DNA from: Bacillales bacterium UBA4682
GTDB taxonomy: Bacteria > Bacillota_I > Bacilli_A > RFN20 > CAG-288
Reading direction: 5' to 3'
Length of the DNA stretch: 64,000 nucleotides
Assembly (NCBI GenBank): GCA_002404995.1
Contig: DHKY01000014.1
Location: forward strand, 7,524 to 71,523
Positions 1 to 64,000 of this stretch are shown one piece after another; positions within the stretch are counted from its first letter, which is position 1, and each line of letters begins with the position of its first letter. A model generated the notes under the pieces. The model was not told the DNA's origin and ran no database searches. It was given only the letters and a program-made list of their open reading frames with translations. The position numbers and the translations under genes were made by a program.

Positions 1-2
1 AT

Positions 3-1223
3 GTCCAATACGGTACGATTCCGACATATGACAAACAGTATCCAACTAGAGCCAAGGATGATGCCTATAGCTATGAATTCAGCGGATGGAATCCGTCAGT
101 CACGGCCGTGATTGGAAACCAAACTTATGTTGCTACTTTCTTCAAGACCAATAACCGGTATTTGGTTAAATTTGTCGATGAAGATGGTTCCCTTCTTCAA
201 AGCTCTTATGTAGACTATGGATCAACTCCATCGTTTAATCAATATTACAGTCCTAAAAAAGAGAGCACGGCCCAATATGACTATGTTTTTAAGGGATGGG
301 ACAAGGAACTATCTCCTGTTACGGAAGATGTAACATTTACAGCCGTATATAGCAAAAAAATCCGGTCGTATACCATAAAGTGGGTTGCGAATGGTTATAC
401 CATCAAAAGCGAACAGGTCGATTATGGCCAAATCCCAAATCAGCCTTCTTTGGCTGAGGTCCCAGATAAGAGTCCGTCCAATGAATACACATATCAATTC
501 AAGGGATGGGATAGAGAAATCGAAGCTGTAACCGGAAATACGACTTATACTGCCGTTTATGAAAGAAAAACAAGACAATATCTGGTTTCCTGGATGGGCG
601 AAAATGGAAACCTTCTTAAAAAAGAACAATGCGATTACCTGTCTTCCGTTGGCTCTTACACGCCTGATTTGACAGATAATCAGATTTTCATGGGATGGAA
701 GACCAATCAATCGAGGAGCGATTATTTGGCTTTCCCCTACACAATCACACAGGATGTTTCCTTTTATGCGACCATCGTGAACAAATTCGAGTTCACCTAC
801 CTACCACTTACCGATTCCTATTCCCTTACGAAGTCAGCTGGTACAAAAGACATGACTACTTTTCCCGCAACTTACGATGATGGGGTTCATGGCTTAAAGA
901 ACGTTACAGAAATCGGAACAAGTGCTTTTGAAGGCACTTCAATTACTTCCATGATCATTCCGGACACAGTTACATACATCCATGGTGAGGCATTCAAGAA
1001 TTGCGACTCTTTAGCAACTCTCTTCATTCCTTCCTCAGTCACCAACATCCAAGAAGGCGCTATTTACGGAGATTTGAATCTTTCTGTTTATTGTGAAGCT
1101 GAAAGAAAGCCAGAAACATGGGATGATTACTGGAATGTTGTTCACTATGTTTCTGGAAAGACTAATCATTTCTCAAATGATACCTTTAATAAAAATATCG
1201 AATGGGGCTATTCAAAAGGATAA
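3..1223 (+). CDS. Cell-surface protein, 5'-partial (reading frame is open from the window start). Has repeated Listeria-Bacteroides/InlB B-repeat (Flg_new-like) modules, motif Y.FKGWD....TYTAVY, and a C-terminal BspA-type leucine-rich repeat.
   Basis: Frame 3 has no stop from nt 3 and already encodes the repeat motif (YSYEFSGWNPSVTAVIGNQTY) upstream of the first ATG at 108. There are at least four tandem ~70-aa repeats. The C-terminus has the TpLRR-like 'IPDTVTYIHGEAFKNCDSLATLFIPSSVTNI'. Confidence 0.7.
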   Translation, partial: VQYGTIPTYDKQYPTRAKDDAYSYEFSGWNPSVTAVIGNQTYVATFFKTNNRYLVKFVDEDGSLLQSSYVDYGSTPSFNQYYSPKKESTAQYDYVFKGWDKELSPVTEDVTFTAVYSKKIRSYTIKWVANGYTIKSEQVDYGQIPNQPSLAEVPDKSPSNEYTYQFKGWDREIEAVTGNTTYTAVYERKTRQYLVSWMGENGNLLKKEQCDYLSSVGSYTPDLTDNQIFMGWKTNQSRSDYLAFPYTITQDVSFYATIVNKFEFTYLPLTDSYSLTKSAGTKDMTTFPATYDDGVHGLKNVTEIGTSAFEGTSITSMIIPDTVTYIHGEAFKNCDSLATLFIPSSVTNIQEGAIYGDLNLSVYCEAERKPETWDDYWNVVHYVSGKTNHFSNDTFNKNIEWGYSKG

Positions 1224-1325
1224 AGACCAAATAGTTTTTTGCACGTTATTCTAATCTAGAAATCAATTGGATAGACTGCTATTGGCAGTAATAATCTTCT
1301 TTTGAGTTTTCTAAGGATCTATTGG

Positions 1326-1410
1326 TTAACCCCGTGCAGGTTCAATTTCTGTCGTCCGCACCAACTCAAATGTAATGGCCTCCGATTCCTAGAAAGGAAA
1401 TCTCGGAGGT
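1326..1410 (+). repeat. Partial 3'-end copy (~85 bp) of the ncRNA-like element annotated at 3597..3928. It includes the tRNA-like 'GGTTCAATTyCTGTCGTCCGCACCA' and a hairpin/T-run terminator.
   Basis: GGATCtATTGG...CCGTGCAGGTTCAATTtCTGTCGTCCGCACCA + GCCTCCG-loop-CGGAGG-TTT aligns with 3831..3928. Sequence upstream of 1326 is unrelated. Confidence 0.6.
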
Positions 1411-1692
1411 CTTTATTATTTCCGAGCAGGTGTGGGTATGGACCCAAAATTCAACGCATATAAGGCTGGAATGGATATCGTTTTAGAAAGGTACCCTTGT
1501 GGTAGGGGAAACGGTCAAAGACGAGGTGCCGTTTATTACTAATGCAAATGCGATTGTGGAAAAGAGTTCATCGTTTCTGGCGATGAATTATCGCGCCACC
1601 CTTATTCTTGCGATTGCACGCCTAAACCAATTGTTGAAGGCGACCGTTCCAATGAGTGGGCTCTTGGGTTTCAGGATGGAACGGCTCTATGC

Positions 1693-1901
1693 ATGATTAA
1701 GCCGACAAGGAGAGTATATTTTTCATCGAAATCAGGCGTTTCTGGCATTGTCTGGGATGAGCGAAGAAAGAAATACTATGTGTCCGTTACCTTGTGTGGG
1801 AAGACCTATTTTCTAGGCTTTTTGCGGATAAAGATGAGTCCATAAAGGCCAGGGTTGCCGGCGAACAAAAATACCTCGATCCTTTATTGTCGAATCAATA
1901 G
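1693..1901 (+). pseudogene. AP2-domain protein remnant (HNH homing-endonuclease- or integrase-associated type), disrupted by a frameshift in a T5/T6 run.
   Basis: Frame 1 gives MIKPTRRVYFSSKSGVSGIVWDERRKKYYVSVTLCGKTYFLGF, then a frame slip, then ADKDESIKARVAGEQKYLDPLL. Together these make a canonical AP2 fold signature (YRGV.W....KW.A.I...GK...LG.F...EEAA.AY). Confidence 0.4.
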
Positions 1902-2126
1902 TTTGAGAAATCTTCTTTATAAAAGGTTCATGTGGTAAACTAATTATGCAGCCAACGAATCTTCAAGCTTCCGGGTTTGTGGAAGCCGACGAGCCAATCT
2001 TCTGTAATGCTATTAAGAGGATTACCCATTAGAGGTTCATAGCGATAGGTCGCTCTATCAGCTTGTCAAATGCATTCTTAAGCTGCAGACAGGAGGAAGA
2101 GTCTTTTTGCGTTCCCAAAACGCATT

Positions 2127-3059
2127 ATGAAGACTTCAGAACAAACTATGGATCTCAACAGAGAGACCGCTATGCGACTTTGGAATAAGCGTTATGGCAA
2201 AGCGACCACCGTGAAGGATTTCACTGGTCGTGAAATGGCCAAGGGCGCTTATAACGACCGCAATAGCGCAAAAGGGTGGAACGTAGATCACATCCTACCG
2301 CAAAGCAAAGGCGGTGCTACGGCCGAGCACAACTTGGCCATCTGCAACATTCAAACTAATGACGAGAAGGCGGATAAGTTCCCGAGCTTTAAAGCAAACG
2401 GAATCGTCTTTGATATCGTCAAAGTCCAGAACCATTACGAATATCGCAAACGCGAAGATTCTCCGAAAGTGGAAGAGGACGACGGGGATGTCAACTTCAT
2501 GGATTCCGCTTCCGGAATTCGCTTCTTTAAAGATTTGAAAGGAATCCAGAACAAGCCACGTTTTGTAGGTTCTATTCTAATCAGACTCAAGAATGTCGAG
2601 TCTACAGCGTTAATCGACATGATTGAAAAGTACTTCGACAAAGAGAACATCTCTTACTCTATGAGCAAAGCTTATTGCTCCGACGTAACCAGAATCATCG
2701 CCAAAAACTACAATATGCCGTTGAAAGATGATATTTCTGAACTACTTGATAAATGTATCGTCCTCAACACCTATTTGGGGCATTACTTCTTACCGATGAA
2801 ATATATCAGTGGTTACGATATTATTTTTAGAACAGATTACTTCGAACAGAAAGAGGAAATGTACATCAAGTCCCAAGGAATTGATTTCAGAGAAATCGAA
2901 AACACTGGATTCGACAATAAGCTGTTCATCAACTATATGGTTTGGAACAACAGCGAAGCCAAGGGGAAGATGCAATTCGACTCTTCTGGTTACGAAGCAT
3001 ACGATTACGTCTATACGGAATTAGCAAAAAACTTAGATAAGGAGGTTAATAGGGAGTAA
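2127..3059 (+). CDS. HNH-nuclease-domain protein. The HNH motif is N-terminal and is followed by a ~220-aa C-terminal domain of unknown function.
   Basis: GWNVDHILPQSKGGATAEHNLAICNIQTNDEKAD is a His-Me finger/HNH signature. The ORF is intact at 310 aa. Confidence 0.7.
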   Translation: MKTSEQTMDLNRETAMRLWNKRYGKATTVKDFTGREMAKGAYNDRNSAKGWNVDHILPQSKGGATAEHNLAICNIQTNDEKADKFPSFKANGIVFDIVKVQNHYEYRKREDSPKVEEDDGDVNFMDSASGIRFFKDLKGIQNKPRFVGSILIRLKNVESTALIDMIEKYFDKENISYSMSKAYCSDVTRIIAKNYNMPLKDDISELLDKCIVLNTYLGHYFLPMKYISGYDIIFRTDYFEQKEEMYIKSQGIDFREIENTGFDNKLFINYMVWNNSEAKGKMQFDSSGYEAYDYVYTELAKNLDKEVNRE

Positions 3060-3196
3060 GCAAGATACTCTGCCTCCTGAAAGCCATATAGAAGCGGTCA
3101 GCGACGACCGCTTTTTTCTATGAAGCAATCGACTATACCGAAACCAAACAAATTGCGAATAGTCGAGTGGTTTACTAATAAAAAGAGGAAAAACAT

Positions 3197-3427
3197 ATGG
3201 CCATTATTGAAACTGAAGAAGAGGTTGTTGAAGAAATTCCAAAAGTAGTCGAAGCCGAACCATTGACCCAAAAAGAAATCGAGACAATTGCAGGAGAACT
3301 TATCGAAGCAAATCCGGAAAAGCAAAAATTGATGGTTGATAACATCTACGCAAAGTCCGCTACCGTTTTTTTAAATGTGGAGTCCCCGGTTGATTTCCTG
3401 TCGCCTTTCCTGCATCTGAGGCCGTAG
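3197..3427 (+). CDS. Small acidic hypothetical protein (76 aa).
   Basis: ORF with an AG-rich RBS (aaaagaggaaaaacatATG). No recognisable domain. Confidence 0.3.
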   Translation: MAIIETEEEVVEEIPKVVEAEPLTQKEIETIAGELIEANPEKQKLMVDNIYAKSATVFLNVESPVDFLSPFLHLRP

Positions 3428-3563
3428 CTTATGATCTCGTTGTCCCAGAGATCCATGTAAAGGGTGAGCCCGCAAAAAAATGCGTCCACATACCTTAAAC
3501 AGAACACAATAGAATCCTTTCCTACCATCGAAAAAAGTTCGATGAAATCTTTGTTTTTTCCTA

Positions 3564-3591
3564 TTGTATTCGCATTTTGTTTTGTTATAAT
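3564..3591 (+). promoter_or_regulatory. Sigma-A-type promoter of ncRNA-like element copy 1: -35-like TTGTAT and an extended -10 TGtTATAAT.
   Basis: TTGTAT-N16-TGTTATAAT. The -10 element and the downstream start region are conserved in the inverted copy at ~6991. Confidence 0.5.
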
Positions 3592-3596
3592 GCTCT

Positions 3597-3928
3597 CAGG
3601 AACGAAGGCGGTTCCAACCGATGAAACACCATCGACTGGGAGGCTCTAAAGCAGAGCTTGCCATGGTTGTCCGCTTTTGTCCGCAGCCCGTCCGCAAAAG
3701 CCAATGTACGCAAGGTGTTGGCATTCTTTTTCGTACTTTGGGCTGGAAACAAATACGCTATTTTCCGTCCTGTTCCTATCATGTACTCTTTTGTCTTCTA
3801 AATTAAGGAAAAGGATATGTAGGACTTAGAATCCATTGGAGCAATCCGTGCAGGTTCAATTCCTGTCGTCCGCACCAGTAAAAATAAAAGCCTCCGGTTC
3901 CTTCTTGGGATAACCGGAGGCTTTTTTT
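3597..3928 (+). ncRNA. Unclassified structured ncRNA-like element, copy 1 (~330 nt). It runs from the promoter to an intrinsic terminator. It has a 5' hairpin GGAACGAAGGCGGUUCC and a tRNA-like 3' end ...GGUUCAAUUCCUGUCGUCCGCACCA, then a GCCUCCGG...CCGGAGGC-U7 terminator.
   Basis: No ORF. About 75-80% identical to the inverted copy at 6603..6985, with perfectly conserved blocks interspersed with substitutions. It has its own promoter and terminator. Confidence 0.5.
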
Positions 3929-3973
3929 CTACTTGCCAATAAAATGAAATAAACCAACATTTCTATTTTTCAA

Positions 3974-4674
3974 GAGAAGGATAAACAATAGTGTTGCTAT
4001 CCTCAGCATGCGGTATAATCCTTCTGCTATATCAGAGGGGTTCCGAGGCCAGCAACAGGCTGATATAGCAACTTTCTCCTGTGGAAGCGGAAGATGCAGA
4101 GAATCCCGGAAAACGCCTCGGACACAGTGCTTTCCGAAAAAGTCTGGGTTGACCACACCTACATAAACGCGCCGATGTCGGTACGGAAAGGAAAGAAAAA
4201 GTGTGGACTGTCGAAACACCTCCTCCAGGTCGCGGCAGGCATCGGCTCTCACGGCCATGTGCTTCTCCGGCTCGGGAGCTGGGGAATGGCCGGAACGGGC
4301 GATTCGAAGGATGCGTTCCTCGGACATATAGCCCCTAGCTCCGTCGTCTGCCACGACAAGGGGCACTTAGGCGGATGCTTCCCGGGGTGCTGGGAGGTGG
4401 CAGTGAACTCAGAGGACGGAGAAGCACATGGGCTCCTCAATCCGGTCAACCGGCTGTAAGCCCAGGTCAAGCGCAAGTTTACCGTGCACCTGCGGATCCA
4501 CCGCAAGAACGTTCCCCTATGGCTTAACGAGAAGGCGTTCCAGAGGGAAAGGATGGGGAGCCTGGGTTTCGACGGATACCTGTCGTTCTTCTATAAAACC
4601 ATCTTCCTATCCAGGAAAACACTCAGAAGACGCGAGGTTTTCGGGAATTAGCAACACTATTGTTTATCCTTCTC
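3974..4674. mobile_element. MITE-like non-autonomous element A (701 bp), bounded by 24-bp terminal inverted repeats GAGAAGGATAAACAATAGTGTTGC. The interior is GC-rich and non-coding.
   Basis: The left end GAGAAGGATAAACAATAGTGTTGC equals the reverse complement of the right end GCAACACTATTGTTTATCCTTCTC. The same terminal inverted repeats are found at 5714..5861 and 13255..13713. Confidence 0.55.
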
Positions 4675-5044
4675 ATAAAAAAAGATTATATCGAATTTTC
4701 CGATGCCATAATATGAAACTAACGTGTTGAATTTAAGGGGTGCTGACACATTTTATTCAGTCTTAATTCGTTACTGTAAAATGGTTTGGGTTTCCCGGTT
4801 CCTTCATTCTTTTCTATATTGTTTCTAACGTGATTTCGTAAAAGTAAGAACAAATAAGTCCTTTTCAGATGCTCGATATTGTAGAAGCCATCAATCCGGT
4901 TTAGAAGAATTCTAGCGGTTCATTTTGCATTGTCCTAGCTCATATTGTTTTCTTCGATTCTTAGTGCTGACCGAAAAGGTTTGAATGTCTGGGTCTGGAT
5001 TCTTTGCTTTGTTTCTTGTTTGGAATAGGAATTTTAATTTATCG

Positions 5045-5519
5045 GCCATGTACCCTCCTGGAAATATAAATATGCAAACAAATCAAAATCATACGAATTC
5101 AAATCGATGGAATAATAGCAATCTTGATTAGAAAGAGATCCCCCGTTCACAGAGGTGAACGGAGTTAACCAATTATCATTATCATCAACATAAGAAATCG
5201 GAGTGCCTGTAGCACCATCATGTGCATCTTTTAAACCGATAAAATAGATAAATTTACATCATTGCTTCGAAGTCTAACAATACAGTTAAGCGAATAAAAT
5301 GTCCCATTAATTCCATCTTCGACTACATTAATACCATTTGCATTCAAATAATCATCTTCTGAAATTTTACTAATAAAAAGTTCACAGGAAATCCTTGAAT
5401 CTCATGAATCTAAGCCATAATAATAACCAGCTGCAATTACATTATTTCTTTTTGAAACACAAGAAGATAGCAGGCAGATAGCGATGGATGCGACAAAGAG
5501 GCTAATTAATTTTTTGGCA
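5045..5519 (-). pseudogene. Lipoprotein pseudogene. A signal peptide with lipobox (MPKK)LISLFVASIAICLLSSC is encoded, but the frame is broken at an A6 run right after the start, and later by stops.
   Basis: Reverse-strand translation gives the AKKLISLFVASIAICLLSSCVSKRNN... signal. 'atgccaaaaaattaa' terminates in frame, and one fewer A restores MPKKLISLF. There are further in-frame stops. Confidence 0.35.
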
Positions 5520-5713
5520 TTTCGCCACCTCAATGATAATATAGCACACAGGCAATAGTTTTTTTTGCGCATATTGGTGTGACTTTGTCAATACAAATGT
5601 AACCGCCTTTCTGAAAAAAACGAGAATTCAAAAAAATTGGCTCGTATTTTGTGTCAGTTCCAACTACGTTACTCAGAGCATTATTTTTATCGCTAAAGGG
5701 GATATTTTGTATT

Positions 5714-5861
5714 GAGAAGGTTAAACAATAGTGTTCCCAGTTCTCGGGCGCAGTATAATTCCTGTATTACGTTGCTGTAGTTCCGAGGCCGGCCTCAGGA
5801 TGATATAGAAGAAAGATTATACCGCATGCTGAGGATAGCAACGCTATTGTTTATCCTTCTC
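5714..5861. mobile_element. MITE-like element B (148 bp), the minimal member of the same terminal-inverted-repeat family. It contains the palindrome GAGGCCGGCCTC.
   Basis: Terminal inverted repeats TTGAGAAGGTTAAACAATAGTGTT / AACGCTATTGTTTATCCTTCTCAA. The first ~65 nt (as reverse complement) are ~90% identical to element A's left end. The core is shared with element C. Confidence 0.55.
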
Positions 5862-5873
5862 AATAACATTGTC

Positions 5874-6509
5874 TTAAAAAACATATTCACCCCCCTTTTC
5901 AAATAATAATAATATCTCGCCCAAGCTATCATGAACTGAGCTAATGGTCGAAGTGCTGATACCTATTTCTCCTTTTCCTATTACAAAATCACAGCACATT
6001 AGTTGTAAATTAGAAGCGTTTGTCGCTTGTAGTCTATCCCACTCTACGCTAAAAGATAAATTTAATGGATTAACCTTATCAGCGAATTCATTTATATTAT
6101 GTAAGTTCAAGTCAATTGAAAACTCATCGCTATGCATTTCAACAGTCATCCTTTGACGGGGAAACACCAAATCGTATCGTTTATTATTTGCATCCTCCAA
6201 ATTGATTCCCTCGGATTTAAAACAATAAGTAACATTAAACTTATCACTATCAGCTGGAGTCCAATATCGTTGATAATTATTTGTTTTAAACACACTATAA
6301 AAAATAGAATATTCATCGAATGATTCGAAAATATATGTGCCAACAACTTTGCTGTTTGGACCGCCTTCAATAATTTTAACATCTGAAACATCATCACTGC
6401 TCAATGCACCATCACTCATTCCGCTGGAAGTATATGTGGTATGTGAAGTACAACTTGATAAGGAAAAAATCACCAGTAGAGTTGCAATTAACACTCTATC
6501 CTTTTTCAT
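5874..6509 (-). CDS. Lipoprotein (211 aa).
   Basis: MKKDRVLIATLLVIFSLSSC lipoprotein signal peptide and lipobox. Confidence 0.6.
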   Translation of the reverse strand: MKKDRVLIATLLVIFSLSSCTSHTTYTSSGMSDGALSSDDVSDVKIIEGGPNSKVVGTYIFESFDEYSIFYSVFKTNNYQRYWTPADSDKFNVTYCFKSEGINLEDANNKRYDLVFPRQRMTVEMHSDEFSIDLNLHNINEFADKVNPLNLSFSVEWDRLQATNASNLQLMCCDFVIGKGEIGISTSTISSVHDSLGEILLLFEKGGEYVF

Positions 6510-6602
6510 TTACGACCTCCTCTTGCAGAAAAAATTATAAATTAAATTTTTCTACCTTTTTCTCTTGACAAATATAATATAACATACTAAGAAAACGTTT
6601 AC

Positions 6603-6985
6603 AAAAACAAAAATAGACCACCCAACCCTACTATTGCTAATAGGATTAAGCGGTCTTTTATTATGCTTTAGCCAATGCTTTCTTAAGTGTGTTTATACTC
6701 GCCTCGATCTGGGCATTGATCTAGGTGTCGACGTCAACAAAGTTCTTGTTGATGTAGTCCTAGAGAAGGGGTTCATCCCTAAGGTTCCTTAAGGAGCTTA
6801 GAAGAGATAAAAGACGAATTTGAGCGCATTTGTTGCCAGTCAAGACAACGAAAAAGAATGCCAACCACTCGCTTTGATTGGCGTTGCGGACAGGCTGCGA
6901 ACAATAGCGGACGGCTATGGCAGGACCTGATTTTGAGACCCTTGAGCCGATGGAGTTTCACCAGTCGGAACCGCCTTCGTTCCTA
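6603..6985 (-). ncRNA. Unclassified structured ncRNA-like element, copy 2, in inverted orientation. It has the conserved -10 GCTATAATGC, the 5' hairpin GGAACGAAGGCGGUUCC, and ends in an intrinsic terminator (~6603-6660) about 95 nt upstream of the lipoprotein gene 6509..5874.
   Basis: The reverse complement aligns with 3470..3870 over ~350 nt, with identical blocks such as CCTTAAACAGAACACAATAGAA, GGAACGAAGGCGGTTCC and TTGGCATTCTTTTTCGT. It lacks the CCA-type 3' end of copy 1. Confidence 0.45.
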
Positions 6986-7347
6986 GTTGCATTATAGCAA
7001 ACGGAAATGCGTTTTCAAATAGAAATTTCATCGAATTTATCGAAACTTTTTGGATGCTAGAATAGGGTTCTATTGTGTTCTGTTTAAGGGCTATGGACGC
7101 ATTGGTTTTGCTTAAATTCATTCAATATCGATAGGTTATTTACTCTTCTTGAAAATCACTTTAACCGCCGTGGTACAATAAATATAGAATCACGTTTTCT
7201 AATATCAAATAATTAAGTGCTATGGTTCCAAGTTACTATTTAAGTAACTAATCTGGTGAAATTGCCAGATGCATTGCCGTTTGGAACTGTTGAAAAAATG
7301 GGGAAATACTTTGGTAGTGTTGAGACTTCATAAAAGGAGACATTAAA

Positions 7348-9162
7348 ATGGATGTAAACGCAGAAAAAATGAATTTCGATGTCAATAGTGTAAGTGTTGG
7401 CACTCTTCTTGGGTATGTTGAGGACAATACAATTGCAATTCCTGAAATTCAAAGACCTTATGTGTGGGAGGCTAAGCAAGTTCGTGATTTGATTGACTCT
7501 CTTTATAAAGGATATCCAATCGGATACATTATCACTTGGAAGAATCCTAACGTGAAGCTTAAGGATGGCTCAACGTCTGAGGGGAAACAAATTCTTATTG
7601 ATGGCCAACAAAGAGTCACTGCCCTTTCAGCGGCTCTTCTTGGAAAAGAAGTCCTTGATGCAGAGTACAAAAAGAAACGAATCAAAATCTCTTTTAACAT
7701 TAAGACCGAAACATTTGATGTTTGCAATCCTGCCAAGGAAAAAAGTCCGGAATGGATTTCGGACATTTCCCGTTTCCTCAAGCCTGGATTAGTGAATATG
7801 TATGAATTTTGTGGAGAATACGCGAAAATTTCTGGACTTGATGCCAATACAGTGAACAACAGAATATCCCGCCTTCTGAGTATTAAGGAATCGAGAGTAG
7901 GAAGAATTGAGTTATCTTCGGAAGCTGACATTGATACTGTAACTGAGATATTTGTGAGAATAAATTCACGTGGAAAGTCACTTTCTCAAGCGGATTTTGT
8001 CATGTCCAAAATCAGCGTTAATGAGAAATTCTCTGGAAATGACATAAGAAAGGCTATCGATTATTTTTCTCACTTTTTGCAAACGCCAACAGATTTTCCA
8101 CATATAAAAGATTGTGACACCGATTTTGCTTCTAAGGACATTTTCAGAAAGATGTCTTGGGCGGCTTCTTATTCAGATAATCTTTATAAGCCAGACTATT
8201 CTGACATGCTTAGAGTTGCTTTCACTTACAAATTCAAAAAAGGGAGACTTCAAGACTTGGTGAGTCTCCTTTCTGGTCGTGACTTTGAAACTAAAGAATA
8301 TAAAGAAGAGATTGCTCAGTCTAGTTTTGAAAGTCTTTATGATGGCGTCAAGGATTTTGTTAACGAAACCAATTACAATCGATACATCATGATTGTTAAA
8401 GGAACTGGAATTATAAACGAGTCCATTAAGCGGTCTCAGGGTGTTATTAATTTTGGATATATCCTTTATTTGCTCATGAAAGAGAAAAAATACCAGCCCT
8501 TTGATATTGAGAAATACGTAATGAAGTGGATTGTTTACTCTATTCTCACACAGCGATATTCTGGCTCTACTGAGACGGGTTTCGAGTACGATGTTAAGCG
8601 TTTAGATGCTTGTGGAAACATTCCCGAATATATTGATTCTCAAGCAGAAGCAGAACTTTCTGACGCTTTTTGGGAAAAGGTTCTTCCAGATCGTTTCAAT
8701 ACTTCAGTAGCTGGTAGTAGCTATTGGTATATTTTTCTTGCTGCACAAATAAAAGAAAATGATCATGCCTTTTTATCAAAAAGTAGTACTGTCAAAGACT
8801 TACTTGAGCAGAGAGGAGATGTTCATCATATTTTCCCGAAAAAATATTTGATTAAAAATGGTATAGATATTAAGCAGCGATATAATCAAATAGCAAATTA
8901 CGTTTATCTACAACAAGAAACAAATATTGCTATTAGCGACAGAGCACCCAACCAGTACTTTAAAGAATTAGAGGAACAGATAAATGGTGGCAAACAACGC
9001 TATGGATGCATACTTTCTCAAGACGAGCTGGAGGCCAATCTTGCCGAAAATGCTATCCCCTCAGGAATTCAGTCAATGGAATACGACTCATATGATAAAT
9101 TCCTTGAGGAACGCCGGAAACTTATGGCTGAAAAGATTAAGAAATATTTTCAAAGCTTTTAG
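7348..9162 (+). CDS. GmrSD-like type IV (modification-dependent) restriction endonuclease: N-terminal DUF262 (ParB-like NTPase/nuclease) and C-terminal DUF1524 (HNH/His-Me finger).
   Basis: N-terminal IAIPEIQRPYVWE...LIDGQQRVTAL (DUF262 motifs). C-terminal DVHHIFPKKYL...NYVYLQQETNIAIS (DUF1524). Confidence 0.8.
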   Translation: MDVNAEKMNFDVNSVSVGTLLGYVEDNTIAIPEIQRPYVWEAKQVRDLIDSLYKGYPIGYIITWKNPNVKLKDGSTSEGKQILIDGQQRVTALSAALLGKEVLDAEYKKKRIKISFNIKTETFDVCNPAKEKSPEWISDISRFLKPGLVNMYEFCGEYAKISGLDANTVNNRISRLLSIKESRVGRIELSSEADIDTVTEIFVRINSRGKSLSQADFVMSKISVNEKFSGNDIRKAIDYFSHFLQTPTDFPHIKDCDTDFASKDIFRKMSWAASYSDNLYKPDYSDMLRVAFTYKFKKGRLQDLVSLLSGRDFETKEYKEEIAQSSFESLYDGVKDFVNETNYNRYIMIVKGTGIINESIKRSQGVINFGYILYLLMKEKKYQPFDIEKYVMKWIVYSILTQRYSGSTETGFEYDVKRLDACGNIPEYIDSQAEAELSDAFWEKVLPDRFNTSVAGSSYWYIFLAAQIKENDHAFLSKSSTVKDLLEQRGDVHHIFPKKYLIKNGIDIKQRYNQIANYVYLQQETNIAISDRAPNQYFKELEEQINGGKQRYGCILSQDELEANLAENAIPSGIQSMEYDSYDKFLEERRKLMAEKIKKYFQSF

Positions 9163-9325
9163 TCTTCCAAATGTTTGACGAGACTATGTCCGCTTATAAG
9201 GCCAATTATCTGATATACTCATAAGTGCCATCTTCATAACCGGCAACAGGACGTCGGTTGTTGAGTAGTCATTTGAAGGAAAATCACGTATAGAGGCTTC
9301 TTTTTTCCTTTATGGCGCGCTGAAA

Positions 9326-10765
9326 ATGACAATAGGGGGATTTATGGATATTTATGAGAAATATAAGATTCATGTAATTAACGGTAGACGTTACTACGAA
9401 TATAACGTGGATGAAAAGCTCCCCTTCCTAGATAATACGATTCCCTATTATTTCAAATACAATGACATTGAAATCTACGATAACCGATGGATGTTTTTGG
9501 CTTTGAAGCTCGTTCAGGAATTGGATAAACGGAACCCAAAGACGGATGACTACTTATTAGGCATACGATATAGCTGGAGCAAGACTGACGTCTTTTCAAA
9601 AACAAAGAAGACGAATTATCTTCCTTTCAGAGATCTCTATCTAAATACTAACCATACTTCGACACACGCTTTGATGAGCATACAATGTCTTCTTCGTGCC
9701 TATGGTGTCAACCCCTCCGATTGTTTTCTCTTAATCAACCGTCATCCTGTCGCAGAACCGGTAGAGGTTAGAGATTACTTTATTGATCAAGAAAGACGCG
9801 GATTTTCCAAGGCTTTGTTGGCTAGACGTTTCAACTTTGCGAGAATAAGCAAGATTCTGTCCAATTTTGAGGTTATCAATAAGATACTGGCAAAGACAAC
9901 GCCGAGTTTTGACAACTTCTATCTTTTTGATGATTACAATTATTTCACAAACTACAAATGCAAAGTCATTGAAAAGGCTGAGATGGTCTATCAAGACAAG
10001 CCGCAGAATATCGTGCTGATTAAGAAATACCTCGACTATTACGATGATTATCTGAGAAACAAGAAGTTCTTCCAGGAATACGATAGCAAAGCCGTGTCCA
10101 TGGAATTCGAGGAACAGATCAAAAAGGAAATCGAATACCTGTTCTCCTCTTTGAAGTCCACAATCATCACTTCCTCTAAGATTTATTCACGCCTGAAGCT
10201 TTTGTATCCTGAGCAAATGAACCAGATAAAGTTCCTCGGCACCCCAAAGGATCTTTTCGAATTCCTTAAACTGAATTTCAACAACACCTACTATTTTCAG
10301 GAGCCTTATATTTCAAAGACTCCGATTTCGAATCTGACCACAGATGAAATCACCACGAACTATGCCTACTCATTGGATGGGTTCGATATCCGGAAACTCA
10401 ATGATTACGCTGACAAGATGCACATCAAACGCATCTCTAATTATTTGGTTTTCATCATCGATTCCTCTGAGGATTACGTCTTAGTCGGGCAGGGCATAAT
10501 GAAAAAGAAATCCCTACTTGATATTGATGACTCCTATTTATCAGAACTTGGCGATGCGCTTTCCTTCTATATCAATAGCTATGGAACTATCGATAGCCGG
10601 ACATACAAAGGATATTCATCCCTCCCTCAACCAAAGATTAATCAGAAAATGGATAAGAACCTTCTTTTTGGTTTGGCTTTATCGTATCTGAAGGACAAAT
10701 TCGATGTGGAGAGTCTAGGCGGAAAATACAAGGACTTTGAGTATCTAATAAAGGCTAAGAAATAA
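9326..10765 (+). CDS. Hypothetical protein (479 aa) with no recognisable motif, immediately downstream of GmrSD.
   Basis: Long intact ORF, Lys/Tyr/Asp-rich, same strand as GmrSD and 160 bp downstream of it. Confidence 0.5.
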   Translation: MTIGGFMDIYEKYKIHVINGRRYYEYNVDEKLPFLDNTIPYYFKYNDIEIYDNRWMFLALKLVQELDKRNPKTDDYLLGIRYSWSKTDVFSKTKKTNYLPFRDLYLNTNHTSTHALMSIQCLLRAYGVNPSDCFLLINRHPVAEPVEVRDYFIDQERRGFSKALLARRFNFARISKILSNFEVINKILAKTTPSFDNFYLFDDYNYFTNYKCKVIEKAEMVYQDKPQNIVLIKKYLDYYDDYLRNKKFFQEYDSKAVSMEFEEQIKKEIEYLFSSLKSTIITSSKIYSRLKLLYPEQMNQIKFLGTPKDLFEFLKLNFNNTYYFQEPYISKTPISNLTTDEITTNYAYSLDGFDIRKLNDYADKMHIKRISNYLVFIIDSSEDYVLVGQGIMKKKSLLDIDDSYLSELGDALSFYINSYGTIDSRTYKGYSSLPQPKINQKMDKNLLFGLALSYLKDKFDVESLGGKYKDFEYLIKAKK

Positions 10766-10848
10766 TAAATACAAAATATTTGCAAAATATTACGAAACTA
10801 TTGCCATTCATATGGCTGCTTTTGTATAATCTTTTCGGAGGTTGGAGC

Positions 10849-11076
10849 ATGGAAAACAAGAAAGAGAACTTCAAGCGCATCTCCGAAAACCGAGTTTCGA
10901 AGATCTTAGTGCTACTCTCTCAGCTAACCAATTTGAGCAACTCTTCTTATTACGAATACACGGATGAGGACATCGAGAAGATCTTTTCGGCTATCGAAGA
11001 AGAGACAAAAAAATCCAAAGAGCTGTTATTGAAAGGAAAGAACAACAAAAAGCGCCAGAAACGCTTTGAGTTGTAA
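10849..11076 (+). CDS. Small hypothetical protein (75 aa).
   Basis: Start chosen at the ATG preceded by GGAGGTTGGAGC. It is 13 bp upstream of the GHKL gene's RBS. Confidence 0.4.
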   Translation: MENKKENFKRISENRVSKILVLLSQLTNLSNSSYYEYTDEDIEKIFSAIEEETKKSKELLLKGKNNKKRQKRFEL

Positions 11077-11091
11077 GAGGAGGACATTTAT

Positions 11092-11970
11092 ATGGATGGA
11101 TTGAAATGGAGATTCCCTGCCGCTAACCACGGCGAAAAAAAGGGAATCAGTTCAGGGGACGCGGAAGCCTTCCGCAAATTCCCTTACCAGGCCTTTGCGC
11201 GAGAGATTCTTCAGAACTCTATCGACGCGAGAGCTTCCGACGAAGAACCGACACGGGTCGAATTCGCTTCTTTCGAAATAAAGAAGGAAGATCTCCCAGG
11301 ATATGCTGATTTGGAAGCCCAAGTGCGTCGCTGCAAAGAGTTCTATCAATATAAGGAAGAATATAAAGAGGCTTACGACAAGATCCTTTCGGTTTTCGAT
11401 AAGGAAACTATCCAGTGTCTCCGCGTCAGCGACTACAACACCAGTGGTTTAGTCGGCGTCGATTCCAACAGCTTGAAGGGAAACAAATTCAATGCCCTTG
11501 CCAAGGGAACAGGCCTTTCTGAGAAGAATGGCTCCCTGTCCGGCGGTTCAAAAGGCGTTGGAAAGAATGCAGCTTTCCTCATGTCTAAGATCAAAACGGT
11601 GTTCTATTCGACCAATGCTAATCAGGACACGGATGGGAATGCCTCTACTCATTTAGGATACATGGGCGTTTCGAACCTTGTTTCCGGTTGGATTGATGAA
11701 CAGCATAAGAACCCTGGAGATGATTACACTCAGGGAACTGGATACTTTTCCTCAGATGATTCAAATGATGCAATTCCCAGTGTATTGGATTTGGACCCAT
11801 CTTGCCACAGAAGAGAAAACCAAAGCGGAACGGATATTTATATTTTAGGGTTCGAGCCAGAATCGGAATGGAGAAACGAAATCATCTGCAGCATCCTGGA
11901 TTCGTTTATGGCTGCTATTACACGCAATCATCTATTGGTCTCCGTTGATGGCCGAGGGAATACTTCGTCG
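11092..11970 (+). pseudogene. GHKL-superfamily (HATPase_c, Hsp90/MORC/sacsin-like) ATPase, N-terminal part only. The ORF runs out of frame into a Fic C-terminal fragment.
   Basis: N-box EILQNSIDA, G1 box DYNTSGL, G2 box GSKGVGKNAAF. Homologous sequence ends around 11970, where frame +2 begins to encode unrelated Fic sequence. Confidence 0.55.
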
Positions 11971-11974
11971 CCCC

Positions 11975-12391
11975 GTTTTGTATCTGTCGTTGTACCTGAA
12001 AGCAAATCGTGTCGAGTATTACGACAGATTGAGTGAGGTCCGTGCCAAGGGCAACTACGAACAGTGGATCAAATTCTTTTTGCGCGGGATTATCGAAACT
12101 TGCGATGACGGCATCAAAACAATTGGAAAGATAAATTCGCTTGTCCGGTCGGACGAAGAAAAGCTTGCCAAAAAAGCCAAAACGGTTTCAATGGTTTTCG
12201 ATTATATCAAGCAGCATCCGATTATTTCTATCGGTGGAGCCGCAATCGCACTTGGGCTGTCCTACAATGGCGTATCCGGTGCAGTCAAAAAGATGGTTGA
12301 AGCTGGCATACTAAACGAAATCACGGCAAAGACCCGAGACCGGGTTTTCGAGTATTCGGGATATATCGATATCTTAAAATCGGGAACTTAA
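11975..12391 (+). pseudogene. C-terminal fragment of a Fic/DOC-family protein (winged-helix tail). The Fic catalytic core is absent.
   Basis: PVLYLSLYLKANRVEYYDRLSEVRAKGNYEQWIKFFLRGIIE... matches the conserved Fic C-terminal module (PILYLSRYI..NR.EYY..L......W..FFL). No upstream HPFx(D/E)GNGR region is present. Confidence 0.5.
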
Positions 12392-12479
12392 TACGCAGGG
12401 GCAACCATCGTTAACCGTTGACATCTCTCTTCCCTAACCAAGGGAAGAAAAAGTTGCTTCGATTACTCCGGCAATCGGA

Positions 12480-13130
12480 TTCTAGTTATGCTCCATCCTA
12501 TGCCGGAAAAGGACCTGTCCAGCCATCCCTTCTGGATCCCTCGGGACTTCTTCAGAAACCACTTGAAGTCGGAGAACAGATGACGAAGAGCTCAAAGCCT
12601 TCTCTTTCAAGGTCGTTGCTCCTTCGGAGTTCCCTTCCTGCTGTGATTGAAAATCCCTTCGCGTCAGCGCGTTCATGGATGACGGAAGTCCCCCTGACGA
12701 ATCCGGTCCTTCCACGCCTTTCTCAGCGGCTCAGCAGTCGGATGGCCGGTCTTGGCGATGTCCTCCTTCTGCGAGGATATACCAAATTTCTTTCCCTTCT
12801 CCTTCGTCTTTCTGCTCAGTCCTACATATAGGTCCCATCCACCTCTGCCTTTCCCAAGGAGACCGAAAACGTATGTCCACACTTCTTGCAGAGTTGTTTT
12901 CCCTGTCTTTGCCCGTAGCAGACGACCCTGCGCGAATGGCAGTAGGGACACAAATTCGGCTTCCTGCCGTTGACAACAGAAAGGAATCCGTCTCTGGCCT
13001 TCCGCGACTGGTATCTTCCGAGTGCGGAAAAAACGGCGACTATCATATGCGATGCTCCCGAGGGTTCCGGAATTCGAGGAAGCGGGAGTATCGCTAAATA
13101 TCTGCCTCTTCGGATTTCGGAACACTTATA
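12480..13130 (-). mobile_element. Degraded IS1595-family transposase remnant (N-terminal zinc ribbon is intact, the rest is frameshifted). The segment is GC-rich relative to its surroundings.
   Basis: Minus-strand ORF 13046..12822 encodes CPYCHSRRVVCYGQRQGKQLCKKCGHTFSVSLGK, i.e. Zn_Tnp_IS1595 (CPHCGS...C..CG..FSVTSGT). Multiple overlapping short ORFs and a local GC jump. Confidence 0.45.
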
Positions 13131-13254
13131 TTTAGCGAATCCTTTATAGCACAGGAAAGAGATACCAACACTTAACCAGGAATATATTAAAGCATACTAA
13201 AAACCCTCCTTTTTCATGAATTTGAGCAAAAGAAAAGAGCCCATGATTTAAAGC

Positions 13255-13713
13255 GAAGGATAAACCATAGTGTCCCAGTCCTCGGACGCAGTATAATTCC
13301 TGTATTACGTTGCTGTAGTTCCGAGGCCGGCCATGGGCATCGCCCGAAGCAGCACGGAAGAGAACACGGGAAATAAATATGGGTGTGCCATGGCTGCAAG
13401 AGGATATTCTCGGACAAAAGCTGCACGAGCCTGTCCTATACCAAGCTGAAAACCTCGCAGATCAGGATGCCCCCTGTTCATGATCTCGGAAGGGCCGACC
13501 CTAAGATAGGTGCTCACCAAGCGCATGTGTCATCTTCTGCGGAAGGAGTAAAGGCAGAAAATCCGGAAAACCGCCGGGAACAAGGTGATACTCCAACGGA
13601 GAAGTTGGGGACTTGTCGGGACATGCGCTTGATCTACCGATTGATCTTCTTTCCGGTAAAACATTCAGAAAATGGGGAGTATTTGGCCATTAGCAGCACT
13701 ATTGTTTGTCTTC
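13255..13713. mobile_element. MITE-like element C (459 bp) with the same terminal-inverted-repeat family (GAAGGATAAACCATAGTGTCCC ... GCAGCACTATTGTTTGTCTTC).
   Basis: The left ~75 nt are near-identical to element B (CGCAGTATAATTCCTGTATTACGTTGCTGTAGTTCCGAGGCCGGCC). The right ~60 nt are similar to element A's right end. Confidence 0.5.
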
Positions 13714-13852
13714 TAATTGATATTATATGTAAGCATCATTTTATCAGTTGAATAGCTCAACAATCATTCCTTTACAAAAGATAACAGCTAAACTAACATC
13801 AATAATTATGAAGAGAACAAGACAATAGTACCGACACGAAAAAGAAGAAATT

Positions 13853-14121
13853 ATGGCTACAGCAGATCTCACTGTAGAATTGGACGATGACTTAAAGAAA
13901 CGTTCTGAGGCATTATAGGATGAACTTGGGATTGACCTAACCACGGCTATCAATGTTTTCCTCCATAAATCCATAGCTGTAGGTGGTTTTCCCTTCGATG
14001 TAAGAATCGAGGAACCCAACAAGAAGACAACGCTTGCTTTGCACGAGGCAGAGAAATTAGCCAAAGCTCCTGGTATCAAGGACCTTAACGCCGAAGATGC
14101 CTTAAAAAGCCTTAAGAAATA
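13853..14121 (+). pseudogene. RelB/DinJ-family antitoxin gene with an in-frame TAG at codon 22.
   Basis: MATADLTVELDDDLKKRSEAL*DELGIDLTTAINVFLHKSIAVGGFPFDV... is the RHH DinJ signature. TAG is at 13916-13918. There is no toxin ORF downstream. Confidence 0.5.
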
Positions 14122-14239
14122 AACAGGAAGGTTGTATAGATATCTCGTTTCAAAAAGGACTATAAGCGGGGCCATCTCAATATAAACCTTTACATAACGC
14201 CATAAGTCCAAAATAGAATTAATATTGCAAGAAATAAGA

Positions 14240-14377
14240 TAGATGACAAAGGAACACTCTTTCTAGGCTTAAAGGAATTCCTTATCAATCCAGATTCCAT
14301 AAAATCCTAAAAGATCTTTTAAAACCACATTTGTTTTCTAAAACATAAAATTGCAAGAACTTGCAAAAATTTTAGTT
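14240..14377 (+). repeat. 138-bp direct repeat, identical to 15637..15774. It consists of the last ~38 codons of a COG1373 ATPase gene plus ~65 bp of 3' flank, including the palindrome TTGCAAGAACTTGCAA.
   Basis: Exact duplication. A third copy of 'TGCAAGAACTTGCAAAAATTTTAGTTA' at 14413..14441 sits between a TATATAAT box and the RBS of the ATPase gene. Confidence 0.8.
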
Positions 14378-14453
14378 ATAAATCTTTTTTGGCTTCTTCA
14401 AGTTATATAATAAATGTGCAAGAACTTGCAAAAATTTTAGTTAGGAGGCAGAT

Positions 14454-15704
14454 ATGATTGAAAGAAACGAATATCTGAGAAAGCTCATTGACCGAATGGG
14501 AAATGGAAGGATCAAGGTAATCACTGGCATCAGAAGATGCGGTAAATCCTATTTGTTATTTGAAATATTTTATAACTATCTGCTTGAAAACGGGGTTGAT
14601 AAGTCACATATCATCGCTTTACAACTAGATGACAGGCTGAATATCAAATTCCAAAATCCAGAATATTTGTGTCAATATGTTCATAATCAGATTACTGACG
14701 ACGGGAAGTACTATATACTTTTAGATGAAGTGCAATTCGTGGATCATTTTGAAAGGGTTTTGAATTCTTTCCTGCACATCAAAAACGCAGATGTTTATGT
14801 GACTGGAAGCAATGCGAAATTTCTTTCTTCGGACATTATTACTGAATTCAGAGGAAGAGGAGACCAAATTTATTTATCGCCGCTGTCTTTCAAAGAATAT
14901 TATGATTATTGCAAAATAGATTTTGATGATGCGTGGAATGAATATTCCATGTATGGAGGCATGCCTTTTCTTTTGACTTGCAAAACAGACGAACAAAAAG
15001 TTCATTATTTAGAAAACCTTTTCACTGAGACCTACATAAAAGATATTGTCAATCGTCACAATATCCGAGACACCGACGTTTTAGAAGATGTCCTGAATAT
15101 TGTTTCTTCAAGTGTCGGTTCATTGACAAACCCTAATAAGTTATCGAATTCATTCAAATCTATCAAGAGCATCGATGTGGCACCTAACACAATCAAGCAA
15201 TATCTTGATTATTGCATTGACTCCTTTTTGTTGCAAAAAGCATACCGGTACGATGTCAAAGGAAAGAAATACATTGACACGCCTTTAAAATACTATTTCA
15301 CCGATATAGGCTTAAGAAACGCAAGACTAGGATTCAGACAGCAGGAAGAAAACCACATCATGGAAAACATCCTATTTAACGAATTGGTAATCCGTGGATA
15401 TAAAGTAGACGTTGGTGTTGTAACCACCAGTGAAAAGAACCCAAATGGTAACTATGTAAGAAAAAACCGAGAAGTTGATTTTGTCTGTAATCTCGGATAT
15501 GAGAGATACTACATACAATCCGCGTTTGCTCTCGATGATGCAGAAAAGAAAGAGCAAGAAGAAAAATCCTTGCTGAATATCCATGACGGTTTTAAAAAAA
15601 TCATCATTGTAAGAAATAACATCAAGAAATGGATAGATGACAAAGGAACACTCTTTCTAGGCTTAAAGGAATTCCTTATCAATCCAGATTCCATAAAATC
15701 CTAA
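14454..15704 (+). CDS. AAA+ ATPase of the COG1373 / AAA_14-DUF4143 family (P-loop ATPase fused to a C-terminal PD-(D/E)xK-like domain).
   Basis: VITGIRRCGKSYLL Walker A at the N-terminus. C-terminal NREVDFVCNLGYERYYIQSAFAL (E.D..-type nuclease-fold motif). Paralog of 34833..36068. Confidence 0.8.
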   Translation: MIERNEYLRKLIDRMGNGRIKVITGIRRCGKSYLLFEIFYNYLLENGVDKSHIIALQLDDRLNIKFQNPEYLCQYVHNQITDDGKYYILLDEVQFVDHFERVLNSFLHIKNADVYVTGSNAKFLSSDIITEFRGRGDQIYLSPLSFKEYYDYCKIDFDDAWNEYSMYGGMPFLLTCKTDEQKVHYLENLFTETYIKDIVNRHNIRDTDVLEDVLNIVSSSVGSLTNPNKLSNSFKSIKSIDVAPNTIKQYLDYCIDSFLLQKAYRYDVKGKKYIDTPLKYYFTDIGLRNARLGFRQQEENHIMENILFNELVIRGYKVDVGVVTTSEKNPNGNYVRKNREVDFVCNLGYERYYIQSAFALDDAEKKEQEEKSLLNIHDGFKKIIIVRNNIKKWIDDKGTLFLGLKEFLINPDSIKS

Positions 15705-15774
15705 AAGATCTTTTAAAACCACATTTGTTTTCTAAAACATAAAATTGCAAGAACTTGCAAAAATTTTAGTTAGA
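15637..15774 (+). repeat. Downstream copy of the 138-bp direct repeat (3' end of the ATPase gene + flank with the TTGCAAGAACTTGCAA palindrome).
   Basis: Identical to 14240..14377. Confidence 0.8.
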
Positions 15775-15963
15775 ATGCTTGTCCTCAAAGAAAACTGCCG
15801 ATGTTGTCAGAGAGGGAACTGACGCAAATTTCACCAGTCCCTTATCCTGTTATGCGAGGAATGCACTTTAGTCTATTATTTGCACATATAAAGCACACGT
15901 TTAGCTACCTTCATTTCCCTCGAATCGTATAATGAAGTCAGATACAAGTAAGGAGGCATATAT

Positions 15964-16218
15964 ATGGCAAGTGTAAACGTCACAATTCGAATGGATGCGG
16001 ATGACAAGGTCAAGGCGGAGAAGCTCTTCTCCGAACTTGGACTCACAATGAATGATGCCTTCAATATGTTCGCTAAGCAGTCCATCAGAGAGCAGGGCAT
16101 CCCCTTCAAAGTCACAAAGAACACCGGCGTCCAATACATAGACCGAAGCCTTCTCGACAAAATGTTGGAAGAATCCGAAAAGAAGCACCACAAAATCTAT
16201 GAGGAACTAGCCAAATAG
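15964..16218 (+). CDS. RelB/DinJ-family type II antitoxin.
   Basis: MASVNVTIRMDADDKVKAEKLFSELGLTMNDAFNMFAKQSIREQGIPF is the DinJ RHH signature. Confidence 0.7.
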   Translation: MASVNVTIRMDADDKVKAEKLFSELGLTMNDAFNMFAKQSIREQGIPFKVTKNTGVQYIDRSLLDKMLEESEKKHHKIYEELAK

Positions 16219-16224
16219 GCTGTT

Positions 16225-16500
16225 ATTTCTCAAAAGATGACATACTCTTTATCTACTCAAAGCTGAAAGACGATTTCGAGGAAATGATGGAATCCGGGTG
16301 ATGGAATGCTGGACTCTGCGATAAACACGCAACTCCAGACCTTCGATTCTAGGAATCCGGATCCGACCGGCATCGACAAGATTGCAAGATTGTCTTTTGG
16401 ATTAGTCATCCTTTCATAGATGAAAACAAAGGAATCGCTGCTAAGGTCTTGGATATAGGCCTTGATATGAACAGCAGTTTCTTTAAGGCAACAAGCGAAG
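16225..16500 (+). pseudogene. Probable YafQ/RelE-family toxin remnant downstream of dinJ, broken by frameshifts and stops.
   Basis: Fragments SKLKDDFEEMMESG* and WNAGLCDKHATPDLRF* in different frames resemble the YafQ K/D-rich N-terminus and the W.GY.E.HI.PD.L core. No intact ORF. Confidence 0.3.
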
Positions 16501-16898
16501 AGATAATCGAGGAATTCCTCGGTCTGGCCGCTGGGAAAATCGACTATCCTAGTTTTCTTTCCTGGGTCAATTCGAAAATCTGATTTATTGAAGTACTGGG
16601 TTTTCCATACCAGAGGGCTTAAACGCATTCTTTTTATTTCTTGAAGAAGCTTTTTTGTCTGATAACGATACTCGAGTTCCTTCTGGTAGCAGACTCAAGT
16701 CCGATTCGAGTGATTGTTTAGGCTTTTATCTCAAACTTTAAGGGAGAATATAGGAGCGATAGTTTCTGAACTTGTAGGTTGCAACAGCTTCCTAACCTCT
16801 GTATTCTTTCTGTTTCTATTCTAAATACGTATTCGATTTCAAGGTAGAAGCGAAATCTTTTGCTCTTATTTGATTAAAAACAGTTCTTTATCCAATGG

Positions 16899-17489
16899 TT
16901 ATTTTAAAACGGTTAACAAAGTCTCTGTATCAATAACTCGGCTATCATAACAACGAGAGAAGTAATTCAGTCCATCTTCCTGCGTCCCAATCAGGAAAGT
17001 ACCACAGGCATCTGCTGGAACAATGGTCTTATATCCTAAATAATAGGCGCTCGCCAAGGTCTGCAAGACACAGATATTCGTATCCGCACCAAAAGCAATC
17101 AGGGTATCCACACCTAATTCCTTTAATAACAAATCAAGGTCCGTCTGGAAGAATCCGCTATAACGGCGTTTCGGAACAATGTAATCCTTATCCGTCACAT
17201 GGAAAGCAGCTAAGGGCTTAGCCGCCTCAGTCCCTTTGATTCCGTGTTCACCCCAAAGTTCCAATTCTTTGTCTAATCCTTTGATATGAGCATCACAGGA
17301 AAAGATAACTGGTATATCAAGTTCCCGAGCCTTGTTGACAATCTTCACTGCATTATGGACAACACCATCCAACGCTTGGATATTTCCTAAGGAACCCCCT
17401 AATAGATCAATGACTAAGACAGCGCATTTCTTCAAATCAATCTTCTGACTATTCTGCCAAGCAGTGTTCTGATGTTCTGGTAAATACAT
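16899..17489 (-). CDS. Isochorismatase-family (cysteine hydrolase, YcaC/PncA-like) protein.
   Basis: AVLVIDLLGG...PVIFSCDAH...TLIAFGADTNICV are isochorismatase-fold motifs, including the catalytic Cys. Confidence 0.75.
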   Translation of the reverse strand: MYLPEHQNTAWQNSQKIDLKKCAVLVIDLLGGSLGNIQALDGVVHNAVKIVNKARELDIPVIFSCDAHIKGLDKELELWGEHGIKGTEAAKPLAAFHVTDKDYIVPKRRYSGFFQTDLDLLLKELGVDTLIAFGADTNICVLQTLASAYYLGYKTIVPADACGTFLIGTQEDGLNYFSRCYDSRVIDTETLLTVLK

Positions 17490-17835
17490 GTTTATTGAAT
17501 ATCTCTTTCCTTCTAATTATAAGATAAAACACAACCTAGACAGATAAAATCAGCACTATCTTTTTTCTGACTTCCTAAAGATATTTGTTTTTTCAAAAAC
17601 ATTCTTTACCTTAATGAGACTAATAAAGGAGGGTCTTGCTTACGAATTTTAAAATTCATTTTATATTCTACCATCATTTCTAATTCCTGTTTCAATAGAA
17701 GAGAACCAACACATTTTCTTGCTGCCTATAAAGCAGCAGAAAGCATCAAAGAAACCATCTTGTCAGAAATATAAAAAACTGCCTTGGAAGTCTTTCCTTA
17801 TCCAGGCAGTTTTCCTCGTAATATTTAGGTAATCC

Positions 17836-18651
17836 CTACTGCTTCAGTTTCTTTTTCTTTCGGAAGGATACCCTTTGTTTTAAGAGGAACCTAATAAGAA
17901 GGAAAGCAATCGAGGTCCTTACGATCGTAGCACCAGGCTTCAAATCAAGGTGATAAGCAAGAATCAAGCCAATCAGCCTGGATGCAACGGAGAATAGTAC
18001 ACTGAAGATCCTTGTCCACTTATATCCTTTCTTCAACTGCAAAGCAATAGCAGTCGGAAGGACAACCAAGGAAGATACCACCAAGGATCCGACGACTTTG
18101 CTTCCTATTGCAATCGTAAGACTAAGCAGAAGGTCCCTGATGAAAGTAAGAAGATTTGTTTTGACTCCGTCAATCTTCGCCTCATTCTCGTTATAGAGGA
18201 CGGAAAACACCGGATAATAGAAGAGAAGGACAAAAGCCAGGATTACAAAAGCAAGGACAGCAGTGATAATCAGCTGAGTATCTGTGATAGTCAGAATGGA
18301 ACCGAAGAGATAGGCATCGAAGTTATTGGCCTTCGTAAAACTCGATAGAATGCCAGCAAGGCCAATGGAAGCACTCAGTACAATTGCCACACCGATTTCC
18401 GAAAACTTATTGAATTTCTTTCTCAGGATATCAATGAAAAGGAAAGCGATGACACAGGCAATCACACTCCTTAGCCTAGGAGATAGGCCGGCGGCAAGGC
18501 CAATAGCGACACCTGCCAAGGAAGAATGGGCCAGAGCATCTCCAGAAGAGGATAGCCGCCGGAAGACAGCAAAACTACCGACAAGCGGCAAGGCGATACC
18601 AAGCAGGAAACAGATAGCAAAGGCAACCTGCCTGAATTTATAGGTCAACAT
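17836..18651 (-). CDS. znuB: Metal (Zn/Mn) ABC transporter permease, ABC-3/ZnuB-like.
   Basis: Polytopic membrane protein of 271 aa. Operon with ZnuC- and ZnuA-like genes, divergent from a Fur-family regulator. Confidence 0.75.
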   Translation of the reverse strand: MLTYKFRQVAFAICFLLGIALPLVGSFAVFRRLSSSGDALAHSSLAGVAIGLAAGLSPRLRSVIACVIAFLFIDILRKKFNKFSEIGVAIVLSASIGLAGILSSFTKANNFDAYLFGSILTITDTQLIITAVLAFVILAFVLLFYYPVFSVLYNENEAKIDGVKTNLLTFIRDLLLSLTIAIGSKVVGSLVVSSLVVLPTAIALQLKKGYKWTRIFSVLFSVASRLIGLILAYHLDLKPGATIVRTSIAFLLIRFLLKQRVSFRKKKKLKQ

Positions 18652-19315
18652 GATGATGCCCTCTTTTCAGTTCATCTTGGTAAGACAGTACTTTTCCGCC
18701 CTCGATGAAATAGATAAGATCTGCGCTTTTGAGATCCTCCGGGTGATGGGAAACAAACAGAATGCCTTTTCCTTTCTTCTGGAGGCCTTCGATAATCGAT
18801 ATCAGGCTTTTATGGGTCTCTTCGTCAAGTCCAGCATCCGGTTCATCTAAGACAATCAAATCCGGATCCTTTATCAGAGCTTTCGCAACTTTGACTCTCT
18901 GCAGCTGTCCACCGGACAGTTCATTGACAAGCCGCTTTCTCAGCGGATAGAGACCGAATTCCTCAAGCCTTTCCTTCACTTTCTCTTTTCGTTCCTTAGG
19001 ATGAAAAAAGGATAAAGCGGATGGGAAACCTAAGGATACGATTTCCTCTACCGTCGCTGGAAAAGAACCATCCGAAAGAGAAGTAGTCTGGGCAATATAG
19101 CTGATTTTATTGACATTCCGTTCGATTTTTCCTTTCGTGGGTCGGATAAATCCTAAGGCAAGCTTAAGGAAAGTCGATTTACCACCTCCGTTCGGGCCTA
19201 AGATACCGATGAACTTATGATCCGGTAAATCTAAGGTAACATCATCCAACACCAAGGCATCGGAATAGGAAAAGGAAACATGATCAAATCGAATCATCAT
19301 TGCACGCCTTGACAA
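18638..19315 (-). CDS. znuC: Metal ABC transporter ATP-binding protein, ZnuC-like.
   Basis: GILGPNGGGKSTFLKL Walker A, LSGGQLQRVKVAKAL signature, ILDEP Walker B. Confidence 0.8.
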   Translation of the reverse strand: MSRRAMMIRFDHVSFSYSDALVLDDVTLDLPDHKFIGILGPNGGGKSTFLKLALGFIRPTKGKIERNVNKISYIAQTTSLSDGSFPATVEEIVSLGFPSALSFFHPKERKEKVKERLEEFGLYPLRKRLVNELSGGQLQRVKVAKALIKDPDLIVLDEPDAGLDEETHKSLISIIEGLQKKGKGILFVSHHPEDLKSADLIYFIEGGKVLSYQDELKRGHHHVDL

Positions 19316-20165
19316 TCTTTGATAGATTGTCTTCCCTTAAAGATACATAGTCGACTTTCCCCTCATCGCTTTCTTCGATACTCTCCAATGTATAAAGGGT
19401 ATCCGTCTTCACCTTTGCTTCTTCAGCGATTTTCTTTGCAATATCCGGGCTCACGGCATCTTCATAGAAGATGGTCGTAACATGGTATTCTTTGACCTTC
19501 TCGATAAGTTCCTCCCTCTTTTTCGCAGTCGGGGCAGCATCCGGTTCAAGACCGGCAATATAGATTTGTTCTAATCCATAATCGCTTGCAAGATAGCCAA
19601 AAGCAGCATGGGAAACTACAAGATATTTATTCTTAACACTGCTAAGCTGATCCGTATATTTTTTATCCAGTTCCTGGAAACGGACTAGTTCCTTGGAATA
19701 GTTTGCTTCATAGTAGTCTTTGTTCTCCCCATCGATGCCAACTAAAGTATTCTTAATGTTCAGTAGTTCCGTCCTGGCATTCTTGACAGACAGCCAGACA
19801 TGGGGGTCCGTTACACCATTTAACGTCTTAGGAGTAATGTCTTTGGTTACTACATAGGATTTCTCTTTCAGTTCCTTCGGAAGAGAATCACTCCATTTAT
19901 CGAGGCCTAATCCATTCAGAAGAAGAGCAGAAGAAGTGGTCCTGCCGGCTATTTCCTTTGCTGTCGGCTCATAATCGTGGGGTTCCTGCCCATAAGGAGT
20001 GAGGCATTTCACATCATACTTATCTCCGGCTACTTTCTTAGCCCTATCATAAATCGGAAAGAACGTAGTATAGATTGTTCGTTCATTACTTTCCTTTTTT
20101 CCGCAAGAAGCAAGAGCTAGAGGTAAGACAGATACCAGCAACATCATTTTCTTAGTAAGTTTCAT
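19284..20165 (-). CDS. znuA: Metal ABC transporter substrate-binding lipoprotein, ZnuA/TroA-like.
   Basis: MKLTKKMMLLVSVLPLALASC lipobox. Cluster-9 substrate-binding-protein fold motifs (HDYEPT, DPHVW, HAAFGYL). Confidence 0.8.
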   Translation of the reverse strand: MKLTKKMMLLVSVLPLALASCGKKESNERTIYTTFFPIYDRAKKVAGDKYDVKCLTPYGQEPHDYEPTAKEIAGRTTSSALLLNGLGLDKWSDSLPKELKEKSYVVTKDITPKTLNGVTDPHVWLSVKNARTELLNIKNTLVGIDGENKDYYEANYSKELVRFQELDKKYTDQLSSVKNKYLVVSHAAFGYLASDYGLEQIYIAGLEPDAAPTAKKREELIEKVKEYHVTTIFYEDAVSPDIAKKIAEEAKVKTDTLYTLESIEESDEGKVDYVSLREDNLSKIVKACNDDSI

Positions 20166-20180
20166 ATCGGTCCTTTCAAT

Positions 20181-20195
20181 TGCAAACGGTTTGCA
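20181..20195. promoter_or_regulatory. Candidate Zur/Fur-family operator: perfect 7-1-7 palindrome TGCAAACgGTTTGCA in the divergent znuA/zur intergenic region.
   Basis: Perfect inverted repeat 14 bp upstream of the znuA start and ~70 bp upstream of zur. Confidence 0.45.
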
Positions 20196-20265
20196 TTTGC
20201 AGCAACGCGGACTACTATACTCCTGGTGGATTGATTTGTAAAGACAAAAGTTTTAAAGTAAGAGC

Positions 20266-20676
20266 ATGATTGAAGACTTATTCAAAACCCACGGCTTGAA
20301 GACAACAAAGAGCCGCCTTGCTATCTATAAAGCCTTAGATACAAAGACTTACCCATGCACTGCGGAAGAGCTATCTAAGGATATCCAGGATGAAGAAATT
20401 AACCTTTCGACAATCTACCGTACTTTAAACGCCTTTGTAAAAGCCGGACTTGTAAAACTCGAAGTCAATGAACGCAAGGAGAACGTCTTCTCTTTGGACA
20501 AAAAAGAAGACAAACATATCCTTGTCTGCAAAAAATGCCATAAACGGATTCCCTTGAAGGGCTGTCCTTATCATAAGGTCAATGAAAGGATTGAAAAAGA
20601 GACCGGATTTCAGATTGAAGATCAGAGCACTGAAATCTATGGTCTCTGCCCGGATTGTCAGAAGAAACAGCGCTAA
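20266..20676 (+). CDS. zur: Fur-family metalloregulator (Zur-like).
   Basis: Fur N-terminal wHTH, HxC..C and C..C zinc sites (CKKCHKRIPLKGCPYH ... CPDC). Divergently paired with znuACB. Confidence 0.8.
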   Translation: MIEDLFKTHGLKTTKSRLAIYKALDTKTYPCTAEELSKDIQDEEINLSTIYRTLNAFVKAGLVKLEVNERKENVFSLDKKEDKHILVCKKCHKRIPLKGCPYHKVNERIEKETGFQIEDQSTEIYGLCPDCQKKQR

Positions 20677-20974
20677 GTCTTAAAATATCATTGTTCAATA
20701 ACATTGTTGCATAGCCAAGAATTCAAATAATCTACCACTTAATTCAATAAGATAACTATATTTCGAGCAATAATTGCTTTATCAAAACAGTCTTTTCAAA
20801 GATAAATGCGAGACGAAATATTTTTTGTGCAGATTTCATCACAATATTTTAAGTTTCAAAATTCCGATTATTTTGATTTTATAAATCGTCTTTTATAATT
20901 TTATGATTTGTTACTGCTTAACATTGAGTTTTTTTCTCAATTTTAATACAATATTTAAAATGGAGGCAGGATTT

Positions 20975-22240
20975 ATGCTTTTACAGTTCAATTTCGAAAA
21001 CTATGGTCCTTTCAAAGAAGAAGCATCGCTAAACCTTGAAGCAGCACCCTATGCTGAATTCAAAGAACAGATTCGAACAATCGGGAACAAGAAAATTCTT
21101 CCTTTAGCCGCTATCTATGGTGCAAATGCCAGTGGAAAGTCTTTTACCTACAACGCTTTCAATTACAGGAAGTTCAGGGTGCTTTTTTCCAGGAGCCTTG
21201 ATTTAGAAAAAAGCAAAACGACCCTTAATCCTTTTCCGGAAGCAGTGCCTTTCCGATTAGACAAAGAAAGTGAAAACAGTCCTTCCTCCTTTGAAGTGAT
21301 CTTAACCTCCGAAATAGACGGGAAAGAAATCACTCTTCAATATGGATTTTCTGTATTTCAGCGCCAGATTGTTAAAGAATGGCTTTATCAACTTCCTCAG
21401 CGGAGTACTTCTGCCGTAAAAGAATACCTCTTGCGAGACAGAGAAACTATTAGTATAAAGATTCCCGAATTAGATGATTCCATCAAAACAACTTTAGAGA
21501 AATCTACTCCTTCTTCAGCACTTGTCTTATCTTTTGGTTCCAGACTAAATGTGGAACCATTTAAAACTATTTTTAACTTTTTTAATATTTCCTTAGTTAC
21601 CGACTTTGGTAACCTTTCTGAAATGTTTTTCCGTGAGCACCTGCTTCCTATAGGTATAGCTGAAAACAAAGAAAGCCTATCGGATTGTGTTTCGTTTCTT
21701 CAGAGCTTCGAACCTTCTATCAAGAATATTCGATTAGAGGAAATCAAGCAGGACAATAATCAAAAGCAATATTTTATTAAAACCATACATAGAACGATAA
21801 ACGGAGAAGAAGTGGAATTTCGAAGGGAAAACGAATCCTCAGGAACAAAGAAAAGGTTCCAATTCTATAGTTTTCTTCGCCAGGCAATCAGTACGGGAAG
21901 TGTCCTTTTCGTTGATGAACTCAATTCACGTCTTCATCCTCTGCTTTTGCGGAATATTCTTCTGCTTTTTCTTTCCCAGGAAAAGAATCCAAACCATTCA
22001 CAGCTAATTTTCACTTGCCATGAGCCTTGGCTGTTAAGCGCAAAAATTCTACGCCGCGATGAAATTTACTTTACAAACAAAAATCTCAAAACCCAAGCTT
22101 CTGAGCTCTATTCCTTGGCTGAGTTCAAAGATGAAAAGGGAATGAAAATACGTTCCGATGAGGACTTTGAAAAGAATTACCTTCTCGGAAAATATGATGG
22201 AATCCCCGTTCTTTCAAATATGGGAATAAAAGGAGAATAG
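20975..22240 (+). CDS. AAA_21/OLD-type ATPase (AbiLi-like) of a two-gene abortive-infection-type module.
   Basis: FNFENYGPFKEEASLNL...IYGANASGKS N-terminal Walker A typical of AAA_21/AbiEii-like ATPases, and FVDELNSRLHP Walker B. Start chosen after the GGAGG RBS. The ORF track's upstream extension begins at 20903. Confidence 0.65.
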   Translation: MLLQFNFENYGPFKEEASLNLEAAPYAEFKEQIRTIGNKKILPLAAIYGANASGKSFTYNAFNYRKFRVLFSRSLDLEKSKTTLNPFPEAVPFRLDKESENSPSSFEVILTSEIDGKEITLQYGFSVFQRQIVKEWLYQLPQRSTSAVKEYLLRDRETISIKIPELDDSIKTTLEKSTPSSALVLSFGSRLNVEPFKTIFNFFNISLVTDFGNLSEMFFREHLLPIGIAENKESLSDCVSFLQSFEPSIKNIRLEEIKQDNNQKQYFIKTIHRTINGEEVEFRRENESSGTKKRFQFYSFLRQAISTGSVLFVDELNSRLHPLLLRNILLLFLSQEKNPNHSQLIFTCHEPWLLSAKILRRDEIYFTNKNLKTQASELYSLAEFKDEKGMKIRSDEDFEKNYLLGKYDGIPVLSNMGIKGE

Positions 22241-22244
22241 GCAA

Positions 22245-22895
22245 ATGGGACTTGGCAGACCAGGGAAAAAGCCCCGAAAGCAAGGGTCACGACGAGAACT
22301 TTTTGAAAATATCCTGATTGTTACGGATGGTGAGAAAACAGAAGCTAATTATTTTCAGGGACTACGTAATTCATTTCCTGAGCCTATCAGAAATAAGATA
22401 AGCATAAAAATCCTAGCTAAGCTTGATACACAAGAACTTGTTGAACGATCACTGAAAGAACAGAGAGAAGACCCTAGGGAACGGGAAATCTGGATAGTTT
22501 TCGATAAAGACAATCGGCCTGATGATTTTGACAGAATAATATCAAGTGCCAAAAAGCATGGTATTAATATTGCTTGGTCCAATCCCTGTATTGAGATTTT
22601 CTTTCACGCTTATTATGGGAAAAGGCCGAAAAACACAGATGCAAAGCAATGTATTTCTGCTTTTTCTATCGATTTTCAAAAAGCAACCAAGAAAGAATAC
22701 TTGAAAAACGACAAAGAAATTTATGATATCCTGTGTCATTCAGGAGATGAGAAGAAAGCTATTGAATTTTCCAAAAAGAAATTAAAGCAATCAATAAATG
22801 AAGCCGAAAGTAAAAAGCCTTCTTCTTATTGTCCGGGTTCTACTCTTCATGAATTAGTTGGTAAAATCACAAGCCATCGCCCGGAGAACAAATAA
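22245..22895 (+). CDS. RloB-like protein (TOPRIM-like, AbiLii-like partner).
   Basis: ILIVTDGEKTEANYFQGL matches the RloB N-terminal hallmark (ILIVcEGEKTEpnYF). It starts 4 bp after the ATPase stop. Confidence 0.65.
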   Translation: MGLGRPGKKPRKQGSRRELFENILIVTDGEKTEANYFQGLRNSFPEPIRNKISIKILAKLDTQELVERSLKEQREDPREREIWIVFDKDNRPDDFDRIISSAKKHGINIAWSNPCIEIFFHAYYGKRPKNTDAKQCISAFSIDFQKATKKEYLKNDKEIYDILCHSGDEKKAIEFSKKKLKQSINEAESKKPSSYCPGSTLHELVGKITSHRPENK

Positions 22896-22920
22896 GGAGA
22901 AGCGTTTATCCAGAATCTAA

Positions 22921-22957
22921 AAAAGACTATGGGATTTTACTCCCATAGTCCTTTTTA
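22921..22957. terminator. Bidirectional intrinsic terminator between convergent genes.
   Basis: AAAAAGACTATGGGA-ttttact-TCCCATAGTCCTTTTT. Confidence 0.6.
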
Positions 22958-22960
22958 AGA

Positions 22961-25855
22961 CTAGTTCTGTTTCTTAGACACAACGTAGGATGTGATAAGC
23001 CTAGCTAAGCCAGCAACAGCGATGACACCGAAGACAATTACACAGGTATTGAGAGTGATTTCCCACCAAGGAGTGACTTCCTTGATGACACTGTCGCCCT
23101 TGATACCATTCCTGGCCCAGGATTTGTTGGAGATAGTGTAAAGGATACGTTTGGCGGAATCACGGACCTTCTCACAGAAGGCAGCATTGTTCTTATAGTC
23201 TTTCAGATCATTCGCGCTTCCCATAAAGAGGTTCGTTCCACCCCTATAGCCGTCATCATAGACCCTATAGGTACCGCCATTGGAAACCGCCCTATCGGTA
23301 ATAGCATAGCCTTTGAAACCCCATTCTTTCTGCAGAATGTTGATAGAAAGATTCTCGTCTCCGCCTGTCCATAGACAGCCGGAACGATTGAAGGAAGACC
23401 TAATCGCACCGGTGTCGCCTTTCGTGACTGCGATTTCAAAAGGAGTCAAAAGAAGTTCACGGGCTTCCTGTTCATTTAACCAGATGCTGATACCATTTCG
23501 CTCTGTTTCGCATTCATTGAAGGCAAAGTGCTTCAAGTGGGCAACAACGCCTTTCCCCTGCAGGCCCTGAATCTCATAGGCAGCAGCAAGTCCGGTCAGC
23601 AGAGAGTCTTCAGAGAAGTATTCGTTGCTGCGTCCGATAAACGGAGTGCGATGGAGATTGACTCCTGGAGCATAGATACCATGGGTATCGGAAAGGATAA
23701 TGTCTTCAGCAAAGGCGTCTCCGACTTTCTTGATAAGATCAAGATTGAAGGAGGAAGCCCAGATACCTTCGCTCGGGAAGGAAGAATCGGTCTTTGTCGC
23801 TGTGACAGCCGTCGGACCATCCAAATCAACGGTTTCCGGCAAACCGACAGAAGCCAGAGTAGCTGTCGACCTTTGACCGGAAGTAACTAATTTAATCTGG
23901 TCTTCCTTTGACCTCGAATCAAGGAGAGTGTCCCAATACGGAGAATCAAATTCGACACCACGCAAAGAAGCGACGGTAAGCTTCTTTTCTCCTTCTGCAG
24001 TTTGATTATAGCTTGGCCTAGTGCCATCACTTGGCAAAGAGCGATGCGAGCTTAGATCTTTGATCCTCTGTTCTGTTGCGGTAAAGGAGATTGCCTGTTT
24101 CGGCCAGGTTCCGCTCCAGTCTTTCCGGGAGACATACGTAACCTTATTATCTCCTTTTCCTTCATATCGGTTCCTATCTGCATGATCAAGTTGGTTGGTG
24201 ATAGCTTCACCGGTTTCTTCGCTCTTCGAATAGGTTTCACTATCCGTCTTAGAAAAGCTGATCTTATAGGCAAAAGTGGATTTTCCTTCGCCAATCCTCT
24301 TAGAAGCATCGATGGAAGACTTATTCCTGAGGATGTTGTTCAATGCATCATGAGCATCACTGCCAAGAGAGAGATAATAGTCACCCTCTTCTAAAATGTA
24401 GGTCTTATACCCATCGGCATCATAGGTCTTAAACTGTGATTTCTCAACGGAGAGCTTAACGGTCTCCTTCTCGCCTGGTTCTAATTCTTTGGTCTTAGCG
24501 AAGCCGACAAGTTCAATGGCAGGTTTTTCAATGCCATGGTCTTTGTCATAGTTGGTATATGGTCTCTGCCTGTAGATCTCTACGGCATGCTTTCCTTTGA
24601 CTTCTCCGGTGTTTGTAACATCGAGGGAAATCTGATAGGTCTTCTCGTCACTGGAAGGAATGACCTTAAAGTCCGAATAGGCAAAGCTCGTATAGCTAAG
24701 GCCATAGCCAAAGGGGAAGGCAACATCGGCGCTGTAATCGTAATCGCCGTTGTTTCCCTGCTTTAGAACAGCATCCTCGTATCTTGTCTCATAATACCGG
24801 TAGCCAAGGTAGACGCCTTCGTTATAGACGCCATAGGAACGATTGGTCGAATTGAGTTTTGCCTTCTTCCAGTTCGTATAACCGGAAGCAAAGGATTTAT
24901 TGAAGTTCAGTTCCCAGCTTGCCCTCGCGGGAGAAGAGAAATTGTCCCGGCAATAGGTGTCGGAAAGACGACCGCTTGGATTAACGGTTCCATCGAGGAC
25001 TTTAGCTACGGCGTTCAATCCATAAGAACCGACATTCCCAACCCAGAGAAGAGCATCCACATCGATTCCTTCCCGGTAGAGATAATCCTGTTCGATTGGA
25101 TTGGCAGTATTCAGAAGAACAACGACTTTCTTCAGCTTTCCCTGTTTTTTCCTTTCGGTCAGTCCTTTTAGAAGGTCAAGCTCATCTTTGGAAAGCGACA
25201 GATAGGATCCGTCTTCGCCATCGCTTCCGCTGGTTGAAAGATCTTTTCCTTCTCCTGATTCACGGGAGAATGTCACAATAGCAGCATCCGAATACTGTTC
25301 GATGGAAGATAAGGTAGCCGCATCATATTTATCATAAGGGACTTCATTAATCGTATAGAGAGACGCAGAGGTCACTCGTCCGTAGTCTTTACCAGCACCA
25401 TTGGCATAAAAATCGGTCAGAGTGGGATTGACAGAAAAGCCTTCCTTTGTCAAAGCATCCTGAAATGTCACATATTTCGAAGAATCCGTGGAAGAAGAGC
25501 CGGAAGTGTTGTAATTGAAGCGGACAGAGGCTGTACCCAGAAGGGAGACTTTGCTTCCTTTGGCAAGCGGAAGGGCCTTGTTCGCATTCTTCAATAAGAC
25601 GAGTCCTTCTCCTTCGACCTCCTCGGCTGTTTTGCTGACATAGTCCTTCACGTCCTTTGCATCTGTATAGGTTCGCTTGAAATACTGGGCATCGGCATCA
25701 TTTCCTTTGTTGGTTGTCGTGATGCCCAGGGCATTATTGATAGCACCGGAATTGGCCTTAGCGATGCTTCTTCCAGAGAGAGTGATAACAAAAAGCGTAG
25801 AAGCCGAAAGGAAGAGAACGTTATACAGCTTGGAATGGGCAAATATCTTTTTCAT
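22961..25855 (-). CDS. Glycoside hydrolase family 3 (beta-glucosidase/xylosidase-like) surface enzyme with an N-terminal signal peptide and a C-terminal transmembrane anchor.
   Basis: GH3 N- and C-domain motifs (KHFAFNECETERNG, GYAITDRAVSNGG) and a fibronectin-like C-terminal domain. Hydrophobic tail ITLNTCVIVFGVIAVAGLARLI. Confidence 0.75.
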   Translation of the reverse strand: MKKIFAHSKLYNVLFLSASTLFVITLSGRSIAKANSGAINNALGITTTNKGNDADAQYFKRTYTDAKDVKDYVSKTAEEVEGEGLVLLKNANKALPLAKGSKVSLLGTASVRFNYNTSGSSSTDSSKYVTFQDALTKEGFSVNPTLTDFYANGAGKDYGRVTSASLYTINEVPYDKYDAATLSSIEQYSDAAIVTFSRESGEGKDLSTSGSDGEDGSYLSLSKDELDLLKGLTERKKQGKLKKVVVLLNTANPIEQDYLYREGIDVDALLWVGNVGSYGLNAVAKVLDGTVNPSGRLSDTYCRDNFSSPARASWELNFNKSFASGYTNWKKAKLNSTNRSYGVYNEGVYLGYRYYETRYEDAVLKQGNNGDYDYSADVAFPFGYGLSYTSFAYSDFKVIPSSDEKTYQISLDVTNTGEVKGKHAVEIYRQRPYTNYDKDHGIEKPAIELVGFAKTKELEPGEKETVKLSVEKSQFKTYDADGYKTYILEEGDYYLSLGSDAHDALNNILRNKSSIDASKRIGEGKSTFAYKISFSKTDSETYSKSEETGEAITNQLDHADRNRYEGKGDNKVTYVSRKDWSGTWPKQAISFTATEQRIKDLSSHRSLPSDGTRPSYNQTAEGEKKLTVASLRGVEFDSPYWDTLLDSRSKEDQIKLVTSGQRSTATLASVGLPETVDLDGPTAVTATKTDSSFPSEGIWASSFNLDLIKKVGDAFAEDIILSDTHGIYAPGVNLHRTPFIGRSNEYFSEDSLLTGLAAAYEIQGLQGKGVVAHLKHFAFNECETERNGISIWLNEQEARELLLTPFEIAVTKGDTGAIRSSFNRSGCLWTGGDENLSINILQKEWGFKGYAITDRAVSNGGTYRVYDDGYRGGTNLFMGSANDLKDYKNNAAFCEKVRDSAKRILYTISNKSWARNGIKGDSVIKEVTPWWEITLNTCVIVFGVIAVAGLARLITSYVVSKKQN

Positions 25856-25858
25856 AGT

Positions 25859-26353
25859 CTAGTTCTCCTTGGTGGTGACAAGTTTTACTTCGTCCTTAAC
25901 CGGCTTTTTGGAAAGGAAAACAGAAATCAGATCCGCAAGGAAAGCAAGGAAGAAGAAAATAACTGAGAAGAGGAAACCCATGGAAAAAGAAGAGCCGTCA
26001 ATGGCAACTAAGAGATTGGCGACATAATTCACCTGCGTTCCGATATAGCAGATAAAGCTATAGAGAGCGAAAAGATACGCAAACTCCCGAACCAGTTTCC
26101 ATTCCCTGATCCTTGAGAAGAGAGAGAGGGCAAGCGAGCAGGCAGTGGTGACAAAAAGAACAACAGAGTACTTCGGAGCAAACTCGTTTACTCCGGTAAG
26201 CGCATAGAGAACCAATGAAATCAGTGAGAAGACAAATCCAAGGGCAACAAAATAAAAGCCTTTCGTCCGTTCCTTGAAAAATTTCGCAAGCTTATCCATT
26301 TCCTTTTCCTCAGGCAAGATTATCCCTATGGGCATCAAAGGTAAGACCGACAT
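25859..26353 (-). CDS. Small polytopic membrane protein (4 predicted transmembrane segments).
   Basis: Hydrophobic segments. Starts 4 bp downstream of the GH3 gene on the same strand. Confidence 0.4.
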   Translation of the reverse strand: MSVLPLMPIGIILPEEKEMDKLAKFFKERTKGFYFVALGFVFSLISLVLYALTGVNEFAPKYSVVLFVTTACSLALSLFSRIREWKLVREFAYLFALYSFICYIGTQVNYVANLLVAIDGSSFSMGFLFSVIFFFLAFLADLISVFLSKKPVKDEVKLVTTKEN

Positions 26354-27545
26354 CCGAATAGCAGGTCAGACAGTCAATCCTTGGAGCTTCGGCAGCCCTT
26401 GTGCCACTAGCATCATGACGAGTAGAGTTATTCGTGATGAGCTTGATGACATTCTTTCCCTGCTTCAGGGAAAGGGAAGTAGAAAGCGTGAATTCCGAGA
26501 ATGCCTTCTTCCTCTTCACATCACGTCCCGAAGGAACATTGTCAAGGACAATGGTTCCATAATCAATGCTCTCTCCGTTGACCGAGACAATCCAGTTTTC
26601 CTTTGTGAAAGTCCTATCAAAATACTCGGCAGAAAGGGATGCCTTTAAAATCGCATCATCGGTAGCCTTATCGGCTTCGACATCGAATTGGATAAAGGCT
26701 TCTTTGTAATACAAATCACAGACGAAATGATCATTCGAGCAGCCGCCTTCCACAATCGAACCGCTGAAGATGAGACCGGTTCCGGAGACATCAGAAGAAT
26801 AGCCATGTCCGATTTTTTCTCCAAAGCCATTGATATTCTTGTCTTCATCGCTTGTCAGGCCATCGAGCTTCGTATATTCAGCTTCAAAAGTATCAATCTT
26901 AAACCAACGGGCATAGATATCGGCATCCGCATCGAATTTCTTGGTTTGTTTGACCGGATTAACAAACTCCGCAGAATCATACCAGTTCTTCAAATAATAT
27001 CCTTTGCGGTAAGGCTTTCCAGGGAATGCCTTTAAACGATCTCCCCTAGCCGCATTGGTCGACCTTGTGATGTAGATACTATCCCCCGAATGGAAATTGA
27101 CAGTATAGGCATCGTCCTTATCCTCAATCCAGTTTGCATATAGGATGATTCCTTCTTTGGCCGTGCTGGTCAGATCAAAGACATTCGCCCCCTTCTCATC
27201 GGTTGACCAATAAGAGAAAAGATAGCCTTCTCTTTCCCTAGCCGGGAAGGAAGAAAAAACCTGTCCTTTGATTTCCTTCACCCTCTTATCGCTAGGAGCT
27301 CCCTCATAGTTATACTTGAAGACAATGCTCACTTCATCTTCTTTGACATCCTGACTAGGAGAAGAGGTCGAGGCCACCGTATTCTCGGTTGTATCCTTCT
27401 CCTGAGAAGCAGAGGGTGCTTCGCTGATTCCTTCCCCGCCTTTATCCGAGACACTCGGCTGAGAAGCAGCTGATTCATTTCCACCGCATCCGACCAAGGC
27501 AAACAAAGCAAATAAGGCAATAGCAGATTTTCCGAATTTATTCAT
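26310..27545 (-). CDS. Lipoprotein with Listeria-Bacteroides repeat-like and carbohydrate-binding-like regions.
   Basis: MNKFGKSAIALFALFALVGCGG lipobox. YLFSYWSTDEKGANVFD...ILYANW resembles a B-repeat. Confidence 0.55.
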   Translation of the reverse strand: MNKFGKSAIALFALFALVGCGGNESAASQPSVSDKGGEGISEAPSASQEKDTTENTVASTSSPSQDVKEDEVSIVFKYNYEGAPSDKRVKEIKGQVFSSFPAREREGYLFSYWSTDEKGANVFDLTSTAKEGIILYANWIEDKDDAYTVNFHSGDSIYITRSTNAARGDRLKAFPGKPYRKGYYLKNWYDSAEFVNPVKQTKKFDADADIYARWFKIDTFEAEYTKLDGLTSDEDKNINGFGEKIGHGYSSDVSGTGLIFSGSIVEGGCSNDHFVCDLYYKEAFIQFDVEADKATDDAILKASLSAEYFDRTFTKENWIVSVNGESIDYGTIVLDNVPSGRDVKRKKAFSEFTLSTSLSLKQGKNVIKLITNNSTRHDASGTRAAEAPRIDCLTCYSDVGLTFDAHRDNLA

Positions 27546-27724
27546 GATATGGATTCTCCTTTAATGGCGGAAGCTTTCCCGCCGAGAATATTATTTCAAG
27601 TTGTGATTTCTAAGCGGTTACATTGAAAAATACAGAGTTGAAATGGGATAAAAAGATAAAATGTGTGCTAAAAAGCAGAAAACAGGGACAAACGTCCGCT
27701 AGAAAAATTTGTTTCTCAACAAGA

Positions 27725-27757
27725 TATGCAGCAGGCCAAGCTGGCCTGCTGCATAAG
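27725..27757. terminator. Intrinsic terminator downstream of the 1411-aa GH3 gene.
   Basis: TGCAGCAGGCCAAGCTGGCCTGCTGCA perfect hairpin. Confidence 0.55.
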
Positions 27758-27782
27758 GAAACATCAATCGATTCGACTCGGA

Positions 27783-30700
27783 TTACTTCTTCTTCTTGAA
27801 GACGAAGGCAACAGCAACCAATGCACCGACTAAGGCAACAACGCTGACAGTGGTAGCTGTAGCAACAAGAGCCGTATTGGATCCTGCACTAGTCGTTTCG
27901 CCTTTATCACCGGTATCGCCTTTGTCGCCCTTATCGCCTTTGTCACCCTTATCGCCTTTGTCGCCTTTTTCACCATTGGTGATGGTAGTCGAGGTTCCAT
28001 CGCTGTAATTGATGACAAATCCGTTATCGGTTTCGACAACAGAGACAATCGTCTTTTCTTCGGTCGGAGTGGTCGGATTGTTATCGGTGACAACATAGTT
28101 GACCGTGAAGTAGGCAACCTCATCCTTAGACTGAGATCCACCCATGCCTGGGAATCCGCCCGGGAAACCTCCACCAGGGAAGCCCATTCCTCCGCCGGAG
28201 GATTTGGCTTTGGCAGTGACCTTGAAGGTAACAGAGTAAGTTCCGCCTTTTGTCGGAGTACCGCTGACCAAGCCGTTTTCAGAAAGAGTCAGTCCCTCAG
28301 GGAGAGCAGATCCTTCATTGACTTCATATTTGACGGATTCGTATTTATCGGTAGAGAAGACATCGGACTCATACTGAATCATCGCCTGCGTACCGACAGT
28401 AAGCTTATCCTCTTCATCGGAGTCAGCATCTCTCTTAAAGGCAGAAGCAAGGGTGATGGAGAAGTCCGCTGTCTTAGTCACATAATTATCGATGGTAGCA
28501 GTAACCTTGAAGTCGAATTTTCCAATCTGGCTGGACTTGCCGGAAATCTTTCCAGTAAGCGGATCAAGAGAGAGACCATCCGGCAGTTTGCCTTCAGAGA
28601 TGGAATACTTGACAGAAGAGCCTACCGTCAGGGCATCCTTTTCAAGAGCGACCGAGTCCTCGAAGGAGGCATAAGCCGTTCCGTTCCTGTTCTTGCCAAG
28701 AAGCTGAAGCTCGGTATAGCCATTCTGGGCATTGGCAGAGTTTGCAGTTGCCCAAAGGACAGAGTGAGCCGTTGCACGGGCATAGTAGTACTGGTTCCAG
28801 GATTCTTTTGCGCTCTCGTTTGCATCGTTCTCGACAATCTTGTATTCGACATCGCCTTTTCCATCACGGAGAGATGGGTTCCAGGTTCCGGAAAGAGTGT
28901 CATACCAAGGTTCGGTCTTATAGACAATACCGTTACCGGCACGGACCATGAGATCAATCGTAGTGCACCAACGCCTTCCTAAGAAGCCATCGGTAATCCT
29001 GAAGCCATGCCATCCGTATTCTTTCTGAAGCAGGCCGGTCCTGAGATACCAGTTGGACTGGTTCGCAACACCGGTGATACGTCCATAGGCAGACCTGCCG
29101 GAGGTAGCTCCGCCTTCCTGAATAGCCCTCTGGAACTCCTTCCTTTCATACTGACGGAGATTCTGCTCGGAAGACCAGACATAGAGCGACTGACCGCCAC
29201 GGTTGGTTTCCTGGTCATTGAAGGCAAGATGCTTGATCATCGGGTTGCAGCCTGCGCTTCTTGCGCCCTTGACGACTTCGGCAGCAATGTAACCGCCCTG
29301 TAAAGCATCCTGAGAATAGTATTCGTTATTACGGCCGGAGAAAGCAGAACGATGCCTGTCCATACCCGGACCATACCATCCCGTACGACCCCTTAAGGTC
29401 GAGATTGAGCCATTGATGACACCTTCCTTATAGGCAAGATCCTTGTTCCAGGTAGAAGCAATCGTGACCTCGCAGCACCATTCATGGGTATTGCCGAAAT
29501 CGTTCGGGCCGTCTTCATCAACCGATTTATCCTTTCCGAAATCATTCAGGGCCGGAGTAGAAGCTCTCGATTCGGTCGAAAGCGAGCAGATTTCTTCCCA
29601 GGTAAGCTGGTTAAGGAACTCATCGTATTTCGGATCATCATAGTCACGTCCCATCAGATCGGCGAATTTCAATGTAACAGTACGATTCGTTGCACTTGCC
29701 GCCTGAGTCCAGGAAGCCGGAATCTCCTCTTTGGTCTTGTACCAAGGCTGGGAAGCGTCTTCCACAAGCTCCGTATTGACACGGAGTCCGTCGGAGGAAG
29801 TATCAATCTGCTTGGAAGGAACAGCCGTCAGACGGGCAATATCTCCATCCTGCCAGATCTTATAGACTTCATCCGTGAACTTGAGTCCAGCAGTAGTAGT
29901 TGCATTTTCGCCTTCTCCGGTGGTGAAAGTCTTCGGAGCTTTCGGGAAGGAGGCAACCTCGGCATCAGCCGTAGAGACATCGAAATCAGCACGGGTCCTT
30001 AAGACTTCCGGATCGCCATCGGCTCCCTCAGCCCTCCTATCGGAAGTACGGAGAGAGTTGTACCTCGTCTTTCCGTTCTTCTCGCCTTTGTACTTGCCGT
30101 TATCGGTCGTAAAGAGATTGGAGACACGGTTGCCAGAGAAATCATCCAGATGCTGATGGACATTGGCATCTAAGTTGAACTTGTATTCGTCAACTGCATT
30201 TTCCGAAGTGATGGCTTCGGAAAGATCACGGTGGGAAGTATCCCTGACACGGATGGTATACTCGCCCTTGTCAAGTTCATAGTCGCCCTTGACGGAGTCG
30301 CCGTTTGCATCCTTGTAATCCCAAGAGGCAAAGTCCTGGACATTGAATTCCACTACGACTCTCTCGCTCTGGCCAGGCTGAAGCTTGCTTGTCTTAGCAT
30401 AGCCGACCAAGTCTTCGGCCGCTTTTTCGATTCCACCCTTGGTGTAAGGAGCCTTGACGTAGACCTGGACTACTTCTTTGCCAGCGACAGAACCGGTGTT
30501 CTTAACATTGACTTCGACATAGAGCTTCTTGACCTTGGCTTCATTGGTATCCGAAGAGAGCTCTGCAGAGGTCAGCTGATGATCGACCTTCTTGGATTTT
30601 TCTTCATCCTTATAGACATCAACGATGTTCCTTGCGAACTTGGTGTAGGACCTTCCATCGCCAAAGCCATAGGCAACATTCTTCTTGTACCATTCCTGAG

Positions 30701-32018
30701 CAGCGCCCGGATTGTTGGCATACCTGTCCTCATAACGGGTCTGGTAGTACCGATAGCCGTTGTAGATATCCTCTTCATAGTCGACGCCAAGGTCAGTCCA
30801 GTCATCGGACTGGGCTCCCTGCTCGATTTCGTAGGTGAAGTAAGAGCCGTATTTGCTCTTGGTCTCTTCCGTTGCCGGAATCAGGTTTCCGTTCTCATCC
30901 TTCTTGTACTGCGGACGGTTGCACCTAAGGGAACCATCTGCTTTGTAATACTTGTGGGAAGAACCAGTCTGGGAGTTGTCGCCGAAGTTCTGCCAAGTCG
31001 GATCCGCAGTGAGATCCATCGGCCATTCATCGACAAGTTTGCCGGAAGGATTGATTTCACCGCTTAAGATCTTGGCGGTACCAAAGAGTCCGTCTTCGCC
31101 CGGACGCCCGATCCACCTCCTGGCATCGATACCGGAATCATTCTTCAGTTCTCCGACTTCCCTGACATTGGAAGTGTTCAATAAGACAATGACTTTCTTG
31201 AAGTTGGCTTTGACGTCCTTGATAAGAGCCCGCTCAGCTTCCGTAAGCCTTAAGGCATGCTTAGAGGTATAGGCTTCCTCTTCCGCAGCACCTGGGACAT
31301 CGACACGGTTGACCGGAGCAGAATCCTTGTTTCCGTCGGTAGAGAAATTCCATCCTCCGCCGCCAGTACCCTGGCTCTTCTTCTGATACGTGGCAAGCTG
31401 TTTATGGGAGGCGATGTCCTCTGCCGTTGCTTTTTCACCCGTGGCACGGGAGACATCGGAACCTTCGCCTGCGTTACGTCCTATGACAACAACCGCAGCA
31501 TCCGAGTACCTTCCGAAGGAGGTACGGACCGTTCCATCGAAGTCATTGAACTGATCAGAGATAGCTCCGCCAGAAGACCTAGGACCGCTGGTTGCCGAGA
31601 CACCCTGATTGGCATAGTGGGCTGCTAGGGCCTTGTTGACATGGAAGCCTTCCTTTTCCCTAGCATCGGCTAAAGTGACAGAAGTCTTACGATTGGACTT
31701 GGATGCAACACCGCCGCCGACTGGGGCATAGGCATTGGTTCCGAAAATGGAGACATAGGATCCGATGCCTAAAGGAAGCGTATTGTTTTCGTTCTTAAGT
31801 AAAACGTTTCCTTCGGCAGAGAGCTCAACATTGAGTTCCTGTGCTGCTTCCTGGGCTTCTTCTAACGTCGAAAATCCCGGATAATACTTATCGCCTTGTT
31901 TCTTCCTGGCAGTGGTACCGTTCAAACCGGTAAAACTGCCTGTTCCGCTAAACACCCTCGCGCCGACGGCAAGAGCAGATAGGGAGAATAGACACCTCTT
32001 CTTGGAATTGTTCTTCAT
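27783..32018 (-). CDS. Very large (1411 aa) GH3-family surface glycosidase with Big-like domains, a (GDK)n collagen-like stalk and a C-terminal transmembrane anchor.
   Basis: GH3 motifs. C-terminal GEKGDKGDKGDKGDKGDKGDTGDKGETT, then TALVATATTVSVVALVGALVAVAFVFKKKK. Confidence 0.75.
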   Translation of the reverse strand: MKNNSKKRCLFSLSALAVGARVFSGTGSFTGLNGTTARKKQGDKYYPGFSTLEEAQEAAQELNVELSAEGNVLLKNENNTLPLGIGSYVSIFGTNAYAPVGGGVASKSNRKTSVTLADAREKEGFHVNKALAAHYANQGVSATSGPRSSGGAISDQFNDFDGTVRTSFGRYSDAAVVVIGRNAGEGSDVSRATGEKATAEDIASHKQLATYQKKSQGTGGGGWNFSTDGNKDSAPVNRVDVPGAAEEEAYTSKHALRLTEAERALIKDVKANFKKVIVLLNTSNVREVGELKNDSGIDARRWIGRPGEDGLFGTAKILSGEINPSGKLVDEWPMDLTADPTWQNFGDNSQTGSSHKYYKADGSLRCNRPQYKKDENGNLIPATEETKSKYGSYFTYEIEQGAQSDDWTDLGVDYEEDIYNGYRYYQTRYEDRYANNPGAAQEWYKKNVAYGFGDGRSYTKFARNIVDVYKDEEKSKKVDHQLTSAELSSDTNEAKVKKLYVEVNVKNTGSVAGKEVVQVYVKAPYTKGGIEKAAEDLVGYAKTSKLQPGQSERVVVEFNVQDFASWDYKDANGDSVKGDYELDKGEYTIRVRDTSHRDLSEAITSENAVDEYKFNLDANVHQHLDDFSGNRVSNLFTTDNGKYKGEKNGKTRYNSLRTSDRRAEGADGDPEVLRTRADFDVSTADAEVASFPKAPKTFTTGEGENATTTAGLKFTDEVYKIWQDGDIARLTAVPSKQIDTSSDGLRVNTELVEDASQPWYKTKEEIPASWTQAASATNRTVTLKFADLMGRDYDDPKYDEFLNQLTWEEICSLSTESRASTPALNDFGKDKSVDEDGPNDFGNTHEWCCEVTIASTWNKDLAYKEGVINGSISTLRGRTGWYGPGMDRHRSAFSGRNNEYYSQDALQGGYIAAEVVKGARSAGCNPMIKHLAFNDQETNRGGQSLYVWSSEQNLRQYERKEFQRAIQEGGATSGRSAYGRITGVANQSNWYLRTGLLQKEYGWHGFRITDGFLGRRWCTTIDLMVRAGNGIVYKTEPWYDTLSGTWNPSLRDGKGDVEYKIVENDANESAKESWNQYYYARATAHSVLWATANSANAQNGYTELQLLGKNRNGTAYASFEDSVALEKDALTVGSSVKYSISEGKLPDGLSLDPLTGKISGKSSQIGKFDFKVTATIDNYVTKTADFSITLASAFKRDADSDEEDKLTVGTQAMIQYESDVFSTDKYESVKYEVNEGSALPEGLTLSENGLVSGTPTKGGTYSVTFKVTAKAKSSGGGMGFPGGGFPGGFPGMGGSQSKDEVAYFTVNYVVTDNNPTTPTEEKTIVSVVETDNGFVINYSDGTSTTITNGEKGDKGDKGDKGDKGDKGDTGDKGETTSAGSNTALVATATTVSVVALVGALVAVAFVFKKKK

Positions 32019-32201
32019 GTTTCCTCCTGAAGCGGGCTTGCGCCCTCAATTCGTATGGCTCTAGTTTAGGGAAAAGGAAGTAAGCGGTTTCAAAAATGGA
32101 AGAAGTGAGGCTTTCTGGGACAGAGAGAAACCGAAATGGGCTGAAAAACAGAAAAACGGGATGAACTATGCCATCCCGTTCGGCTTACTGTGCTCTTTTC
32201 G

Positions 32202-32930
32202 CTAAATCATCCTGTTCTTGGTCAGATCCCTGTACTTTCCGATGATTTCCTCATGGTTCTGCCGTGAAAGGGGAATCTTGGTCTGGTCCTTTAGAGTCAG
32301 GTACGTAGCTGAGAACTTATAGATGTACCGGTAATTGACCAGAAATCCTTTGTGGACACGGATGAAGCCGTAAGGAGAGAGTTCGTCTTCTAACTCAGAA
32401 ATCAGTTTTCTTACTTCAACTCTCTCCTTGCTCTCCGCCCTATGGAAACACTGGTAGTTGTGATTGCTCTCGATATACCTAATGCTGTCTAAGGGTAAGA
32501 GGATTGTCTCTCCATGGGATTTCACTTCGAGATGACGGACTTCTTTGCGGGAAGGAAGGACATCCTCAAAGAAGTGCTTCCTGATATTCTTCGTATCCTG
32601 GAAAAAATTCGTCTTCCGGATGAACCCAATCGGATTGTAGTTGAAACAGGAGAAGACATTGGTCTCGTTCGAGGAGATAAAGATCAAAGGGACTTCCTTA
32701 TCGATCTTTCTCAGTCTTTCCGCAAGTTCGATTCCATCCCTCGGCTTCCTGATAATATCGGAACAAACTAGGTCATAGAGATTGTCTTTCAGGGAATCAA
32801 GGAAGATTTCCCCACTAGTGAATCCTTTGATATTGACTTCCTGATGGAAGCTTTCGCAGAATGCAAGGAAGGCACCTTTTGCAATATCCAAAGATTCCTG
32901 TTCGTCATCAATCCTAGCAATATTAAGCAT
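32202..32930 (-). CDS. LytTR-family response regulator.
   Basis: Receiver domain followed by a LytTR DNA-binding domain (…FIRVHKGFLVNYRYI…). Start set at MLNIARIDDE, which has a GGAAGGAG RBS and overlaps the histidine kinase stop. Confidence 0.7.
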   Translation of the reverse strand: MLNIARIDDEQESLDIAKGAFLAFCESFHQEVNIKGFTSGEIFLDSLKDNLYDLVCSDIIRKPRDGIELAERLRKIDKEVPLIFISSNETNVFSCFNYNPIGFIRKTNFFQDTKNIRKHFFEDVLPSRKEVRHLEVKSHGETILLPLDSIRYIESNHNYQCFHRAESKERVEVRKLISELEDELSPYGFIRVHKGFLVNYRYIYKFSATYLTLKDQTKIPLSRQNHEEIIGKYRDLTKNRMI

Positions 32931-34278
32931 TCTTTTTTTCTCCTTCCGCAGCTTCCAAGTCCAGCCTGGCATCGGCAATGAAATGGTGGTTCTCTATTTT
33001 GAAGCTAATGTATCCGTTGCAGCTTGCAACAATGGACTTAACGATTTTGATTCCGTATCCGTGTCCTTCTCCGTTCTTGCTTGTCTTCAGGTCGATTTTT
33101 TCTTTATCGGTCGGATTTGCGACAGAAATGCGAAGATAGCTATCGGTGATGCCCCTTTTGATGTCGACAGAATCATCTTTTTCCTTCGGTTTGTAGTTCT
33201 CAAGCGCATTGTCGACAAGGTTGGTCCTTAACGCACAGAGCCTCGTCTCTTTAAAGGGAAGAACAGAGGGAACAGCAAGCAGGTACTTCAGAGGAATCTT
33301 CCTGATTCTGGCTTTCGATAGTTCCAGATTCCTGATAGAAGAGATGACACAGTTTCCGCAATCGACGATATGAAAGTCACCGAAGGCTTCCTCATTGGCG
33401 GAGGAAACATAGGCAAGGGCTTCTTCGTACTGTTTTTCCTTCAACAGGTTTTCGATATAAGCATAATGGTTCTTCAGGTCATGGCGTGCAATGGAGGTCC
33501 GCTCTATGCTCTCCTGGTTCAGTTTCAGCCTAGTATAAGCAGAATCGTTAAGCTTCACCCGGGCTTGCCTGACTAACCTGTTTTCCTGCTTTTTCTGGTT
33601 CTGGTAAAGGACCCTGTAGATTCCAACTTCCGTAACCAGAAAGAAGGAAAGGATAAGGACAATGGTGAGAGAAAGATACTTCGACTGGCTCTGATACAGC
33701 GATGGATTTATTTTACTGGTCCTAATTGTGATGATAAACAGCCTAAGGAAGACAAAAAGACTAAGAATAAGCGATGGAGTAGGAATCTCCAGATACCGGT
33801 TGATGTTGTTGATTCCGACGATTAGACCAGTGATCCTCCTCAGAAGGTTCGGAAGACAGCGGACGAAAAGGTTCAGAGATGTCGGAAAAGACGTACAAAG
33901 AAGATTGACCTGATGGCCGATTTCTGTCACAACATAGGCGCTAGAGACAAAAAGAAGCAGTTTAATCATCTTATGCGTATAGTTGCTATGTTCAAAGAAG
34001 AGTATGTAGACAGCACCCGGAACAATAATGGAGCCGACAATGATATAGGGCAGATACGCGCCACTGATAGGAAAGGAAGAGTAGACTGCACTAAGCAAAA
34101 GCATAGAGAGAAAAAGAGCGACAAAAGCGATTATTTTCTGGAGGATATATTTCTTTTTCAGATGCCTATGTCCCACACAGAAGGTAGCATCGAGTGAGGC
34201 ACAGATAAGCTGGAAACAGAAAGGCACTGAAAAGACGAAGGTAAAAAAGCGTTTGAACTGATAAATCCATTCCTGCAT
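32923..34278 (-). CDS. AgrC/LytS-like (HPK10-type) membrane sensor histidine kinase.
   Basis: Six to seven N-terminal transmembrane segments. H-box ARHDLKNH. GHKL ATPase at the C-terminus (GEGHGYGIKIVKSIV). Confidence 0.7.
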   Translation of the reverse strand: MQEWIYQFKRFFTFVFSVPFCFQLICASLDATFCVGHRHLKKKYILQKIIAFVALFLSMLLLSAVYSSFPISGAYLPYIIVGSIIVPGAVYILFFEHSNYTHKMIKLLLFVSSAYVVTEIGHQVNLLCTSFPTSLNLFVRCLPNLLRRITGLIVGINNINRYLEIPTPSLILSLFVFLRLFIITIRTSKINPSLYQSQSKYLSLTIVLILSFFLVTEVGIYRVLYQNQKKQENRLVRQARVKLNDSAYTRLKLNQESIERTSIARHDLKNHYAYIENLLKEKQYEEALAYVSSANEEAFGDFHIVDCGNCVISSIRNLELSKARIRKIPLKYLLAVPSVLPFKETRLCALRTNLVDNALENYKPKEKDDSVDIKRGITDSYLRISVANPTDKEKIDLKTSKNGEGHGYGIKIVKSIVASCNGYISFKIENHHFIADARLDLEAAEGEKKNA

Positions 34279-34765
34279 AACTGATTATCTCCTCCGTTTG
34301 GTTTGTTCTAGTTATTGATTCGAAGATATTGTAACCCTTTTCAAGAACAAAAAAAGAAGGTTTGTTTTCCACACTTTCATTCGAAACGATTTGTTTCCGT
34401 TATTTTGCCAACAAAACTCAAAATAATTATAGATATAAATATAATCTATAAGATGCTAAAGGATACATTGTCTATAAAATCAAACCATAAAAGATTCGTA
34501 GAAAAGCAATATTGATATTTTGTTTTTTGGATAGTTCAATTTATAGATACAAACACTGTTTTCGGCAATTGTTGCTTAATTTCGGATTTATACACATTTT
34601 GATAGGACCAAGAATTGCTTTACAAGCATACAGCATATCCTGATATTTCAGAAAAAATACGTTTCCATGAAACCAGTGTTCTAAAGCATTCAATAAACAA
34701 TGAATATTCCTTGATTTTCTCTTATCATACCAGACTGCAGTATCACCGGATAGTTAAACCATAGC

Positions 34766-34812
34766 ATGTGTTTTTCGTTGGAACTTTTACAATTTTGTTG
34801 AAATTCCAACGA
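34766..34812 (+). repeat. 47-bp direct repeat (second copy at 36069..36115) containing an 8-bp perfect inverted repeat CGTTGGAA-N20-TTCCAACG. It precisely brackets the COG1373 ATPase gene.
   Basis: TTTTCGTTGGAACTTTTACAATTTTGTTGAAATTCCAACGATAA is present 20 bp upstream of the ATG and again starting at the first base after the stop codon. Confidence 0.75.
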
Positions 34813-34832
34813 TAATTCGATATTCTATCTTT

Positions 34833-36068
34833 ATGGATAATATTATTTTACGGAAGCAATATCTCGATAAAATCCGGCCGTTTTATGATTCAAAATATAT
34901 TAAGGCTATTACCGGAATAAGACGTTGCGGAAAGTCCGAGCTCATTAAACAGATAATTAAAGAAATCAAAGATCGCGGAGTTGATGACCAACACATTATT
35001 TTCCTGGATTTGGAAGGAAGAAGCGGTGAAGGAATCACAACACGACTTAAACTAGAGAAGAAGCTTGATTCTATGATTACGGATGACAACAAATACTACA
35101 TTTTCATAGATGAAGTGCAGCACATCAAAAAATTCGAAGAAGCAATAGCATCTGTACGGATAAGTTATAATTGTTCCCTATTTGTTACAGGCAGCAATTC
35201 CAGATTGTTACATGGCAAATTGCAAGATAGATTGACAGGCCGTGCAAAAGAATTCGAGCTGTATCCTTTTTCTTATAAAGAAACTTTGGAATACAAAGCC
35301 GCAAGTGAAATAGAAATAAGTGATGATGATTTTCAAGACTATTTAGAGAACGGGGGAAGGCCTCAGCGATATGAGGAGCAAGACAAATCAGCAATAAAAG
35401 ATTACCTACGTTCCCTTTGTCATTTCATCATCGAAAAAGATGTCTTTGGCTCCCATAATAAAATAAATCGTTTGGAATTTGAAAATATAGCGAAATACAT
35501 TATTTCAACTACAGGCAAGCCTTTTTCGGCTTTATCAATTGCAAAACATTTAAGAAACACAAAGACAAAAGAAGAGCAAAAGAATCTTTCTCAAACAGTC
35601 AATAATTACGTTCAATATCTTCAGGATTGCTATTTCATCACAGCATGCAATCCATATTATCTAAAGGATAAAGAAAGACTAAACGGAGTGAAAAAATACT
35701 ATCCCGTTGATACTGGATTAAGAAGTGCATTCAATGAAACGATAGAATTTGACGACACCTTTGCCCTAGAAGCTGTTATCTTTAACGAATTGATTATGCG
35801 GGGATACGAAGTCAGTTACGGAAAGCTACGGGATGGAGAAATTGATTTCGTTGTAAAAAAAGACACAAGAAAATGTCTGATCCAGGTAGCCTATTCCATT
35901 TCAAACCAAACCACTTTTGACCGAGAATACAAAGCATTTGACAAGGTCAAGGATCATTCCCCGAAATATGTTCTTTCTCTTGATAAGAAAGACACCTCTA
36001 ATAATGGAATCACCCATCTGAATATAATTGATTTCTTGCTTGGAAAGAAAGATATCTGCCTTAGCTGA
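34833..36068 (+). CDS. AAA+ ATPase of the COG1373 / AAA_14-DUF4143 family (second paralog).
   Basis: AITGIRRCGKSELI Walker A. C-terminal DGEIDFVVKKDTRKCLIQVAYSI nuclease-fold motif. Confidence 0.8.
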   Translation: MDNIILRKQYLDKIRPFYDSKYIKAITGIRRCGKSELIKQIIKEIKDRGVDDQHIIFLDLEGRSGEGITTRLKLEKKLDSMITDDNKYYIFIDEVQHIKKFEEAIASVRISYNCSLFVTGSNSRLLHGKLQDRLTGRAKEFELYPFSYKETLEYKAASEIEISDDDFQDYLENGGRPQRYEEQDKSAIKDYLRSLCHFIIEKDVFGSHNKINRLEFENIAKYIISTTGKPFSALSIAKHLRNTKTKEEQKNLSQTVNNYVQYLQDCYFITACNPYYLKDKERLNGVKKYYPVDTGLRSAFNETIEFDDTFALEAVIFNELIMRGYEVSYGKLRDGEIDFVVKKDTRKCLIQVAYSISNQTTFDREYKAFDKVKDHSPKYVLSLDKKDTSNNGITHLNIIDFLLGKKDICLS

Positions 36069-36115
36069 TTTTCGTTGGAACTTTTACAATTTTGTTGAAA
36101 TTCCAACGATAAATC
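36069..36115 (+). repeat. Downstream copy of the 47-bp direct repeat with the CGTTGGAA/TTCCAACG palindrome.
   Basis: Identical over 45 of 47 nt to 34766..34812. Confidence 0.75.
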
Positions 36116-36277
36116 GTTTTGTTTCTTCCACATCTTGGAAAAACATTTGGATTTGCCGGATTTCTAGCATTCGTTTTTCCAGGCACCAAACAGGCATAGA
36201 CGTTGACAAATTACAATCAAACCGATATCTTTATTAGTCTATTAAGTTTTAATAAATATATAAAGGAGCACTAAACA

Positions 36278-38404
36278 ATGAAAAAAACAAAAACAGCATT
36301 GCTTTCTCTTCTCGCCTTTATTCTTCCCCTTAGGGCATGTGGGAAAAATGATCCTGTCAGCAATTCGAATAGCAACCCATCTGTTCCTTCTACTGAGAAA
36401 CCTTCTTTGACCGAAAAGCCTTCGGCTTCCCAGCAGCCATCTAGCGACAGCACGATCCATGTCGATAGCCGTCTTTCTCTCTTCAGGCAGGGAGATCTTT
36501 ACAAGGATGCCATCCGTGCTATCTACCTAAAGAGGGACGGCATCTCTGGTGAAATCGAATGGTCTTCCAACAACGAAGATATCGTTGCTATCGGAAGCAA
36601 TCCGATTAACGGAGCAAGGCCGGAAGTCAATCTGATTGCCAAAGATTACGGAACAGCAGTCATCACGGCAAAGCTGAAATCTGATCCGACCGTCTATTCC
36701 CAATATGAGGTCCTTGTCTCTGACGCCTTCACTCCTAGGAGCACAGAAAGGTTTGCCCTTGTTTCCTCTTCTAGGAAGAGGACAACGACGGAAACCTACT
36801 ATTCCTATGATGTCAACTATACAAAGAGCGAAAACGGAAAGAGTACGGGAGTCACGATCTTTGAGGAAAACGAAGAGCAGTCTTCCGGAAACAACCTTAC
36901 CGATGCCTATCAGATCAACGTCACGGAAAGGGATGGAAAAACCTTTGAAAAGAAGTATGTCCGGGATGGTCGTTATCTTGCTAGCGAATATCTTGATTTC
37001 CAGAACAATGTCCGGAAAAAGATTCTGACCAACACAGACGAGGATCAGACCCAAAGGTACTGGGAAACCTCTCCCTATTTCAACTATCTTGGCTATTCTT
37101 CTGTTGTCACCAAGGAAGACTTTGTCTCCTTCGATAATGGTTCCACCTATCACTTTGTCGGAGGCTATGAAGCCGCTGCACAGATCTGTCTGAACTTCTA
37201 TCAGGAAGACAGGACACCCGATGACAGGTATTTCACCGTCGAAAACGGAACTATCGCCTCTTTCCACGTTGTCATCGATCCGTATAAAGGAAACACCAAC
37301 GATTCCGAGAACATCCAGGTTAAGTACGGAAGGGAAATCACTTCTGTTTTATCCGAACTTGGAACTGCAAAAATCGAGCATCTCGCCAAATATCCTCATG
37401 AATCCTATCAGGATCCAATCACTCAGGCACTCAACACCAGGAAAGCATCGAAAAACTATGTTTCCAGCGTGACCCGCAAGACAAGCGGAAGCGCCGATGA
37501 AAAAACCGTCTATACCTATACGGAAGACACGATTGATATTGTCTATTCGGTCGGTAACCAAGTCCTTACCCACACCGGTGTCCATAAAGTCGATGACAAC
37601 AACTATTACGAATATGAGCACGACGATAGCACGAACACCACCACTATCACAAAGAAACACAACTCCGTGTTTGATGGCACCGACAGCAGCGGAAAGAAAG
37701 TCAACCGCTATCCGACCTTCGACTTTGCCCCAGAGATTTTCGATAAGACCAATGACACCAACACCTTTAATTCCCGTGGAAATACGGCGCAGTTCATCTC
37801 TTACTGTTCCTACATCCCGGCAACTTGGACCCTGCTCCACACCTATGTCGGTGACGGAACCATCGTCTTAGATGGAAACAGCCACTTAAGCAAAGCCAGT
37901 GCCAAGAGGACCGATGGCACTACGGACTACGACTTAAGCATCGACTATTCCTCCTTCGGAACCGCAGCCGTCAGCATCGACTTCTCGAAAGCCACCGAAC
38001 CCACCCTTCCGACTTCTTTCGAAGAAGCTTATCCTTCCTTAGCCAAGGAAAGGAAAGCATGGAACATTTATGATGCTGTTCCTTTCCTCTACTATGAGCC
38101 TGGATACAGCACAGCCGTTGAATGGGAGCGTGCCGACGACACGAATCCGGAATGCGCCTACATCCGGACCAACAGGCTCGACGATAGCCAGGCAGCTGTC
38201 TGCACAAAGTTCATCTCCGATTACAAACAGCTTCTCCTTGATACCGGCTATACCTTGACCGGAAGCAAGGACAAGCATGGCTATGATCTCTATGTAAAAG
38301 GAGATTATAAGATTTCTATCGGAAACGAGCTGAACTGGAACAATCAAGTCCGTCCTGCTGCCGTCATCCGTGTCTATTCCTCTCTTCTCACCAATCCAAA
38401 CTAA
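36278..38404 (+). CDS. Large surface lipoprotein (708 aa) with a Big_2-like Ig domain.
   Basis: MKKTKTALLSLLAFILPLRAC lipobox. S/P-rich linker. Ig-like domain (IEWSSNNEDIVAIG...AKLKSDP). Confidence 0.6.
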   Translation: MKKTKTALLSLLAFILPLRACGKNDPVSNSNSNPSVPSTEKPSLTEKPSASQQPSSDSTIHVDSRLSLFRQGDLYKDAIRAIYLKRDGISGEIEWSSNNEDIVAIGSNPINGARPEVNLIAKDYGTAVITAKLKSDPTVYSQYEVLVSDAFTPRSTERFALVSSSRKRTTTETYYSYDVNYTKSENGKSTGVTIFEENEEQSSGNNLTDAYQINVTERDGKTFEKKYVRDGRYLASEYLDFQNNVRKKILTNTDEDQTQRYWETSPYFNYLGYSSVVTKEDFVSFDNGSTYHFVGGYEAAAQICLNFYQEDRTPDDRYFTVENGTIASFHVVIDPYKGNTNDSENIQVKYGREITSVLSELGTAKIEHLAKYPHESYQDPITQALNTRKASKNYVSSVTRKTSGSADEKTVYTYTEDTIDIVYSVGNQVLTHTGVHKVDDNNYYEYEHDDSTNTTTITKKHNSVFDGTDSSGKKVNRYPTFDFAPEIFDKTNDTNTFNSRGNTAQFISYCSYIPATWTLLHTYVGDGTIVLDGNSHLSKASAKRTDGTTDYDLSIDYSSFGTAAVSIDFSKATEPTLPTSFEEAYPSLAKERKAWNIYDAVPFLYYEPGYSTAVEWERADDTNPECAYIRTNRLDDSQAAVCTKFISDYKQLLLDTGYTLTGSKDKHGYDLYVKGDYKISIGNELNWNNQVRPAAVIRVYSSLLTNPN

Positions 38405-38429
38405 TTTCACCGTACGTTTCCAAGCACAG

Positions 38430-38470
38430 AAAAAGCCTGCCTTAAAGTTCAAAGGCAGGCTTTTTGAGTT
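38430..38470. terminator. Bidirectional intrinsic terminator between convergent lipoprotein genes.
   Basis: AAAAAGCCTGCCTTtaaagttcaAAGGCAGGCTTTTT. Confidence 0.6.
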
Positions 38471-38477
38471 CAGAGGA

Positions 38478-40391
38478 TTAAGAAATACGGGTTGCCTTTA
38501 GCTGAACCCTGGCTCCGAATTCCTCGGAATTACCGGTAGCAAAGGAAATCTCAGCGTTTTTCCCGTTGTAGTAGAAGTCGGCGTTGTTGTTGGAATAAGT
38601 CCAGGTGACGCTACCATGGTCTAAGACAATCGTTGACCTCGTAAGGGAGACCGGACGATCTTGGAATCTTCCGTTCTCCAAGAACGTATAAGTGAAATCA
38701 TAGGCTTTGCCGACAATGAAAGTATATCCGGTTCCTTCCTTATTGAGAGTAAGAGTACCGGTTCCGTTCTCTTTATAAGTGACCGTAAAGGCATCCTTCA
38801 CCCTAGAAGAGTTATTCCTGGAAGGAACGTCTCCGACCCAGGAGCCGACAACATTGGCCTTCACTTCCGCAACTGTCTTCTTCTCTTCTACAAGATAGGA
38901 AACCGTAGTCTTGATGCTTGGATCCTTCTTGCTTCTTACTTCGACAGTTCCTTGTCCAAGTCCGATATTATGAAGAGAATAATATCCGTCATCGTCTTTC
39001 ACAACTTCGATGATATCTTGGGTGAGAGACACGACTTCGATTTCGTCTAAGGAATTATCCGGAGTCTTGGTGATATAGAGAGTCTCACTGTCTCCCTTAT
39101 AGTGGTAAGAAGAGTAGGTATTTGCCTTGATAGAAGTGAGCTTAGGAGAAACGACCTTGACAGAGACTTCTTTTTCAATTCCAGTTTCAGAAACAATTGT
39201 CAGTTTGGTTTCACCGACTCCGATTGCTTTGACAACTCCACTTGAGGCAACAGAGATGACATCATTATTGGTACTCTTCGTGATAGATAATTTGGAGTCA
39301 AGTGCTTTCTCAGGAACCACGGACTCAGCCTGAGCTTCGACATACCTGTTCACAGGGAAGGAAAGAGAGTCTTCTTTGTTCTTTTCGGTTCCGACTCCGT
39401 CCCAGGAGTAGAGGGCAGGAGTGTAATCCGTCCTGAAGTAATCGAGAGGATTGATGGCCTCTTTTCCTTGCCCCTTAAGAGCAGAATAGTCATAGCTGCC
39501 CTTGATTCCGAATTCAACGGATACTTGGTCTTTCGTCTCGCTTAGAAGATCAAGCTTTCCTGTGGCGTTGCCGTTTTCATCGGTCTCAGGCTGGTATTCC
39601 TGAAAATCATAGCTGTAAGAAGAAAGTCTTCCTTTGCTATCCAAAGTCAGATCGATGATGGCTGCAAATTTATACTTGTAGTCGCCGATCTGTTCTTCCC
39701 AGCCTTGGGTAAGATGATAGCTGACTAGATTGTCTTCAATCTTCGGCTCAATATCATCGACGCCAGCAATGATGTTCTTGCTGATCTTGGAAGCGTAGAA
39801 AGAATAGAGGGAATCTAATGCATTCAGATTCGTCTTTTTCTGATAGGTGGACAGATTGCTAGTTGAAACAGCCACCTTAGAAGCCTTGTCCTTCTCCTTG
39901 CCTTTTCCGTAGTCTAAGACGAAATAATAGGTACTGCCCTCGATCTGATTCAGGGAAAGATAAGTATCGTCTTCGATATCCTTATCGTCTTTGTAGTCAT
40001 AGGTTGTCGTCTTCTTCTCCGTTCCAGAGAGGAAGAGGGCGTGATTGGAAAACGCCTGTCCGTCTTCGCTCTTTTCCGTCACTTTGCTAGCATAGTAGCC
40101 AAGCTCATAGGAATAATAATCCCGATGATAGCTGACACCGGATTGGTTTTCCTCTTCCCGTGCCTGCTTGTTGAGATAATCAAAAAGCGAAGTTATCGTC
40201 TTGCTTGGCTCAAACTCAAGTCCGCTGCCTTGGCTGATAGAAGGAGTAACGCTTGTGGTTACTCTGTCACTCGCAGAGGGCTGTTCCGATACGGAAGGAG
40301 CAGAAGGAAGGGAAGGAGAAGATTGGGAGGAATTGGTGCATCCGCAAAGGGATAGAGAAAGGATCGATAAGATAATTAAATTCTTTTTCAT
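38478..40391 (-). CDS. Large surface lipoprotein (637 aa) with Big_2-like Ig domains.
   Basis: MKKNLIILSILSLSLCGC lipobox. S/P-rich linker. Ig-like repeats near the C-terminus. Confidence 0.6.
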   Translation of the reverse strand: MKKNLIILSILSLSLCGCTNSSQSSPSLPSAPSVSEQPSASDRVTTSVTPSISQGSGLEFEPSKTITSLFDYLNKQAREEENQSGVSYHRDYYSYELGYYASKVTEKSEDGQAFSNHALFLSGTEKKTTTYDYKDDKDIEDDTYLSLNQIEGSTYYFVLDYGKGKEKDKASKVAVSTSNLSTYQKKTNLNALDSLYSFYASKISKNIIAGVDDIEPKIEDNLVSYHLTQGWEEQIGDYKYKFAAIIDLTLDSKGRLSSYSYDFQEYQPETDENGNATGKLDLLSETKDQVSVEFGIKGSYDYSALKGQGKEAINPLDYFRTDYTPALYSWDGVGTEKNKEDSLSFPVNRYVEAQAESVVPEKALDSKLSITKSTNNDVISVASSGVVKAIGVGETKLTIVSETGIEKEVSVKVVSPKLTSIKANTYSSYHYKGDSETLYITKTPDNSLDEIEVVSLTQDIIEVVKDDDGYYSLHNIGLGQGTVEVRSKKDPSIKTTVSYLVEEKKTVAEVKANVVGSWVGDVPSRNNSSRVKDAFTVTYKENGTGTLTLNKEGTGYTFIVGKAYDFTYTFLENGRFQDRPVSLTRSTIVLDHGSVTWTYSNNNADFYYNGKNAEISFATGNSEEFGARVQLKATRIS

Positions 40392-40393
40392 TA

Positions 40394-42550
40394 TTAGTTG
40401 AAGCTCGAGAGGTCCTTGCGTTCTTCGCCTTTCCTAGAAAGAGTGAAGGTAGAAGAACCGGAATAGAGATAATTGATGAAGGTTCCAGTCGCCTCATCTT
40501 CACTAATAGCAGAGAAGGAAGTGAAGCCACGGTTGGTGTAGTAGCTGCCTTCGGCACCGATAATAGTGAAAGTCAAGGTAGCATCATCATAAGTCCAGGT
40601 GAAGCTTGCTTCGCTTTCGTAATAGCTGTACCTTCCATTCGAGGCTGTCTTGTACTTACCGGTTCCATCATCGCTGAAGTTGACGACACCTTTGAAATCG
40701 CTGCTTTCTCCATAGAAGGTCTTGCTTAAGACGTTCGCTTTGAAGGTGGCAGAGTTCGGTTTTTCGATGACATTGAAGGAAATTGTCTCCTTGATTTCAG
40801 CATTCTCAGCAGAAGCGACAACATAGGAAGCCTTTCCTAACTTCGTTCCTTTGACTAAATAAGAACCATCATCCTGCTTAGTGAATTCGGCTTCACCGAC
40901 CGAATCTTCGCTCTTAACAAAGGTGACTGCCTGATTTGCTTTCTCCGGAAGGACAGAAACGGTCCTTGCAGCCGTTTCATTGAGATAGATATTGCTCGGT
41001 GCCTTGATAGAAAGAGAGGCTGCCTTTGGCTGGATAGAGGAAATCTTGATTTTCTTTTCCTTCCCGAAGCCGTTATCAAAGACAAGGGTGAATTCTCCTT
41101 CTTTCAGGACAGCAAGGGTCTTCGTATCCACAAAGCCTTCTCCTTCTTCGACGCCTTTCAGATGTGGAAGAATCAAAGTAGGCTTGTTATCCTTCGGAAG
41201 GAAAGTGAAAGACAAGGTCGATCCGTTTTCGACAACGATCTTGGCACTGTCGGTGGCATGTTCCTCATCGGAGAGTGTGTAGTTGATGGAAACGTCATAG
41301 TCGTCCCTGGCAAAAGAGGAAATATCGCTCTTAGCTAACGTGGGCTTATATCCGCGTTCACTTGTAATCTGATAGGTTCCCTTTGCGGTCCCTTTAGCAG
41401 TATCAAGCGGAAGCTTTGTTGCTTCATCGCACTCATTCTCATCATAGCTGACTTTGCTAAGCTTTGCTTCCTTCAAGAAGCAATCCCCATCCCTAGTGAA
41501 GGAGATGTTGTAGACATCCGTCCCAGACCAGGAAGTATAGTAAGCCTTTAAGTCAAACGATACGCTCTTCTTGTCCTGGGAGATGGATTTATTGATATCC
41601 TTTAGATAATAGTTGTAGCTAGAAAGAGAATCTTCATAGTCCTTCAGGGCATAGGTTGCATTATCGGCAAAGAACCTGTTATAGATGTTCTTGGCTCCGC
41701 CGAACGAAGAATATCCGGCTTTGGCGTCGCTCTCTTTGATGTAGTCGAGTCCAACGGATTCACTGTCATCCGAAATGATTCCCTTAAAGGAATATGAAGT
41801 GGAAACTTCCGGAGAGCCTCCCAATGTAGAAGTTGAAGTGATCGAGTAGTAAGTGTCACCCTGTTTTCCGTTCTCCTGGGAATAGAAAGTGGAATAGCTA
41901 TCGCTGCTATTGCTCCTCTGGTGTCCTTTCACGACTAGAACATCGTTCTTTCCTGCCTCGATATCATAGTCATAATAGGAAACCCTTCCGGAGAAGTTGT
42001 CGTTGATGACCTTTCCTTTTTTGAAGTAGGTGCCTTCAACACTCCTAGCTTTGCTGAAATAGGATTTGAATGAAGCCACATTGTTCGGAAGTGAAGAAAC
42101 ATCGACATCTTTCACTTCTAGGATAGAAGGATCACCCAAGGCTTCGGATTTGACTTCGATTTCGACATCATGATTCGGCCTAGTGAAAAGATAGCTGCTT
42201 CCATTCTGAGCAAGATAGCAGGAAGAAGAAGTAACGGAAAGGATTTCTTCTTCACTGCTTGCTATGGTGAAGGAAATTCCTTCTCCGGGAAGAGCCTTGC
42301 CATCGTTTAGTCCAGTGACTTCAACACTGACTTTGTCGCTCTTAGTGAAAGAAACAGCATACTTGGTCTCTTCCTTGACACTTGCACTTGCGCTTGCAGT
42401 ATCTTCCTTAGAGGAAGAAATCGGAGCCGTAACAGACGGAGTTTCGGAAGGAAGAGCGGAAACACTGCTACTATTGCCTCCGCAGGAAGCAAGTGACCTG
42501 CTTCCTAAGGTAAGAAGAGAGAATAGGAATTTCTTTTTGTTTGTCTTCAT
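40394..42550 (-). CDS. Large surface lipoprotein (718 aa) with Big-like domains.
   Basis: MKTNKKKFLFSLLTLGSRSLASCGG lipobox. Starts 3 bp downstream of the upstream gene. Confidence 0.6.
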   Translation of the reverse strand: MKTNKKKFLFSLLTLGSRSLASCGGNSSSVSALPSETPSVTAPISSSKEDTASASASVKEETKYAVSFTKSDKVSVEVTGLNDGKALPGEGISFTIASSEEEILSVTSSSCYLAQNGSSYLFTRPNHDVEIEVKSEALGDPSILEVKDVDVSSLPNNVASFKSYFSKARSVEGTYFKKGKVINDNFSGRVSYYDYDIEAGKNDVLVVKGHQRSNSSDSYSTFYSQENGKQGDTYYSITSTSTLGGSPEVSTSYSFKGIISDDSESVGLDYIKESDAKAGYSSFGGAKNIYNRFFADNATYALKDYEDSLSSYNYYLKDINKSISQDKKSVSFDLKAYYTSWSGTDVYNISFTRDGDCFLKEAKLSKVSYDENECDEATKLPLDTAKGTAKGTYQITSERGYKPTLAKSDISSFARDDYDVSINYTLSDEEHATDSAKIVVENGSTLSFTFLPKDNKPTLILPHLKGVEEGEGFVDTKTLAVLKEGEFTLVFDNGFGKEKKIKISSIQPKAASLSIKAPSNIYLNETAARTVSVLPEKANQAVTFVKSEDSVGEAEFTKQDDGSYLVKGTKLGKASYVVASAENAEIKETISFNVIEKPNSATFKANVLSKTFYGESSDFKGVVNFSDDGTGKYKTASNGRYSYYESEASFTWTYDDATLTFTIIGAEGSYYTNRGFTSFSAISEDEATGTFINYLYSGSSTFTLSRKGEERKDLSSFN

Positions 42551-43005
42551 ATTGATTATCTCCTTTATAAATGAATATCAAAAAGTTCATCCGGCTTTTC
42601 ATAGTAGATTCGATTTTAATAGCCAAGAACTTAAAGCTATTCAGTTTACTAAAAATAATATATTAAATCAAGGAAAGGACCAGCCGATTCTTTTGCCAAA
42701 GGGCTTTAAAAACAGGAAAAGTATCTTTACCTGTTTAATACGCCCTATGAAATATCAATCTTATCTAATTACTTGAATTTGTTCTTCTTTTGCTGACTTT
42801 AATAATCAACTATTATATTTAAGAGAAGGACAAACTATCCTATCGCTTTTATTTTTTTCTTTCAGAAGGAATCTTTTTCGAACATAATTCCTATCGCCAG
42901 AAAACAATTGTATTTTTAGCACAATTTTTCACTTAAAATGAAATTATTCTTTACTCTCTTTTTTCTATACCTATAATAATTAAAAAAAGGGGGGGTAATA
43001 TTCTC

Positions 43006-44256
43006 ATGAAGAAAAAAGGCAAAGAGATGATATTATTGGCTGTTTCAATGCCGTTATTATTAGGCAGTTCCACAGAAGAAAGCCTTCCCAAAAAAGATGA
43101 TCCATATGAAACTGCTGGTTTCATTGTTAAGAACCTTGAAAAGTTTGTTTCTGAATATAACAAATCAAAGTCTGAAAATGGTATTGATGGTCCAGACTGG
43201 CTAGCATCTTCAGTAGAAGGAACCGCTAAAGGAATAGATATTGATGATAATAGTGATTGCATATATTTAGACTTCAATAACGATAACGGGTATGCGTTAG
43301 TCAGCAAAGATTATGAGATTTTAGACAGGTCAATCAGTCGTGATCTTGAGTTTGCTAAGGATGCAGATTGTCTGTATTGGTCCTCTTATGATGGATTTGT
43401 TTATTTAGAGGAAGACGATGACAATGAAAAGCATTATGTTAGTTATGAAACTTCTTTTCTAGACAATAACGAACTGAAAGAAATTGCTTTTCAAGGATAT
43501 CTGGGGCAAGTGAAAGGATATTCGGATGGGAGCGATGGTATTGAGGATATTTCGCCTTATAGGGAGGCAAGATACGGCAAAGGATGGTCATTCTCGTCTA
43601 ATGAATCAAAAACCATCTATAATTTTCAAAATGTAAATCAAGATGATTATGCCGTTGATTTAAAAGAGGGAAACTGTACACTTTCAGCCTATTTCGGAAT
43701 TTTCCGATATTTGCATGATTATGGTGGATTCAGTCAACTTCCCATGGAGTCATCGACTATTTTCTCTATCTTGGATTCAAAAGCATCTAAAGAAGTTCCG
43801 AAAACTTATGCCCTTTTGAGAGAAAACGCGAGGCAATACGGATACACTGACGGATCTTCCGCATGGACTTCTAGGAACATGGTAGTTTGGGGACGAAAAA
43901 CATTATCCGACTTAGGATACAAAGACAAATGGTACAAAACACTTATTAAACGGTATGTTTCATGGTCATTTGGACAACAGGTTGTAAAGAATATCAATCT
44001 AGGTTATCCTGTTATGTGGAACCAGGCAAGAGGAAACTATAACTGTCATTCCATGGTTTGTAAGGGTTATAAAACTTACAAGAAAACCAGTGGTTGGTTT
44101 ATTTTCTCTCATACAGAGAAGAAACACTTCATGGTCATCAATAACAACTGGGACACCAATCGGGATTATTATATCGACTTTGATGGTTATTCATCGGACT
44201 TAGTCAATGAAGGATTCGGAACATTTACAGTAGTGAGAGACAAAGCATGGTTTTAA
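43006..44256 (+). CDS. Secreted papain-like cysteine peptidase candidate (C10/C47-like Cys...His...Asn arrangement).
   Basis: Signal peptide. Putative nucleophile KEGNCTLSAYFGIF. Putative His in NYNCHSMVCKGY. Asn/Asp in VINNNWD. An A7G7 tract lies in the RBS. Confidence 0.4.
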   Translation: MKKKGKEMILLAVSMPLLLGSSTEESLPKKDDPYETAGFIVKNLEKFVSEYNKSKSENGIDGPDWLASSVEGTAKGIDIDDNSDCIYLDFNNDNGYALVSKDYEILDRSISRDLEFAKDADCLYWSSYDGFVYLEEDDDNEKHYVSYETSFLDNNELKEIAFQGYLGQVKGYSDGSDGIEDISPYREARYGKGWSFSSNESKTIYNFQNVNQDDYAVDLKEGNCTLSAYFGIFRYLHDYGGFSQLPMESSTIFSILDSKASKEVPKTYALLRENARQYGYTDGSSAWTSRNMVVWGRKTLSDLGYKDKWYKTLIKRYVSWSFGQQVVKNINLGYPVMWNQARGNYNCHSMVCKGYKTYKKTSGWFIFSHTEKKHFMVINNNWDTNRDYYIDFDGYSSDLVNEGFGTFTVVRDKAWF

Positions 44257-44858
44257 AGAAAAAATTTATTCTACTATCGATGGGGTTCTGCCTGCTTACC
44301 GGATGTGATTCCCGTGGCAGGTATAGACGAGCAGACGGATTTGTTTTTTATGGGGAAAGCACAGAGATTTGTCTCCAAACGAAGTCACAGACTATAACTG
44401 ATTCCTATGAATGTACCGAATTAGCTAAAATTACGAACGAAAAAATCGACTTTATCGATGATGGGGAACAATATGTAGCTTATGCGACGGTTAAGATCAT
44501 TCCTTCTATCCAGGACTTTATTCTTAGCAAACAACAAATTCGTTTTTGGGTAATTCCTCCTAACCGAAGCAATTGCGAAGACAATGAAAGTTCCTGCCTT
44601 CCAAAGAACATGCCGAAAGAATCGAATGACGAAAAGAACATTGAAGTTAATGGTTTAGATATTTTCACAACAAAGCTGAACCAAGAAATAGACTACACCT
44701 TCTGTTTCCTTTATCCTTATGCGGAATATTCAATAAATGATTTTGTCATTAAAGATCTGTTTTCCTCTGCCTTAGAAGTAAAAACAGGTCACTTCAATTC
44801 TTCAGCCTATTTTGTTCCCCTGACAAGAGAGGAACATTTGAAATGTTTAGGATACTGA
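44247..44858 (+). CDS. Small lipoprotein translationally coupled (ATGGTTTTAA overlap) to the upstream peptidase gene.
   Basis: MVLKKKFILLSMGFCLLTGC lipobox. Its start overlaps the upstream stop. Confidence 0.45.
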   Translation: MVLKKKFILLSMGFCLLTGCDSRGRYRRADGFVFYGESTEICLQTKSQTITDSYECTELAKITNEKIDFIDDGEQYVAYATVKIIPSIQDFILSKQQIRFWVIPPNRSNCEDNESSCLPKNMPKESNDEKNIEVNGLDIFTTKLNQEIDYTFCFLYPYAEYSINDFVIKDLFSSALEVKTGHFNSSAYFVPLTREEHLKCLGY

Positions 44859-45043
44859 ATAATAAGTCTCTCTAGTTCACGATGCTTCTCATCAATACAT
44901 TAACAAGATTAATTTCCATACTAAAAACCTCTGTGGAAAGAATGTAGTATCTACTTTTTCCTCTTTTTTCAGGAAATTGGTTGGTAGAGTGAACCACTTA
45001 CAGCTTGATTTTTTTAAAAGTGCAATCTAAATTACTAATTGTT

Positions 45044-45874
45044 ATGCTAAACCAGTATTCGCGCAGTGCTCTTCTCGTCGGAAGAGAAAAGCTCCACAAG
45101 CTCTGGAATAAGAGAGTCATCATCTTCGGTGTCGGTGGTGTCGGCGGAAACGTCGTCGAAGCCTTGGCCAGATTCGGTATCGGTTCCTTTGATTTAGTCG
45201 ATGACGATTTGGTCTGTCTAACTAACATCAACCGTCAGATTCTAGCAACAAGAAAAACTTACGGTAGATATAAAATCGATGTCGCTGAGGAAAGAATCCA
45301 CGATATCAATCCGAAAATCATCGTGAACAAACATCAGACTTTCTATCTTCCAGACAAGAAAGAAGAGTTTGATTTCTCATCTTTCGACTATGTGATTGAT
45401 GCCCTGGATACTGTCACTGCCAAGCTTTCCATTATTGAAAGCGCAAAGAAAGCAAATGTTCCGGTTATTTCAGCTAGGGGATGCGGAAACCGGCTTGATC
45501 CTACAAAGTTAGTTTTGTGTGATATATTTCAAACCAAAAGGGATCCGCTTAGCAAAGTCAGGCGCCGTGAACTACGGAAAAGAGGAATCACTTCCCTGAA
45601 AGTCGTTGCCTCTACGGAGCCTCCGACAAGACCGGATGAAAAAGAAACAGAGGATTCCTGCCTCTACCATTGTGTCTGCCCTCCGAACACAAAACGGAAA
45701 TGCACGGATCGGAGAGATATTCCTGGCTCTACCAGTTTTGTTCCACCGGTAGCCGGTACTCTCATTGCCTACCAAGTCGCCAAAGATTTGATGGAGACAG
45801 AAGAAGACCCTGAAAACCAAAGAGAAGACAATCCGTTTATTCAGGATAAGAGACCATCTTCTCATAATCTCTGA
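45044..45874 (+). CDS. tcdA: tRNA threonylcarbamoyladenosine dehydratase (TcdA/CsdL, ThiF/MoeB E1-like).
   Basis: VIIFGVGGVGGNVVEALARFGIGSFDLVDDDLVCLTNINRQ is a Rossmann E1-like motif typical of TcdA. Confidence 0.7.
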   Translation: MLNQYSRSALLVGREKLHKLWNKRVIIFGVGGVGGNVVEALARFGIGSFDLVDDDLVCLTNINRQILATRKTYGRYKIDVAEERIHDINPKIIVNKHQTFYLPDKKEEFDFSSFDYVIDALDTVTAKLSIIESAKKANVPVISARGCGNRLDPTKLVLCDIFQTKRDPLSKVRRRELRKRGITSLKVVASTEPPTRPDEKETEDSCLYHCVCPPNTKRKCTDRRDIPGSTSFVPPVAGTLIAYQVAKDLMETEEDPENQREDNPFIQDKRPSSHNL

Positions 45875-46805
45875 TAGCAAGCAAACAACAGTCTCTTAAA
45901 AACGGTCTGTATTTATCTACTTGATAATAAGCTTTCAGTAAATAGCTGCCTTGATTAAAAATCTAAGAATGCATTGAAACTGAAAACTTATTTTTAATAT
46001 CAGAAAGATAGTCAATCCGTGGAACAAAGATTTTCCTATATTTCTTCAATAGGAACGCACAGAAGTAAGAAAAAGTGTAGATTTTATTCTGATAACCCAT
46101 ATTCTTCACTGACAGCTTTAAGCCAAACCCGATGTCAATACTTATCCGATGAAATAAGTGCCCGAAGTGGCTTTGAATTACCGTTCTTAACTTTGACTTT
46201 TCTTAGGATTATTTCTGTAATAATAAAGCTTAGGCTCAGCTTAGACAAGTGCTTTTGCAAAAATGAATTCTTATTGGAGTGTTAAAAATATCAAAAATCA
46301 GTCACTTTTTGCAAAAATGTTCTCCCAATTTTCTTTTTATTGTGAATATCTCTGCAAAAAGTAAACATATTTTCTGCCTTAAAGCACATTTTTATAGCGA
46401 AAAAGCAGACTTCTTAGCACATTTTTCAAACGAGAGTTCAAAAGTCTGTATGTGTTCTCAAAAGTAGACTTCCCTCTGAAAGACTGCTTCGGAAAGGTCT
46501 AAAATAGTGTTTCAAGATTCTAGCCAATACGTTATTCTTGGCAAACTTTTTCCTATTAAAACGCTAACCGTATGTAATGGTTTTGATTGTTCTAATTTTC
46601 AAAAAAGTCAAATGATCGAATGGAGTTCTTTTTATAGCTCCAAGCTAATAGTTTGCCTTGACTTCCTTTCGATATACATTTCCTATTTGTTGACCATCAT
46701 TGATTGCTTCGAACTTCAGCTAAAGGTTTCTTTCATTTGACAAATGAGTTTAGGCATAGCTAAATTTGTTATAATATCTATGATGTTTTTTTGGGAGGAA
46801 TCATT

Positions 46806-47456
46806 ATGAAGAAAAGAATTATCATTCCGTTGTTTATTCTAACCAGTCTTCTTTCTGGTTGTGGGAAAACAAATCTTAAAAGCCTTGTGACTGGAAAAAT
46901 CGATTGTTTTTCTATCTCAGTAACAAACGGTGGAACTAAGATTTTTTCAGAAGAGTATAGTTCTTCCTACAATGGGGTTTATGAGTATAGAGACAATGAA
47001 GGAAAATCCATATTCCTCAGCCATCATCTCATTGGTACTTCCTCTAATTACGGAACAAGCGAAGAAGCAGAAATTCATGTGTTTGAGAGCAGATACAAGG
47101 AGCAATACTCAATTTATACCTTCTATAGTTTTATCGGCTGGCTAACAGTTGAGAACAACTATTATTATGATTTAGACGAAAACATTATCGATTGTGAAAC
47201 AAAATGGAGTCAGTATCTCTACGAAAAAGATCCCGGCGAGGAAAAAGGAGATAACGAAAAAGCCTATCAATGCGCTAAAAATTGTTATTTTCAAATAAAT
47301 ACAATTGGCTATCCGTTTCTGTTGCCAAAAGACTCTTCTTCAGGTAATTTCTATTACACTCTGAAAAAAGATAGGGAAGAGAGTTCTTTAGAACGTCACT
47401 CCTATATTCATCTCGGAAAAGATGATATGGTTTCTTATAAAGAAAAGTGGTTCTAA
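46806..47456 (+). CDS. Small lipoprotein, paralog of 55504..56133.
   Basis: MKKRIIIPLFILTSLLSGC lipobox. Shares IDC..I.VT.GG......YSSS.G.VYEYR.E.G.SI.LS....GT with the 55504 gene. Confidence 0.6.
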   Translation: MKKRIIIPLFILTSLLSGCGKTNLKSLVTGKIDCFSISVTNGGTKIFSEEYSSSYNGVYEYRDNEGKSIFLSHHLIGTSSNYGTSEEAEIHVFESRYKEQYSIYTFYSFIGWLTVENNYYYDLDENIIDCETKWSQYLYEKDPGEEKGDNEKAYQCAKNCYFQINTIGYPFLLPKDSSSGNFYYTLKKDREESSLERHSYIHLGKDDMVSYKEKWF

Positions 47457-47484
47457 TCACAATAGAAAAGAAGACAAAAAGGAA

Positions 47485-48087
47485 ATGAATTTAAAAGAAT
47501 ATCATCAAGTTAAGGATAGAACATATTTGGACTACTGCTATTATCTGCAGAAAAAATACGATATTCCTAAATCACCTTACTTTACGAAAAAATGGGTAAA
47601 AACTAAGGGATTATCCAGAACAAGCGAAGGTTTGTTCATTCACCACATCTACGAAGATCATGCCATCAGGCTCGGTGACCCCATATACGCATGTCACAAT
47701 CCATATCAATGGCAGATGCCAGAGAATCTTGCCTATTGTGATTTCCTAGAGCACCTTTTCCTTCACATTCTGATTTGCGAATACCCCTCCCCAGAACACA
47801 ACAAGAATGAAATAGTAGGGGTCGGAGGTGTTGTAAATTTCCTTGTTCCTGAACTTAACGATGTCTATTCGGGATTTGAACCTAAACTCCGATGGAAGCA
47901 AAACTGCTATAACGCAGTCATCATGGATAAAGATGTTTTCTTTGAACTTGTAAAACGCTTCAAACACAATGGTGACAGTGCTATCCGCCTTTATGAAGAC
48001 AGACTCTATCGAAGTTACAACGAATCGTTTGAACTTTGGTCCGCTGAGAAAGATAAAGATATCATTTCAGTCTTAAAGGAACTTTAA
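47485..48087 (+). CDS. Hypothetical cytoplasmic protein (200 aa) located just upstream of an orphan DinJ antitoxin gene.
   Basis: Intact ORF (start taken at MNLKEY). No known motif except HHIYEDH. It ends 52 bp before the dinJ-like gene. Confidence 0.4.
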   Translation: MNLKEYHQVKDRTYLDYCYYLQKKYDIPKSPYFTKKWVKTKGLSRTSEGLFIHHIYEDHAIRLGDPIYACHNPYQWQMPENLAYCDFLEHLFLHILICEYPSPEHNKNEIVGVGGVVNFLVPELNDVYSGFEPKLRWKQNCYNAVIMDKDVFFELVKRFKHNGDSAIRLYEDRLYRSYNESFELWSAEKDKDIISVLKEL

Positions 48088-48139
48088 TCAAAAACATTCT
48101 CAGTAAAAAACAACTCAATAAAAAGGAGAAATCTATCTA

Positions 48140-48382
48140 ATGCCAAGAATTGATTTTACAATCCAAATAGACCCAGAAATCAAAAAAGAAGCAGAAGCTG
48201 TCTTTGAGGATTTGGGCTTAAGCTTCAACAATGGACTCGATTTGCTTTTACGTCAGGTAATAAAAGAAAGACGAATTACTATTGCAGTTCCTGAGCCCAC
48301 TCAAGACGAGACCTCAGATCGTAAGCCATCCACCAAGGAACTTAATAATTACAGGATGCTATTCAGAGAAATCGATAAATAA
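48140..48382 (+). CDS. RelB/DinJ-family antitoxin (no canonical toxin downstream).
   Basis: MPRIDFTIQIDPEIKKEAEAVFEDLGLSFNNGLDLLLRQVIKERRI is the DinJ RHH signature. Confidence 0.7.
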   Translation: MPRIDFTIQIDPEIKKEAEAVFEDLGLSFNNGLDLLLRQVIKERRITIAVPEPTQDETSDRKPSTKELNNYRMLFREIDK

Positions 48383-48480
48383 TGAATTCTTGAGTAAAAG
48401 GAATATTTCTTTTCAGTGTATTTCCAGGAAACAAAAGAGAACACGGGTCCATATGATAAAATAGAAGCGAGGACACACAC

Positions 48481-48978
48481 ATGAACAAGAAATTATTATC
48501 CCTTCTGTTACCCGTATTCAGGCTTACAGGCTGTTCCAATCCGATTGATATCAGGGTGCAATACGGAGACGGAAAAATCGAAGATGATGAAATAGGAGTC
48601 AGCTATCGCATTGACGAACAGAGGAAAGACGGTTATGAAATCAAAGGCTATTCCTATGCTGCTAAGAATGCAAGACTGAGTGATAAGACCTACTTTTCCT
48701 TAGTCGACGTCTCTCCTCTTTACTCCGAATCCTATAACGAACATCTCCTTATCTCCTTCCGGAAACAGGACTATACGAAGAAAGACGATGGAACTTATCG
48801 CATTGACTTTACAATTAAATTGGAAAAGCTCTCCGATTATTTCGATAAAACAGATACCAATAAGAAAGCTTCTTTCTTTATCCATGGGGACGACTTCAAC
48901 CGCAGTGATATAACCACTTATAGCACGAGCGACTTCGAATACACCTTTGATGGTACAACTCTGAAGATTACCAAATAA
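48481..48978 (+). CDS. Small lipoprotein (165 aa).
   Basis: MNKKLLSLLLPVFRLTGC lipobox. Confidence 0.5.
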   Translation: MNKKLLSLLLPVFRLTGCSNPIDIRVQYGDGKIEDDEIGVSYRIDEQRKDGYEIKGYSYAAKNARLSDKTYFSLVDVSPLYSESYNEHLLISFRKQDYTKKDDGTYRIDFTIKLEKLSDYFDKTDTNKKASFFIHGDDFNRSDITTYSTSDFEYTFDGTTLKITK

Positions 48979-49139
48979 CCATTGACTCTTTTCTTTCTAC
49001 GACTATAATTCTCAATCGGAAATGATGTCTTCCAGATATAGGGTCTGCCTATATCAAACCGCTTTGGATTATAAAGCTGATGACGTCTATGCTGGTTTTC
49101 AGCATAGAGGAAATCAGCTTTTTTCATAGGAGGTAGAAG

Positions 49140-50393
49140 ATGTCTATTTTCTTCACTTTGTTTCTGATTATTTTCGGAGGTGTGGTTCTTAACAAGCTGG
49201 CAAAGAGGGTTCATGTTCCTCCTCTTGTTCTGTATCTGCTTTATGGCATTCTTCTTTCTGTATTAGAAGAAAAGTTCGATTCTTCCTTTACTTTCCTCGA
49301 TTCCGGAGTCAGGAATATTTCTTCAGCTATTCGGAAGGTCGCCTTAATTATCATTCTTCTTAAAGCAGGGCTCTCTCTTAATCTATCCGATTTAAAGAAA
49401 GTTGGTAGACCAGCTATTCTAAGGTCTTTTCTTCCAGCCTGTACGGAAAGGGTAGCCGTAGGTATCTTTGGCAAGAGGATTCTGGGTTTAAGCTACACTG
49501 AGAGTTTTCTTCTTGGTTCCGTGCTTGGCGCCGTTTCTCCGGCAGTTGTCATTCCGAGGATGTCAAAACTGAGGGATGAGAAATACGGTACCGAAAAAGG
49601 AATTCCACAGCTTGTCATTGCCGGAAGCAGTATCGATGACATTATCAGGATTGTCTTTTATCAATGCTTCTTGACTAGGGAAAAAGGAGGAAGCCTTTCA
49701 GTGAGGACTTTCCTGAATATCCCCATTTCCATTGTCACAGGTGTCGGTTTGGGAATCCTTTTGGGTAGGCTCTTATCTTTTGTCTTTGATAAAGCAAAAA
49801 GGAACGATACCCTAAAACTGCTACTTCTTCTTTCCATCTGTTTCGGGCTTACTTATTTAGAAGACCTTGTCTCTCCTTATTTTGGATATTCTTCCCTTCT
49901 TTCCATCATTACCTGTGCCATTGTCCTCCATAAGAAAATAGAACCGGTATCCTTAGATCTTAAGAATAAGTTCAATGAAATCTGGTACTTAGCTGAAATC
50001 TTCCTTTTTGTCTTAGTCGGAGCGGGAATCAAGATTGAATATGCCGGCAAATTCTTCCTGCCTGCCCTTCTCCTGCTTTTGATTTCCCTTGCCTTCCGCA
50101 GCTTAGCTGTTACTGGTTGTTTAGTAAAAACCAAGCTGAACTGGAAGGAAAGAGGCTTTGTTGTCATAAGCTATCTTCCGAAAGCGACAGTCCAGGCCGC
50201 TATTGGAGGAGGATTATTGGATCTTGGGAACCAGCTTCTGGCCTCGGGAGCTGCAAATGCAGAAAGTGTCATAGCCGCAGGCACGATTGTTTTATCCGTT
50301 TCAGTCCTTGCTATTCTTCTCACTGCGCCAGCTGCAGCAATTTCAAGGAACCTTCTTTATCCCCATAGGCTGAGAAGAGAAGAGTGCAAATAG
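49140..50393 (+). CDS. Cation:proton antiporter-like membrane transporter (CPA/NhaP-like).
   Basis: About 12 transmembrane segments, 417 aa. N-terminal pattern typical of Na+/H+ exchanger family proteins. Confidence 0.55.
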   Translation: MSIFFTLFLIIFGGVVLNKLAKRVHVPPLVLYLLYGILLSVLEEKFDSSFTFLDSGVRNISSAIRKVALIIILLKAGLSLNLSDLKKVGRPAILRSFLPACTERVAVGIFGKRILGLSYTESFLLGSVLGAVSPAVVIPRMSKLRDEKYGTEKGIPQLVIAGSSIDDIIRIVFYQCFLTREKGGSLSVRTFLNIPISIVTGVGLGILLGRLLSFVFDKAKRNDTLKLLLLLSICFGLTYLEDLVSPYFGYSSLLSIITCAIVLHKKIEPVSLDLKNKFNEIWYLAEIFLFVLVGAGIKIEYAGKFFLPALLLLLISLAFRSLAVTGCLVKTKLNWKERGFVVISYLPKATVQAAIGGGLLDLGNQLLASGAANAESVIAAGTIVLSVSVLAILLTAPAAAISRNLLYPHRLRREECK

Positions 50394-50413
50394 CTCTAGC
50401 TAGAACATCGACT

Positions 50414-51118
50414 CTAAGAATCTTTTTTCTTTTCCTTTTCCGCTAATTGCTTTTTCAGTTCTTCGATTTCCTTATCCTTGGCTTGCAAAGCTTCATTCTT
50501 CTTTTCATCTGTCTTTTTCTTTTTTTCAAGGAAAACGTAGGAAAAGATTCTATAGATTTCAAAGCAAAAGCCGAGCGTACAAGGAATGATGACACAAAAA
50601 GCCATTCCCTTCTTTGACGTCAGAAAAAGCATGAATTTTCCGAGAGGGAGGTTGACAGAGACAACTTTTCCAATGATTTCGCCGCTTCTTCCGTCGCTGT
50701 AAAGCACCTGGCAATCATCTTCGACCGCATCCCCTTTAACGACGTACCTAAAAGTGCCGTCTTCCATTTTCACCAGATCTTCGATGATTCGATGCGTAAC
50801 GGTTTCATTTCCGAGACTTGTATAATTGAATGTCAGGATATCTCCCTTTTTCAGGCTGGAATAGAAAGCATCACTGTTGTCATTTACTTCATCCTTGATA
50901 AGCGAACCAATAGGAATTGTCTTAATCGGATACTCACTTTGTTCTTCCCCATCCATTGAAGAAGAAATTACGACAAGGTATTGGCTGTTTCCGATTCTTC
51001 CTCCCGTCACTCTTGAGGTAATCGAAAGACCAGCAAGCAAAAGAAGCAACACCAAAAGAAAATAGAAAAGAACGTTTCCAGTGATACGGAAGAAGGTTTT
51101 GATTTTTCCTTTATTCAT
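50414..51118 (-). CDS. sipW: SipW-type (ER/archaeal-type) signal peptidase I.
   Basis: N-terminal transmembrane segment. Catalytic Ser in LVVISSSMDGEE and His in ETVTHRIIEDL, then a C-terminal transmembrane segment and a K/E-rich tail. Last gene of the operon with TasA-like genes. Confidence 0.7.
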   Translation of the reverse strand: MNKGKIKTFFRITGNVLFYFLLVLLLLLAGLSITSRVTGGRIGNSQYLVVISSSMDGEEQSEYPIKTIPIGSLIKDEVNDNSDAFYSSLKKGDILTFNYTSLGNETVTHRIIEDLVKMEDGTFRYVVKGDAVEDDCQVLYSDGRSGEIIGKVVSVNLPLGKFMLFLTSKKGMAFCVIIPCTLGFCFEIYRIFSYVFLEKKKKTDEKKNEALQAKDKEIEELKKQLAEKEKKKDS

Positions 51119-51214
51119 AATAAATTCTATTGATAATGCAGTAGCAATCGAGATCTAAGGCAATAATTTAAATAAATGAGGCAGAGAAAACTCTGCCTCA
51201 TTGCTGAAAAGACT

Positions 51215-53155
51215 TTAGCGGGTGAAAGCCTGCTTCACTCCATCAAGGTTAAAAACAACTTTGTCTGTCTTAGAGGGTCCGCCATTTCCTTCATAAGTGG
51301 AATTGCGAACGCCGAATAAGCCAGCCTTGCCATCAATTATTCCCTTTCCAAAGTTTCCAGACCAAGTCGATTTGTTGAAGTTGACAGTCCAGAGAGTATT
51401 CGGAGCCTGACCAGCAGAATTATCGAGAGAAATAACTGTATATTTCAGATCATTCTCGCTGCCAGCCTCATAAGGAGTCTCATTCGTGCTGACAAAGGTG
51501 CAGTCATTAATATCGACAATAACGCCCCTAGGTGCCTCTACATCCTTGAAAAGCTTGATTCCAGCTTTCTTTCCGGAGAAAGAGCAATTATTGAATTCGA
51601 AGTGGGTACCGGCATAAAGGTATACGTTATCGGATTCACTGATGAATTTGCAGCCATCAAAGACAGCCGAAGATCCCTCTTGTCCAGCTGCTCCGTTGGA
51701 GCCAAAGTTTTTCCTCAAGCCATTGATGGTGCAATGGTCAAAATGAAGTGAATTAGCCCGGACAAAGCCAATATTGTTGGAGCTGCCAGTTGCCATAAGG
51801 GTCCTATCTGCAAAGGAAGCATTAGCACCATTATCGAAGGCATAACTAGAAGAATCGGAAATGACAAGTTTAGAGTCTTCGCCTTTACCCTGGAATGCAA
51901 TGCGAACTCCATTGAATTTCGATCCGGCATCACCAAGGTTGAATTCGCCGGAAGGAAGGACAATTTCGTTCAAGGCATCTTTTACGATCGTAACATCCTT
52001 AAGCGAGCCGCCTTCCTGGATTTCAACGTGATTCTTCTTCTCCTGAACAACATAGTAATCACCATCCTGGACAACTTCATAGCCTTCGGCTACAAAGTTT
52101 GCAGCAACGCCGTCCGGTTCAGTCCTGGAATTCGAAGGATCATACTTATAGAAACGACCGCCTTTGACAACAATCTTTGCTGTACCAGCCGTGTAATTTT
52201 TGTCAAGACAATTCAAAGTCCACTTCGGAGTGACCGATTTGAAAGTGCCGCCGTTAATTTCGATTTCTCCTTCTTCGGCATAGATCAAATCATATTGGGA
52301 ATCCGTTCCAGTAACTTCCTGGGTATAGTAACCATCATTAATGACAATTTTTCCGCCATTAGAAACCATGACTGCCATGGCATATTTATTTGTCTCAAGA
52401 GCCGTAACTTTTCCATTGCCTTCGACAGTCAGGACAGAACCGGCCTTTTCATTCCGGATAACACCTGAGCCAGAACCGGTAATCTGTAAATTATCGATGT
52501 TCTTAACACCGTCTTTGACCGTGTAATCAGAAGTAACCGCATTGCTCTGAACCGCTTCCGTAACCAAGGAAAAAGCAAGACTGGGGTTCTCGACCTGAGT
52601 AGCGGTAGCTGGCATTTCGATAGTGAATTCGAAGCTGTCGATTGTTTTAGCAGCCGGAGAAGCCTCACTCCAGCGTCCAGTATTGAAATGCATATTGCTG
52701 GTTTCTGTAATTTTGAGCTGATTAAAGAAATCCCTGCTGGTTCCTTCGGCTAAAAGCATTTTCTGGCAATACTTAATCTTGACGGTACTATTATTGACAA
52801 TATCGACTTTCAGAACAACTTTATCACCCGGCCTCCTTTTATCAATAGAAACAACGTTTTCATCGACACTGGCGTTTCCGAAAGAAAGAGCAAGTTTCTT
52901 CTTTCCGCTATCATTCGTAAGAGTTTTCACATCCGAGTCAGCATAAGTTCCATCCATGTTGATATGTTTCAAATACGATGTGCTCTTAAGCGAAATGTTT
53001 TCTTCGACATTGACTTTTCCGGCAACAACGTTGATTTCTGCCTCAGCTTTGCTGGTAAAGAGAGCATAAGTCGCAGTCGCCGCAGCGGTTCCGAATGCAA
53101 GAGCTCCTAAAACAGATAGTAAAATACCCTTCCCTAATTTTTTTGTCTTTTTCAT
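51215..53155 (-). CDS. TasA/camelysin-like (SipW-cognate signal class) secreted protein, fused to a large C-terminal right-handed parallel beta-helix domain (646 aa).
   Basis: N-terminal LGALAFGTAAATATYALFTSKAEA matches the SipW-cognate motif (GGGTFAYFSD). The C-terminal ~350 aa show N..G...C.F/N.S beta-helix rungs (DHCTINGL, DGCKFISE, NNCSFSGK, NDCTFVST). Confidence 0.65.
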   Translation of the reverse strand: MKKTKKLGKGILLSVLGALAFGTAAATATYALFTSKAEAEINVVAGKVNVEENISLKSTSYLKHINMDGTYADSDVKTLTNDSGKKKLALSFGNASVDENVVSIDKRRPGDKVVLKVDIVNNSTVKIKYCQKMLLAEGTSRDFFNQLKITETSNMHFNTGRWSEASPAAKTIDSFEFTIEMPATATQVENPSLAFSLVTEAVQSNAVTSDYTVKDGVKNIDNLQITGSGSGVIRNEKAGSVLTVEGNGKVTALETNKYAMAVMVSNGGKIVINDGYYTQEVTGTDSQYDLIYAEEGEIEINGGTFKSVTPKWTLNCLDKNYTAGTAKIVVKGGRFYKYDPSNSRTEPDGVAANFVAEGYEVVQDGDYYVVQEKKNHVEIQEGGSLKDVTIVKDALNEIVLPSGEFNLGDAGSKFNGVRIAFQGKGEDSKLVISDSSSYAFDNGANASFADRTLMATGSSNNIGFVRANSLHFDHCTINGLRKNFGSNGAAGQEGSSAVFDGCKFISESDNVYLYAGTHFEFNNCSFSGKKAGIKLFKDVEAPRGVIVDINDCTFVSTNETPYEAGSENDLKYTVISLDNSAGQAPNTLWTVNFNKSTWSGNFGKGIIDGKAGLFGVRNSTYEGNGGPSKTDKVVFNLDGVKQAFTR

Positions 53156-53169
53156 CTTTATATTCCTTT

Positions 53170-53811
53170 CTATTTCGTCACCTGAACAACATGAACAGAG
53201 ATGTCGGCATCAAGGCTTTGGCCTTGAACAAGATTGTTTTCTTCGTCGTCAACAAACTCGAAGGAAAGCGAGAACTTCTTCTTTGCATTCTTATCGACAA
53301 TCGAATTATCCTGATCTTCCAATGAAAAATGAATCTGAGTAAGAATAGAAGCATCTTGCCCCAATTCTTTTCCATCCGCATCGTAGGCTTTCTTTGTCCT
53401 TGCAAGCTGATAGGTAAAGGCAACGTCACCCTGATTCACCAAGGTAAACTCAGCCTTTCCGCCCATCGTAGGAGCAATCTCCACCTGGGGGAACACGCTT
53501 TCCTTATATAATGACAAATCTACACCACCGATATCTTTGTCATATACGCTTTTCCCATCGGAAGTATACTTGCTCAAATCAATAGTCTTCTCGGATGGCC
53601 GTCCAGTAGACTGGTCAATTTCATCCCTTGTAAGAGACGTAAGATACAAGCCTGCCTTCACTCCCTGCCCAATAGTCAGATGAGCGTTCACCTTCTTCTG
53701 GCTTGAGAAAAGAGCATAGGTCGTACCCACGGCAGCACTAATTAAAAGCAGTGCCGCGGACCTGCTGGCAACAAATTTACTATGGAAACTAGGATTCTTC
53801 TTGTTTTCCAT
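53170..53811 (-). CDS. TasA/CalY/camelysin-like (peptidase M73 fold) SipW-cognate secreted protein (213 aa).
   Basis: AALLLISAAVGTTYALFSSQKKVNAHL is a SipW-cognate signal peptide. The size and position match tasA/calY-type fibre subunits. Confidence 0.65.
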   Translation of the reverse strand: MENKKNPSFHSKFVASRSAALLLISAAVGTTYALFSSQKKVNAHLTIGQGVKAGLYLTSLTRDEIDQSTGRPSEKTIDLSKYTSDGKSVYDKDIGGVDLSLYKESVFPQVEIAPTMGGKAEFTLVNQGDVAFTYQLARTKKAYDADGKELGQDASILTQIHFSLEDQDNSIVDKNAKKKFSLSFEFVDDEENNLVQGQSLDADISVHVVQVTK

Positions 53812-53844
53812 TTAACCTCCTTTTATATCTTTAACAGCGATTCT

Positions 53845-54405
53845 CTAGAAAAGTCGCTGAAAAAAGATCACCCTTATCTTTTCCCGGATTTCCAGGAAAA
53901 CACCATTGAGAAAAAGCAATCTTTCCCCCCAAACTTCTTCGGGGACATCCTCGGAGACCCGAAAATAGAAAGAATATTCAGTGGATTTATTTGCAGACAA
54001 AGAGGCCTTATCAATCGCCATAAGACCCCTAATATAAGAGAGGGATTTATTATCAATGATTTTTTCTTTGTCTCTGATTATTGAGACAGAAACATAAGGA
54101 TAAACGGATTCGGTCTCCTGTTTTTCAAACGAGAGGGAGACGTCAATGCTTCTGCTGACTTTGGAAACAAGCTTAATTTCCTTGCTCTTCTCTTGGCCTA
54201 ATCCAATTGTGCCAAGATTGACAGACGAAACAATCTTGTCTTCGGTTTTATCCATAACAAGAACATCATTCGAGTGGGAATTACAGAACGACAGCAAAGC
54301 GAGCGCAAAACAGAAAACAAACGTGAATATCAGAACGATAACGGCATACTTCCGTACATTCTTTTTCATTTTTATGGCTTCATGATACCCCCCCCCCGAA
54401 CCCAT
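53845..54405 (-). CDS. Membrane-anchored protein, first gene of the sipW-tasA-like operon. Its 5' end contains a G10 homopolymer (codons 3-6 if the ATG at 54405 is used; 18 nt upstream if MKKNVRK is the start).
   Basis: ATGGGTTCG-G9-TATCATGAAGCCATAAAAATGAAAAAG. MKKNVRKYAVIVLIFTFVFCFALALLSFC is a signal/anchor. Confidence 0.5.
   Translation of the reverse strand: MGSGGGYHEAIKMKKNVRKYAVIVLIFTFVFCFALALLSFCNSHSNDVLVMDKTEDKIVSSVNLGTIGLGQEKSKEIKLVSKVSRSIDVSLSFEKQETESVYPYVSVSIIRDKEKIIDNKSLSYIRGLMAIDKASLSANKSTEYSFYFRVSEDVPEEVWGERLLFLNGVFLEIREKIRVIFFQRLF
54388..54397. repeat. Poly(C)10/poly(G)10 homopolymeric tract, a candidate slipped-strand phase-variation switch.
   Basis: Only C/G homopolymer of 8 or more in the 64-kb window. 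Located at the 5' end of the fibre operon's first gene. Confidence 0.6.
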
Positions 54406-54711
54406 CTGTCAATTCTTTTTTTGTCCTTTCGGCGGCAAGTTATTTGATAAATTTTTTCTTTTTTTAATTATAAAAGCGGAAACATTCCTTGTTTTTCAGA
54501 TATTTTTAATAAAGCAACTTAATTTTTCAGAATGTAGATATCTACATAAAACTTTTAGAAATAAAATGTGTACCTTGTTTTGCTTCTTTTGCTTCATGCA
54601 GTCCATTCCTCAAGTCCAAGGAGTATTAACCCTTGGTTGGAGTCATGCGTTATACTGTCTCCCATTAATTCTGCAAACCACTGTTCTTTTCTATTTTTTG
54701 TTCAATGGAGG

Positions 54712-55389
54712 TTATTTTGCTAAAGAATAGCTTTCTTTTATTAGTTCTATGATTTCTTCATCCCTCCTTCTATCGTCAAGAAGGATGGTATACCAATGCT
54801 TTTTGTTCCTATGGTAGCCTGGGAAGAAACGTTTATTATCGATGGAAGAAATTCGGCTTTCCTCTCCTCTCAAATCCAGGACATCAAAGACTTGTTTTCC
54901 GTCTAGTCCTAGTTTCTCTGCTTCTACTTCCCTAAATAAGCAATACCATTTCCGGTTTCCCTTCTTCCGGATAATTGCATCCGTTGGGAACTTCGACCAA
55001 AGATGTTCTAAGCTATCCTGATAGTAGTCCGTGATAAATTCAATGATTCGTTCTTTCTGTGTCTTCTTTTTTATCGTGCAGGAAGACAGGATGTTTTCTG
55101 TGATCGTATCGTATTCTTCTTTCACAAGGCTTGCATAGCCACTAGCTCCGTTGACATCCACAAGTTCATACTCTTCACGAAAGTCATTATCAATCAGATG
55201 ACACTCCAGAACATTATCCTTCAAAGTATATTGGGCAGTAAAAGGATAGGACAGAAGAGGCTTCTCAAAGAAAAGTCCGACGTTCTTTTCCTCAAATCCT
55301 AGCTTGCGGAATCCATTTAAATCTACTTCTCTATTTTTCAGTTCTATTTTTCTCATTCTAGCTATCCTCTTCCCTAGTGATTTTATCAC
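54712..55389 (-). CDS. MmcQ/YjbR-family DNA-binding protein with an N-terminal extension.
   Basis: C-terminal RKKGNRKWYCLFREVEAE...KHWYTILLDD matches YjbR/MmcQ family hallmarks. Confidence 0.6.
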   Translation of the reverse strand: MIKSLGKRIARMRKIELKNREVDLNGFRKLGFEEKNVGLFFEKPLLSYPFTAQYTLKDNVLECHLIDNDFREEYELVDVNGASGYASLVKEEYDTITENILSSCTIKKKTQKERIIEFITDYYQDSLEHLWSKFPTDAIIRKKGNRKWYCLFREVEAEKLGLDGKQVFDVLDLRGEESRISSIDNKRFFPGYHRNKKHWYTILLDDRRRDEEIIELIKESYSLAK

Positions 55390-55503
55390 GGAAGCAGAGT
55401 CACCGAGCCTTCAGATAAGAATAGGGATACTCCCATTTCATAAACACTTGTTGTTTATGTGAATGGAAACCAATACAATAGATACAGAGGTGGAAATAAA
55501 AAG

Positions 55504-56133
55504 ATGAAAGGAAAAATCATTTTCGGTTTAAGGCTGTCTTGCTGCTTATTCGGATGTTCAAGCAATACCAGTGGCATCATCGACTGCTACACAATCGAAG
55601 TGACTAGCGGAGGAAAATCTGTTTTAAATAAGACCTATTCTTCAAGCTTTGGAAAAGTCTACGAATACAGAAACGAGAACGGGGATTCGATTTACCTCAG
55701 TAGTAATGTCAAAGGAACAGACTACTATTCTTCTTACTCTGATGATCAAGATGCCGAAATCCGTGTTTTCAAAGACAGATATACGACGGAATATACTACC
55801 TACACTTATCTAGGCTTTATCGGTTTTCTTACCATTGAGCAAAACTATTACTACAATACCATCCGTAAGATCATCGACTGCGAAACCAAATGCAGGGAGT
55901 ATCGGTATGAAAAAAATCCAGACAATCTGCAAGCAAATAATCCAAAAGCCTATGCCTGTGCAAAACAAGGATATTACAAGGTGAATTCGACAACCCAATC
56001 AAAAGACGCTTCTACCAAGAAGTTCTACTACCCTCTAATTCTGGACTTAGAAGATAAATCCTTAGTCAGGCATACCTATTTCAAGCTTGGCGAAGATAGT
56101 ATCGTCTCCTACAAAGTGAAGTGGTTCGAATAA
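55504..56133 (+). CDS. Small lipoprotein, paralog of 46806..47456.
   Basis: MKGKIIFGLRLSCCLFGC lipobox. Alignable with the 46806 gene over the full length (IDCYTIEVTSGGKSV...VYEYRNENGDSIYLS...IDCETKC). Confidence 0.6.
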   Translation: MKGKIIFGLRLSCCLFGCSSNTSGIIDCYTIEVTSGGKSVLNKTYSSSFGKVYEYRNENGDSIYLSSNVKGTDYYSSYSDDQDAEIRVFKDRYTTEYTTYTYLGFIGFLTIEQNYYYNTIRKIIDCETKCREYRYEKNPDNLQANNPKAYACAKQGYYKVNSTTQSKDASTKKFYYPLILDLEDKSLVRHTYFKLGEDSIVSYKVKWFE

Positions 56134-56309
56134 TCCGGCTACGAAGTCATTAAGATTGCGAAAACAAGCAAAAGCAAAAGATGATACTATAGAATTTAAT
56201 ATGCTGTTTTCCCTTTGATTTTGCTTGACAATAGTTGCAATTTAAAATATCATATTTATGTAATCGCTATCAACCTATTGAGTAGGGATCACTCAGGAAA
56301 GAGGTAAAA

Positions 56310-59177
56310 ATGAAAAAAATCAAAAAAGTTTTTGTAGTTTCTTCATTGCTGTTTTTCCCATTAACTGGAACACTGACAAGCTGTCAGCCAAAGACCAGCG
56401 AGGAAATCAAGTACGGAACTGTTTCGGTTGCTGAGGGCATCACCGGTGGCACAGTCAGTGCAACCAAGCTCGGCAATGTAGCTCTGGATACGGAAATCAC
56501 TATCCTTGCAAGTCCGGATGATGGATATGAAGTCGACTCCTACTTTTTAAATGATACAAAGCTTGACTCCAATACCTTTAAGGTAAAAGAAGGTTCGAAC
56601 ATCATCAAAGCCACTTTCAAGCAGACCACCCCGCTGACCGAATTCGGAACCGTGGAAGTCATTTCTGCCAAAGTCACAAACGGAACCATCGTAGCCAGAC
56701 TCGAAGACGGAACTCTCATCGATAAATCAAACAAGAGATTCAAAGCGGGTACCAAAGTCTTTGTCGAACCCACTCCAGTGAACAAAGCCTATCAGATTAC
56801 TTCGATCAAATTAAACGATACGACTGCCGTCAATAAAGATGCGGATGGAAAATATTCTTTCCTTGTTACAGAAGGAAAGAACTTCCTTGGTGCTGATTTC
56901 GGTTTGATTCATCCTGGAAAGGGTTTGATTGACTTAGATAGCTCCTATAAGAACGGAACCGTCGTTATCAAAAACGGAGACACCATCGTCAACAGCGGTG
57001 ATGCTATCGGCAAAGACACGGAATTAAAAATAACCGCTACCGCCGAGGATAAATACATTGTCCGCTATGTCAAAGTCAACGGAAAAGAGCTGACAAAAGG
57101 CGAGAACGAAGATAGCTATTCTTTCAAAGTCAACGAAGGCTTAGTCTCCATTGAAGTCAGCTTTGTTTTCAAAGCAACATCCCTATCCATCAACATTCCA
57201 GATAGCTGGATCAAGGTCGAAAGCCGTTGGGGAAACTATTATTTAGTCGAGCAAGGAGAAACCTATGACTTAGGAGTCACCCTTACACCAGAAGGCAGCT
57301 TTGCTGACTTATCCTGGAAGAAGGGCGATACCGATAAGGACATTGAAGTCAAGGACGGCAAACTCACAGTCCTTAATGCAAGCGAGAACACAAACACGAT
57401 TATCGTCAGTTTAACAGACAACGATTCCATTGAAGCGGAAGTCAATGTCAAGCCGATTTCAAGCGGAACAAGGCTCGCAAGGAAACTGAAAGACAAGCTG
57501 GAAGCGGCCAAGACCTATGAGATTGCAAACACGAAGAAAGTCACATTCCGTTCAATTGTCAATGATGACTATACGAATGAAAACAACCAGTTCGATTTTG
57601 AAACCTATTCCGATGGATATACGGTAACCAAGAAGACGGATAAAGAAGGTGCCTCAAGCTACCTCTATCAAGGCATCAACGATAATACGTTCTATACCTT
57701 AAAGAAGGAAGGCGCAAAGGTCTCTTCTTTGTCTAGCACGGATATTGATGACAGCAACAAAGCGGATTACCAGGATTATCTCAAGACCTTTGGTTCTGTT
57801 GAGTTCTTAGACAATAACGGATTAGGAACCAAATACACAGGTCTGGCAGATCTGTATCAGAAGAGGATTATTGACCAGACCTTCTCTCTCGATGGCGATC
57901 AGAAGGAAATCCGTGCTTCGCTTGTCGGATTGAAAGATGATGAAGGATACAAATTCACCTCCACCTGCACGACGACCGGTCTCCGTAGAGTGAAATATAA
58001 GACCGATGTCACTTCTCTCCTCTCCTTCAATGCTCAGGGCGGCATTGAATCCATCTCCTATAAACGCGTCGATCATCAGATTGACGATGACGGAAATCTT
58101 GTTGCCAGTGCCAAAGACCAGATTACCGAATATACTGCCACCATCGAATACGGTGCAAAAGAGGCCGATCCGAACCACTATTTCAATTTCAACGACTACT
58201 ACTACACTGCCTTTGATTTGAGTCTCTATACGAATAAATCCGATAAGGAAGGAAGCAAGCTGACTATGGATTCCGATGGAAAGTATCACCTTTATGTCTC
58301 CCAGTATGCTTACGGAAATCTCACCGGAATCGTTCCGGAAACTGCTTTATCCGATATTGACGACATCACGGTCACAAAGGATTCTGGAATCAATGCCTAC
58401 GGAAGCGTAAAGTACGGATATACCTTCTATTCGGTGAAAGCCGGCGAATACCACGTTACCCTTGCAAGCAAGAATGTGACAAAGACTCTTACTTTCGTTA
58501 TCGAATATGCACCGATTGAGAAAATCGAATTTAAAACCGTACCCGACTCCCTCTATTTCGATGCTAAGAGCGAAATCAAGGCAACAGTCTCTCCTAGCGG
58601 TGTCGAGAACAGCAATGTCACTTACACCATTGAAGGTGAAGACTTAGGCTGCTCGATTGTCAAAGAAGGAAGCAAGTACAGGCTTCAGGCGGGTTCGACG
58701 GCTGGAACAATCACTGTCAAGGCAACAGCCGATGGCGACAAGAGCAAATCCGTTGCTAAGTCAGTTGTAATCAAAGAGGTGCCTTCCATCTATGAGTCCA
58801 TCAAAGGAAATTCCTATAGGAAGTCAGAGATGGACTATAGCACTTATGACACTACCTATTACACGGTTTCCTTCACGGATGTTTCCAAAGATGTCCTCAA
58901 AGGTACCTTAGTCATCGAAACAGAAGGCTATTATTCGGAAAAGACTACCCTTGCTACCTTTACCTTCGATGTCCAAGTGAAGGGTGCTACCTTGACTCTC
59001 ACCAATATCACCTGCACCAATGATTCCTTGAAAGACAAGCTTTCCAGCACAAGGAGTGGAAATCTGAAGTCCGACGGAACTTTGGATAGCATTAACATTA
59101 CCTATAACGGAACAACTCTGAAACTGCCTAAGAAATCCTCTAGCAGGGAAGGCGGCGAAGGCGGCTTGGATTGGTAA
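56310..59177 (+). CDS. Very large surface lipoprotein (955 aa) with multiple Big-like/Ig-like domains.
   Basis: MKKIKKVFVVSSLLFFPLTGTLTSC lipobox. Repeated beta-rich modules. Confidence 0.6.
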   Translation: MKKIKKVFVVSSLLFFPLTGTLTSCQPKTSEEIKYGTVSVAEGITGGTVSATKLGNVALDTEITILASPDDGYEVDSYFLNDTKLDSNTFKVKEGSNIIKATFKQTTPLTEFGTVEVISAKVTNGTIVARLEDGTLIDKSNKRFKAGTKVFVEPTPVNKAYQITSIKLNDTTAVNKDADGKYSFLVTEGKNFLGADFGLIHPGKGLIDLDSSYKNGTVVIKNGDTIVNSGDAIGKDTELKITATAEDKYIVRYVKVNGKELTKGENEDSYSFKVNEGLVSIEVSFVFKATSLSINIPDSWIKVESRWGNYYLVEQGETYDLGVTLTPEGSFADLSWKKGDTDKDIEVKDGKLTVLNASENTNTIIVSLTDNDSIEAEVNVKPISSGTRLARKLKDKLEAAKTYEIANTKKVTFRSIVNDDYTNENNQFDFETYSDGYTVTKKTDKEGASSYLYQGINDNTFYTLKKEGAKVSSLSSTDIDDSNKADYQDYLKTFGSVEFLDNNGLGTKYTGLADLYQKRIIDQTFSLDGDQKEIRASLVGLKDDEGYKFTSTCTTTGLRRVKYKTDVTSLLSFNAQGGIESISYKRVDHQIDDDGNLVASAKDQITEYTATIEYGAKEADPNHYFNFNDYYYTAFDLSLYTNKSDKEGSKLTMDSDGKYHLYVSQYAYGNLTGIVPETALSDIDDITVTKDSGINAYGSVKYGYTFYSVKAGEYHVTLASKNVTKTLTFVIEYAPIEKIEFKTVPDSLYFDAKSEIKATVSPSGVENSNVTYTIEGEDLGCSIVKEGSKYRLQAGSTAGTITVKATADGDKSKSVAKSVVIKEVPSIYESIKGNSYRKSEMDYSTYDTTYYTVSFTDVSKDVLKGTLVIETEGYYSEKTTLATFTFDVQVKGATLTLTNITCTNDSLKDKLSSTRSGNLKSDGTLDSINITYNGTTLKLPKKSSSREGGEGGLDW

Positions 59178-59191
59178 GGAGATAGTAAAAA

Positions 59192-60313
59192 ATGAAAAAG
59201 ACAAAATTAATCACTCTGTTATCTCTTGTGCTCCTTTCCGGATGCGCAAAAGAAACTGTCAATGAAGTTAAGCTGAACGAATTAAAGGACATCGTCTGTC
59301 TCAAGGACACCTTAGTCCAAGGAGAACAGATTCAGCTAGCCGCCGAGGCTCCGTCCAACATCGATATCAAATGGTCGGTATCGAACGATTTGGCCTCGAT
59401 TACGGATCAAGGACTATTGACTGTCAAAAACAAAGACGGTTCCTTTATCGTAACTGCCAGCTATGGAGAGAAGGATGAGTTCAAAGCCTCCAAGCTCTTC
59501 ACAGTCCATACTCCTAGTATCAAAGAGCTGACAAGAATCAGGTACAATGCAGGAAGCGAATATAATTACACCGTCACTTGGACCGGTGAACTCCTTGACA
59601 GTAAGAAGAATCCAGTCACCAAGAACGATATCCAGAAGAACGAGAAAACGGATGGAGACAATGATCCTGTCTCGCTCTATGAGGACTTAGTCGAGAAAGG
59701 CAATGTCTATAAAGCGGAGAAGGATGGTTATTACTCTAAATACGGAATCGATGGAAACGGAAACGAATACGAGGGCGGAGGATATAACTCTCCGGATGGA
59801 TATGTCCACAACTATGATTTCGTCAATGGAAAGTTCACAGAGAGCGGCATCGATCAGTTCTTAGGAAGGGCAGGTATCCACGACTATAAAGAAGGATACA
59901 CGGGCGACCTATCCAAGTTCGCCGATGATGAGTTCAAGATTGAAGACTCTGGATTAGAATTGAACGAAGACAAATCCTATTTCATCTATGATTCAAAGAA
60001 AGACACAAACGACTACAAGGGTCTGACCTCGTACTCGATTGACTATTCTATTCCGCAGGTTGTCTTCAACACCGTGGATGGCTCCTATGCAAATAGCTTC
60101 AATAGCCAAGGATTCTTTGAAGATCTGAAGGGAAAGATTTCCTATACGGATAAAGAAGTCAACAGGGAATTCGATTTCAAGGATGTTGCCCTAAGCGATT
60201 CCGGGAATTCCTATACGTACCGGGCAAAGTTCAAGATTTCCGATGTCGGCACTACGGTTATTCCTGGACTTGCCGAACAGATTGCAAAAGACAAAGAGAA
60301 CTTGAAAAAGTAA
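59192..60313 (+). CDS. Surface lipoprotein (373 aa) with a Big_2-like domain.
   Basis: MKKTKLITLLSLVLLSGC lipobox. Ig-like IKWSVSNDLASITDQGLLTVKNKDGSFIVTASYG. Confidence 0.55.
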   Translation: MKKTKLITLLSLVLLSGCAKETVNEVKLNELKDIVCLKDTLVQGEQIQLAAEAPSNIDIKWSVSNDLASITDQGLLTVKNKDGSFIVTASYGEKDEFKASKLFTVHTPSIKELTRIRYNAGSEYNYTVTWTGELLDSKKNPVTKNDIQKNEKTDGDNDPVSLYEDLVEKGNVYKAEKDGYYSKYGIDGNGNEYEGGGYNSPDGYVHNYDFVNGKFTESGIDQFLGRAGIHDYKEGYTGDLSKFADDEFKIEDSGLELNEDKSYFIYDSKKDTNDYKGLTSYSIDYSIPQVVFNTVDGSYANSFNSQGFFEDLKGKISYTDKEVNREFDFKDVALSDSGNSYTYRAKFKISDVGTTVIPGLAEQIAKDKENLKK

Positions 60314-60314
60314 A

Positions 60315-62282
60315 ATGAAACGCAGAATCAAATTCCTTCTTTTTTCCTCTCTTCTTTTCTCCTCCGCTTCCGCTTTGGCTTCCTGCAATCCAGGGACTGT
60401 CATAGCAGAGCCTTTGAAGATCGAGGGAGATAGCAAAGCCTACCTAGGCAATACCTATCAATACAAGACCAATAAGGAAGGTGCTGTTTTTTCTGTCAGC
60501 GATGACTCTATTGCCATCATTTCAAACAAGGGAATCCTGACTCCGTTCAAAGAAGGCAAAGTGACAGTCTATGCCCAGTACCAAGACGAAAAAGCACAGA
60601 TCGATGTCACAATCTATCCTGAAAAGGACTATAAGACCTATGCCCTTGAGATTACCTCTCTTCCCTCTAAGCTTTCCTATAACACGGGAGATACTCTCGA
60701 TAAAACCGGTAGGAAGGTCAGTGTCGTCACCTATATCGAGGGTGAAGCCACTAAGAAGCAGGAAACGACGAACTATGAAACCGACTTTGATGGAAAGAAG
60801 TTCACCGAGGCTGGTGAAATCAAAGTCACGGTTTCCTCCAAGAATAATTACTTTGACATTGCATCCACAAGCTTCACTGTCAATGTGTCGGATACCTACA
60901 AAGGAATCCGAGATCAGATTTCCTCTCTGAGCACAAGGACAAACTATACCTTAGAATTCACGAACGGAACAATCAGCTACCTTGCCAAGTATACGGATAA
61001 AGGATTTTCAAACGGTATCTTTGACAAGAGCCATGGCTACATCGATATCAACGAGAAAAACGGAACTGTCAACCAGAGGGTTTTCCTCAACAAAGACGGA
61101 ATCCTGAATGCATCCTTCTACAAAGAGAACAATGTTCTGAAATACGAGGTCAACAACGACTATTATGTCGACTCAAGCACCGGAGAAAGATATAAGCCGG
61201 ATTCCTTATATTCCGTCTCCTCCTTCGATTTCCGTCCGCAGATTGATCAAGACGAGCTGAAGAAATCCCTCTCCAGCGATGATGCTTCCTACACTTTCTC
61301 GGGGTCTGCCCTTTCTTCTTTCTTCCAGGGGCTTGGTTTCAGCAAGGATGAAATTTCCAGCCTTACCCTTTCTGCACAAAAGGATCTAAACAAAGACAGC
61401 CAGATCTACTCAATCAGTAATTCGCTCCTCTCCCTAAAGGTCTATGATATCGGAAAAACCGAAATCACAGAGTTAAAGGATATCCGGGATACCTTAAAAG
61501 GCGTCAATCAGTACAGTCATATCATCGACTTCAGGAACGATATCAAATTAGAGGACGAACAGAGCTATACCTTAGAAGACTTTCCTTCCTTGGACGGAAC
61601 CTATAACTACTACCGCAACGATGACAATGAGAGCGACAACAGCTGTGCCCTAGTCGGCGAAGCAAGGAGCAATCCTCTTCCTGCTTTTGATGAAAAGAGG
61701 AAAAATCTTTCCTTTGATATCTCCTTGAAGCTGAACGACTACCAAGGTCTTAGCATCCGTCAGTACCTTTCCAAAGACAAGACCTGGCTTTTCTCCATCA
61801 GGTATGATGATACCAATCATCTTGTCTCCTATGTGGTCTTCTACTACCAGGGAAGCTTCGATAACTACCTGAGCAAAGACAAATACCACAGCCTCATTGA
61901 GAAACGTCTGGAACTGACATCTTCCTCTCTCTTCGATGAAGTCTATGATAAGGTCTGTTTCTTCTCCAATCGGTCCCTCTCGGATACTGTCTTAGAGAAG
62001 GCAAGCTACCGCCAGCTGAAAGACAAGAGCGGAAACAACCTTCTCCAGATCGAAACCGATGTCTTAGACGAGAAGACCGCAAAGACAGCCGTGAACACTA
62101 TCCAAAGCTTATTGGAAGCAAGCTCCTTTACGAAGAACGAAGTTAAAGACAAAGACGGAAATATCTCCCATATCTTCACAAAGCAGATGGATGGAAAAAC
62201 ATTAAGCGCCCAAGTCGGCTATCGCTTAGATACCTCTTCTGCCATTCCGTCCAACAAACTATTAGTTCTCTTCCAGAGTTAA
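60315..62282 (+). CDS. Surface lipoprotein (655 aa) with a Big_2-like domain.
   Basis: MKRRIKFLLFSSLLFSSASALASC lipobox. Starts 2 bp after the upstream stop. Confidence 0.55.
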   Translation: MKRRIKFLLFSSLLFSSASALASCNPGTVIAEPLKIEGDSKAYLGNTYQYKTNKEGAVFSVSDDSIAIISNKGILTPFKEGKVTVYAQYQDEKAQIDVTIYPEKDYKTYALEITSLPSKLSYNTGDTLDKTGRKVSVVTYIEGEATKKQETTNYETDFDGKKFTEAGEIKVTVSSKNNYFDIASTSFTVNVSDTYKGIRDQISSLSTRTNYTLEFTNGTISYLAKYTDKGFSNGIFDKSHGYIDINEKNGTVNQRVFLNKDGILNASFYKENNVLKYEVNNDYYVDSSTGERYKPDSLYSVSSFDFRPQIDQDELKKSLSSDDASYTFSGSALSSFFQGLGFSKDEISSLTLSAQKDLNKDSQIYSISNSLLSLKVYDIGKTEITELKDIRDTLKGVNQYSHIIDFRNDIKLEDEQSYTLEDFPSLDGTYNYYRNDDNESDNSCALVGEARSNPLPAFDEKRKNLSFDISLKLNDYQGLSIRQYLSKDKTWLFSIRYDDTNHLVSYVVFYYQGSFDNYLSKDKYHSLIEKRLELTSSSLFDEVYDKVCFFSNRSLSDTVLEKASYRQLKDKSGNNLLQIETDVLDEKTAKTAVNTIQSLLEASSFTKNEVKDKDGNISHIFTKQMDGKTLSAQVGYRLDTSSAIPSNKLLVLFQS

Positions 62283-62283
62283 T

Positions 62284-62325
62284 CAAAAAAGCCCTGTCCA
62301 ATTCATGAAACAGGGCTTTTTCTTT
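62284..62325. terminator. Intrinsic terminator after the lipoprotein operon.
   Basis: AAAAAAGCCCTGTCCaattcatgaaACAGGGCTTTTTCTTT. Confidence 0.6.
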
Positions 62326-62613
62326 GGATATATGATCTTTGTGTAATAGAAAAAGTTGATTGTCTGTCTTAGATGGATTGGAAAGTTTATTCCAACCTAT
62401 AGCTATCGGGTTCTCGAACGTTTCCTCAGAAAACTAAGTTTCCATCCTTTTTCTGCCTTAAGTCAGACCCGGTTTTTATATGGGTGATTAAGCATGATTT
62501 ATTCATTTCACCGAATAGAGTTTATTCAAAACACCGAATCTGTATTATTCATTTCACCGAATAACACGGAAAAGGGACGGCTTTCCTAATTTGGCAAGCC
62601 AGCCCTTTCCGCT

Positions 62614-64000
62614 TTACATTTTGCTGATTCTGTATTCGGAGATTTCTTTTTCCTTTTCTTTCCTATCGTAAATAGAAAGATGATCATCCCCGACGAGTTT
62701 GATGGAAGAAGTATCGATATGGATACGTACCTTGTCTCCAATCGAATAGCCTTCTTTATAAGGAACATAAAGATGTGAAATAGGAGATTCAAAGGATTCT
62801 TCGTAATTCAGGCTCCGGTTCAGTTCAAGACGAGAAAGACGCGTGGTTCCGTAAACGCCGTCCCCTTCATAAACCGCTTCAATTTCGCCATCTTCTTGGA
62901 AAGATACAGTATCCGGGGTTAGAACCCTCTTAACCCGATGGGCTCCATTTCGGTAGACAGGATGGAGTTCTTCTTTTTTAAGGAAATCAAGAGTGAGTTT
63001 CCTGCCATTTTCGAGAAGGAAATAGTAATCCCCGTTTTCTTCTTCCAAATAGCCTTTCCTTCCAAAGAGATTGCTCCGCGGAGTTAAGAAGAGAGATTTC
63101 TCATACCTCTCATCGTCTTCAAAGAAATGAATCTTTTCCGGAGGAATCCTGAGAGAAACAACATCGTCTTTATTAGCATCAACACGCCCTGGGACCTTGA
63201 TAACCAATGAAGTCTCGCTGTCGGAATTTGAAACATCCCCTCTCTCCAAATCAAAATCGGTATAGAGGATTGTTTCGTTGCCTAAGACTTCTAGGATATT
63301 AACTTTAGTTTTGAACAATCCATCTTCCGATACCTTGATATCATCCGGACGGATTCCAAGAATCCTCTTATGAGGATTCCCGTCAAGAACCTTACGATTA
63401 AGCTCTTTGAGTTTGGACAATGGGAACGCCCTTTCTCTCCCATGAGTAACAAAAACAAATTCATTTTCTTTCTTCTGTCCCATTCCTTCATAGAAGTTCC
63501 TCTGAGGAGTCCCTAAAAAGCCGGCAACAAAACGATTCTTCGGATAATCAAAGATATTTGTAGGAGTATCAACCTGCTGAACAACGCCTTTGTTCCTGAC
63601 CACAATCCGACTTCCCCTAGTCCTAGCTTCAACTTGATCGTGCGTAACATAGATGAATGTCGTCTTCAGTTTCTCGAAAAGACGTGTGATTTCGACCCGC
63701 CTTGTTGCTCTCAGCTTGGCATCAAGATTCGATAACGGTTCATCCAAAAGGAATATTTTCGGTCGGCGGACAATAGCACGTCCTAAAGCAACACGCTGAC
63801 GCTGTCCACCCGACATAGCCCCTGGCTTGCGATTGAGAAGTTCTTCAATATCAAGAATCTTAGCCGCTGCATGAATCCGTTGATCGATTTCTTCTTTCGG
63901 AACATGGCGGTTCTTTAATCCAAATGCCCTGTTCTGGTAAGCAGTCCTATGTGGGTAAAGAGCATAGTTCTGGAAGACCATGGCAATGTCTCGGTAGTTC
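62614..64000 (-). CDS. Sugar ABC transporter ATP-binding protein (MalK/MsmK/UgpC-like), 5'-partial. The N-terminus, including Walker A, lies beyond the window end.
   Basis: Q-loop [10 protein letters not shown], signature [14 protein letters not shown], Walker [14 protein letters not shown]-loop VTHD, and a C-terminal TOBE-like domain. The ORF is open to nt 64000. Confidence 0.8.

Follow-up and report, generated by a model that had tools for sequence, protein, structure and literature searches.

A probable truncated remnant of a candidate methylation-coupled GHKL cassette beside a separate GmrSD-like gene in a Bacillales genome

The window analyzed here, a 64,000-nucleotide stretch of DNA from Bacillales bacterium UBA4682, carries four plus-strand open reading frames (ORFs) that the original prediction had joined into one candidate multi-gene defense module. 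All four are present where they had been placed, and the last of them is cut short by a deletion. The features of the region are as follows.

7348-12036, plus strand: whole module as originally claimed (GmrSD-like, 479-aa, 75-aa, and GHKL ORFs)
7348..9162, plus strand: GmrSD-like gene (DUF262 + DUF1524-like; Pfam and PADLOC), 604 aa, a defense-island neighbor outside the cassette
9206..9343, plus strand: left edge (start of blastn homology) and leader of the cassette, with a GGGGGA ribosome-binding site
9344..10765, plus strand: g1, 473 aa from the ATG at 9344 (the ORF opens at 9326, giving 479 aa), with two modules
~9326..10060, plus strand: N-terminal half of g1 (ORF residues ~1-245), common to ~270-aa proteins encoded after dndE
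~10052..10753, plus strand: C-terminal half of g1 (residues ~243-476), three winged-helix-like units, common to the C-termini of sigma-70-region-4 proteins
10801..10830, plus strand: promoter-like site TTGCCA-18-TATAAT between g1 and g2, matching the consensus at 11/12 positions
10849..11076, plus strand: g2, a helical protein of 75 aa whose C-terminal tail is basic (...KKRQKRFEL)
11092..11955, plus strand: g3 fragment, codons 1-288 of ~651, the Bergerat-fold ATP-binding domain alone (PDC-M33A)
11953..12036, plus strand: deletion junction (~11953-11957) and 26-codon out-of-frame tail of g3, reading into the Fic remnant
11945..12391, plus strand: C-terminal third of a SoFic-type Fic gene, without its first ~212 codons, on the right side of the deletion

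The first gene is GmrSD-like, as had been predicted: its product matches GmrSD_N (Pfam, E 1e-35) and, under the gathering cut-off, GmrSD_C (E 0.0046), and both the DGQQR motif of DUF262 and the HHIFP (HxxP) His-Me motif of the DUF1524-like part are visible, with the His-Me finger motif GDVHHIFPKKYL...N in the C-domain. In PADLOC the protein is matched best by HEC-05 (E 1.7e-33), a candidate and not a characterized GmrSD.

Homology of the downstream DNA to related loci starts at 9204-9206, ~40 bp past the GmrSD stop codon and irrespective of the gene upstream; in blastn, 9204/9206..11953 matches three loci (L001, L006, and L057) at 77-82.5% identity in three differing upstream contexts. The first gene within this region, g1, likely starts at 9344, a position supported by the lengths of family members, by how identical contigs were gene-called, and by the ribosome-binding site. 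The family is conserved (67 clusters in one search and 1099 representatives in another), and the 479-aa protein deserves its earlier description as the most genuinely unknown gene of the window. No family was found in Pfam, NCBIfam, or PADLOC, sub-threshold matches being limited to Rha, a PH-like domain, and PDC-M02B, with the weak PDC-M02B match the only one in PADLOC at E <= 0.01; a profile search of g1, g3, g4, and g5 against PDB sequences returned nothing below E 0.1. The structure comparison proposed with the original prediction was run on an AF2 model (pLDDT 90.6), and Foldseek gave no match at E <= 0.001 in PDB and BFVD. Its weaker matches are of winged-helix type (ESCRT-II, the PCI proteins of the CSN/proteasome lid, SelB, and YcaQ), and since they are only weak, the N-terminal half is given no fold assignment.

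The two halves of g1 have separate relatives. A ~270-aa homolog of the N-terminal half lies 1-3 bp after dndE in six loci with dndBCDE operons and before a DndC-like gene in one; no description of this domain was found in the literature, nor is it among the defined Dnd or Ssp proteins. Furthermore, in L013 a full-length g1, without g2-g6, precedes an SspD/BrxP-SspB-SspC-SspA-PbeA cluster of the Ssp/BREX4 phosphorothioation type. The N-terminal half contains a conserved NHT(S/A)xH...AEP motif, for which a His-Me/HNH-like or zinc-site reading was considered and no structural match was found. A PD-(D/E)xK reading of the FLFDD...NYK motif of g1 was ruled out, this region being helical in the model. 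The C-terminal half recurs at the end of ~770-940-aa proteins carrying sigma-70 region 4. In a variant cassette with the order methyltransferase, g2-like gene, 770-aa sigma-like gene, g3, g4, and g5, the sigma-like protein takes the place of g1 and only its last ~230 residues match (g1 residues 243-476, E 1e-31), which suggests that g1 is a true cassette component with a docking C-terminal module. Relatives of the sigma-like proteins were absent from the viral contigs and from the phage and plasmid collections searched, and relatives of g1 from the viral contigs. g1 is also frameshifted in two otherwise intact cassettes (L022 and L023) and broken up in several Mycoplasma hominis strains; it is thus dispensable and often lost.

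The small g2 gene is the best-conserved member, with 60-99% identity across loci in the alignment; it sits before g3 in every cassette locus, and the sigma-like variant has a 79-aa homolog with 56% identity. The promoter-like site ahead of it is a consensus match alone, and such sites are no more numerous in the region than expected from shuffled sequence.

The third gene, which had been described as a GHKL ATPase with intact N, G1, and G2 boxes, is genuine in its boxes and fold, but it is a fragment, which had been missed. Conserved residues, invariant or nearly so in the alignments, are E38/N42/D45, D114/N116/T117/G119, and G151-G152-S-K-G155-x-G157-K158. Sequence searches of Pfam and PDB missed the domain, but an AlphaFold model spanning residues 1-288 (pLDDT 85, pTM 0.86) has only GHKL proteins among its top 29 Foldseek matches in PDB (best E 6.5e-6, TM 0.33-0.40), including TRAP1/Hsp90 (6.5e-6), Topo VI-B, SMCHD1, and MORC3. 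The PADLOC PDC-M33A profile is matched at E 5.6e-88 over positions 3-269 of 627 only, and tblastn of an intact 651-aa g3 aligned query residues 1-288 only, with nothing left of the transducer/S5-like second domain or of the C-terminal region. L006, L057, and L058 are homologous up to 11953, and intact 651-aa genes up to ~11953-11955 (codon 288), where the translation departs from its relatives after ...LLVSVDG. On the other side, the Fic remnant matches SoFic positions 213-359 of 361 in PADLOC (E 2.6e-36) and NF046030 positions 212-356 of 361 in NCBIfam, the latter far under the cut-off. A deletion has joined g3 codon 288 to Fic codon ~213, removing the rest of g3, g4-g6, and the front of the Fic gene; the whole 64 kb contains, by tblastn, no g4, g5, g6, or any other Dam-type gene, nor does it contain a DpnM or DpnA homolog. 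Four other metagenome contigs have this junction at 100% identity; being identical to the window, they carry no information on selection after the deletion. Beyond the Fic remnant lies a GC-rich, ORF-poor stretch (12400-13700) with neither an Rfam nor a plasmid match.

A conserved six-gene cassette is represented in the window by its left 40%, the segment 9206..11955; the intact form comprises the following genes.

g1: 473 aa
g2: 75 aa
g3: GHKL ATPase, ~650 aa, PDC-M33A
g4: ~300 aa, PDC-M33B
g5: ~250 aa, DUF6339, PDC-M33C
g6: D12-class Dam-type methyltransferase with DUF7226

The families were assigned by scanning L006, the closest intact locus, with PADLOC and Pfam; there, g3, g4, and g5 match PDC-M33A, B, and C (PADLOC, E 2.6e-135, 2.5e-54, and 1.8e-40, respectively); B and C are present in L006, L057, and others, but absent from the window. 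The order g1-g2-g3(-g4-g5-g6) is collinear in about 28 of the 29 related loci whose sequence extends far enough downstream; the loci belong to Bacilli/Erysipelotrichales, Anaeroplasmataceae, Clostridia, and mycoplasmas, and a flank census placed the cassettes among restriction-modification (R-M), CBASS, GmrSD, and Abi genes. Thus, the earlier grouping of the 479-aa, 75-aa, and GHKL genes into a candidate multi-gene defense module stands, without GmrSD as a partner; the proposed four-gene unit does not, the locus covering the first 2.4 of the cassette's six genes, of which the methyltransferase and the PDC-M33 B and C genes are missing from the whole window. The cassette occurs patchily, in a pattern that follows horizontal transfer (its mycoplasma genes have their closest relatives in Clostridia), and pseudogenization is frequent. 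Both g1 and g2 are missing from distant PDC-M33 A-B-C sets on Lactococcus plasmids, which, together with the lone g1 of L013, makes g1 neither universal nor exclusive to the A-B-C core. Searching g1, g4, and g5 with Pfam, PDB profiles, and Foldseek turned up neither a nuclease nor any other effector domain, so that "restriction-like" is an assumption; for DUF7226 there is a weak match (E 4e-6) to the C-terminal portion of a type II REase model in PADLOC.

Several loci tie the cassette to GATC methylation. Where g6 is absent, either a full DpnII R-M set (L031 and L032) or DpnM/DpnA-type methylases (L036) abut the cassette. The M. hominis cassette, whose g1 is MHO_4740, lies at the DAM1 locus. 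DAM1, a methylase of 442 aa, was shown to yield G-m6A-TC, is present in only 7% of M. hominis isolates, and was regarded as solitary, with a possible regulatory role (PMC10305163); g6 of L003 is likewise 442 aa long. Judged by length, locus, and accession adjacency, the M. hominis g6 ortholog appears to be DAM1.

Taken together, g1-g2-g3 in the window are the front end of a widespread candidate defense cassette with a DNA-methylation link, in a copy that is probably dead: with the GHKL gene cut short, this copy of the system is most likely non-functional. As far as gene content and homology allow the locus to be judged, it is a genuine yet broken member of a methylation-coupled candidate GHKL system, and we hold it to be likely that the full reading applies, namely a methylation-guarded candidate self/non-self cassette truncated here by deletion, with GmrSD as a separate neighbor. 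In the intact cassette, g6 would place m6A on host GATC sites, and g3-g5 would form an ATP-driven DNA-handling complex, MORC- or MutL-like, acting on unmarked DNA. g1 could dock to this complex via its C-terminal triple winged-helix module and recognize DNA or a target with its swappable N-terminal module, while g2, given its small size, may serve as an obligate adaptor or regulator. A cell could survive the loss of such a system if its effector genes went together with the methylase, in a single event. A bolder and rather doubtful proposal is that g1-type proteins are modular adaptor/sensor subunits of an unrecognized class of DNA-modification-coupled immunity, in which the C-module plugs into a GHKL/DUF6339 motor and interchangeable N-modules—the domain shared with dnd/ssp systems, or sigma-70 region 4 and RNAP alpha-CTD look-alikes as possible decoys for RNA-polymerase-hijacking phage factors—decide what is sensed; in gut Firmicutes and in M. 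hominis (DAM1), the "orphan" Dam methylases would then be the self-marking arm of a six-gene defense system.

The original prediction grouped GmrSD and the three genes downstream into one candidate module, with the latter as specificity or anti-anti-restriction accessories or, alternatively, as an independent system. The genes do lie on the same strand, 163-181 bp apart, and DUF262/GmrSD genes do occur near the cassettes of L001, L002, and L006 and within the dnd clusters L052 and L053. However, among 98 ORFs sampled from the flanks of 19 of the 21 cassette loci, just 3-4 had GmrSD domains. Mapped singly in the window, L001, L002, and L006, the GmrSD genes fall on either side (downstream in L001 and L002, upstream in L006) and belong to differing subfamilies, at times with other genes between, such as the DUF4357 gene that separates GmrSD from the cassette in L006. 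Moreover, the window GmrSD has no tblastn match (E <= 1e-4) in L011-L051, and cassette homology begins only past its stop codon. GmrSD is a mere defense-island neighbor of the cassette, and the single-module explanation is largely refuted, any residual probability being very small.

Two further explanations concern function, here and in the intact cassette. The remnant may still work, with g1 and g2, perhaps together with the free GHKL domain, acting as a sensor or regulator, or partnering another system of the island, such as the GmrSD gene or the AAA_14/DUF4143 gene. Intact g1 and g2, the same arrangement in at least four other samples, the g1 beside the Ssp/BREX4-like cluster of L013 without g2-g6, the stand-alone N-module genes of dnd operons, and the promoter-like site ahead of g2 fit such a role, but the identical contigs bear no post-deletion selection signal, g1 decays elsewhere, and the last 26 codons of the g3 ORF are nonsense-derived, so that a working remnant is unlikely. 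dN/dS against L006 is strongly purifying (0.018 for g1 and 0.005 for g2), but with dS saturated and the values reflecting history before the deletion, it is uninformative on present function; g1 and g2 are intact leftovers that might retain some residual function. Less probable still is that the intact cassette is a Dam-directed repair or epigenetic-maintenance module, analogous to MutL/MutH at hemimethylated GATC. A GHKL ATPase paired with a GATC Dam-type methylase and no recognizable nuclease or toxin would suit this role, as would the treatment of DAM1 as solitary and the suggestion that some paraMORCs have repair roles (Iyer et al., PMC2292703), whereas patchy, horizontal movement among defense genes, frequent pseudogenization, interchangeability with or adjacency to DpnII R-M, and the rarity of dam1 in M. 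hominis argue against it.

Under the preferred reading, a cassette remnant beside a separate GmrSD gene, the locus carries little weight as a dead remnant, and the related family is more useful. The PDC-M33 candidate widens to a cassette of five or six genes that also encodes a GATC Dam methylase, a very highly conserved protein of 75 aa, and a large subunit of modular build, the window having revealed two unrecognized components, g1 and g2. Its occurrence in the M. hominis type strain alters the reading of the "solitary" DAM1 and offers a tractable minimal-genome host. In addition, dndBCDE operons of gut bacteria carry the N-terminal half of g1 as an additional gene, conserved and so far undescribed, which links phosphorothioate- and m6A-based systems through a common uncharacterized domain.

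Among known systems, the closest is the PADLOC entry PDC-M33, a three-gene bioinformatic candidate whose A, B, and C are g3-g5 of the intact cassette, which adds g1, g2, and the Dam-type methylase as conserved members; the window copy keeps the first 43% of A and neither B nor C, and no paper naming PDC-M33, DUF6339, or DUF7226 was found in the literature. GmrSD type IV enzymes share the DUF262 DGQQR and DUF1524-like HxxP His-Me motifs with the 604-aa neighbor, which lies outside the cassette and is nearest to HEC-05. Dnd and Ssp/BREX type 4 systems share the N-terminal half of g1 through the post-dndE protein, and in L013 g1 stands near an Ssp cluster, but the window has no phosphorothioation genes. 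MORC/paraMORC GHKL ATPases are encoded with DNA methylases in mobile, R-M-like operons and have been proposed to drive ATP-dependent DNA looping or complex remodeling (Iyer, Abhiman and Aravind 2008, PMC2292703). The cassette likewise pairs a GHKL ATPase with a methylase; however, most paraMORC operons contain SF-II helicases, recognizable nucleases, and usually cytosine methylases, whereas the cassette lacks these and has DUF6339, g4, g1, and g2. AbiR of Lactococcus lactis pKR223 (AbiRa/b/c plus the LlaKR2I methylase) confers phage resistance that needs its GATC methylase and is toxic without it, and AbiRa is a sigma-70-like protein of ~820 aa (PMC13064643). By description alone, AbiRa resembles the variant-cassette proteins that replace g1, whereas AbiRb and AbiRc are ParB-like and nuclease-SNF2 proteins where the cassette has GHKL/DUF6339. 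By analogy, the AbiR pattern of a sigma-like protein, dependence on a GATC methylase, and toxicity in its absence suggests that AbiR and the cassette may follow a common logic.

The window locus is a truncated member of an uncharacterized extension of PDC-M33, a PADLOC candidate system, linked to Dam methylation. The original prediction had grouped a GmrSD-like restriction gene with a 479-aa orphan protein (g1), a 75-aa protein (g2), and a GHKL ATPase (g3) as a candidate uncharacterized multi-gene defense module. This observation is partly confirmed and its interpretation partly supported: g1, g2, and g3 do belong together, but the GmrSD-like gene is not their partner, and g3 is not complete. 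All four ORFs were found where predicted, and a further ORF overlaps the last of them:

7348..9162, GmrSD-like gene
9326..10765, g1
10849..11076, g2, with an ATG start
11092..12036, g3
11945..12391, Fic remnant overlapping g3

The 604-aa product of the first gene is indeed GmrSD-like, with a GmrSD_N (DUF262) match (E 1e-35) and visible DGQQR and HHIFP motifs; GmrSD_C is matched only below threshold (E 0.0046), and its top PADLOC match is candidate HEC-05. g1 is assigned to no family by Pfam, NCBIfam, or PADLOC. For g2, a 98-aa form with a TTG start was ruled out, as every homolog aligns to the 75-aa form. Pfam and PDB sequence searches detected nothing for g3. On the evidence of its AlphaFold model (residues 1-288, pLDDT 85), the GHKL call is judged correct, because the top 29 matches in PDB are GHKL ATPases only (TRAP1/Hsp90 at 6.5e-6, Topo VI-B, SMCHD1, and MORC3) and the family shows no variation in its N, G1, and G2 boxes.

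Homologs of g1 form 67 clusters at 90% identity, with 1099 representatives in an exhaustive profile search, and their neighborhoods were taken from three sources: contig look-ups, nine loci from genomes, and 32 from metagenomes. The order g1, g2, g3 was retained in about 28 of the 29 loci with enough downstream sequence, and wherever the contig continues, g3 is followed by g4, g5, and usually g6. In L006, one of the closest intact relatives, g3, g4, and g5 match PDC-M33A, B, and C (E 2.6e-135, 2.5e-54, and 1.8e-40, respectively), g5 being DUF6339, and g6 is a D12-class N6-adenine methyltransferase with DUF7226 at its C-terminus. Within the cassette, g2 is the most conserved protein (60-99% identity) and g1 the least (33-45%). 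Among its hosts are Bacilli/Erysipelotrichales, Anaeroplasmataceae, Clostridia, Metamycoplasma hominis, and Mycoplasmopsis adleri; more remote A-B-C sets (29% identity), located on plasmids of Lactococcus and Ligilactobacillus, have neither g1 nor g2. A literature search returned no paper mentioning PDC-M33, DUF6339, or DUF7226.

Members of this family are often pseudogenized. Three cassettes are intact but for a single lesion: L022 (at ~10378) and L023 (at ~3798) have each lost 1 bp from g1 (AAAAGAA to AAAAAA), and g3 of L001 is interrupted near its start by a stop codon (9750..9980). In L004, g6 is split. Several M. hominis strains have g1 only as fragments (147 + 347, 214 + 115, and 255 + 186 aa), which suggests recurrent or phase-variable inactivation. 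Such frequent inactivation fits a costly defense element.

In the window, homology to the closest intact relatives (L006, L057, and L058; ~82% DNA identity and 89-91% protein identity) spans 9206 to 11953 and ends at codon 288 of the 651 codons of g3. Past this junction, the g3 frame runs on for another 26 codons of unrelated sequence, reading into the Fic remnant, which covers SoFic profile positions 213-359 of 361 in PADLOC; g3 itself covers PDC-M33A profile positions 3-269 of 627. No homolog of g4, g5, g6, or any Dam-type methylase was found within the whole 64 kb. The identical junction is present at 100% identity on four other metagenome contigs and therefore reflects how the genome of a circulating strain is really arranged, ruling out assembly error as its origin. 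The window copy is probably inactive. Joint loss of the methylase and the motor/effector genes would be of a kind that the host can survive. The value of the locus lies in family-level leads and not in the window copy.

To the right of the junction, 12400-14400 is GC-rich and without good ORFs, contains a RelB-like remnant and repeats, gave no match in an Rfam scan, and looks like further decay. The following features were noted on this side of the junction:

12400..13700, ~50% GC against ~37-40% around it, short overlapping ORFs only, with neither an Rfam hit nor a plasmid match; probably the remains of a coding region or of a mobile element
13255..13332, 78-bp segment recurring at 5716..5794 (94% identity)
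13833..14166, 73% similar in DNA to L006 around its RelB antitoxin gene, with no intact ORF; probably a toxin-antitoxin remnant
14215..14381 and 15612..15775, ~165-bp direct repeats (96% identity) flanking the next feature
14454..15704, AAA_14 + DUF4143 ATPase gene (PADLOC PDC-S01, E 2e-114)

The place of the GmrSD-like gene was judged from the flanks of 21 cassette loci, 19 of which contributed 98 flank ORFs, the remaining two having none. The cassette flanks are those of a typical defense island.

Commonest families among the 98 flank ORFs
N6_N4 methylases, 5
D12 methylases, 4
AAA_14 and DUF4143, 4 for each domain
GmrSD_C and GmrSD_N, 4 and 3, respectively
ResIII helicases, 4
DpnII, 2
SMODS, 2
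DUF4357, 2

Among individually mapped loci, GmrSD-type genes of differing subfamilies lie upstream of the cassette in L006 and downstream in L001 and L002. Furthermore, cassette DNA homology begins ~40 bp past the GmrSD stop codon, whichever gene is upstream. GmrSD is a neighbor of the cassette, not a partner.

Three further features lie elsewhere in the window, of which the first two may form a candidate RNA-protein pair:

1952..2082 (+), match over the whole length of the Rfam Staphylococcus-1 RNA (109.9 bits; gathering score 87.7)
2127..3059 (+), 310-aa ORF with an HNH_4 endonuclease domain, 45 bp downstream of that RNA
49009..49096 (+), fluoride riboswitch (crcB motif; 43.1 bits, gathering score 34)

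In the confident AlphaFold model of g1 (pLDDT 90.6), the N-half is beta-rich and helical, and the C-half consists of three winged-helix-like units; the model returned no significant structural match in PDB or BFVD. The exhaustive profile search split the family into these halves. Positions 1-245 are also found by themselves, as proteins ~245-285 aa long: in six loci (L046, L048, and L052-L055) the N-half gene follows dndE of a dndB-C-D-E operon by 1-3 bp, in L044 it lies just ahead of a DndC-like gene, and further short forms adjoin a Schlafen-type helicase or NERD nuclease. The ~270-aa post-dndE gene is conserved and unannotated in gut metagenomes (173+ clusters at 90% identity), and is absent from the Dnd/Ssp genes named in a phosphorothioation (PT) paper (PMC12914056). 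In L013, full-length g1 is immediately 5′ of an SspD/BrxP-SspB-SspC-SspA-PbeA cluster. Many ~770-940-aa proteins with sigma-70 region 4 end in a C-terminus made up of positions ~240-470, and one of them (P0307) additionally has an RNAP alpha-CTD domain. Such a sigma-like protein occurs in a variant cassette (L059-L062) ordered D12 methylase, g2 homolog (56% identity, 79 aa), sigma-like protein, g3 (45%), g4 (45%), and g5 (62%). Therefore, the C-module travels with the GHKL/B/C core, and the N-module is exchangeable. In one 1430-aa protein (P0227), the complete g1 sequence lies C-terminal to a PolC/PHP-like polymerase N-terminal region, which reflects either a real fusion or read-through during gene calling, as could happen in an organism that uses genetic code 4.

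Several loci tie the cassette to GATC methylation. Where g6 is missing, in L031 and L032, the cassette comes directly after a complete DpnII restriction-modification set (HTH, DpnM, DpnA, DpnII, and DUF7004), and in L036 DpnM- and DpnA-type methylases come after g5. The M. hominis ortholog of g1 is MHO_4740 (CAX37609.1). DAM1 of this species (442 aa, CAX37613.1) lies in the MHO_4730-4840 locus of strain PG21 and has been treated as solitary; strains with dam1 have G-m6A-TC, and dam1 and the DpnII/dam2 system are mutually exclusive occupants of a single locus (PMC10305163). The g6 of M. hominis locus L003 is also 442 aa, and DAM1 thus appears to be g6, the last gene of the six-gene cassette, as judged by locus and equal length. 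Of eight 4-bp palindromes counted in the window, GATC shows the strongest depletion (160 observed, 346 expected, O/E 0.46), which is consistent with, though only suggestive of, past GATC-directed restriction in this lineage.

In the best-supported reading, g6 would mark self DNA at GATC, and the GHKL ATPase (g3) with g4 and g5 would act on unmarked DNA; the winged-helix C-module of g1 would dock and its N-module contribute recognition, with g2 as a small obligate partner. No nuclease was found in g1, g4, or g5. Precedents exist in the GHKL-containing restriction-modification-like operons that Iyer et al. predicted (PMC2292703) and in lactococcal AbiR, which comprises a sigma-70-like ~820-aa protein and other components and depends on the GATC methylase LlaKR2I, in whose absence AbiR is toxic (PMC13064643).

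What the first reader, a model, noticed from the sequence alone, without database searches (positions are those of the whole stretch)
14240..15774. COG1373 (AAA_14/DUF4143) ATPase-nuclease gene framed by a 138-bp direct repeat containing the palindrome TTGCAAGAACTTGCAA (three copies)
The last 38 codons of the gene plus 65 bp of 3' flank are repeated verbatim upstream of the gene. An extra copy of TGCAAGAACTTGCAAAAATTTTAGTTA sits between a TATATAAT box and the RBS. Either a tandem gene array collapsed by recombination, or the gene moves as a cassette using this repeat. The 16-bp palindrome placed between promoter and RBS also looks like an operator. Family members combine a P-loop ATPase with a PD-(D/E)xK-like C-terminal domain (EVDFV motif present), are widespread and functionally uncharacterised. 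The gene here is embedded between antitoxin genes.
Basis: seen in the sequence. Interest (0 to 1): 0.6.

Follow-up and report, generated by a model that had tools for sequence, protein, structure and literature searches.

The report
Defence-gene module framed by operator-like repeats
A candidate anti-phage ATPase gene (PDC-S01/COG1373) carries three copies of an almost invariant 24-nt palindromic DNA site, two around its promoter and one after its stop codon.

Summary
The repeat is real. 141 nt are repeated verbatim (14238-14378 = 15632-15772), and a 27-nt motif occurs three times (0 expected by chance). The gene (14454-15704) is an AAA_14+DUF4143 protein of the PADLOC candidate family PDC-S01.

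In at least 10 independent genomic contexts the 24-nt core TGCAAGAACTTGCAAAAATTTTAG sits at fixed positions: distal about -102, proximal about -37 (between a TATAAT box and the RBS), and often about +36-42 after the stop. Core identity is 97-100%, against 71% for the CDS and 35-53% for the flanks.

A second paralogue in the window (34833-36068, 29% identical) has a different palindrome over its promoter and again after its stop. Across 73 relatives, a lineage-specific palindrome lies between the -10 box and the RBS. In 48% of them part of it recurs upstream of the promoter, against 7% in controls.

Best reading: these are operator-like DNA sites, probably bound by the module's own winged-helix ATPase. 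The 141-nt repeat is an ancestral partial tandem duplication kept alike by gene conversion.

Cassette-like behaviour is also seen: sharp unit edges, solo motifs, and host-derived flanking duplications in 10 of 69 loci against 0 of 84 controls. No recombinase, empty-site pair or circle was found.

The parts
14238..14378 (+). Upstream copy of the 141-nt verbatim repeat. It contains a non-functional remnant of the last 24 codons of a g1-type gene, its 3' UTR and the distal motif.
   Evidence: The four-way alignment with strain L002 shows the same left junction TAA|GATAGATG and gene conversion between the copies.
14345..14378 (+). Distal motif (core 14352-14375), about -102 from the ATG and upstream of the promoter.
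   Evidence: Present with 0-1 mismatch at -99 to -104 in 8 of 10 independent contexts.
14404..14411 (+). TATATAAT, a -10-like box.
   Evidence: A TATAAT-like box lies 3-6 nt upstream of the proximal core in most listed contexts. No good -35 was found by the scan.
14417..14443 (+). Proximal motif (core 14417-14440). It spans the likely transcription start and 5' UTR and abuts the RBS.
   Evidence: 100% identical in 8 independent contexts at -35 to -39. It is a weak hairpin (-3.7 kcal/mol, z +0.35).
14444..14448 (+). GGAGG ribosome-binding site.
   Evidence: Read directly from the sequence.
14454..15704 (+). g1: a 416-aa AAA_14 + DUF4143 protein of PADLOC family PDC-S01. It has an AAA+ core, a lid, a winged helix and a PD-(D/E)xK-like fold with QxA in place of ExK.
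   Evidence: Pfam, PADLOC E 2e-114, AlphaFold model with pLDDT 86, Foldseek hits to SSO1545, STAND and Orc1/Cdc6 proteins, motif alignments.
15632..15772 (+). Downstream copy of the 141-nt repeat: the real gene 3' end, the 3' UTR and the downstream motif.
15739..15772 (+). Downstream motif (core 15746-15769), 42 nt after the stop. It marks the right edge of the horizontally shared unit.
   Evidence: Present 36-42 nt after the stop in win/L002, L022, L024/L134 and L012; decayed in L026; absent in L025 and L119. The spacer sequence has diverged but its length is kept. Between-context homology ends at 15772/15773.
34769..34819 (+). g2 upstream motif. The palindrome TCGTTGGAA...TTCCAACGA overlaps a promoter-like TTGAAA-17-TATTCT (34798-34826).
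   Evidence: It forms a strong hairpin (-14.5 kcal/mol, z -3.7).
34833..36068 (+). g2: a second PDC-S01 paralogue of 411 aa, 29% identical to g1.
36066..36116 (+). g2 downstream motif copy (96% identical to the upstream copy). It starts at the stop codon.
   Evidence: It is conserved in 4 contexts of the g2 lineage, and the loop sequence is shared by both copies within each genome.

Best explanation
The 24-27-nt palindromic motif is a cis-acting DNA site (operator) that belongs to a compact, self-contained PDC-S01 gene module.

The module runs in this order: distal site, -10 box, proximal site, RBS, gene, about 40 nt of 3' UTR, third site.

Inferred mechanism. The module's only product is an AAA+ ATPase with a winged-helix domain and a degenerate nuclease-like domain. 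I infer that it binds these sites and represses its own promoter. The proximal site covers the transcription start. The distal and downstream sites would add cooperativity or looping, or insulate the module from its surroundings. This would keep a potentially harmful defence protein at a low, context-independent level wherever the module lands.

Consequences of the sites being direct repeats 65 nt and about 1.4 kb apart. They are substrates for ordinary homologous or unequal recombination. That would account for the 141-nt repeat, which is a partial tandem duplication whose first copy was mostly deleted and which is kept near-identical by gene conversion. It would also account for solo motifs where the gene has been lost, and for assembly breaks at the repeat.

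Shown:
- the position, copy number, orientation and extreme conservation of the sites;
- lineage-specific equivalents in a second paralogue and across the family;
- the winged-helix fold in the model;
- gene conversion between the copies;
- the edges of the shared unit.

Inferred:
- that the binder is the COG1373 protein;
- that binding represses the promoter;
- that the third site has a role.
For: Position and conservation of the g1 sites:
- The motif occurs only next to g1-lineage genes, always on the gene's strand, at three fixed positions, and nowhere else in 0.83-1.18 Mb of held loci.
- In 10 independent contexts the proximal core is 100% identical (8 copies) and the distal core 96.9%. 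The first 300 nt of the CDS are 70.6% identical and the adjacent non-coding DNA 35-53%.
- A TATAAT-like box is kept 3-6 nt upstream of the proximal core in most listed contexts.

Independent replicate:
- g2 (29% identical) has a different palindrome overlapping TTGAAA-17-TATTCT and again after its stop. This holds in 4 contexts.
- A third paralogue, L105b, has yet another palindrome on both sides.

Family-wide pattern:
- A palindrome lies between the -10 box and the RBS. The median palindrome score is 7.5, against 5 in CDS control windows.
- The pre-RBS segment shares a word of 10 nt or more with its own -220..-60 region in 48% of 73 loci, against 6.7% of permuted controls. For words of 14 nt or more the figures are 30% against 1%. 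The shared words lie at -105 to -130.

DNA site versus RNA hairpin:
- The distal copy lies upstream of the promoter.
- The g1 hairpin is weak (z -1.8, and +0.35 for the proximal copy) and gets no terminator call.
- There is no sense-strand G.U bias: 8 G.T against 23 A.C.

The protein:
- The model (pLDDT 86) has a three-helix plus beta-hairpin winged helix with a conserved KGK tip.
- The nearest folds include Orc1/Cdc6 bound to origin DNA.
- The unit encodes no other protein, yet the motif stays invariant across hosts titled Erysipelotrichaceae, Bacillales and Bacillota.

The downstream copy looks selected:
- Its spacer sequence has diverged, while its distance (36-42 nt) and the core are kept.

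The long repeat is a duplication scar:
- The window and L002 share the same left junction, and at 5 or more sites both copies of a strain agree while the strains differ.
Against: - No binding, transcription-start or expression data exist; the binder is inferred by elimination.
- STAND-type relatives use their winged helix for oligomerisation, not DNA binding (one search gives fold similarity only).
- 100% conservation of all 24 positions is stricter than typical operators. It hints at an additional or different constraint.
- The proximal copy is degenerate in two lineages that keep the other two copies (L012, L022).
- The downstream copy is missing from most of the wider family, so a three-site mechanism cannot be general.
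- The operator model does not by itself explain why unit edges coincide with motif edges to within about 3 nt in four contexts.
- It also does not explain why 10 of 69 relatives are framed by duplicated host sequence.
Confidence: 0.5

Rival explanations
1. The motif is primarily a recombination site of a small mobile cassette. The unit would excise as a circle by recombination between its flanking copies and re-integrate by a single crossover at a solo motif or at a short stretch of homology. The recombination could be site-specific, through a factor in trans or the COG1373 protein itself, or simply RecA-mediated. The position of the sites relative to the promoter would then be secondary.
For: - Homology between three unrelated contexts runs exactly from the left edge of the upstream motif (14342/14345) to the last base of the downstream motif (15772/15773). 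The right edge is precise to about 3 nt in four contexts.
- Solo motifs without a gene occur in two contexts: L126/L129/L130 and L138.
- The terminal redundancy varies in length: 164, 138, 62, 41 and about 34 nt.
- The two copies evolve in concert in g1 and g2.
- 10 of 69 relatives are framed by direct repeats against 0 of 84 control ORFs (Fisher p = 2e-4). In at least 5 of these the repeat is host sequence: the 3' end or terminator of the upstream gene, 25-178 nt, 89-96% identical. That is the classic mark of Campbell-type integration of a circle.
- Many contigs of about 1.4 kb end in the repeat.
- COG1373 is listed among genes shared between gut genera by HGT (PMC10782964).
- The units are AT-rich relative to the window: GC 0.34-0.35 against 0.42.
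Against: - No integrase or transposase lies in the unit or within about 10 kb.
- No occupied/empty pair was found despite four attempts.
- No tandem array of identical units or circular contig was found. The L001 end overlap is explained by the chromosomal repeat itself.
- There is no hit on plasmids or phages.
- The proximal copy, which is the best conserved, and the fixed geometry of distal site, -10 box and proximal site are not explained by recombination.
- In the wider family, homology ends at the stop codon with no downstream site.
- The motif lacks integron attC or dif architecture (by inspection).
- The control ORFs are mostly operon-internal genes, so the enrichment may partly reflect single-gene HGT units in general.
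Confidence: 0.2
2. The motifs act at the RNA level. The same hairpin in the 5' UTR and 3' UTR of the mRNA would control stability, translation or termination, for example as a 5' attenuator/terminator or as a site for an RNA-binding form of the protein.
For: - The proximal copy is transcribed and abuts the RBS; the downstream copy lies in the 3' UTR.
- In some lineages (L087, L088, L090, L091, L095) the proximal palindrome looks like a canonical bidirectional intrinsic terminator: a GC stem with A- and T-tracts, MFE -14 to -28 kcal/mol.
- In L034, L047 and L061 the framing repeat is a terminator hairpin.
- The g2 motif folds strongly (z -3.7 to -6.0).
Against: - The distal copy lies upstream of the promoter and is 97% conserved.
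- The g1 hairpin is marginal (-5.9 kcal/mol, z -1.8), and the proximal copy is not better than shuffles (z +0.35).
- No terminator-like site is called at any motif copy.
- Family-wide, non-Watson-Crick positions favour A.C (23) over G.T (8), and antisense folds are slightly more stable (p = 0.003). That is the opposite of what a sense-strand RNA structure predicts.
- No Rfam family matches.
Confidence: 0.12
3. Nothing functional is present. The repeats are only neutral debris from a tandem duplication of the gene that later collapsed.
For: - The 73 coding nt and most of the 3' UTR in the upstream copy have no conceivable function there.
- The window and L002 share one ancestral junction.
Against: - The motif is invariant across at least 10 contexts while neighbouring non-coding DNA is unalignable.
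- The extra proximal copy is not part of the tandem register (family D2).
- The same architecture recurs with unrelated sequences in g2 and L105b, and three full copies of a lineage-specific palindrome occur in L061 and L031.
Confidence: 0.05

Closest known systems
PDC-S01 (PADLOC phage-defence candidate) = COG1373 / Pfam AAA_14 + DUF4143
   Same: Both window proteins match the family models end to end (PDLC04787, E 2e-114 and 2e-123; AAA_14 and DUF4143 above Pfam cut-offs). Both sit in AT-rich islands, g1 among other defence genes.
   Different: Papers describe the family only as an abundant, unvalidated ATPase + PD-(D/E)xK candidate (PMC12988326, PMC3424549). No cis-elements, regulation or flanking repeats were found in the searched literature. 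This clade also lacks the ExK catalytic motif.
Archaeal Orc1/Cdc6 initiators and their ORB sites
   Same: Both are AAA+ plus winged-helix proteins, and they are among the nearest solved folds (2qby, 2v1u). It is established knowledge that orc1/cdc6 genes lie next to the repeated dyad-containing sites their products bind.
   Different: No replication role is suggested here. The sites are direct repeats around a promoter and after the gene, not inverted sites around an unwinding element. There is an extra C-terminal nuclease-like domain, and sequence identity is only 10-12%.
Multi-operator, loop-forming autorepression (gal OE/OI, lac O1-O3, deo, lambda OL-OR) and autoregulated toxin-antitoxin or defence genes
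   Same: Palindromic sites at about -55 and about +1 to +24 relative to the inferred start, plus an auxiliary distant site. The regulator is encoded in cis. This resemblance rests on recalled knowledge.
   Different: The presumed regulator is a 416-aa AAA+ ATPase, not a small HTH/RHH repressor. The third site lies 1.4 kb away, beyond the gene end. All 24 positions are invariant.
Integron gene cassettes / CALIN arrays (attC sites)
   Same: A single gene is bounded by imperfect palindromes in direct orientation. The identity of the copies stops just after a GTTA. TA genes are neighbours.
   Different: No integron integrase was found. There is no array of different cassettes sharing the site. The unit has its own promoter. 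The hairpin is short and weak. The same site recurs in unrelated Bacillota genomes only beside this gene. An extra copy lies inside the 5' UTR.
att-flanked integrative elements lacking their own integrase (CIME-like), or Campbell-type integration
   Same: The X-unit-X layout has imperfect direct repeats. In relatives the repeats consist of the 3' end or terminator of the upstream host gene. Solo sites also exist.
   Different: The unit is only about 1.4-1.6 kb with one gene. No integrase lies nearby. The repeat length varies from 25 to 178 nt between lineages. Excision has not been demonstrated.

Membership tests
PDC-S01 / COG1373 (AAA_14 + DUF4143) | N-terminal AAA_14 P-loop domain with Walker A GxxGxGK[ST] and Walker B hhhhDE | tested here: met
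   PF13173 E 1.9e-32 (g1) and 5.9e-30 (g2). GIRRCGKS and LLDEVQ / FIDEVQ are conserved.
PDC-S01 / COG1373 (AAA_14 + DUF4143) | C-terminal DUF4143 domain | tested here: met
   PF13635 E 2.6e-17 and 7.2e-17, above the 28.1-bit cut-off. PADLOC PDLC04787 matches over the full length.
PDC-S01 / COG1373 (AAA_14 + DUF4143) | Intact PD-(D/E)xK catalytic signature (D ... (D/E)xK) | tested here: not met
   E304 and D342 (EVDFV) are kept. Beta-3 reads YIQ-x-[A/T/V/S...] in g1, g2 and 25 further relatives at 33% identity or more. A distant paralogue (L129) has the canonical IEVK. Activity through other residues cannot be excluded.
PDC-S01 / COG1373 (AAA_14 + DUF4143) | Anti-phage activity | not testable with these tools
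   The family is described as an unvalidated candidate (PMC12988326).
Autoregulatory operator of a cis-encoded DNA-binding protein | Dyad-symmetric site overlapping the core promoter or transcription start | tested here: met
   The g1 proximal core starts 5 nt after TATAAT. The g2 palindrome overlaps TTGAAA-17-TATTCT. A palindrome between the -10 box and the RBS is family-wide. The transcription start itself is inferred.
Autoregulatory operator of a cis-encoded DNA-binding protein | Site conserved above the neutral level and changing with the protein lineage | tested here: met
   Core 97-100% identical against CDS 71% and flanks 35-53%. The g1, g2 and L105b lineages have distinct motifs.
Autoregulatory operator of a cis-encoded DNA-binding protein | Encoded protein has a DNA-binding domain | tested here: inconclusive
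   The model has a winged helix at 208-282, and the fold resembles Orc1/Cdc6-DNA complexes. It resembles STAND proteins equally, and their winged helix does not bind DNA.
Autoregulatory operator of a cis-encoded DNA-binding protein | Protein binds the site and represses transcription | not testable with these tools
   Needs EMSA or footprinting and reporter assays.
Integron gene cassette (attC) | Integron integrase and attI, or at least an array of cassettes each ending in an attC | tested here: not met
   No Phage_integrase hit among neighbours. The motif occurs only around g1 in 64 kb and only beside g1-type genes elsewhere.
Integron gene cassette (attC) | attC of 57-141 nt with R''-L''...L'-R' (RYYYAAC ... 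GTTRRRY) folding into a stable bulged hairpin; cassette usually promoterless | tested here: not met
   The palindrome is about 35 nt at -5.9 kcal/mol, z -1.8. GTTAGAA, GTTAGGA and GTTATAA fit GTTRRRY only partly. The unit carries its own -10 box. No attC model was run.
Transposon / insertion sequence | Transposase gene, terminal inverted repeats, short fixed-length target duplication, multiple copies | tested here: not met
   The single gene is an AAA+ ATPase. The terminal repeats are direct. Flanking duplications in relatives are 25-178 nt and variable. There is one copy per locus.
Intrinsic (rho-independent) terminator | GC-rich stem immediately followed by a U-tract | tested here: not met
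   No terminator-like site is called at any g1 or g2 motif copy. Some other lineages do have terminator-like palindromes.
REP / BIME / MITE-type dispersed repeats | Many copies dispersed in intergenic regions of a genome | tested here: not met
   Three copies in 64 kb, all at g1. None elsewhere in 0.83 Mb of loci. Only 21 metagenome stretches carry the exact core, and all but four lie beside a g1-type gene.
Known RNA family (Rfam) | Match to a curated covariance model | tested here: not met
   The only Rfam hits in the window are Staphylococcus-1 RNA and a fluoride riboswitch, both elsewhere.

The most novel reading that the evidence does not exclude
PDC-S01/COG1373 units could be a previously unrecognised kind of minimal mobile cassette. 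This would be a single gene whose AAA+/winged-helix/degenerate-nuclease product recognises its own roughly 24-35-nt palindrome. The product, or RecA acting on the repeats it protects, would drive excision as a circle and single-crossover re-integration beside host terminators or at solo sites. That would explain why this candidate defence gene is among the most abundant and most horizontally shared genes in prokaryotes. The operator and the recombination site would then be the same DNA element.
Probability: 0.12. Interest if true: 0.85.

Novelty: new variant of a known kind. Interest (0 to 1): 0.5.

Why it matters
One recent survey reports PDC-S01 as the fourth most common defence candidate in prokaryotes (PMC12988326). 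Nothing is known about how it is controlled, what it recognises, or why it spreads so readily.

This locus gives a concrete, testable handle:
- an invariant 24-nt site, with lineage-specific equivalents, that the protein may bind;
- a hint that in this large clade the 'nuclease' domain has lost its catalytic ExK, so the protein may act as a sequence-specific DNA-binding ATPase;
- two co-resident paralogues with unrelated sites, which form a natural test of orthogonal specificity.

The framing repeats, solo sites and host-sequence duplications suggest that these single-gene modules pass through circular or tandem intermediates. If confirmed, that would bear on how defence genes move between genomes without a dedicated recombinase.

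Tried and rejected
1. Empty-site search. I looked up the window's RelB and the lipoprotein next to g2, and the LacI gene flanking the Firmicute copy together with a 69%-identical orthologue. The contigs simply end at the repeat. The related species is syntenic on one side only and has no motif. No occupied/empty pair was found.
2. Circular element. L001 (1491 nt) has 97-nt overlapping ends, but the chromosomal 141-nt repeat explains this. Rejected as evidence.
3. Phage or plasmid carriage. There is no exact core in viral contigs and only weak partial CDS hits in phages and plasmids.
4. Terminator reading for g1 and g2. Rejected by the scans and folding.
5. Sense-strand RNA structure across the family. 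Rejected by the G.U / A.C asymmetry test.
6. dif/Xer-like or attC-like site. Considered by inspection only; the architecture does not fit. No model was run.
7. RelB as the binder of the downstream motif. Rejected because the motif follows g1 into contexts without RelB.
8. Leader peptide. An ATG precedes TGCAAG in the window's proximal copy, but the base before the core varies (T/A/C/G), so there is no conserved ATG.
10. Source organism. It could not be named, so I make no claim of cross-phylum transfer. Hosts of relatives are taken from record titles only.
11. tRNA genes as island borders. ARAGORN finds none.
Full report
OBSERVATION

The window holds a direct repeat at 14238-14386 and 15632-15780 (149 nt, 98%). 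The verbatim part is 141 nt, 14238-14378 = 15632-15772. It consists of the last 73 coding nt of the gene (24 codons including the stop, not 38) plus 68 nt of 3' flank.

The 27-nt string TGCAAGAACTTGCAAAAATTTTAGTTA occurs three times on the + strand, at 14352, 14417 and 15746, with none expected by chance. The middle copy lies between TATATAAT (14404-14411) and GGAGG (14444-14448), ahead of the ATG at 14454. The same layout is present in independently assembled contigs of related strains (L002-L010), so it is not an artefact.

THE GENE

ORF 14454-15704 encodes a 416-aa protein with AAA_14 and DUF4143 domains. It matches the PADLOC candidate family PDC-S01 end to end (E 2e-114).

An AlphaFold model (pLDDT 86, pTM 0.86) shows four parts:
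- an AAA+ core;
- a helical lid;
- a three-helix plus beta-hairpin winged helix at about residues 208-282;
- an alpha-beta-beta-beta-alpha-beta nuclease-like fold.

Foldseek finds the archaeal AAA+ protein SSO1545, STAND NB-ARC modules (Apaf-1, plant NLRs, Avs4) and Orc1/Cdc6 initiators bound to origin DNA. No relative has a solved structure by sequence search.

The nuclease signature is incomplete. E304 and D342 (EVDFV) are kept, but the next strand reads IQSA (g1) or IQVA (g2). In 25 further relatives down to 33% identity it reads YIQ-x-variable. A distant paralogue keeps the canonical IEVK. The nuclease may therefore be inactive in this clade; this is an inference.

The literature describes PDC-S01 only as a very abundant, unvalidated ATPase + PD-(D/E)xK candidate (PMC12988326; PMC3424549). 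COG1373 appears in a list of genes shared between gut genera by HGT (PMC10782964). The family is large: 6587 cluster representatives at E <= 1e-10.

A SECOND COPY OF THE PATTERN IN THE SAME WINDOW

A paralogue at 34833-36068 (411 aa) is only 29% identical to g1. It is framed by its own 51-nt direct repeat, 34769-34819 and 36066-36116 (96%). That repeat contains a different palindrome, TCGTTGGAA...TTCCAACGA.
- The upstream copy overlaps a promoter-like TTGAAA-17-TATTCT.
- The downstream copy begins at the stop codon.
- Both gene regions are AT-rich: GC 0.34-0.35 against 0.42 for the window.

THE G1 MOTIF IN OTHER GENOMES

Close relatives of g1 occur in unrelated neighbourhoods:
- a RelB/Fic island;
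- between an ABC transporter and a LacI/GH43 cluster;
- beside a type I R-M/AbiJ island;
- several others.

The exact core occurs only beside g1-lineage genes and always on the gene's strand. It takes three positions: distal about -102, proximal about -37, and downstream about +36 to +42.

Conservation over ten independent contexts:
- proximal core: 100% identical (8 copies);
- distal core: 96.9% identical (8 copies);
- first 300 nt of the CDS: 70.6%;
- adjacent non-coding DNA: 35-53%.

A TATAAT-like box is kept 3-6 nt upstream of the proximal core in most listed contexts.

The downstream copy is intact in four contexts, decayed in one and absent in at least two. Where it is present, the spacer to the stop codon has diverged in sequence but not in length. 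That argues the copy is selected.

Nucleotide homology between unrelated contexts runs from the left edge of the upstream motif (14342/14345) to the last base of the downstream motif (15772/15773).

THE G2 LINEAGE AND THE WIDER FAMILY

The g2 lineage has four contexts at 66-100% identity. All keep the palindrome arms at the promoter, and all have a downstream copy, decayed in one. The loop differs between lineages but is the same in both copies within a genome. That is concerted evolution. A third paralogue (L105b) has yet another palindrome on both sides.

In 80 loci from distinct species at 54-85% identity:
- Almost every gene has a palindrome between a TATAAT box and the RBS. It typically ends ...GCAAAAATnTTCAAT-AGGAGG, and the g1 motif is a variant of this.
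- The segment before the RBS shares an exact word of 10 nt or more with its own -220..-60 region in 48% of 73 loci, against 6.7% of permuted controls. For 14 nt or more the figures are 30% against 1%. The shared words lie at -105 to -130, just upstream of the -35 box.
- Between-species homology rarely extends left of about -140 and ends at the stop codon.

The conserved family unit is therefore distal site, promoter, proximal site and gene. A third site after the gene is a feature of some lineages: g1, g2, L105b, L061 and L031.

DNA SITE OR RNA STRUCTURE?

- The g1 hairpin is weak (-5.9 kcal/mol, z -1.8). The proximal copy is no better than shuffled sequence (z +0.35).
- No motif copy is called as a terminator.
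- The distal copy is upstream of the promoter.
- Across the family, non-Watson-Crick positions in the palindrome are A.C (23) more often than G.T (8), and antisense folds are slightly more stable (p = 0.003). This is the opposite of what a sense-strand RNA hairpin predicts.
- No Rfam family matches.

I therefore read the motifs as double-stranded DNA sites.

THE LONG REPEAT

A four-way alignment of the upstream and downstream copies from the window and from strain L002 shows the same left junction, TAA|GATAGATG. At five or more positions both copies of one strain agree while the strains differ.

This indicates one ancestral partial duplication whose copies are still being homogenised by gene conversion. 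The upstream copy has picked up private changes in L002 (93% identity between its copies) but not in the window (100% over 141 nt). The 73 coding nt upstream are debris.

Similar but independent tails, made of each lineage's own 3' UTR, precede the distal motif in L012 (62 nt) and L022 (41 nt).

CASSETTE-LIKE BEHAVIOUR

Solo motifs, about 35-40 nt of motif with no gene, occur in two contexts:
- L126/L129/L130, next to a different COG1373 paralogue and a RelB gene;
- L138, in an intergenic region near genes that look, from their translations alone, like a pseudouridine synthase, a NUDIX hydrolase and leucyl-tRNA synthetase.

In the wider clade, 10 of 69 testable loci are framed by a direct repeat at E < 1e-8, against 0 of 84 other long ORFs in the same loci (Fisher p = 2e-4).

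In at least five of these the repeated piece is host DNA. It is the 3' end or the terminator of the intact upstream gene, and an 89-96% identical copy of 25-178 nt lies 0-63 nt after the COG1373 stop. An X-unit-X layout of this kind is what single-crossover integration of a circle produces.

Other routes are not excluded: long variable target duplications, or tandem duplication followed by loss of the second unit. The control set is also imperfect, because it consists mostly of operon-internal genes.

Searches for supporting evidence were negative:
- No integrase or transposase lies in or near the units.
- No occupied/empty pair was found.
- There was no plasmid or phage carriage.
- The overlapping ends of the 1.49-kb contig L001 are explained by the chromosomal repeat.

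INTERPRETATION

The best-supported account is that the motif is an operator-like site of a self-contained PDC-S01 module. The binder is most likely the module's own winged-helix ATPase. It is the only protein that travels with the site across hosts titled Erysipelotrichaceae, Bacillales and Bacillota.

In this account the sites bracket the promoter, and in some lineages a third site follows the gene for cooperativity, looping or insulation. Because the sites are direct repeats, ordinary recombination between them yields the duplication scar, the gene conversion, the solo sites and the assembly breaks.

Confidence is about 0.5. Binding and repression are inferred, and the complete invariance of all 24 positions is stricter than expected for an operator.

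A cassette model in which the motif is primarily a recombination site keeps about 0.2. An RNA-level role keeps about 0.12. 'Neutral debris only' is refuted for the motif but is correct for the roughly 100-nt tail. The operator and cassette readings are not mutually exclusive.

COMPARISON WITH KNOWN SYSTEMS AND NOVELTY

- The gene is a member of PDC-S01/COG1373 by domain content, but it fails the canonical ExK test.
- The layout works like multi-operator autorepression, and it recalls Orc1/Cdc6 genes sitting beside their ORB sites.
- It is not an integron cassette, an insertion sequence, a REP-type repeat, a terminator or a known Rfam element (see the membership table).
- I found no description of conserved cis-elements or framing repeats for this family in the searched literature.

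I rate it a new variant of a known kind, with interest about 0.5.

Noticed in passing
window 34769-36116: A second PDC-S01 paralogue (34833-36068, 29% identical to g1) is framed by its own 51-nt direct repeat. The repeat carries a different, strongly folding palindrome that overlaps a TTGAAA-17-TATTCT promoter. Two co-resident paralogues therefore have unrelated sites.
   Followed up: yes
g1 residues 340-357 (window about 15471-15524); g2 and 25 relatives: The PD-(D/E)xK-like domain keeps E304 and D342, but QxA/QxV replaces the catalytic ExK throughout this clade. A distant paralogue (L129:2079-3332) has IEVK. The 'nuclease' may be inactive.
   Followed up: partly
L031, L034, L035, L055, L061 (also L046, L047, L094, L098): COG1373 units sit just after an intact host gene. 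They are followed by an imperfect copy (25-178 nt, 89-96% identical) of that host gene's 3' end or terminator. This X-unit-X layout is typical of single-crossover integration of a circle. The mechanism is unexplained.
   Followed up: partly
L126:1304-1327, L129:1896-1919, L130:631-654, L138:2136-2159: Solo copies of the g1 motif occur without a g1 gene. In L129 the solo motif lies about 156 nt beyond the stop of a different COG1373 paralogue on the opposite strand, near a RelB gene 78% identical at the nucleotide level to the window's.
   Followed up: partly
L121, L122, L123, L125, L127, L132, L137: A g1-lineage variant lacks roughly residues 84-155, which include Walker B. It carries only the proximal motif and recurs in several human-gut contigs. 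It is in frame in L122 and split across frames in others. It could be a pseudogene or a shortened form.
   Followed up: no
window 13853-14123: A RelB-family antitoxin gene with an in-frame TAG (pseudogene) lies directly upstream of the repeat. An intact RelB is at 15964-16218. No toxin partner was identified among the adjacent ORFs tested (16257-16628 has no Pfam or PADLOC hit).
   Followed up: partly
window 2127-12391 and 20903-22895: The neighbourhood is a decayed defence island. It holds an HNH endonuclease (2127-3059), a GmrSD-like/HEC-05 gene (7348-9162), a truncated PDC-M33A (11092-12036), a C-terminal SoFic fragment (11945-12391) and an AAA_21 + RloB pair (20903-22895).
   Followed up: partly
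window 5735-5794 and 13273-13332; 12400-13700: A 60-nt repeat (97%) links two segments. The GC-rich stretch at 12.4-13.7 kb (GC 0.47) has only overlapping ORFs with no Pfam hits and interrupts the defence genes. It may be a remnant of a mobile element.
   Followed up: no
window 1311-1363 and 3825-3877: A direct repeat (83%) ends ...GGTTCAAtTcCTGTCGTCCGCACCA and looks like a tRNA 3' end, yet ARAGORN calls no tRNA in the window. These may be att-site remnants of integrated elements. They flank the HNH gene and the Staphylococcus-1 RNA hit.
   Followed up: partly
window 1952-2082 and 49009-49096: Two Rfam matches: Staphylococcus-1 sRNA (RF03112, 109.9 bits) and a fluoride riboswitch (RF01734, 43.1 bits).
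   Followed up: no
window 27898-27987 (- strand gene 27783-32018): Eight tandem 9-nt units encode a (GDK)n tract near the C-terminus of a 1411-aa putative surface protein.
   Followed up: no
L139:1-2566, L088:2576-5855, L068:2595-5239, L105:3001-6867, L120/L111: Diverged COG1373 paralogues often lie within a few kb of each other, in tandem, convergent or divergent orientation. In L139 the g1-type motif pair sits between two tandem paralogues.
   Followed up: no

What the first reader, a model, noticed from the sequence alone, without database searches (positions are those of the whole stretch)
34766..36115. Second COG1373 ATPase paralog precisely bracketed by a different 47-bp direct repeat with the palindrome CGTTGGAA-N20-TTCCAACG
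The repeat occurs 20 bp before the ATG and again beginning at the first nucleotide after the stop codon, like a cassette boundary. Two paralogs 20 kb apart each carry their own private flanking repeat with an internal palindrome. That is hard to explain by chance, and suggests gene-specific recombination sites (attC-like in logic, though not matching integron consensus) or paired operator/terminator modules that travel with the gene.
Basis: seen in the sequence. Interest (0 to 1): 0.6.

Follow-up and report, generated by a model that had tools for sequence, protein, structure and literature searches.

The report
Matching palindromes flank an ATPase gene
A 44-base palindrome that overlaps the promoter of a very common but uncharacterised "defence-candidate" ATPase gene is repeated right after its stop codon. 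This gene-plus-two-sites package is conserved in related bacteria, so the sites are most likely the protein's own DNA-binding sites rather than chance or an insertion scar.

Summary
A 44-nt exact repeat (51 nt at 96%) lies at 34769-34819 and 36066-36116. It brackets a 411-aa AAA_14+DUF4143 gene of the PADLOC family PDC-S01, and the repeat is itself an imperfect palindrome.

It is not a one-off. In 12 independent homologous loci (57-100% protein identity, several genomic contexts), all have the palindrome upstream. Eleven have a second copy, usually 0-5 nt after the stop.

Both copies are about 93-95% conserved between two species whose third codon positions are only 53% identical. The arms covary.

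The upstream copy contains the -35 box. Its right arm fills the promoter spacer, and the -10 sits 6 nt before the ATG, implying a leaderless mRNA.

The protein model resembles ORC/Cdc6, that is an AAA+ domain plus a winged helix.

Across 71 distant family members, upstream dyad symmetry is strongly enriched (p=2e-14). About 20% have flanking repeats, against 3% of neighbouring genes.

Best reading: these are cognate binding sites of the encoded protein. The upstream one is a promoter-overlapping operator and the downstream one a second site kept similar by selection and gene conversion.

No recombinase, integron features, terminator or clean empty site was found. A mobile-cassette role is not excluded.

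The parts
34769..34819 (.). Upstream copy of the repeat. The 44-nt imperfect palindrome is at 34772-34815, with arms CGTTGGAA at 34776-34783 and TTCCAACG at 34804-34811.
34798..34826 (+). Promoter-like site. The -35 TTGAAA (34798-34803) lies inside the right half of the palindrome. The 17-nt spacer contains the right arm. The -10 TATTCT (34821-34826) lies just outside the repeat, 6 nt before the ATG, which suggests a leaderless mRNA.
   Evidence: scan; same -35 / 16-17 nt / -10 / 6 nt / ATG layout in win, L002, L003, L009, L030, L185
34833..36068 (+). 411-aa AAA_14 + DUF4143 ATPase (COG1373; PADLOC PDC-S01). The model shows an ORC/Cdc6-like AAA+ domain, lid and winged helix, then a PD-(D/E)XK-type C-terminal domain with the invariant motif ExD...QxA.
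36066..36116 (.). Downstream copy of the repeat. The palindrome is at 36069-36112, with arms at 36073-36080 and 36101-36108. It starts at the first base after the stop codon and has the -35 box but no -10.
14454..15704 (+). Paralog 1, a 416-aa AAA_14 + DUF4143 protein, 29% identical to the gene in question.
14215..14386 (+). Remnant of a 5'-deleted tandem copy of paralog 1. It holds the last ~35 codons, 45 nt, then palindrome copy A (14345-14384). This forms the left copy of the 149-nt direct repeat (14238-14386).
14410..14449 (.). Palindrome copy B of paralog 1 (TGCAAGAACTTGCAA). It lies between a TATAAT box and the Shine-Dalgarno sequence and ATG.
15632..15780 (+). Right copy of the 149-nt repeat. 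It holds the last 73 nt of the paralog 1 CDS, 45 nt, then palindrome copy C (15739-15778).

Best explanation
The 44-nt element is the cognate DNA recognition site of the ATPase encoded between the two copies. The protein is an ORC/Cdc6-like AAA+ protein with a winged-helix domain and a PD-(D/E)XK-type C-terminal domain. The upstream copy overlaps the gene's own promoter: the -35 box lies inside it and the right arm fills the spacer. A protein bound there would occlude RNA polymerase and autoregulate a leaderless transcript. The downstream copy, which abuts the stop codon, is a second cognate site. It is kept by selection on its arms, and in many lineages it is re-homogenised with the upstream copy by gene conversion or unequal exchange between the two short repeats. 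Two sites bracketing the gene would let an oligomeric AAA+ protein bridge them, either looping out its own gene or acting as a roadblock. That would make site-promoter-gene-site a self-contained, tightly controlled module that survives horizontal transfer as a unit. Shown: the repeat, its conservation, arm covariation, the promoter overlap, the fold resemblance and the family-wide enrichment. Inferred: that the binder is the ATPase itself, that binding represses transcription, and what the second site does.
For: (1) The unit is conserved. In 12 independent loci with proteins 57-100% identical (win, L002, L003, L009, L030, L185, L017, L266, L022, L269, L023, L270), lying in different gene neighbourhoods, 12/12 have the upstream palindrome. 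11/12 also have a second copy, 0-5 nt after the stop in 10 loci and 79 nt after in L009. (2) Purifying selection acts on both copies. Between the window and L002 the gene is 78.7% identical in nt and third codon positions are 52.9% identical. The flanking intergenic DNA is about 63-66% identical, yet the palindromes are 93-95% identical, and the only changes fall in the apical 4 nt. (3) Dyad symmetry is maintained by compensatory change. 79% of cells are paired against 37-48% in slid controls, and 0/500 shuffles reach that value. At arm position 9/36 (alignment columns 10 and 37 of A2) the pairs are GC 12, UA 9, CG 2, with none unpaired. Where the protein diverges the arms change: CGTTGGAA to CGTTTGA, CGTTCGG and CGAGTGA. 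(4) In the 5 loci where the two copies have diverged, the arms stay 82% identical while the inner part is 66% identical (p=0.018). (5) The promoter geometry -35 / 16-17 nt / -10 / 6 nt / ATG is conserved in 6 loci, with the right arm in the spacer. (6) The AlphaFold model (pLDDT 88.6) has as its best PDB matches ORC subunits and archaeal Orc1/Cdc6 bound to origin DNA (2qby, 2v1u), aligned over about 390 columns. (7) Family-wide, across 71 loci from many phyla at 33-66% identity, the upstream dyad-symmetry score has a median of 11 against 7 for neighbouring genes. 65% against 13% score at least 10 (p=2e-14). The palindromes differ in sequence from clade to clade and abut or overlap the -35 box. 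(8) The sites are private to the gene: there are only two copies in 64 kb.
Against: There is no direct evidence that the ATPase, or any protein, binds the element. Operator selection alone does not explain why the inner 'loop' is also identical within a locus yet differs between loci, so gene conversion has to be invoked. In the broad family, downstream dyad symmetry is not enriched over controls, and only about 17-20% of members have a recognisable second copy, so the two-site layout is not required family-wide. The role of the conserved nuclease-type domain is left unexplained. A half-site of about 18-20 bp is long for a simple winged-helix dimer.
Confidence: 0.45

Rival explanations
1. The two palindromes are the ends of a single-gene mobile cassette. 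The encoded AAA+/PD-(D/E)XK protein, or a host enzyme, recognises them and excises the unit, for example as a circle carrying one palindrome. Re-insertion then regenerates a terminal duplication, so the copies are identical at birth.
For: The site-gene-site unit turns up intact in unrelated neighbourhoods and taxa. In six loci the two copies are each other's nearest relatives at 93-100% identity, although the inner sequence differs between loci. In several loci the repeat extends a few nt into the last codons (win, L023, L269) or through the whole promoter (L082, 100 nt), which looks like a circularly permuted unit. Paralog 1 and L048 carry partial tandem copies. A solo palindrome plus promoter with no gene exists in L172. 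The unit is very compact. A distant family member moves as a ~1.4-1.5 kb unit between at least 3 contexts on Acinetobacter plasmids at 96-98% identity, and it is swapped for a Fic cassette at one site. The literature reports frequent inter-genus and inter-domain transfer of COG1373/PDC-S01 (PMC10782964, PMC12988326).
Against: No recombinase or transposase lies in the window. No target-site duplication is visible outside the repeats. I found no case of identical units at two places in one genome. For each exact protein looked up, the immediate gene neighbours were the same in all places shown. The window and L002 are syntenic downstream, yet their synonymous sites are saturated, so the unit has sat there a long time while its repeats stayed identical; identity therefore does not indicate recent insertion. 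Orientation of the two copies is not fixed. Gene-less orthologous sites (L274, L275) have no single-copy scar, and upstream synteny is broken there. The partial tandem copy of paralog 1 is explained by ordinary unequal exchange between the flanking repeats followed by a deletion.
Confidence: 0.2
2. The downstream copy works at the RNA level, as a 3' stem-loop that terminates transcription or stabilises the mRNA. Its likeness to the upstream operator would then be secondary.
For: The sequence folds into a long hairpin of -18.6 kcal/mol, z=-4.5. It sits directly after the stop codon in 10 of 11 loci. The arms covary.
Against: No T-run follows the stem, and the scan finds no terminator-like site. 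The upstream copy lies upstream of the predicted start site and so would not be transcribed from the gene's promoter, yet it has the same sequence. The arm sequence is conserved rather than free to covary within the close subfamily. There is no Rfam match above threshold. An RNA role gives no reason for the two copies to stay identical.
Confidence: 0.12
3. The repeats are neutral relics of a tandem duplication or of an insertion that duplicated target sequence, with no function.
For: Paralog 1 shows that tandem duplication and partial deletion do happen in this family. Long flanking duplications have been described around restriction-modification genes (own knowledge: Nobusato et al. 2000; Furuta et al. 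2010).
Against: The repeat is element sequence, not target sequence, because the same palindrome accompanies homologues in different contexts. Both copies are conserved far above neutral expectation. The two-site layout recurs in 11 of 12 independent loci.
Confidence: 0.04

Closest known systems
Autoregulated genes with a promoter-overlapping operator plus a distant auxiliary operator (lac O1/O2, gal OE/OI, deo) - own knowledge
   Same: A palindromic site overlaps the -35 box and spacer, and a second cognate site lies about 1.3 kb away. The sites are private to the regulated unit.
   Different: Here the second site lies beyond the stop codon, so the whole gene is bracketed. The presumed binder is an AAA+/nuclease-fold protein, not a classical repressor. 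The sites are 44 bp long, and the two copies undergo concerted evolution.
Initiator genes flanked by their own binding sites: dnaA between two DnaA-box clusters (bipartite oriC of Bacillus subtilis and Helicobacter pylori), and archaeal orc1/cdc6 next to ORB elements - own knowledge
   Same: An initiator-clade AAA+ protein with a DNA-binding domain has its gene bracketed by, or adjacent to, its cognate dyad-symmetric sites. The model's best structural matches are Orc1/Cdc6-DNA complexes.
   Different: There is no Pfam match to DnaA or Cdc6 families. There is one site per side rather than clusters. There is no evidence of an unwinding element or of replication. The protein carries an extra PD-(D/E)XK-type domain.
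REPtrons: RAYT transposase genes flanked by their cognate REP palindromes - own knowledge
   Same: A single gene is bracketed by palindromes whose sequence is specific to that gene's clade.
   Different: The protein is not an HUH/Y1 transposase. The palindrome is not dispersed: only the two flanking copies occur in 64 kb.
Integron gene cassettes with attC sites
   Same: A gene is bounded by imperfect palindromes of about 50 nt that differ between genes.
   Different: There is no IntI gene. The arm order GTTGGAA...TTCCAAC is the reverse of R''(RYYYAAC)...R'(GTTRRRY). The gene has its own promoter, and there is no array.
Xer-dependent dif/pdif modules of Acinetobacter plasmids - own knowledge
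   Same: Short modules are bracketed by imperfect palindromic sites and encode no recombinase of their own.
   Different: The site architecture is 8-12 bp arms separated by about 20 bp, not 11-6-11. No pdif-like site was found even around the Acinetobacter homologues.

Membership tests
PDC-S01 / COG1373 (AAA_14 + DUF4143 ATPase) | N-terminal AAA_14 domain followed by DUF4143 | tested here: met
   Pfam AAA_14 at 5.9e-30 and DUF4143 at 7.2e-17.
PDC-S01 / COG1373 (AAA_14 + DUF4143 ATPase) | Match to the PADLOC PDC-S01 profile | tested here: met
   PDLC04787 at 2.1e-123, full length.
PDC-S01 / COG1373 (AAA_14 + DUF4143 ATPase) | Anti-phage activity | not testable with these tools
   The literature calls it an unvalidated candidate (PMC12988326).
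Integron cassette / attC | IntI tyrosine recombinase and attI nearby | tested here: not met
   No recombinase domain in any ORF of 150 aa or more in the 64 kb.
Integron cassette / attC | R'' RYYYAAC ... R' GTTRRRY in that order | tested here: not met
   The sequence reads GTTGGAA...TTCCAAC on both strands, which is the reverse order.
Integron cassette / attC | Promoterless cassette within an array | tested here: not met
   It has its own conserved -35/-10 and is an isolated gene.
Intrinsic terminator | G+C-rich stem followed by a T-run | tested here: not met
   0 terminator-like sites in 34300-36400. The stem is followed by ATAAATCG.
REP/RAYT (REPtron) | HUH Y1 transposase gene | tested here: not met
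   Only the AAA_14 and DUF4143 domains reach Pfam's curated cut-off; no transposase domain was found.
REP/RAYT (REPtron) | Palindrome dispersed in many copies in the genome | tested here: not met
   2 copies in 64 kb with up to 3 mismatches allowed. The whole genome was not available.
Transposon / insertion sequence | Transposase, target-site duplication, and identical copies at several loci | tested here: not met
   No transposase domain was found. No short repeat lies outside the 51-nt repeats. For each exact protein looked up, the immediate gene neighbours were the same in all places shown.
Xer dif/pdif module | 28-bp site with 11-6-11 architecture | tested here: not met
   The arms are separated by 20 nt, and a pdif consensus search was negative in the plasmid loci.
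Insertion with long target duplication (restriction-modification genes) | The repeat is target sequence, so an empty site carries one copy | tested here: not met
   The same palindrome accompanies homologues in different contexts. The gene-less orthologous sites L274 and L275 have no copy.
Promoter-overlapping autoregulatory operator | Dyad-symmetric site overlapping the -35 box or spacer of the gene's own promoter | tested here: met
.
Promoter-overlapping autoregulatory operator | Bound by the product of the regulated gene | not testable with these tools
   The only support is the fold resemblance to DNA-bound Orc1/Cdc6 and the change of arm sequence in loci whose proteins have diverged.
Replication initiator with flanking origin elements (DnaA, Orc1/Cdc6) | Sequence membership in the DnaA or Cdc6 families | tested here: not met
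   No such Pfam hit, only a weak ATPase_2 match below cut-off. The resemblance is structural only.

The most novel reading that the evidence does not exclude
PDC-S01/COG1373 genes, now counted among the commonest 'defence systems' in prokaryotes, would be autonomous single-gene selfish cassettes. The ORC-like AAA+/PD-(D/E)XK protein would recognise its own terminal palindromes and cut or recombine at them. The unit would leave as a one-palindrome circle and re-enter with regeneration of the terminal duplication. That would be a new class of mobile element with no conventional recombinase.
Probability: 0.15. Interest if true: 0.9.

Novelty: new variant of a known kind. Interest (0 to 1): 0.6.

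Why it matters
PDC-S01 is reported as the fourth most common defence candidate across prokaryotes (PMC12988326). It is also the most frequent individual defence locus in rumen genomes (PMC13356809). Its mechanism is nevertheless unknown, and I found no paper describing cis elements for it.

A clade-specific long palindrome sits on the promoter, and in whole subfamilies a second copy brackets the gene. This gives the first concrete hypothesis about what DNA these proteins recognise: an ORC-like protein with a specific 44-bp site. It is directly testable with gel shifts, reporter fusions and ChIP.

It also raises a question that matters for defence-system censuses. Part of the family's abundance may reflect selfish spread rather than immunity.

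Tried and rejected
- **Chance:** rejected.
- **Integron attC:** rejected. No integrase, reversed core order, and the gene has its own promoter.
- **Intrinsic terminator:** rejected.
- **Known RNA family:** only sub-threshold generic hairpin hits.
- **Palindrome scan of metagenome contigs:** the hits were dominated by chance matches. Only 4 of the 120 loci encode the ATPase (two of them already held as L009 and L011), and one further locus, L172, carries a solo site.
- **Search for an empty site through orthologues of the downstream lipoprotein:** the gene is absent in L274 and L275. Upstream synteny is broken there and there is no solo palindrome, so this is neither a clean empty site nor a scar.
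- **L172 flanks:** they match no other locus, so it cannot be shown to be a deletion allele.
- **Exact-protein look-up of the window ATPase:** found nothing.
- **PDB sequence searches:** only spurious repeat-protein hits.
- **Downstream copy as the operator of the next gene:** rejected as a general explanation. The next gene is convergent in L003, L009, L266 and L082. It may apply in L235.
- **pdif sites around the Acinetobacter homologues:** none found.
- **Strict test for shared perfect 7-mer arms:** too stringent, 7 of 77 loci. It was replaced by local-alignment tests.

Full report
**Observation**

A direct repeat of 51 nt at 96% identity lies at 34769-34819 and 36066-36116. Its exact core is 44 nt, 34772-34815 = 36069-36112. 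It brackets the ORF 34833-36068.

The 36-nt pattern CGTTGGAA-N20-TTCCAACG occurs exactly twice in the window and never in shuffles. The element is symmetric over nearly its full length, with 21-nt arms at 81%. As a single strand it folds at -18.6 kcal/mol, z=-4.5.

The second paralog (14454-15704, 29% identical) carries a 149-nt repeat, 14238-14386 / 15632-15780.

**The gene**

Both ORFs are AAA_14 + DUF4143 proteins and match the PADLOC candidate defence family PDC-S01 at E=1e-123 and 1e-114.

- DUF4143 is classed as a PD-(D/E)XK family of unknown function (PMC3424549).
- PDC-S01 is described as extremely abundant and unvalidated (PMC12988326, PMC13356809).
- An AlphaFold model built from 35 homologues has mean pLDDT 88.6.
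- Its best PDB matches are ORC subunits and archaeal Orc1/Cdc6 bound to origin DNA, followed by RFC clamp-loader subunits.
- In 112 family sequences the C-terminal motif ExD...QxA/S is invariant at E, D and nearly so at Q.

**The repeat travels with the gene and both copies are under selection**

I collected 12 independent loci whose proteins are 57-100% identical to the window protein.

- All 12 have the palindrome about 20 nt (or a leader's length) upstream of the start.
- 11 have a second copy after the stop. In ten it lies 0-5 nt after the stop; in L009 it lies 79 nt after.
- The neighbouring genes differ between loci: YqeY, SMC-like/Na-Pi transporter, RelB/ABC transporter, GH3 and others.

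L002 is the downstream-syntenic orthologue from another species. Compared with the window:

| Feature | Identity |
|---|---|
| Gene, nt | 78.7% |
| Third codon positions | 52.9% |
| Flanking intergenic DNA | about 63-66% |
| The two palindromes | 93-95% |

The only substitutions in the palindromes fall in the apical four bases, and both copies in each genome share them.

Across 23 palindrome sequences the dyad is maintained by compensatory change. 79% of cells are paired against 37-48% in slid controls, and 0/500 shuffles reach that value. One arm position (9/36; alignment columns 10 and 37) shows GC 12, UA 9, CG 2 with none unpaired.

- In six loci the two copies are 93-100% identical, in direct orientation, and are each other's nearest relatives.
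- In five loci they are 70-80% identical and sometimes align better inverted.
- In those five, the arms are better conserved than the inner part, 82% against 66% (p=0.018).

**Promoter overlap**

The right half of the upstream copy contains TTGAAA. A -10-like hexamer follows 16-17 nt later, so the spacer is filled by the right arm. The ATG follows exactly 6 nt after the -10 in six loci.

This implies a leaderless mRNA that starts downstream of the palindrome. The upstream copy therefore acts as DNA, not RNA. The repeat ends just before the -10, so the downstream copy has a -35 box but no -10, and no terminator-like site.

**Generality**

A scan of one genome per species returned 80 relatives at 33-66% identity. 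They come from Bacilli, Clostridia, Spirochaetes, Bacteroidota, Actinomycetota, Kiritimatiellia, Gammaproteobacteria and methanogenic archaea.

| Test | Family genes | Neighbouring ORFs | p |
|---|---|---|---|
| Strong flanking direct repeats | 14 of 71 | 4 of 143 | 7e-5 |
| Repeats in either orientation, tighter windows | 12 of 71 | 2 of 114 | 2e-4 |
| Upstream dyad-symmetry score, median | 11 | 7 | 2e-14 |
| Upstream dyad-symmetry score of 10 or more | 65% | 13% | - |

- Many of the repeats are long palindromes with entirely different sequences, for example GTTAAGGGG..CCCCTTAAC and TTAACGAATCAC..GTGATTCGTTAA.
- Downstream dyad symmetry is not enriched.
- The palindromes typically abut or overlap the -35 box.
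- More examples occur on viral contigs.

So a clade-specific upstream palindrome is a hallmark of the family. A second flanking copy is a feature of some subfamilies, including this one.

**Paralog 1**

Its 149-nt repeat consists of the last 73 nt of its own CDS, 45 nt, and a palindrome. With a 12-nt indel the homology extends back to about codon 382.

Relatives of paralog 1 have two operator copies flanking their promoter. The layout in the window is: 3' fragment, palindrome A, promoter, palindrome B, gene, palindrome C. This is what unequal exchange between a downstream and an upstream palindrome would produce (a tandem duplication), followed by deletion of most of the first copy. It shows that the flanking repeats do recombine.

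**Tests of the recombination-site idea**

- No integrase, resolvase or transposase domain occurs in any ORF of 150 aa or more in the window.
- The arm order is the reverse of the attC core sites.
- There is no Rfam match.
- Orthologues of the downstream lipoprotein at 80% and 65% identity lack the ATPase and lack any solo palindrome. The upstream neighbourhood differs there too, so no clean empty site could be defined.
- One human-gut contig (L172) has a solo palindrome plus promoter without the gene. Its flanks match nothing else I hold.
- For each exact protein looked up, the immediate gene neighbours were the same in all places shown.
- On Acinetobacter plasmids a distant member (33% identity) occurs at 96-98% nt identity in at least three unrelated contexts. 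It is replaced by a Fic cassette at one site. No pdif sites are present. Single-gene units of this family therefore do move, by an unknown route.

**Conclusion**

The best-supported reading is that the element is the cognate binding site of the encoded ORC-like protein. The upstream copy is a promoter-overlapping operator. The downstream copy is a second functional site that selection and gene conversion keep like the first. The whole forms a portable, self-regulated module.

The binder, the direction of regulation and the purpose of the second site are inferences. A role of the palindromes as ends of a mobile cassette remains a live minority hypothesis.

Noticed in passing
window 1311-1363 and 3825-3877 (with 1952-2082 and 2127-3059 between): A 53-nt direct repeat (83%) ends in a tRNA/tmRNA 3'-end-like sequence (GGTTCAATTYCTGTCGTCCGCACCA). 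It brackets 2.5 kb holding an Rfam Staphylococcus-1 RNA (109.9 bits) and an HNH-domain ORF. ARAGORN finds no tRNA in the window. This may be a small integrated element.
   Followed up: no
window 5735-5794 and 13273-13332: A 60-nt direct repeat (97%) brackets about 7.5 kb that includes a GmrSD-type restriction gene (7348-9162). These may be the boundaries of an inserted defence segment next to paralog 1.
   Followed up: no
window 20903-22895: An AAA_21 ATPase and an RloB-like protein form a pair resembling a defence system. Together with HNH, GmrSD and the first PDC-S01 copy (paralog 1), they give the first third of the window a defence-island character.
   Followed up: no
window 49009-49096: A fluoride riboswitch (43.1 bits) lies upstream of a Na_H_Exchanger-family ORF (49140-50393). 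This is ordinary.
   Followed up: no
L277, L278, L279, L280 (Acinetobacter plasmids): A distant PDC-S01 gene unit of about 1.4-1.5 kb is 96-98% identical in three unrelated plasmid contexts. At a site next to a BREX locus it is replaced by a hypothetical protein plus Fic cassette. The left junction falls at CATTTACT. No pdif site was found. 171 of the 224 plasmid hits are from Acinetobacter.
   Followed up: partly
L172 1053-1102: A solo copy of the subfamily palindrome with its promoter region sits on a human-gut contig with no ATPase ORF after it. It could be a deletion remnant or an orphan site.
   Followed up: partly
L048 2604-2944 and 3760-5221 (Bifidobacterium panos): An internally deleted mini-copy lies 1.1 kb upstream of the full gene, beside another family member. 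It consists of the promoter region and first codons fused to the last ~30 codons.
   Followed up: partly
L017 5842-5879 / 7422-7442 / 7636-7673; L031 219-243 / 1657-1681: A different short repeat (TTATCTAGCCTCTTCATTAGA...) flanks family members in two unrelated loci, at a greater distance than the palindromes. It is unexplained.
   Followed up: no
L001 (1491-nt metagenome contig): The paralog 1 unit assembled as a separate contig whose first and last 97 nt overlap. This is expected when an assembler meets the 149-nt flanking repeat. Many subfamily homologues likewise sit on contigs of 1.3-1.5 kb, which hints that exact flanking repeats are common.
   Followed up: partly
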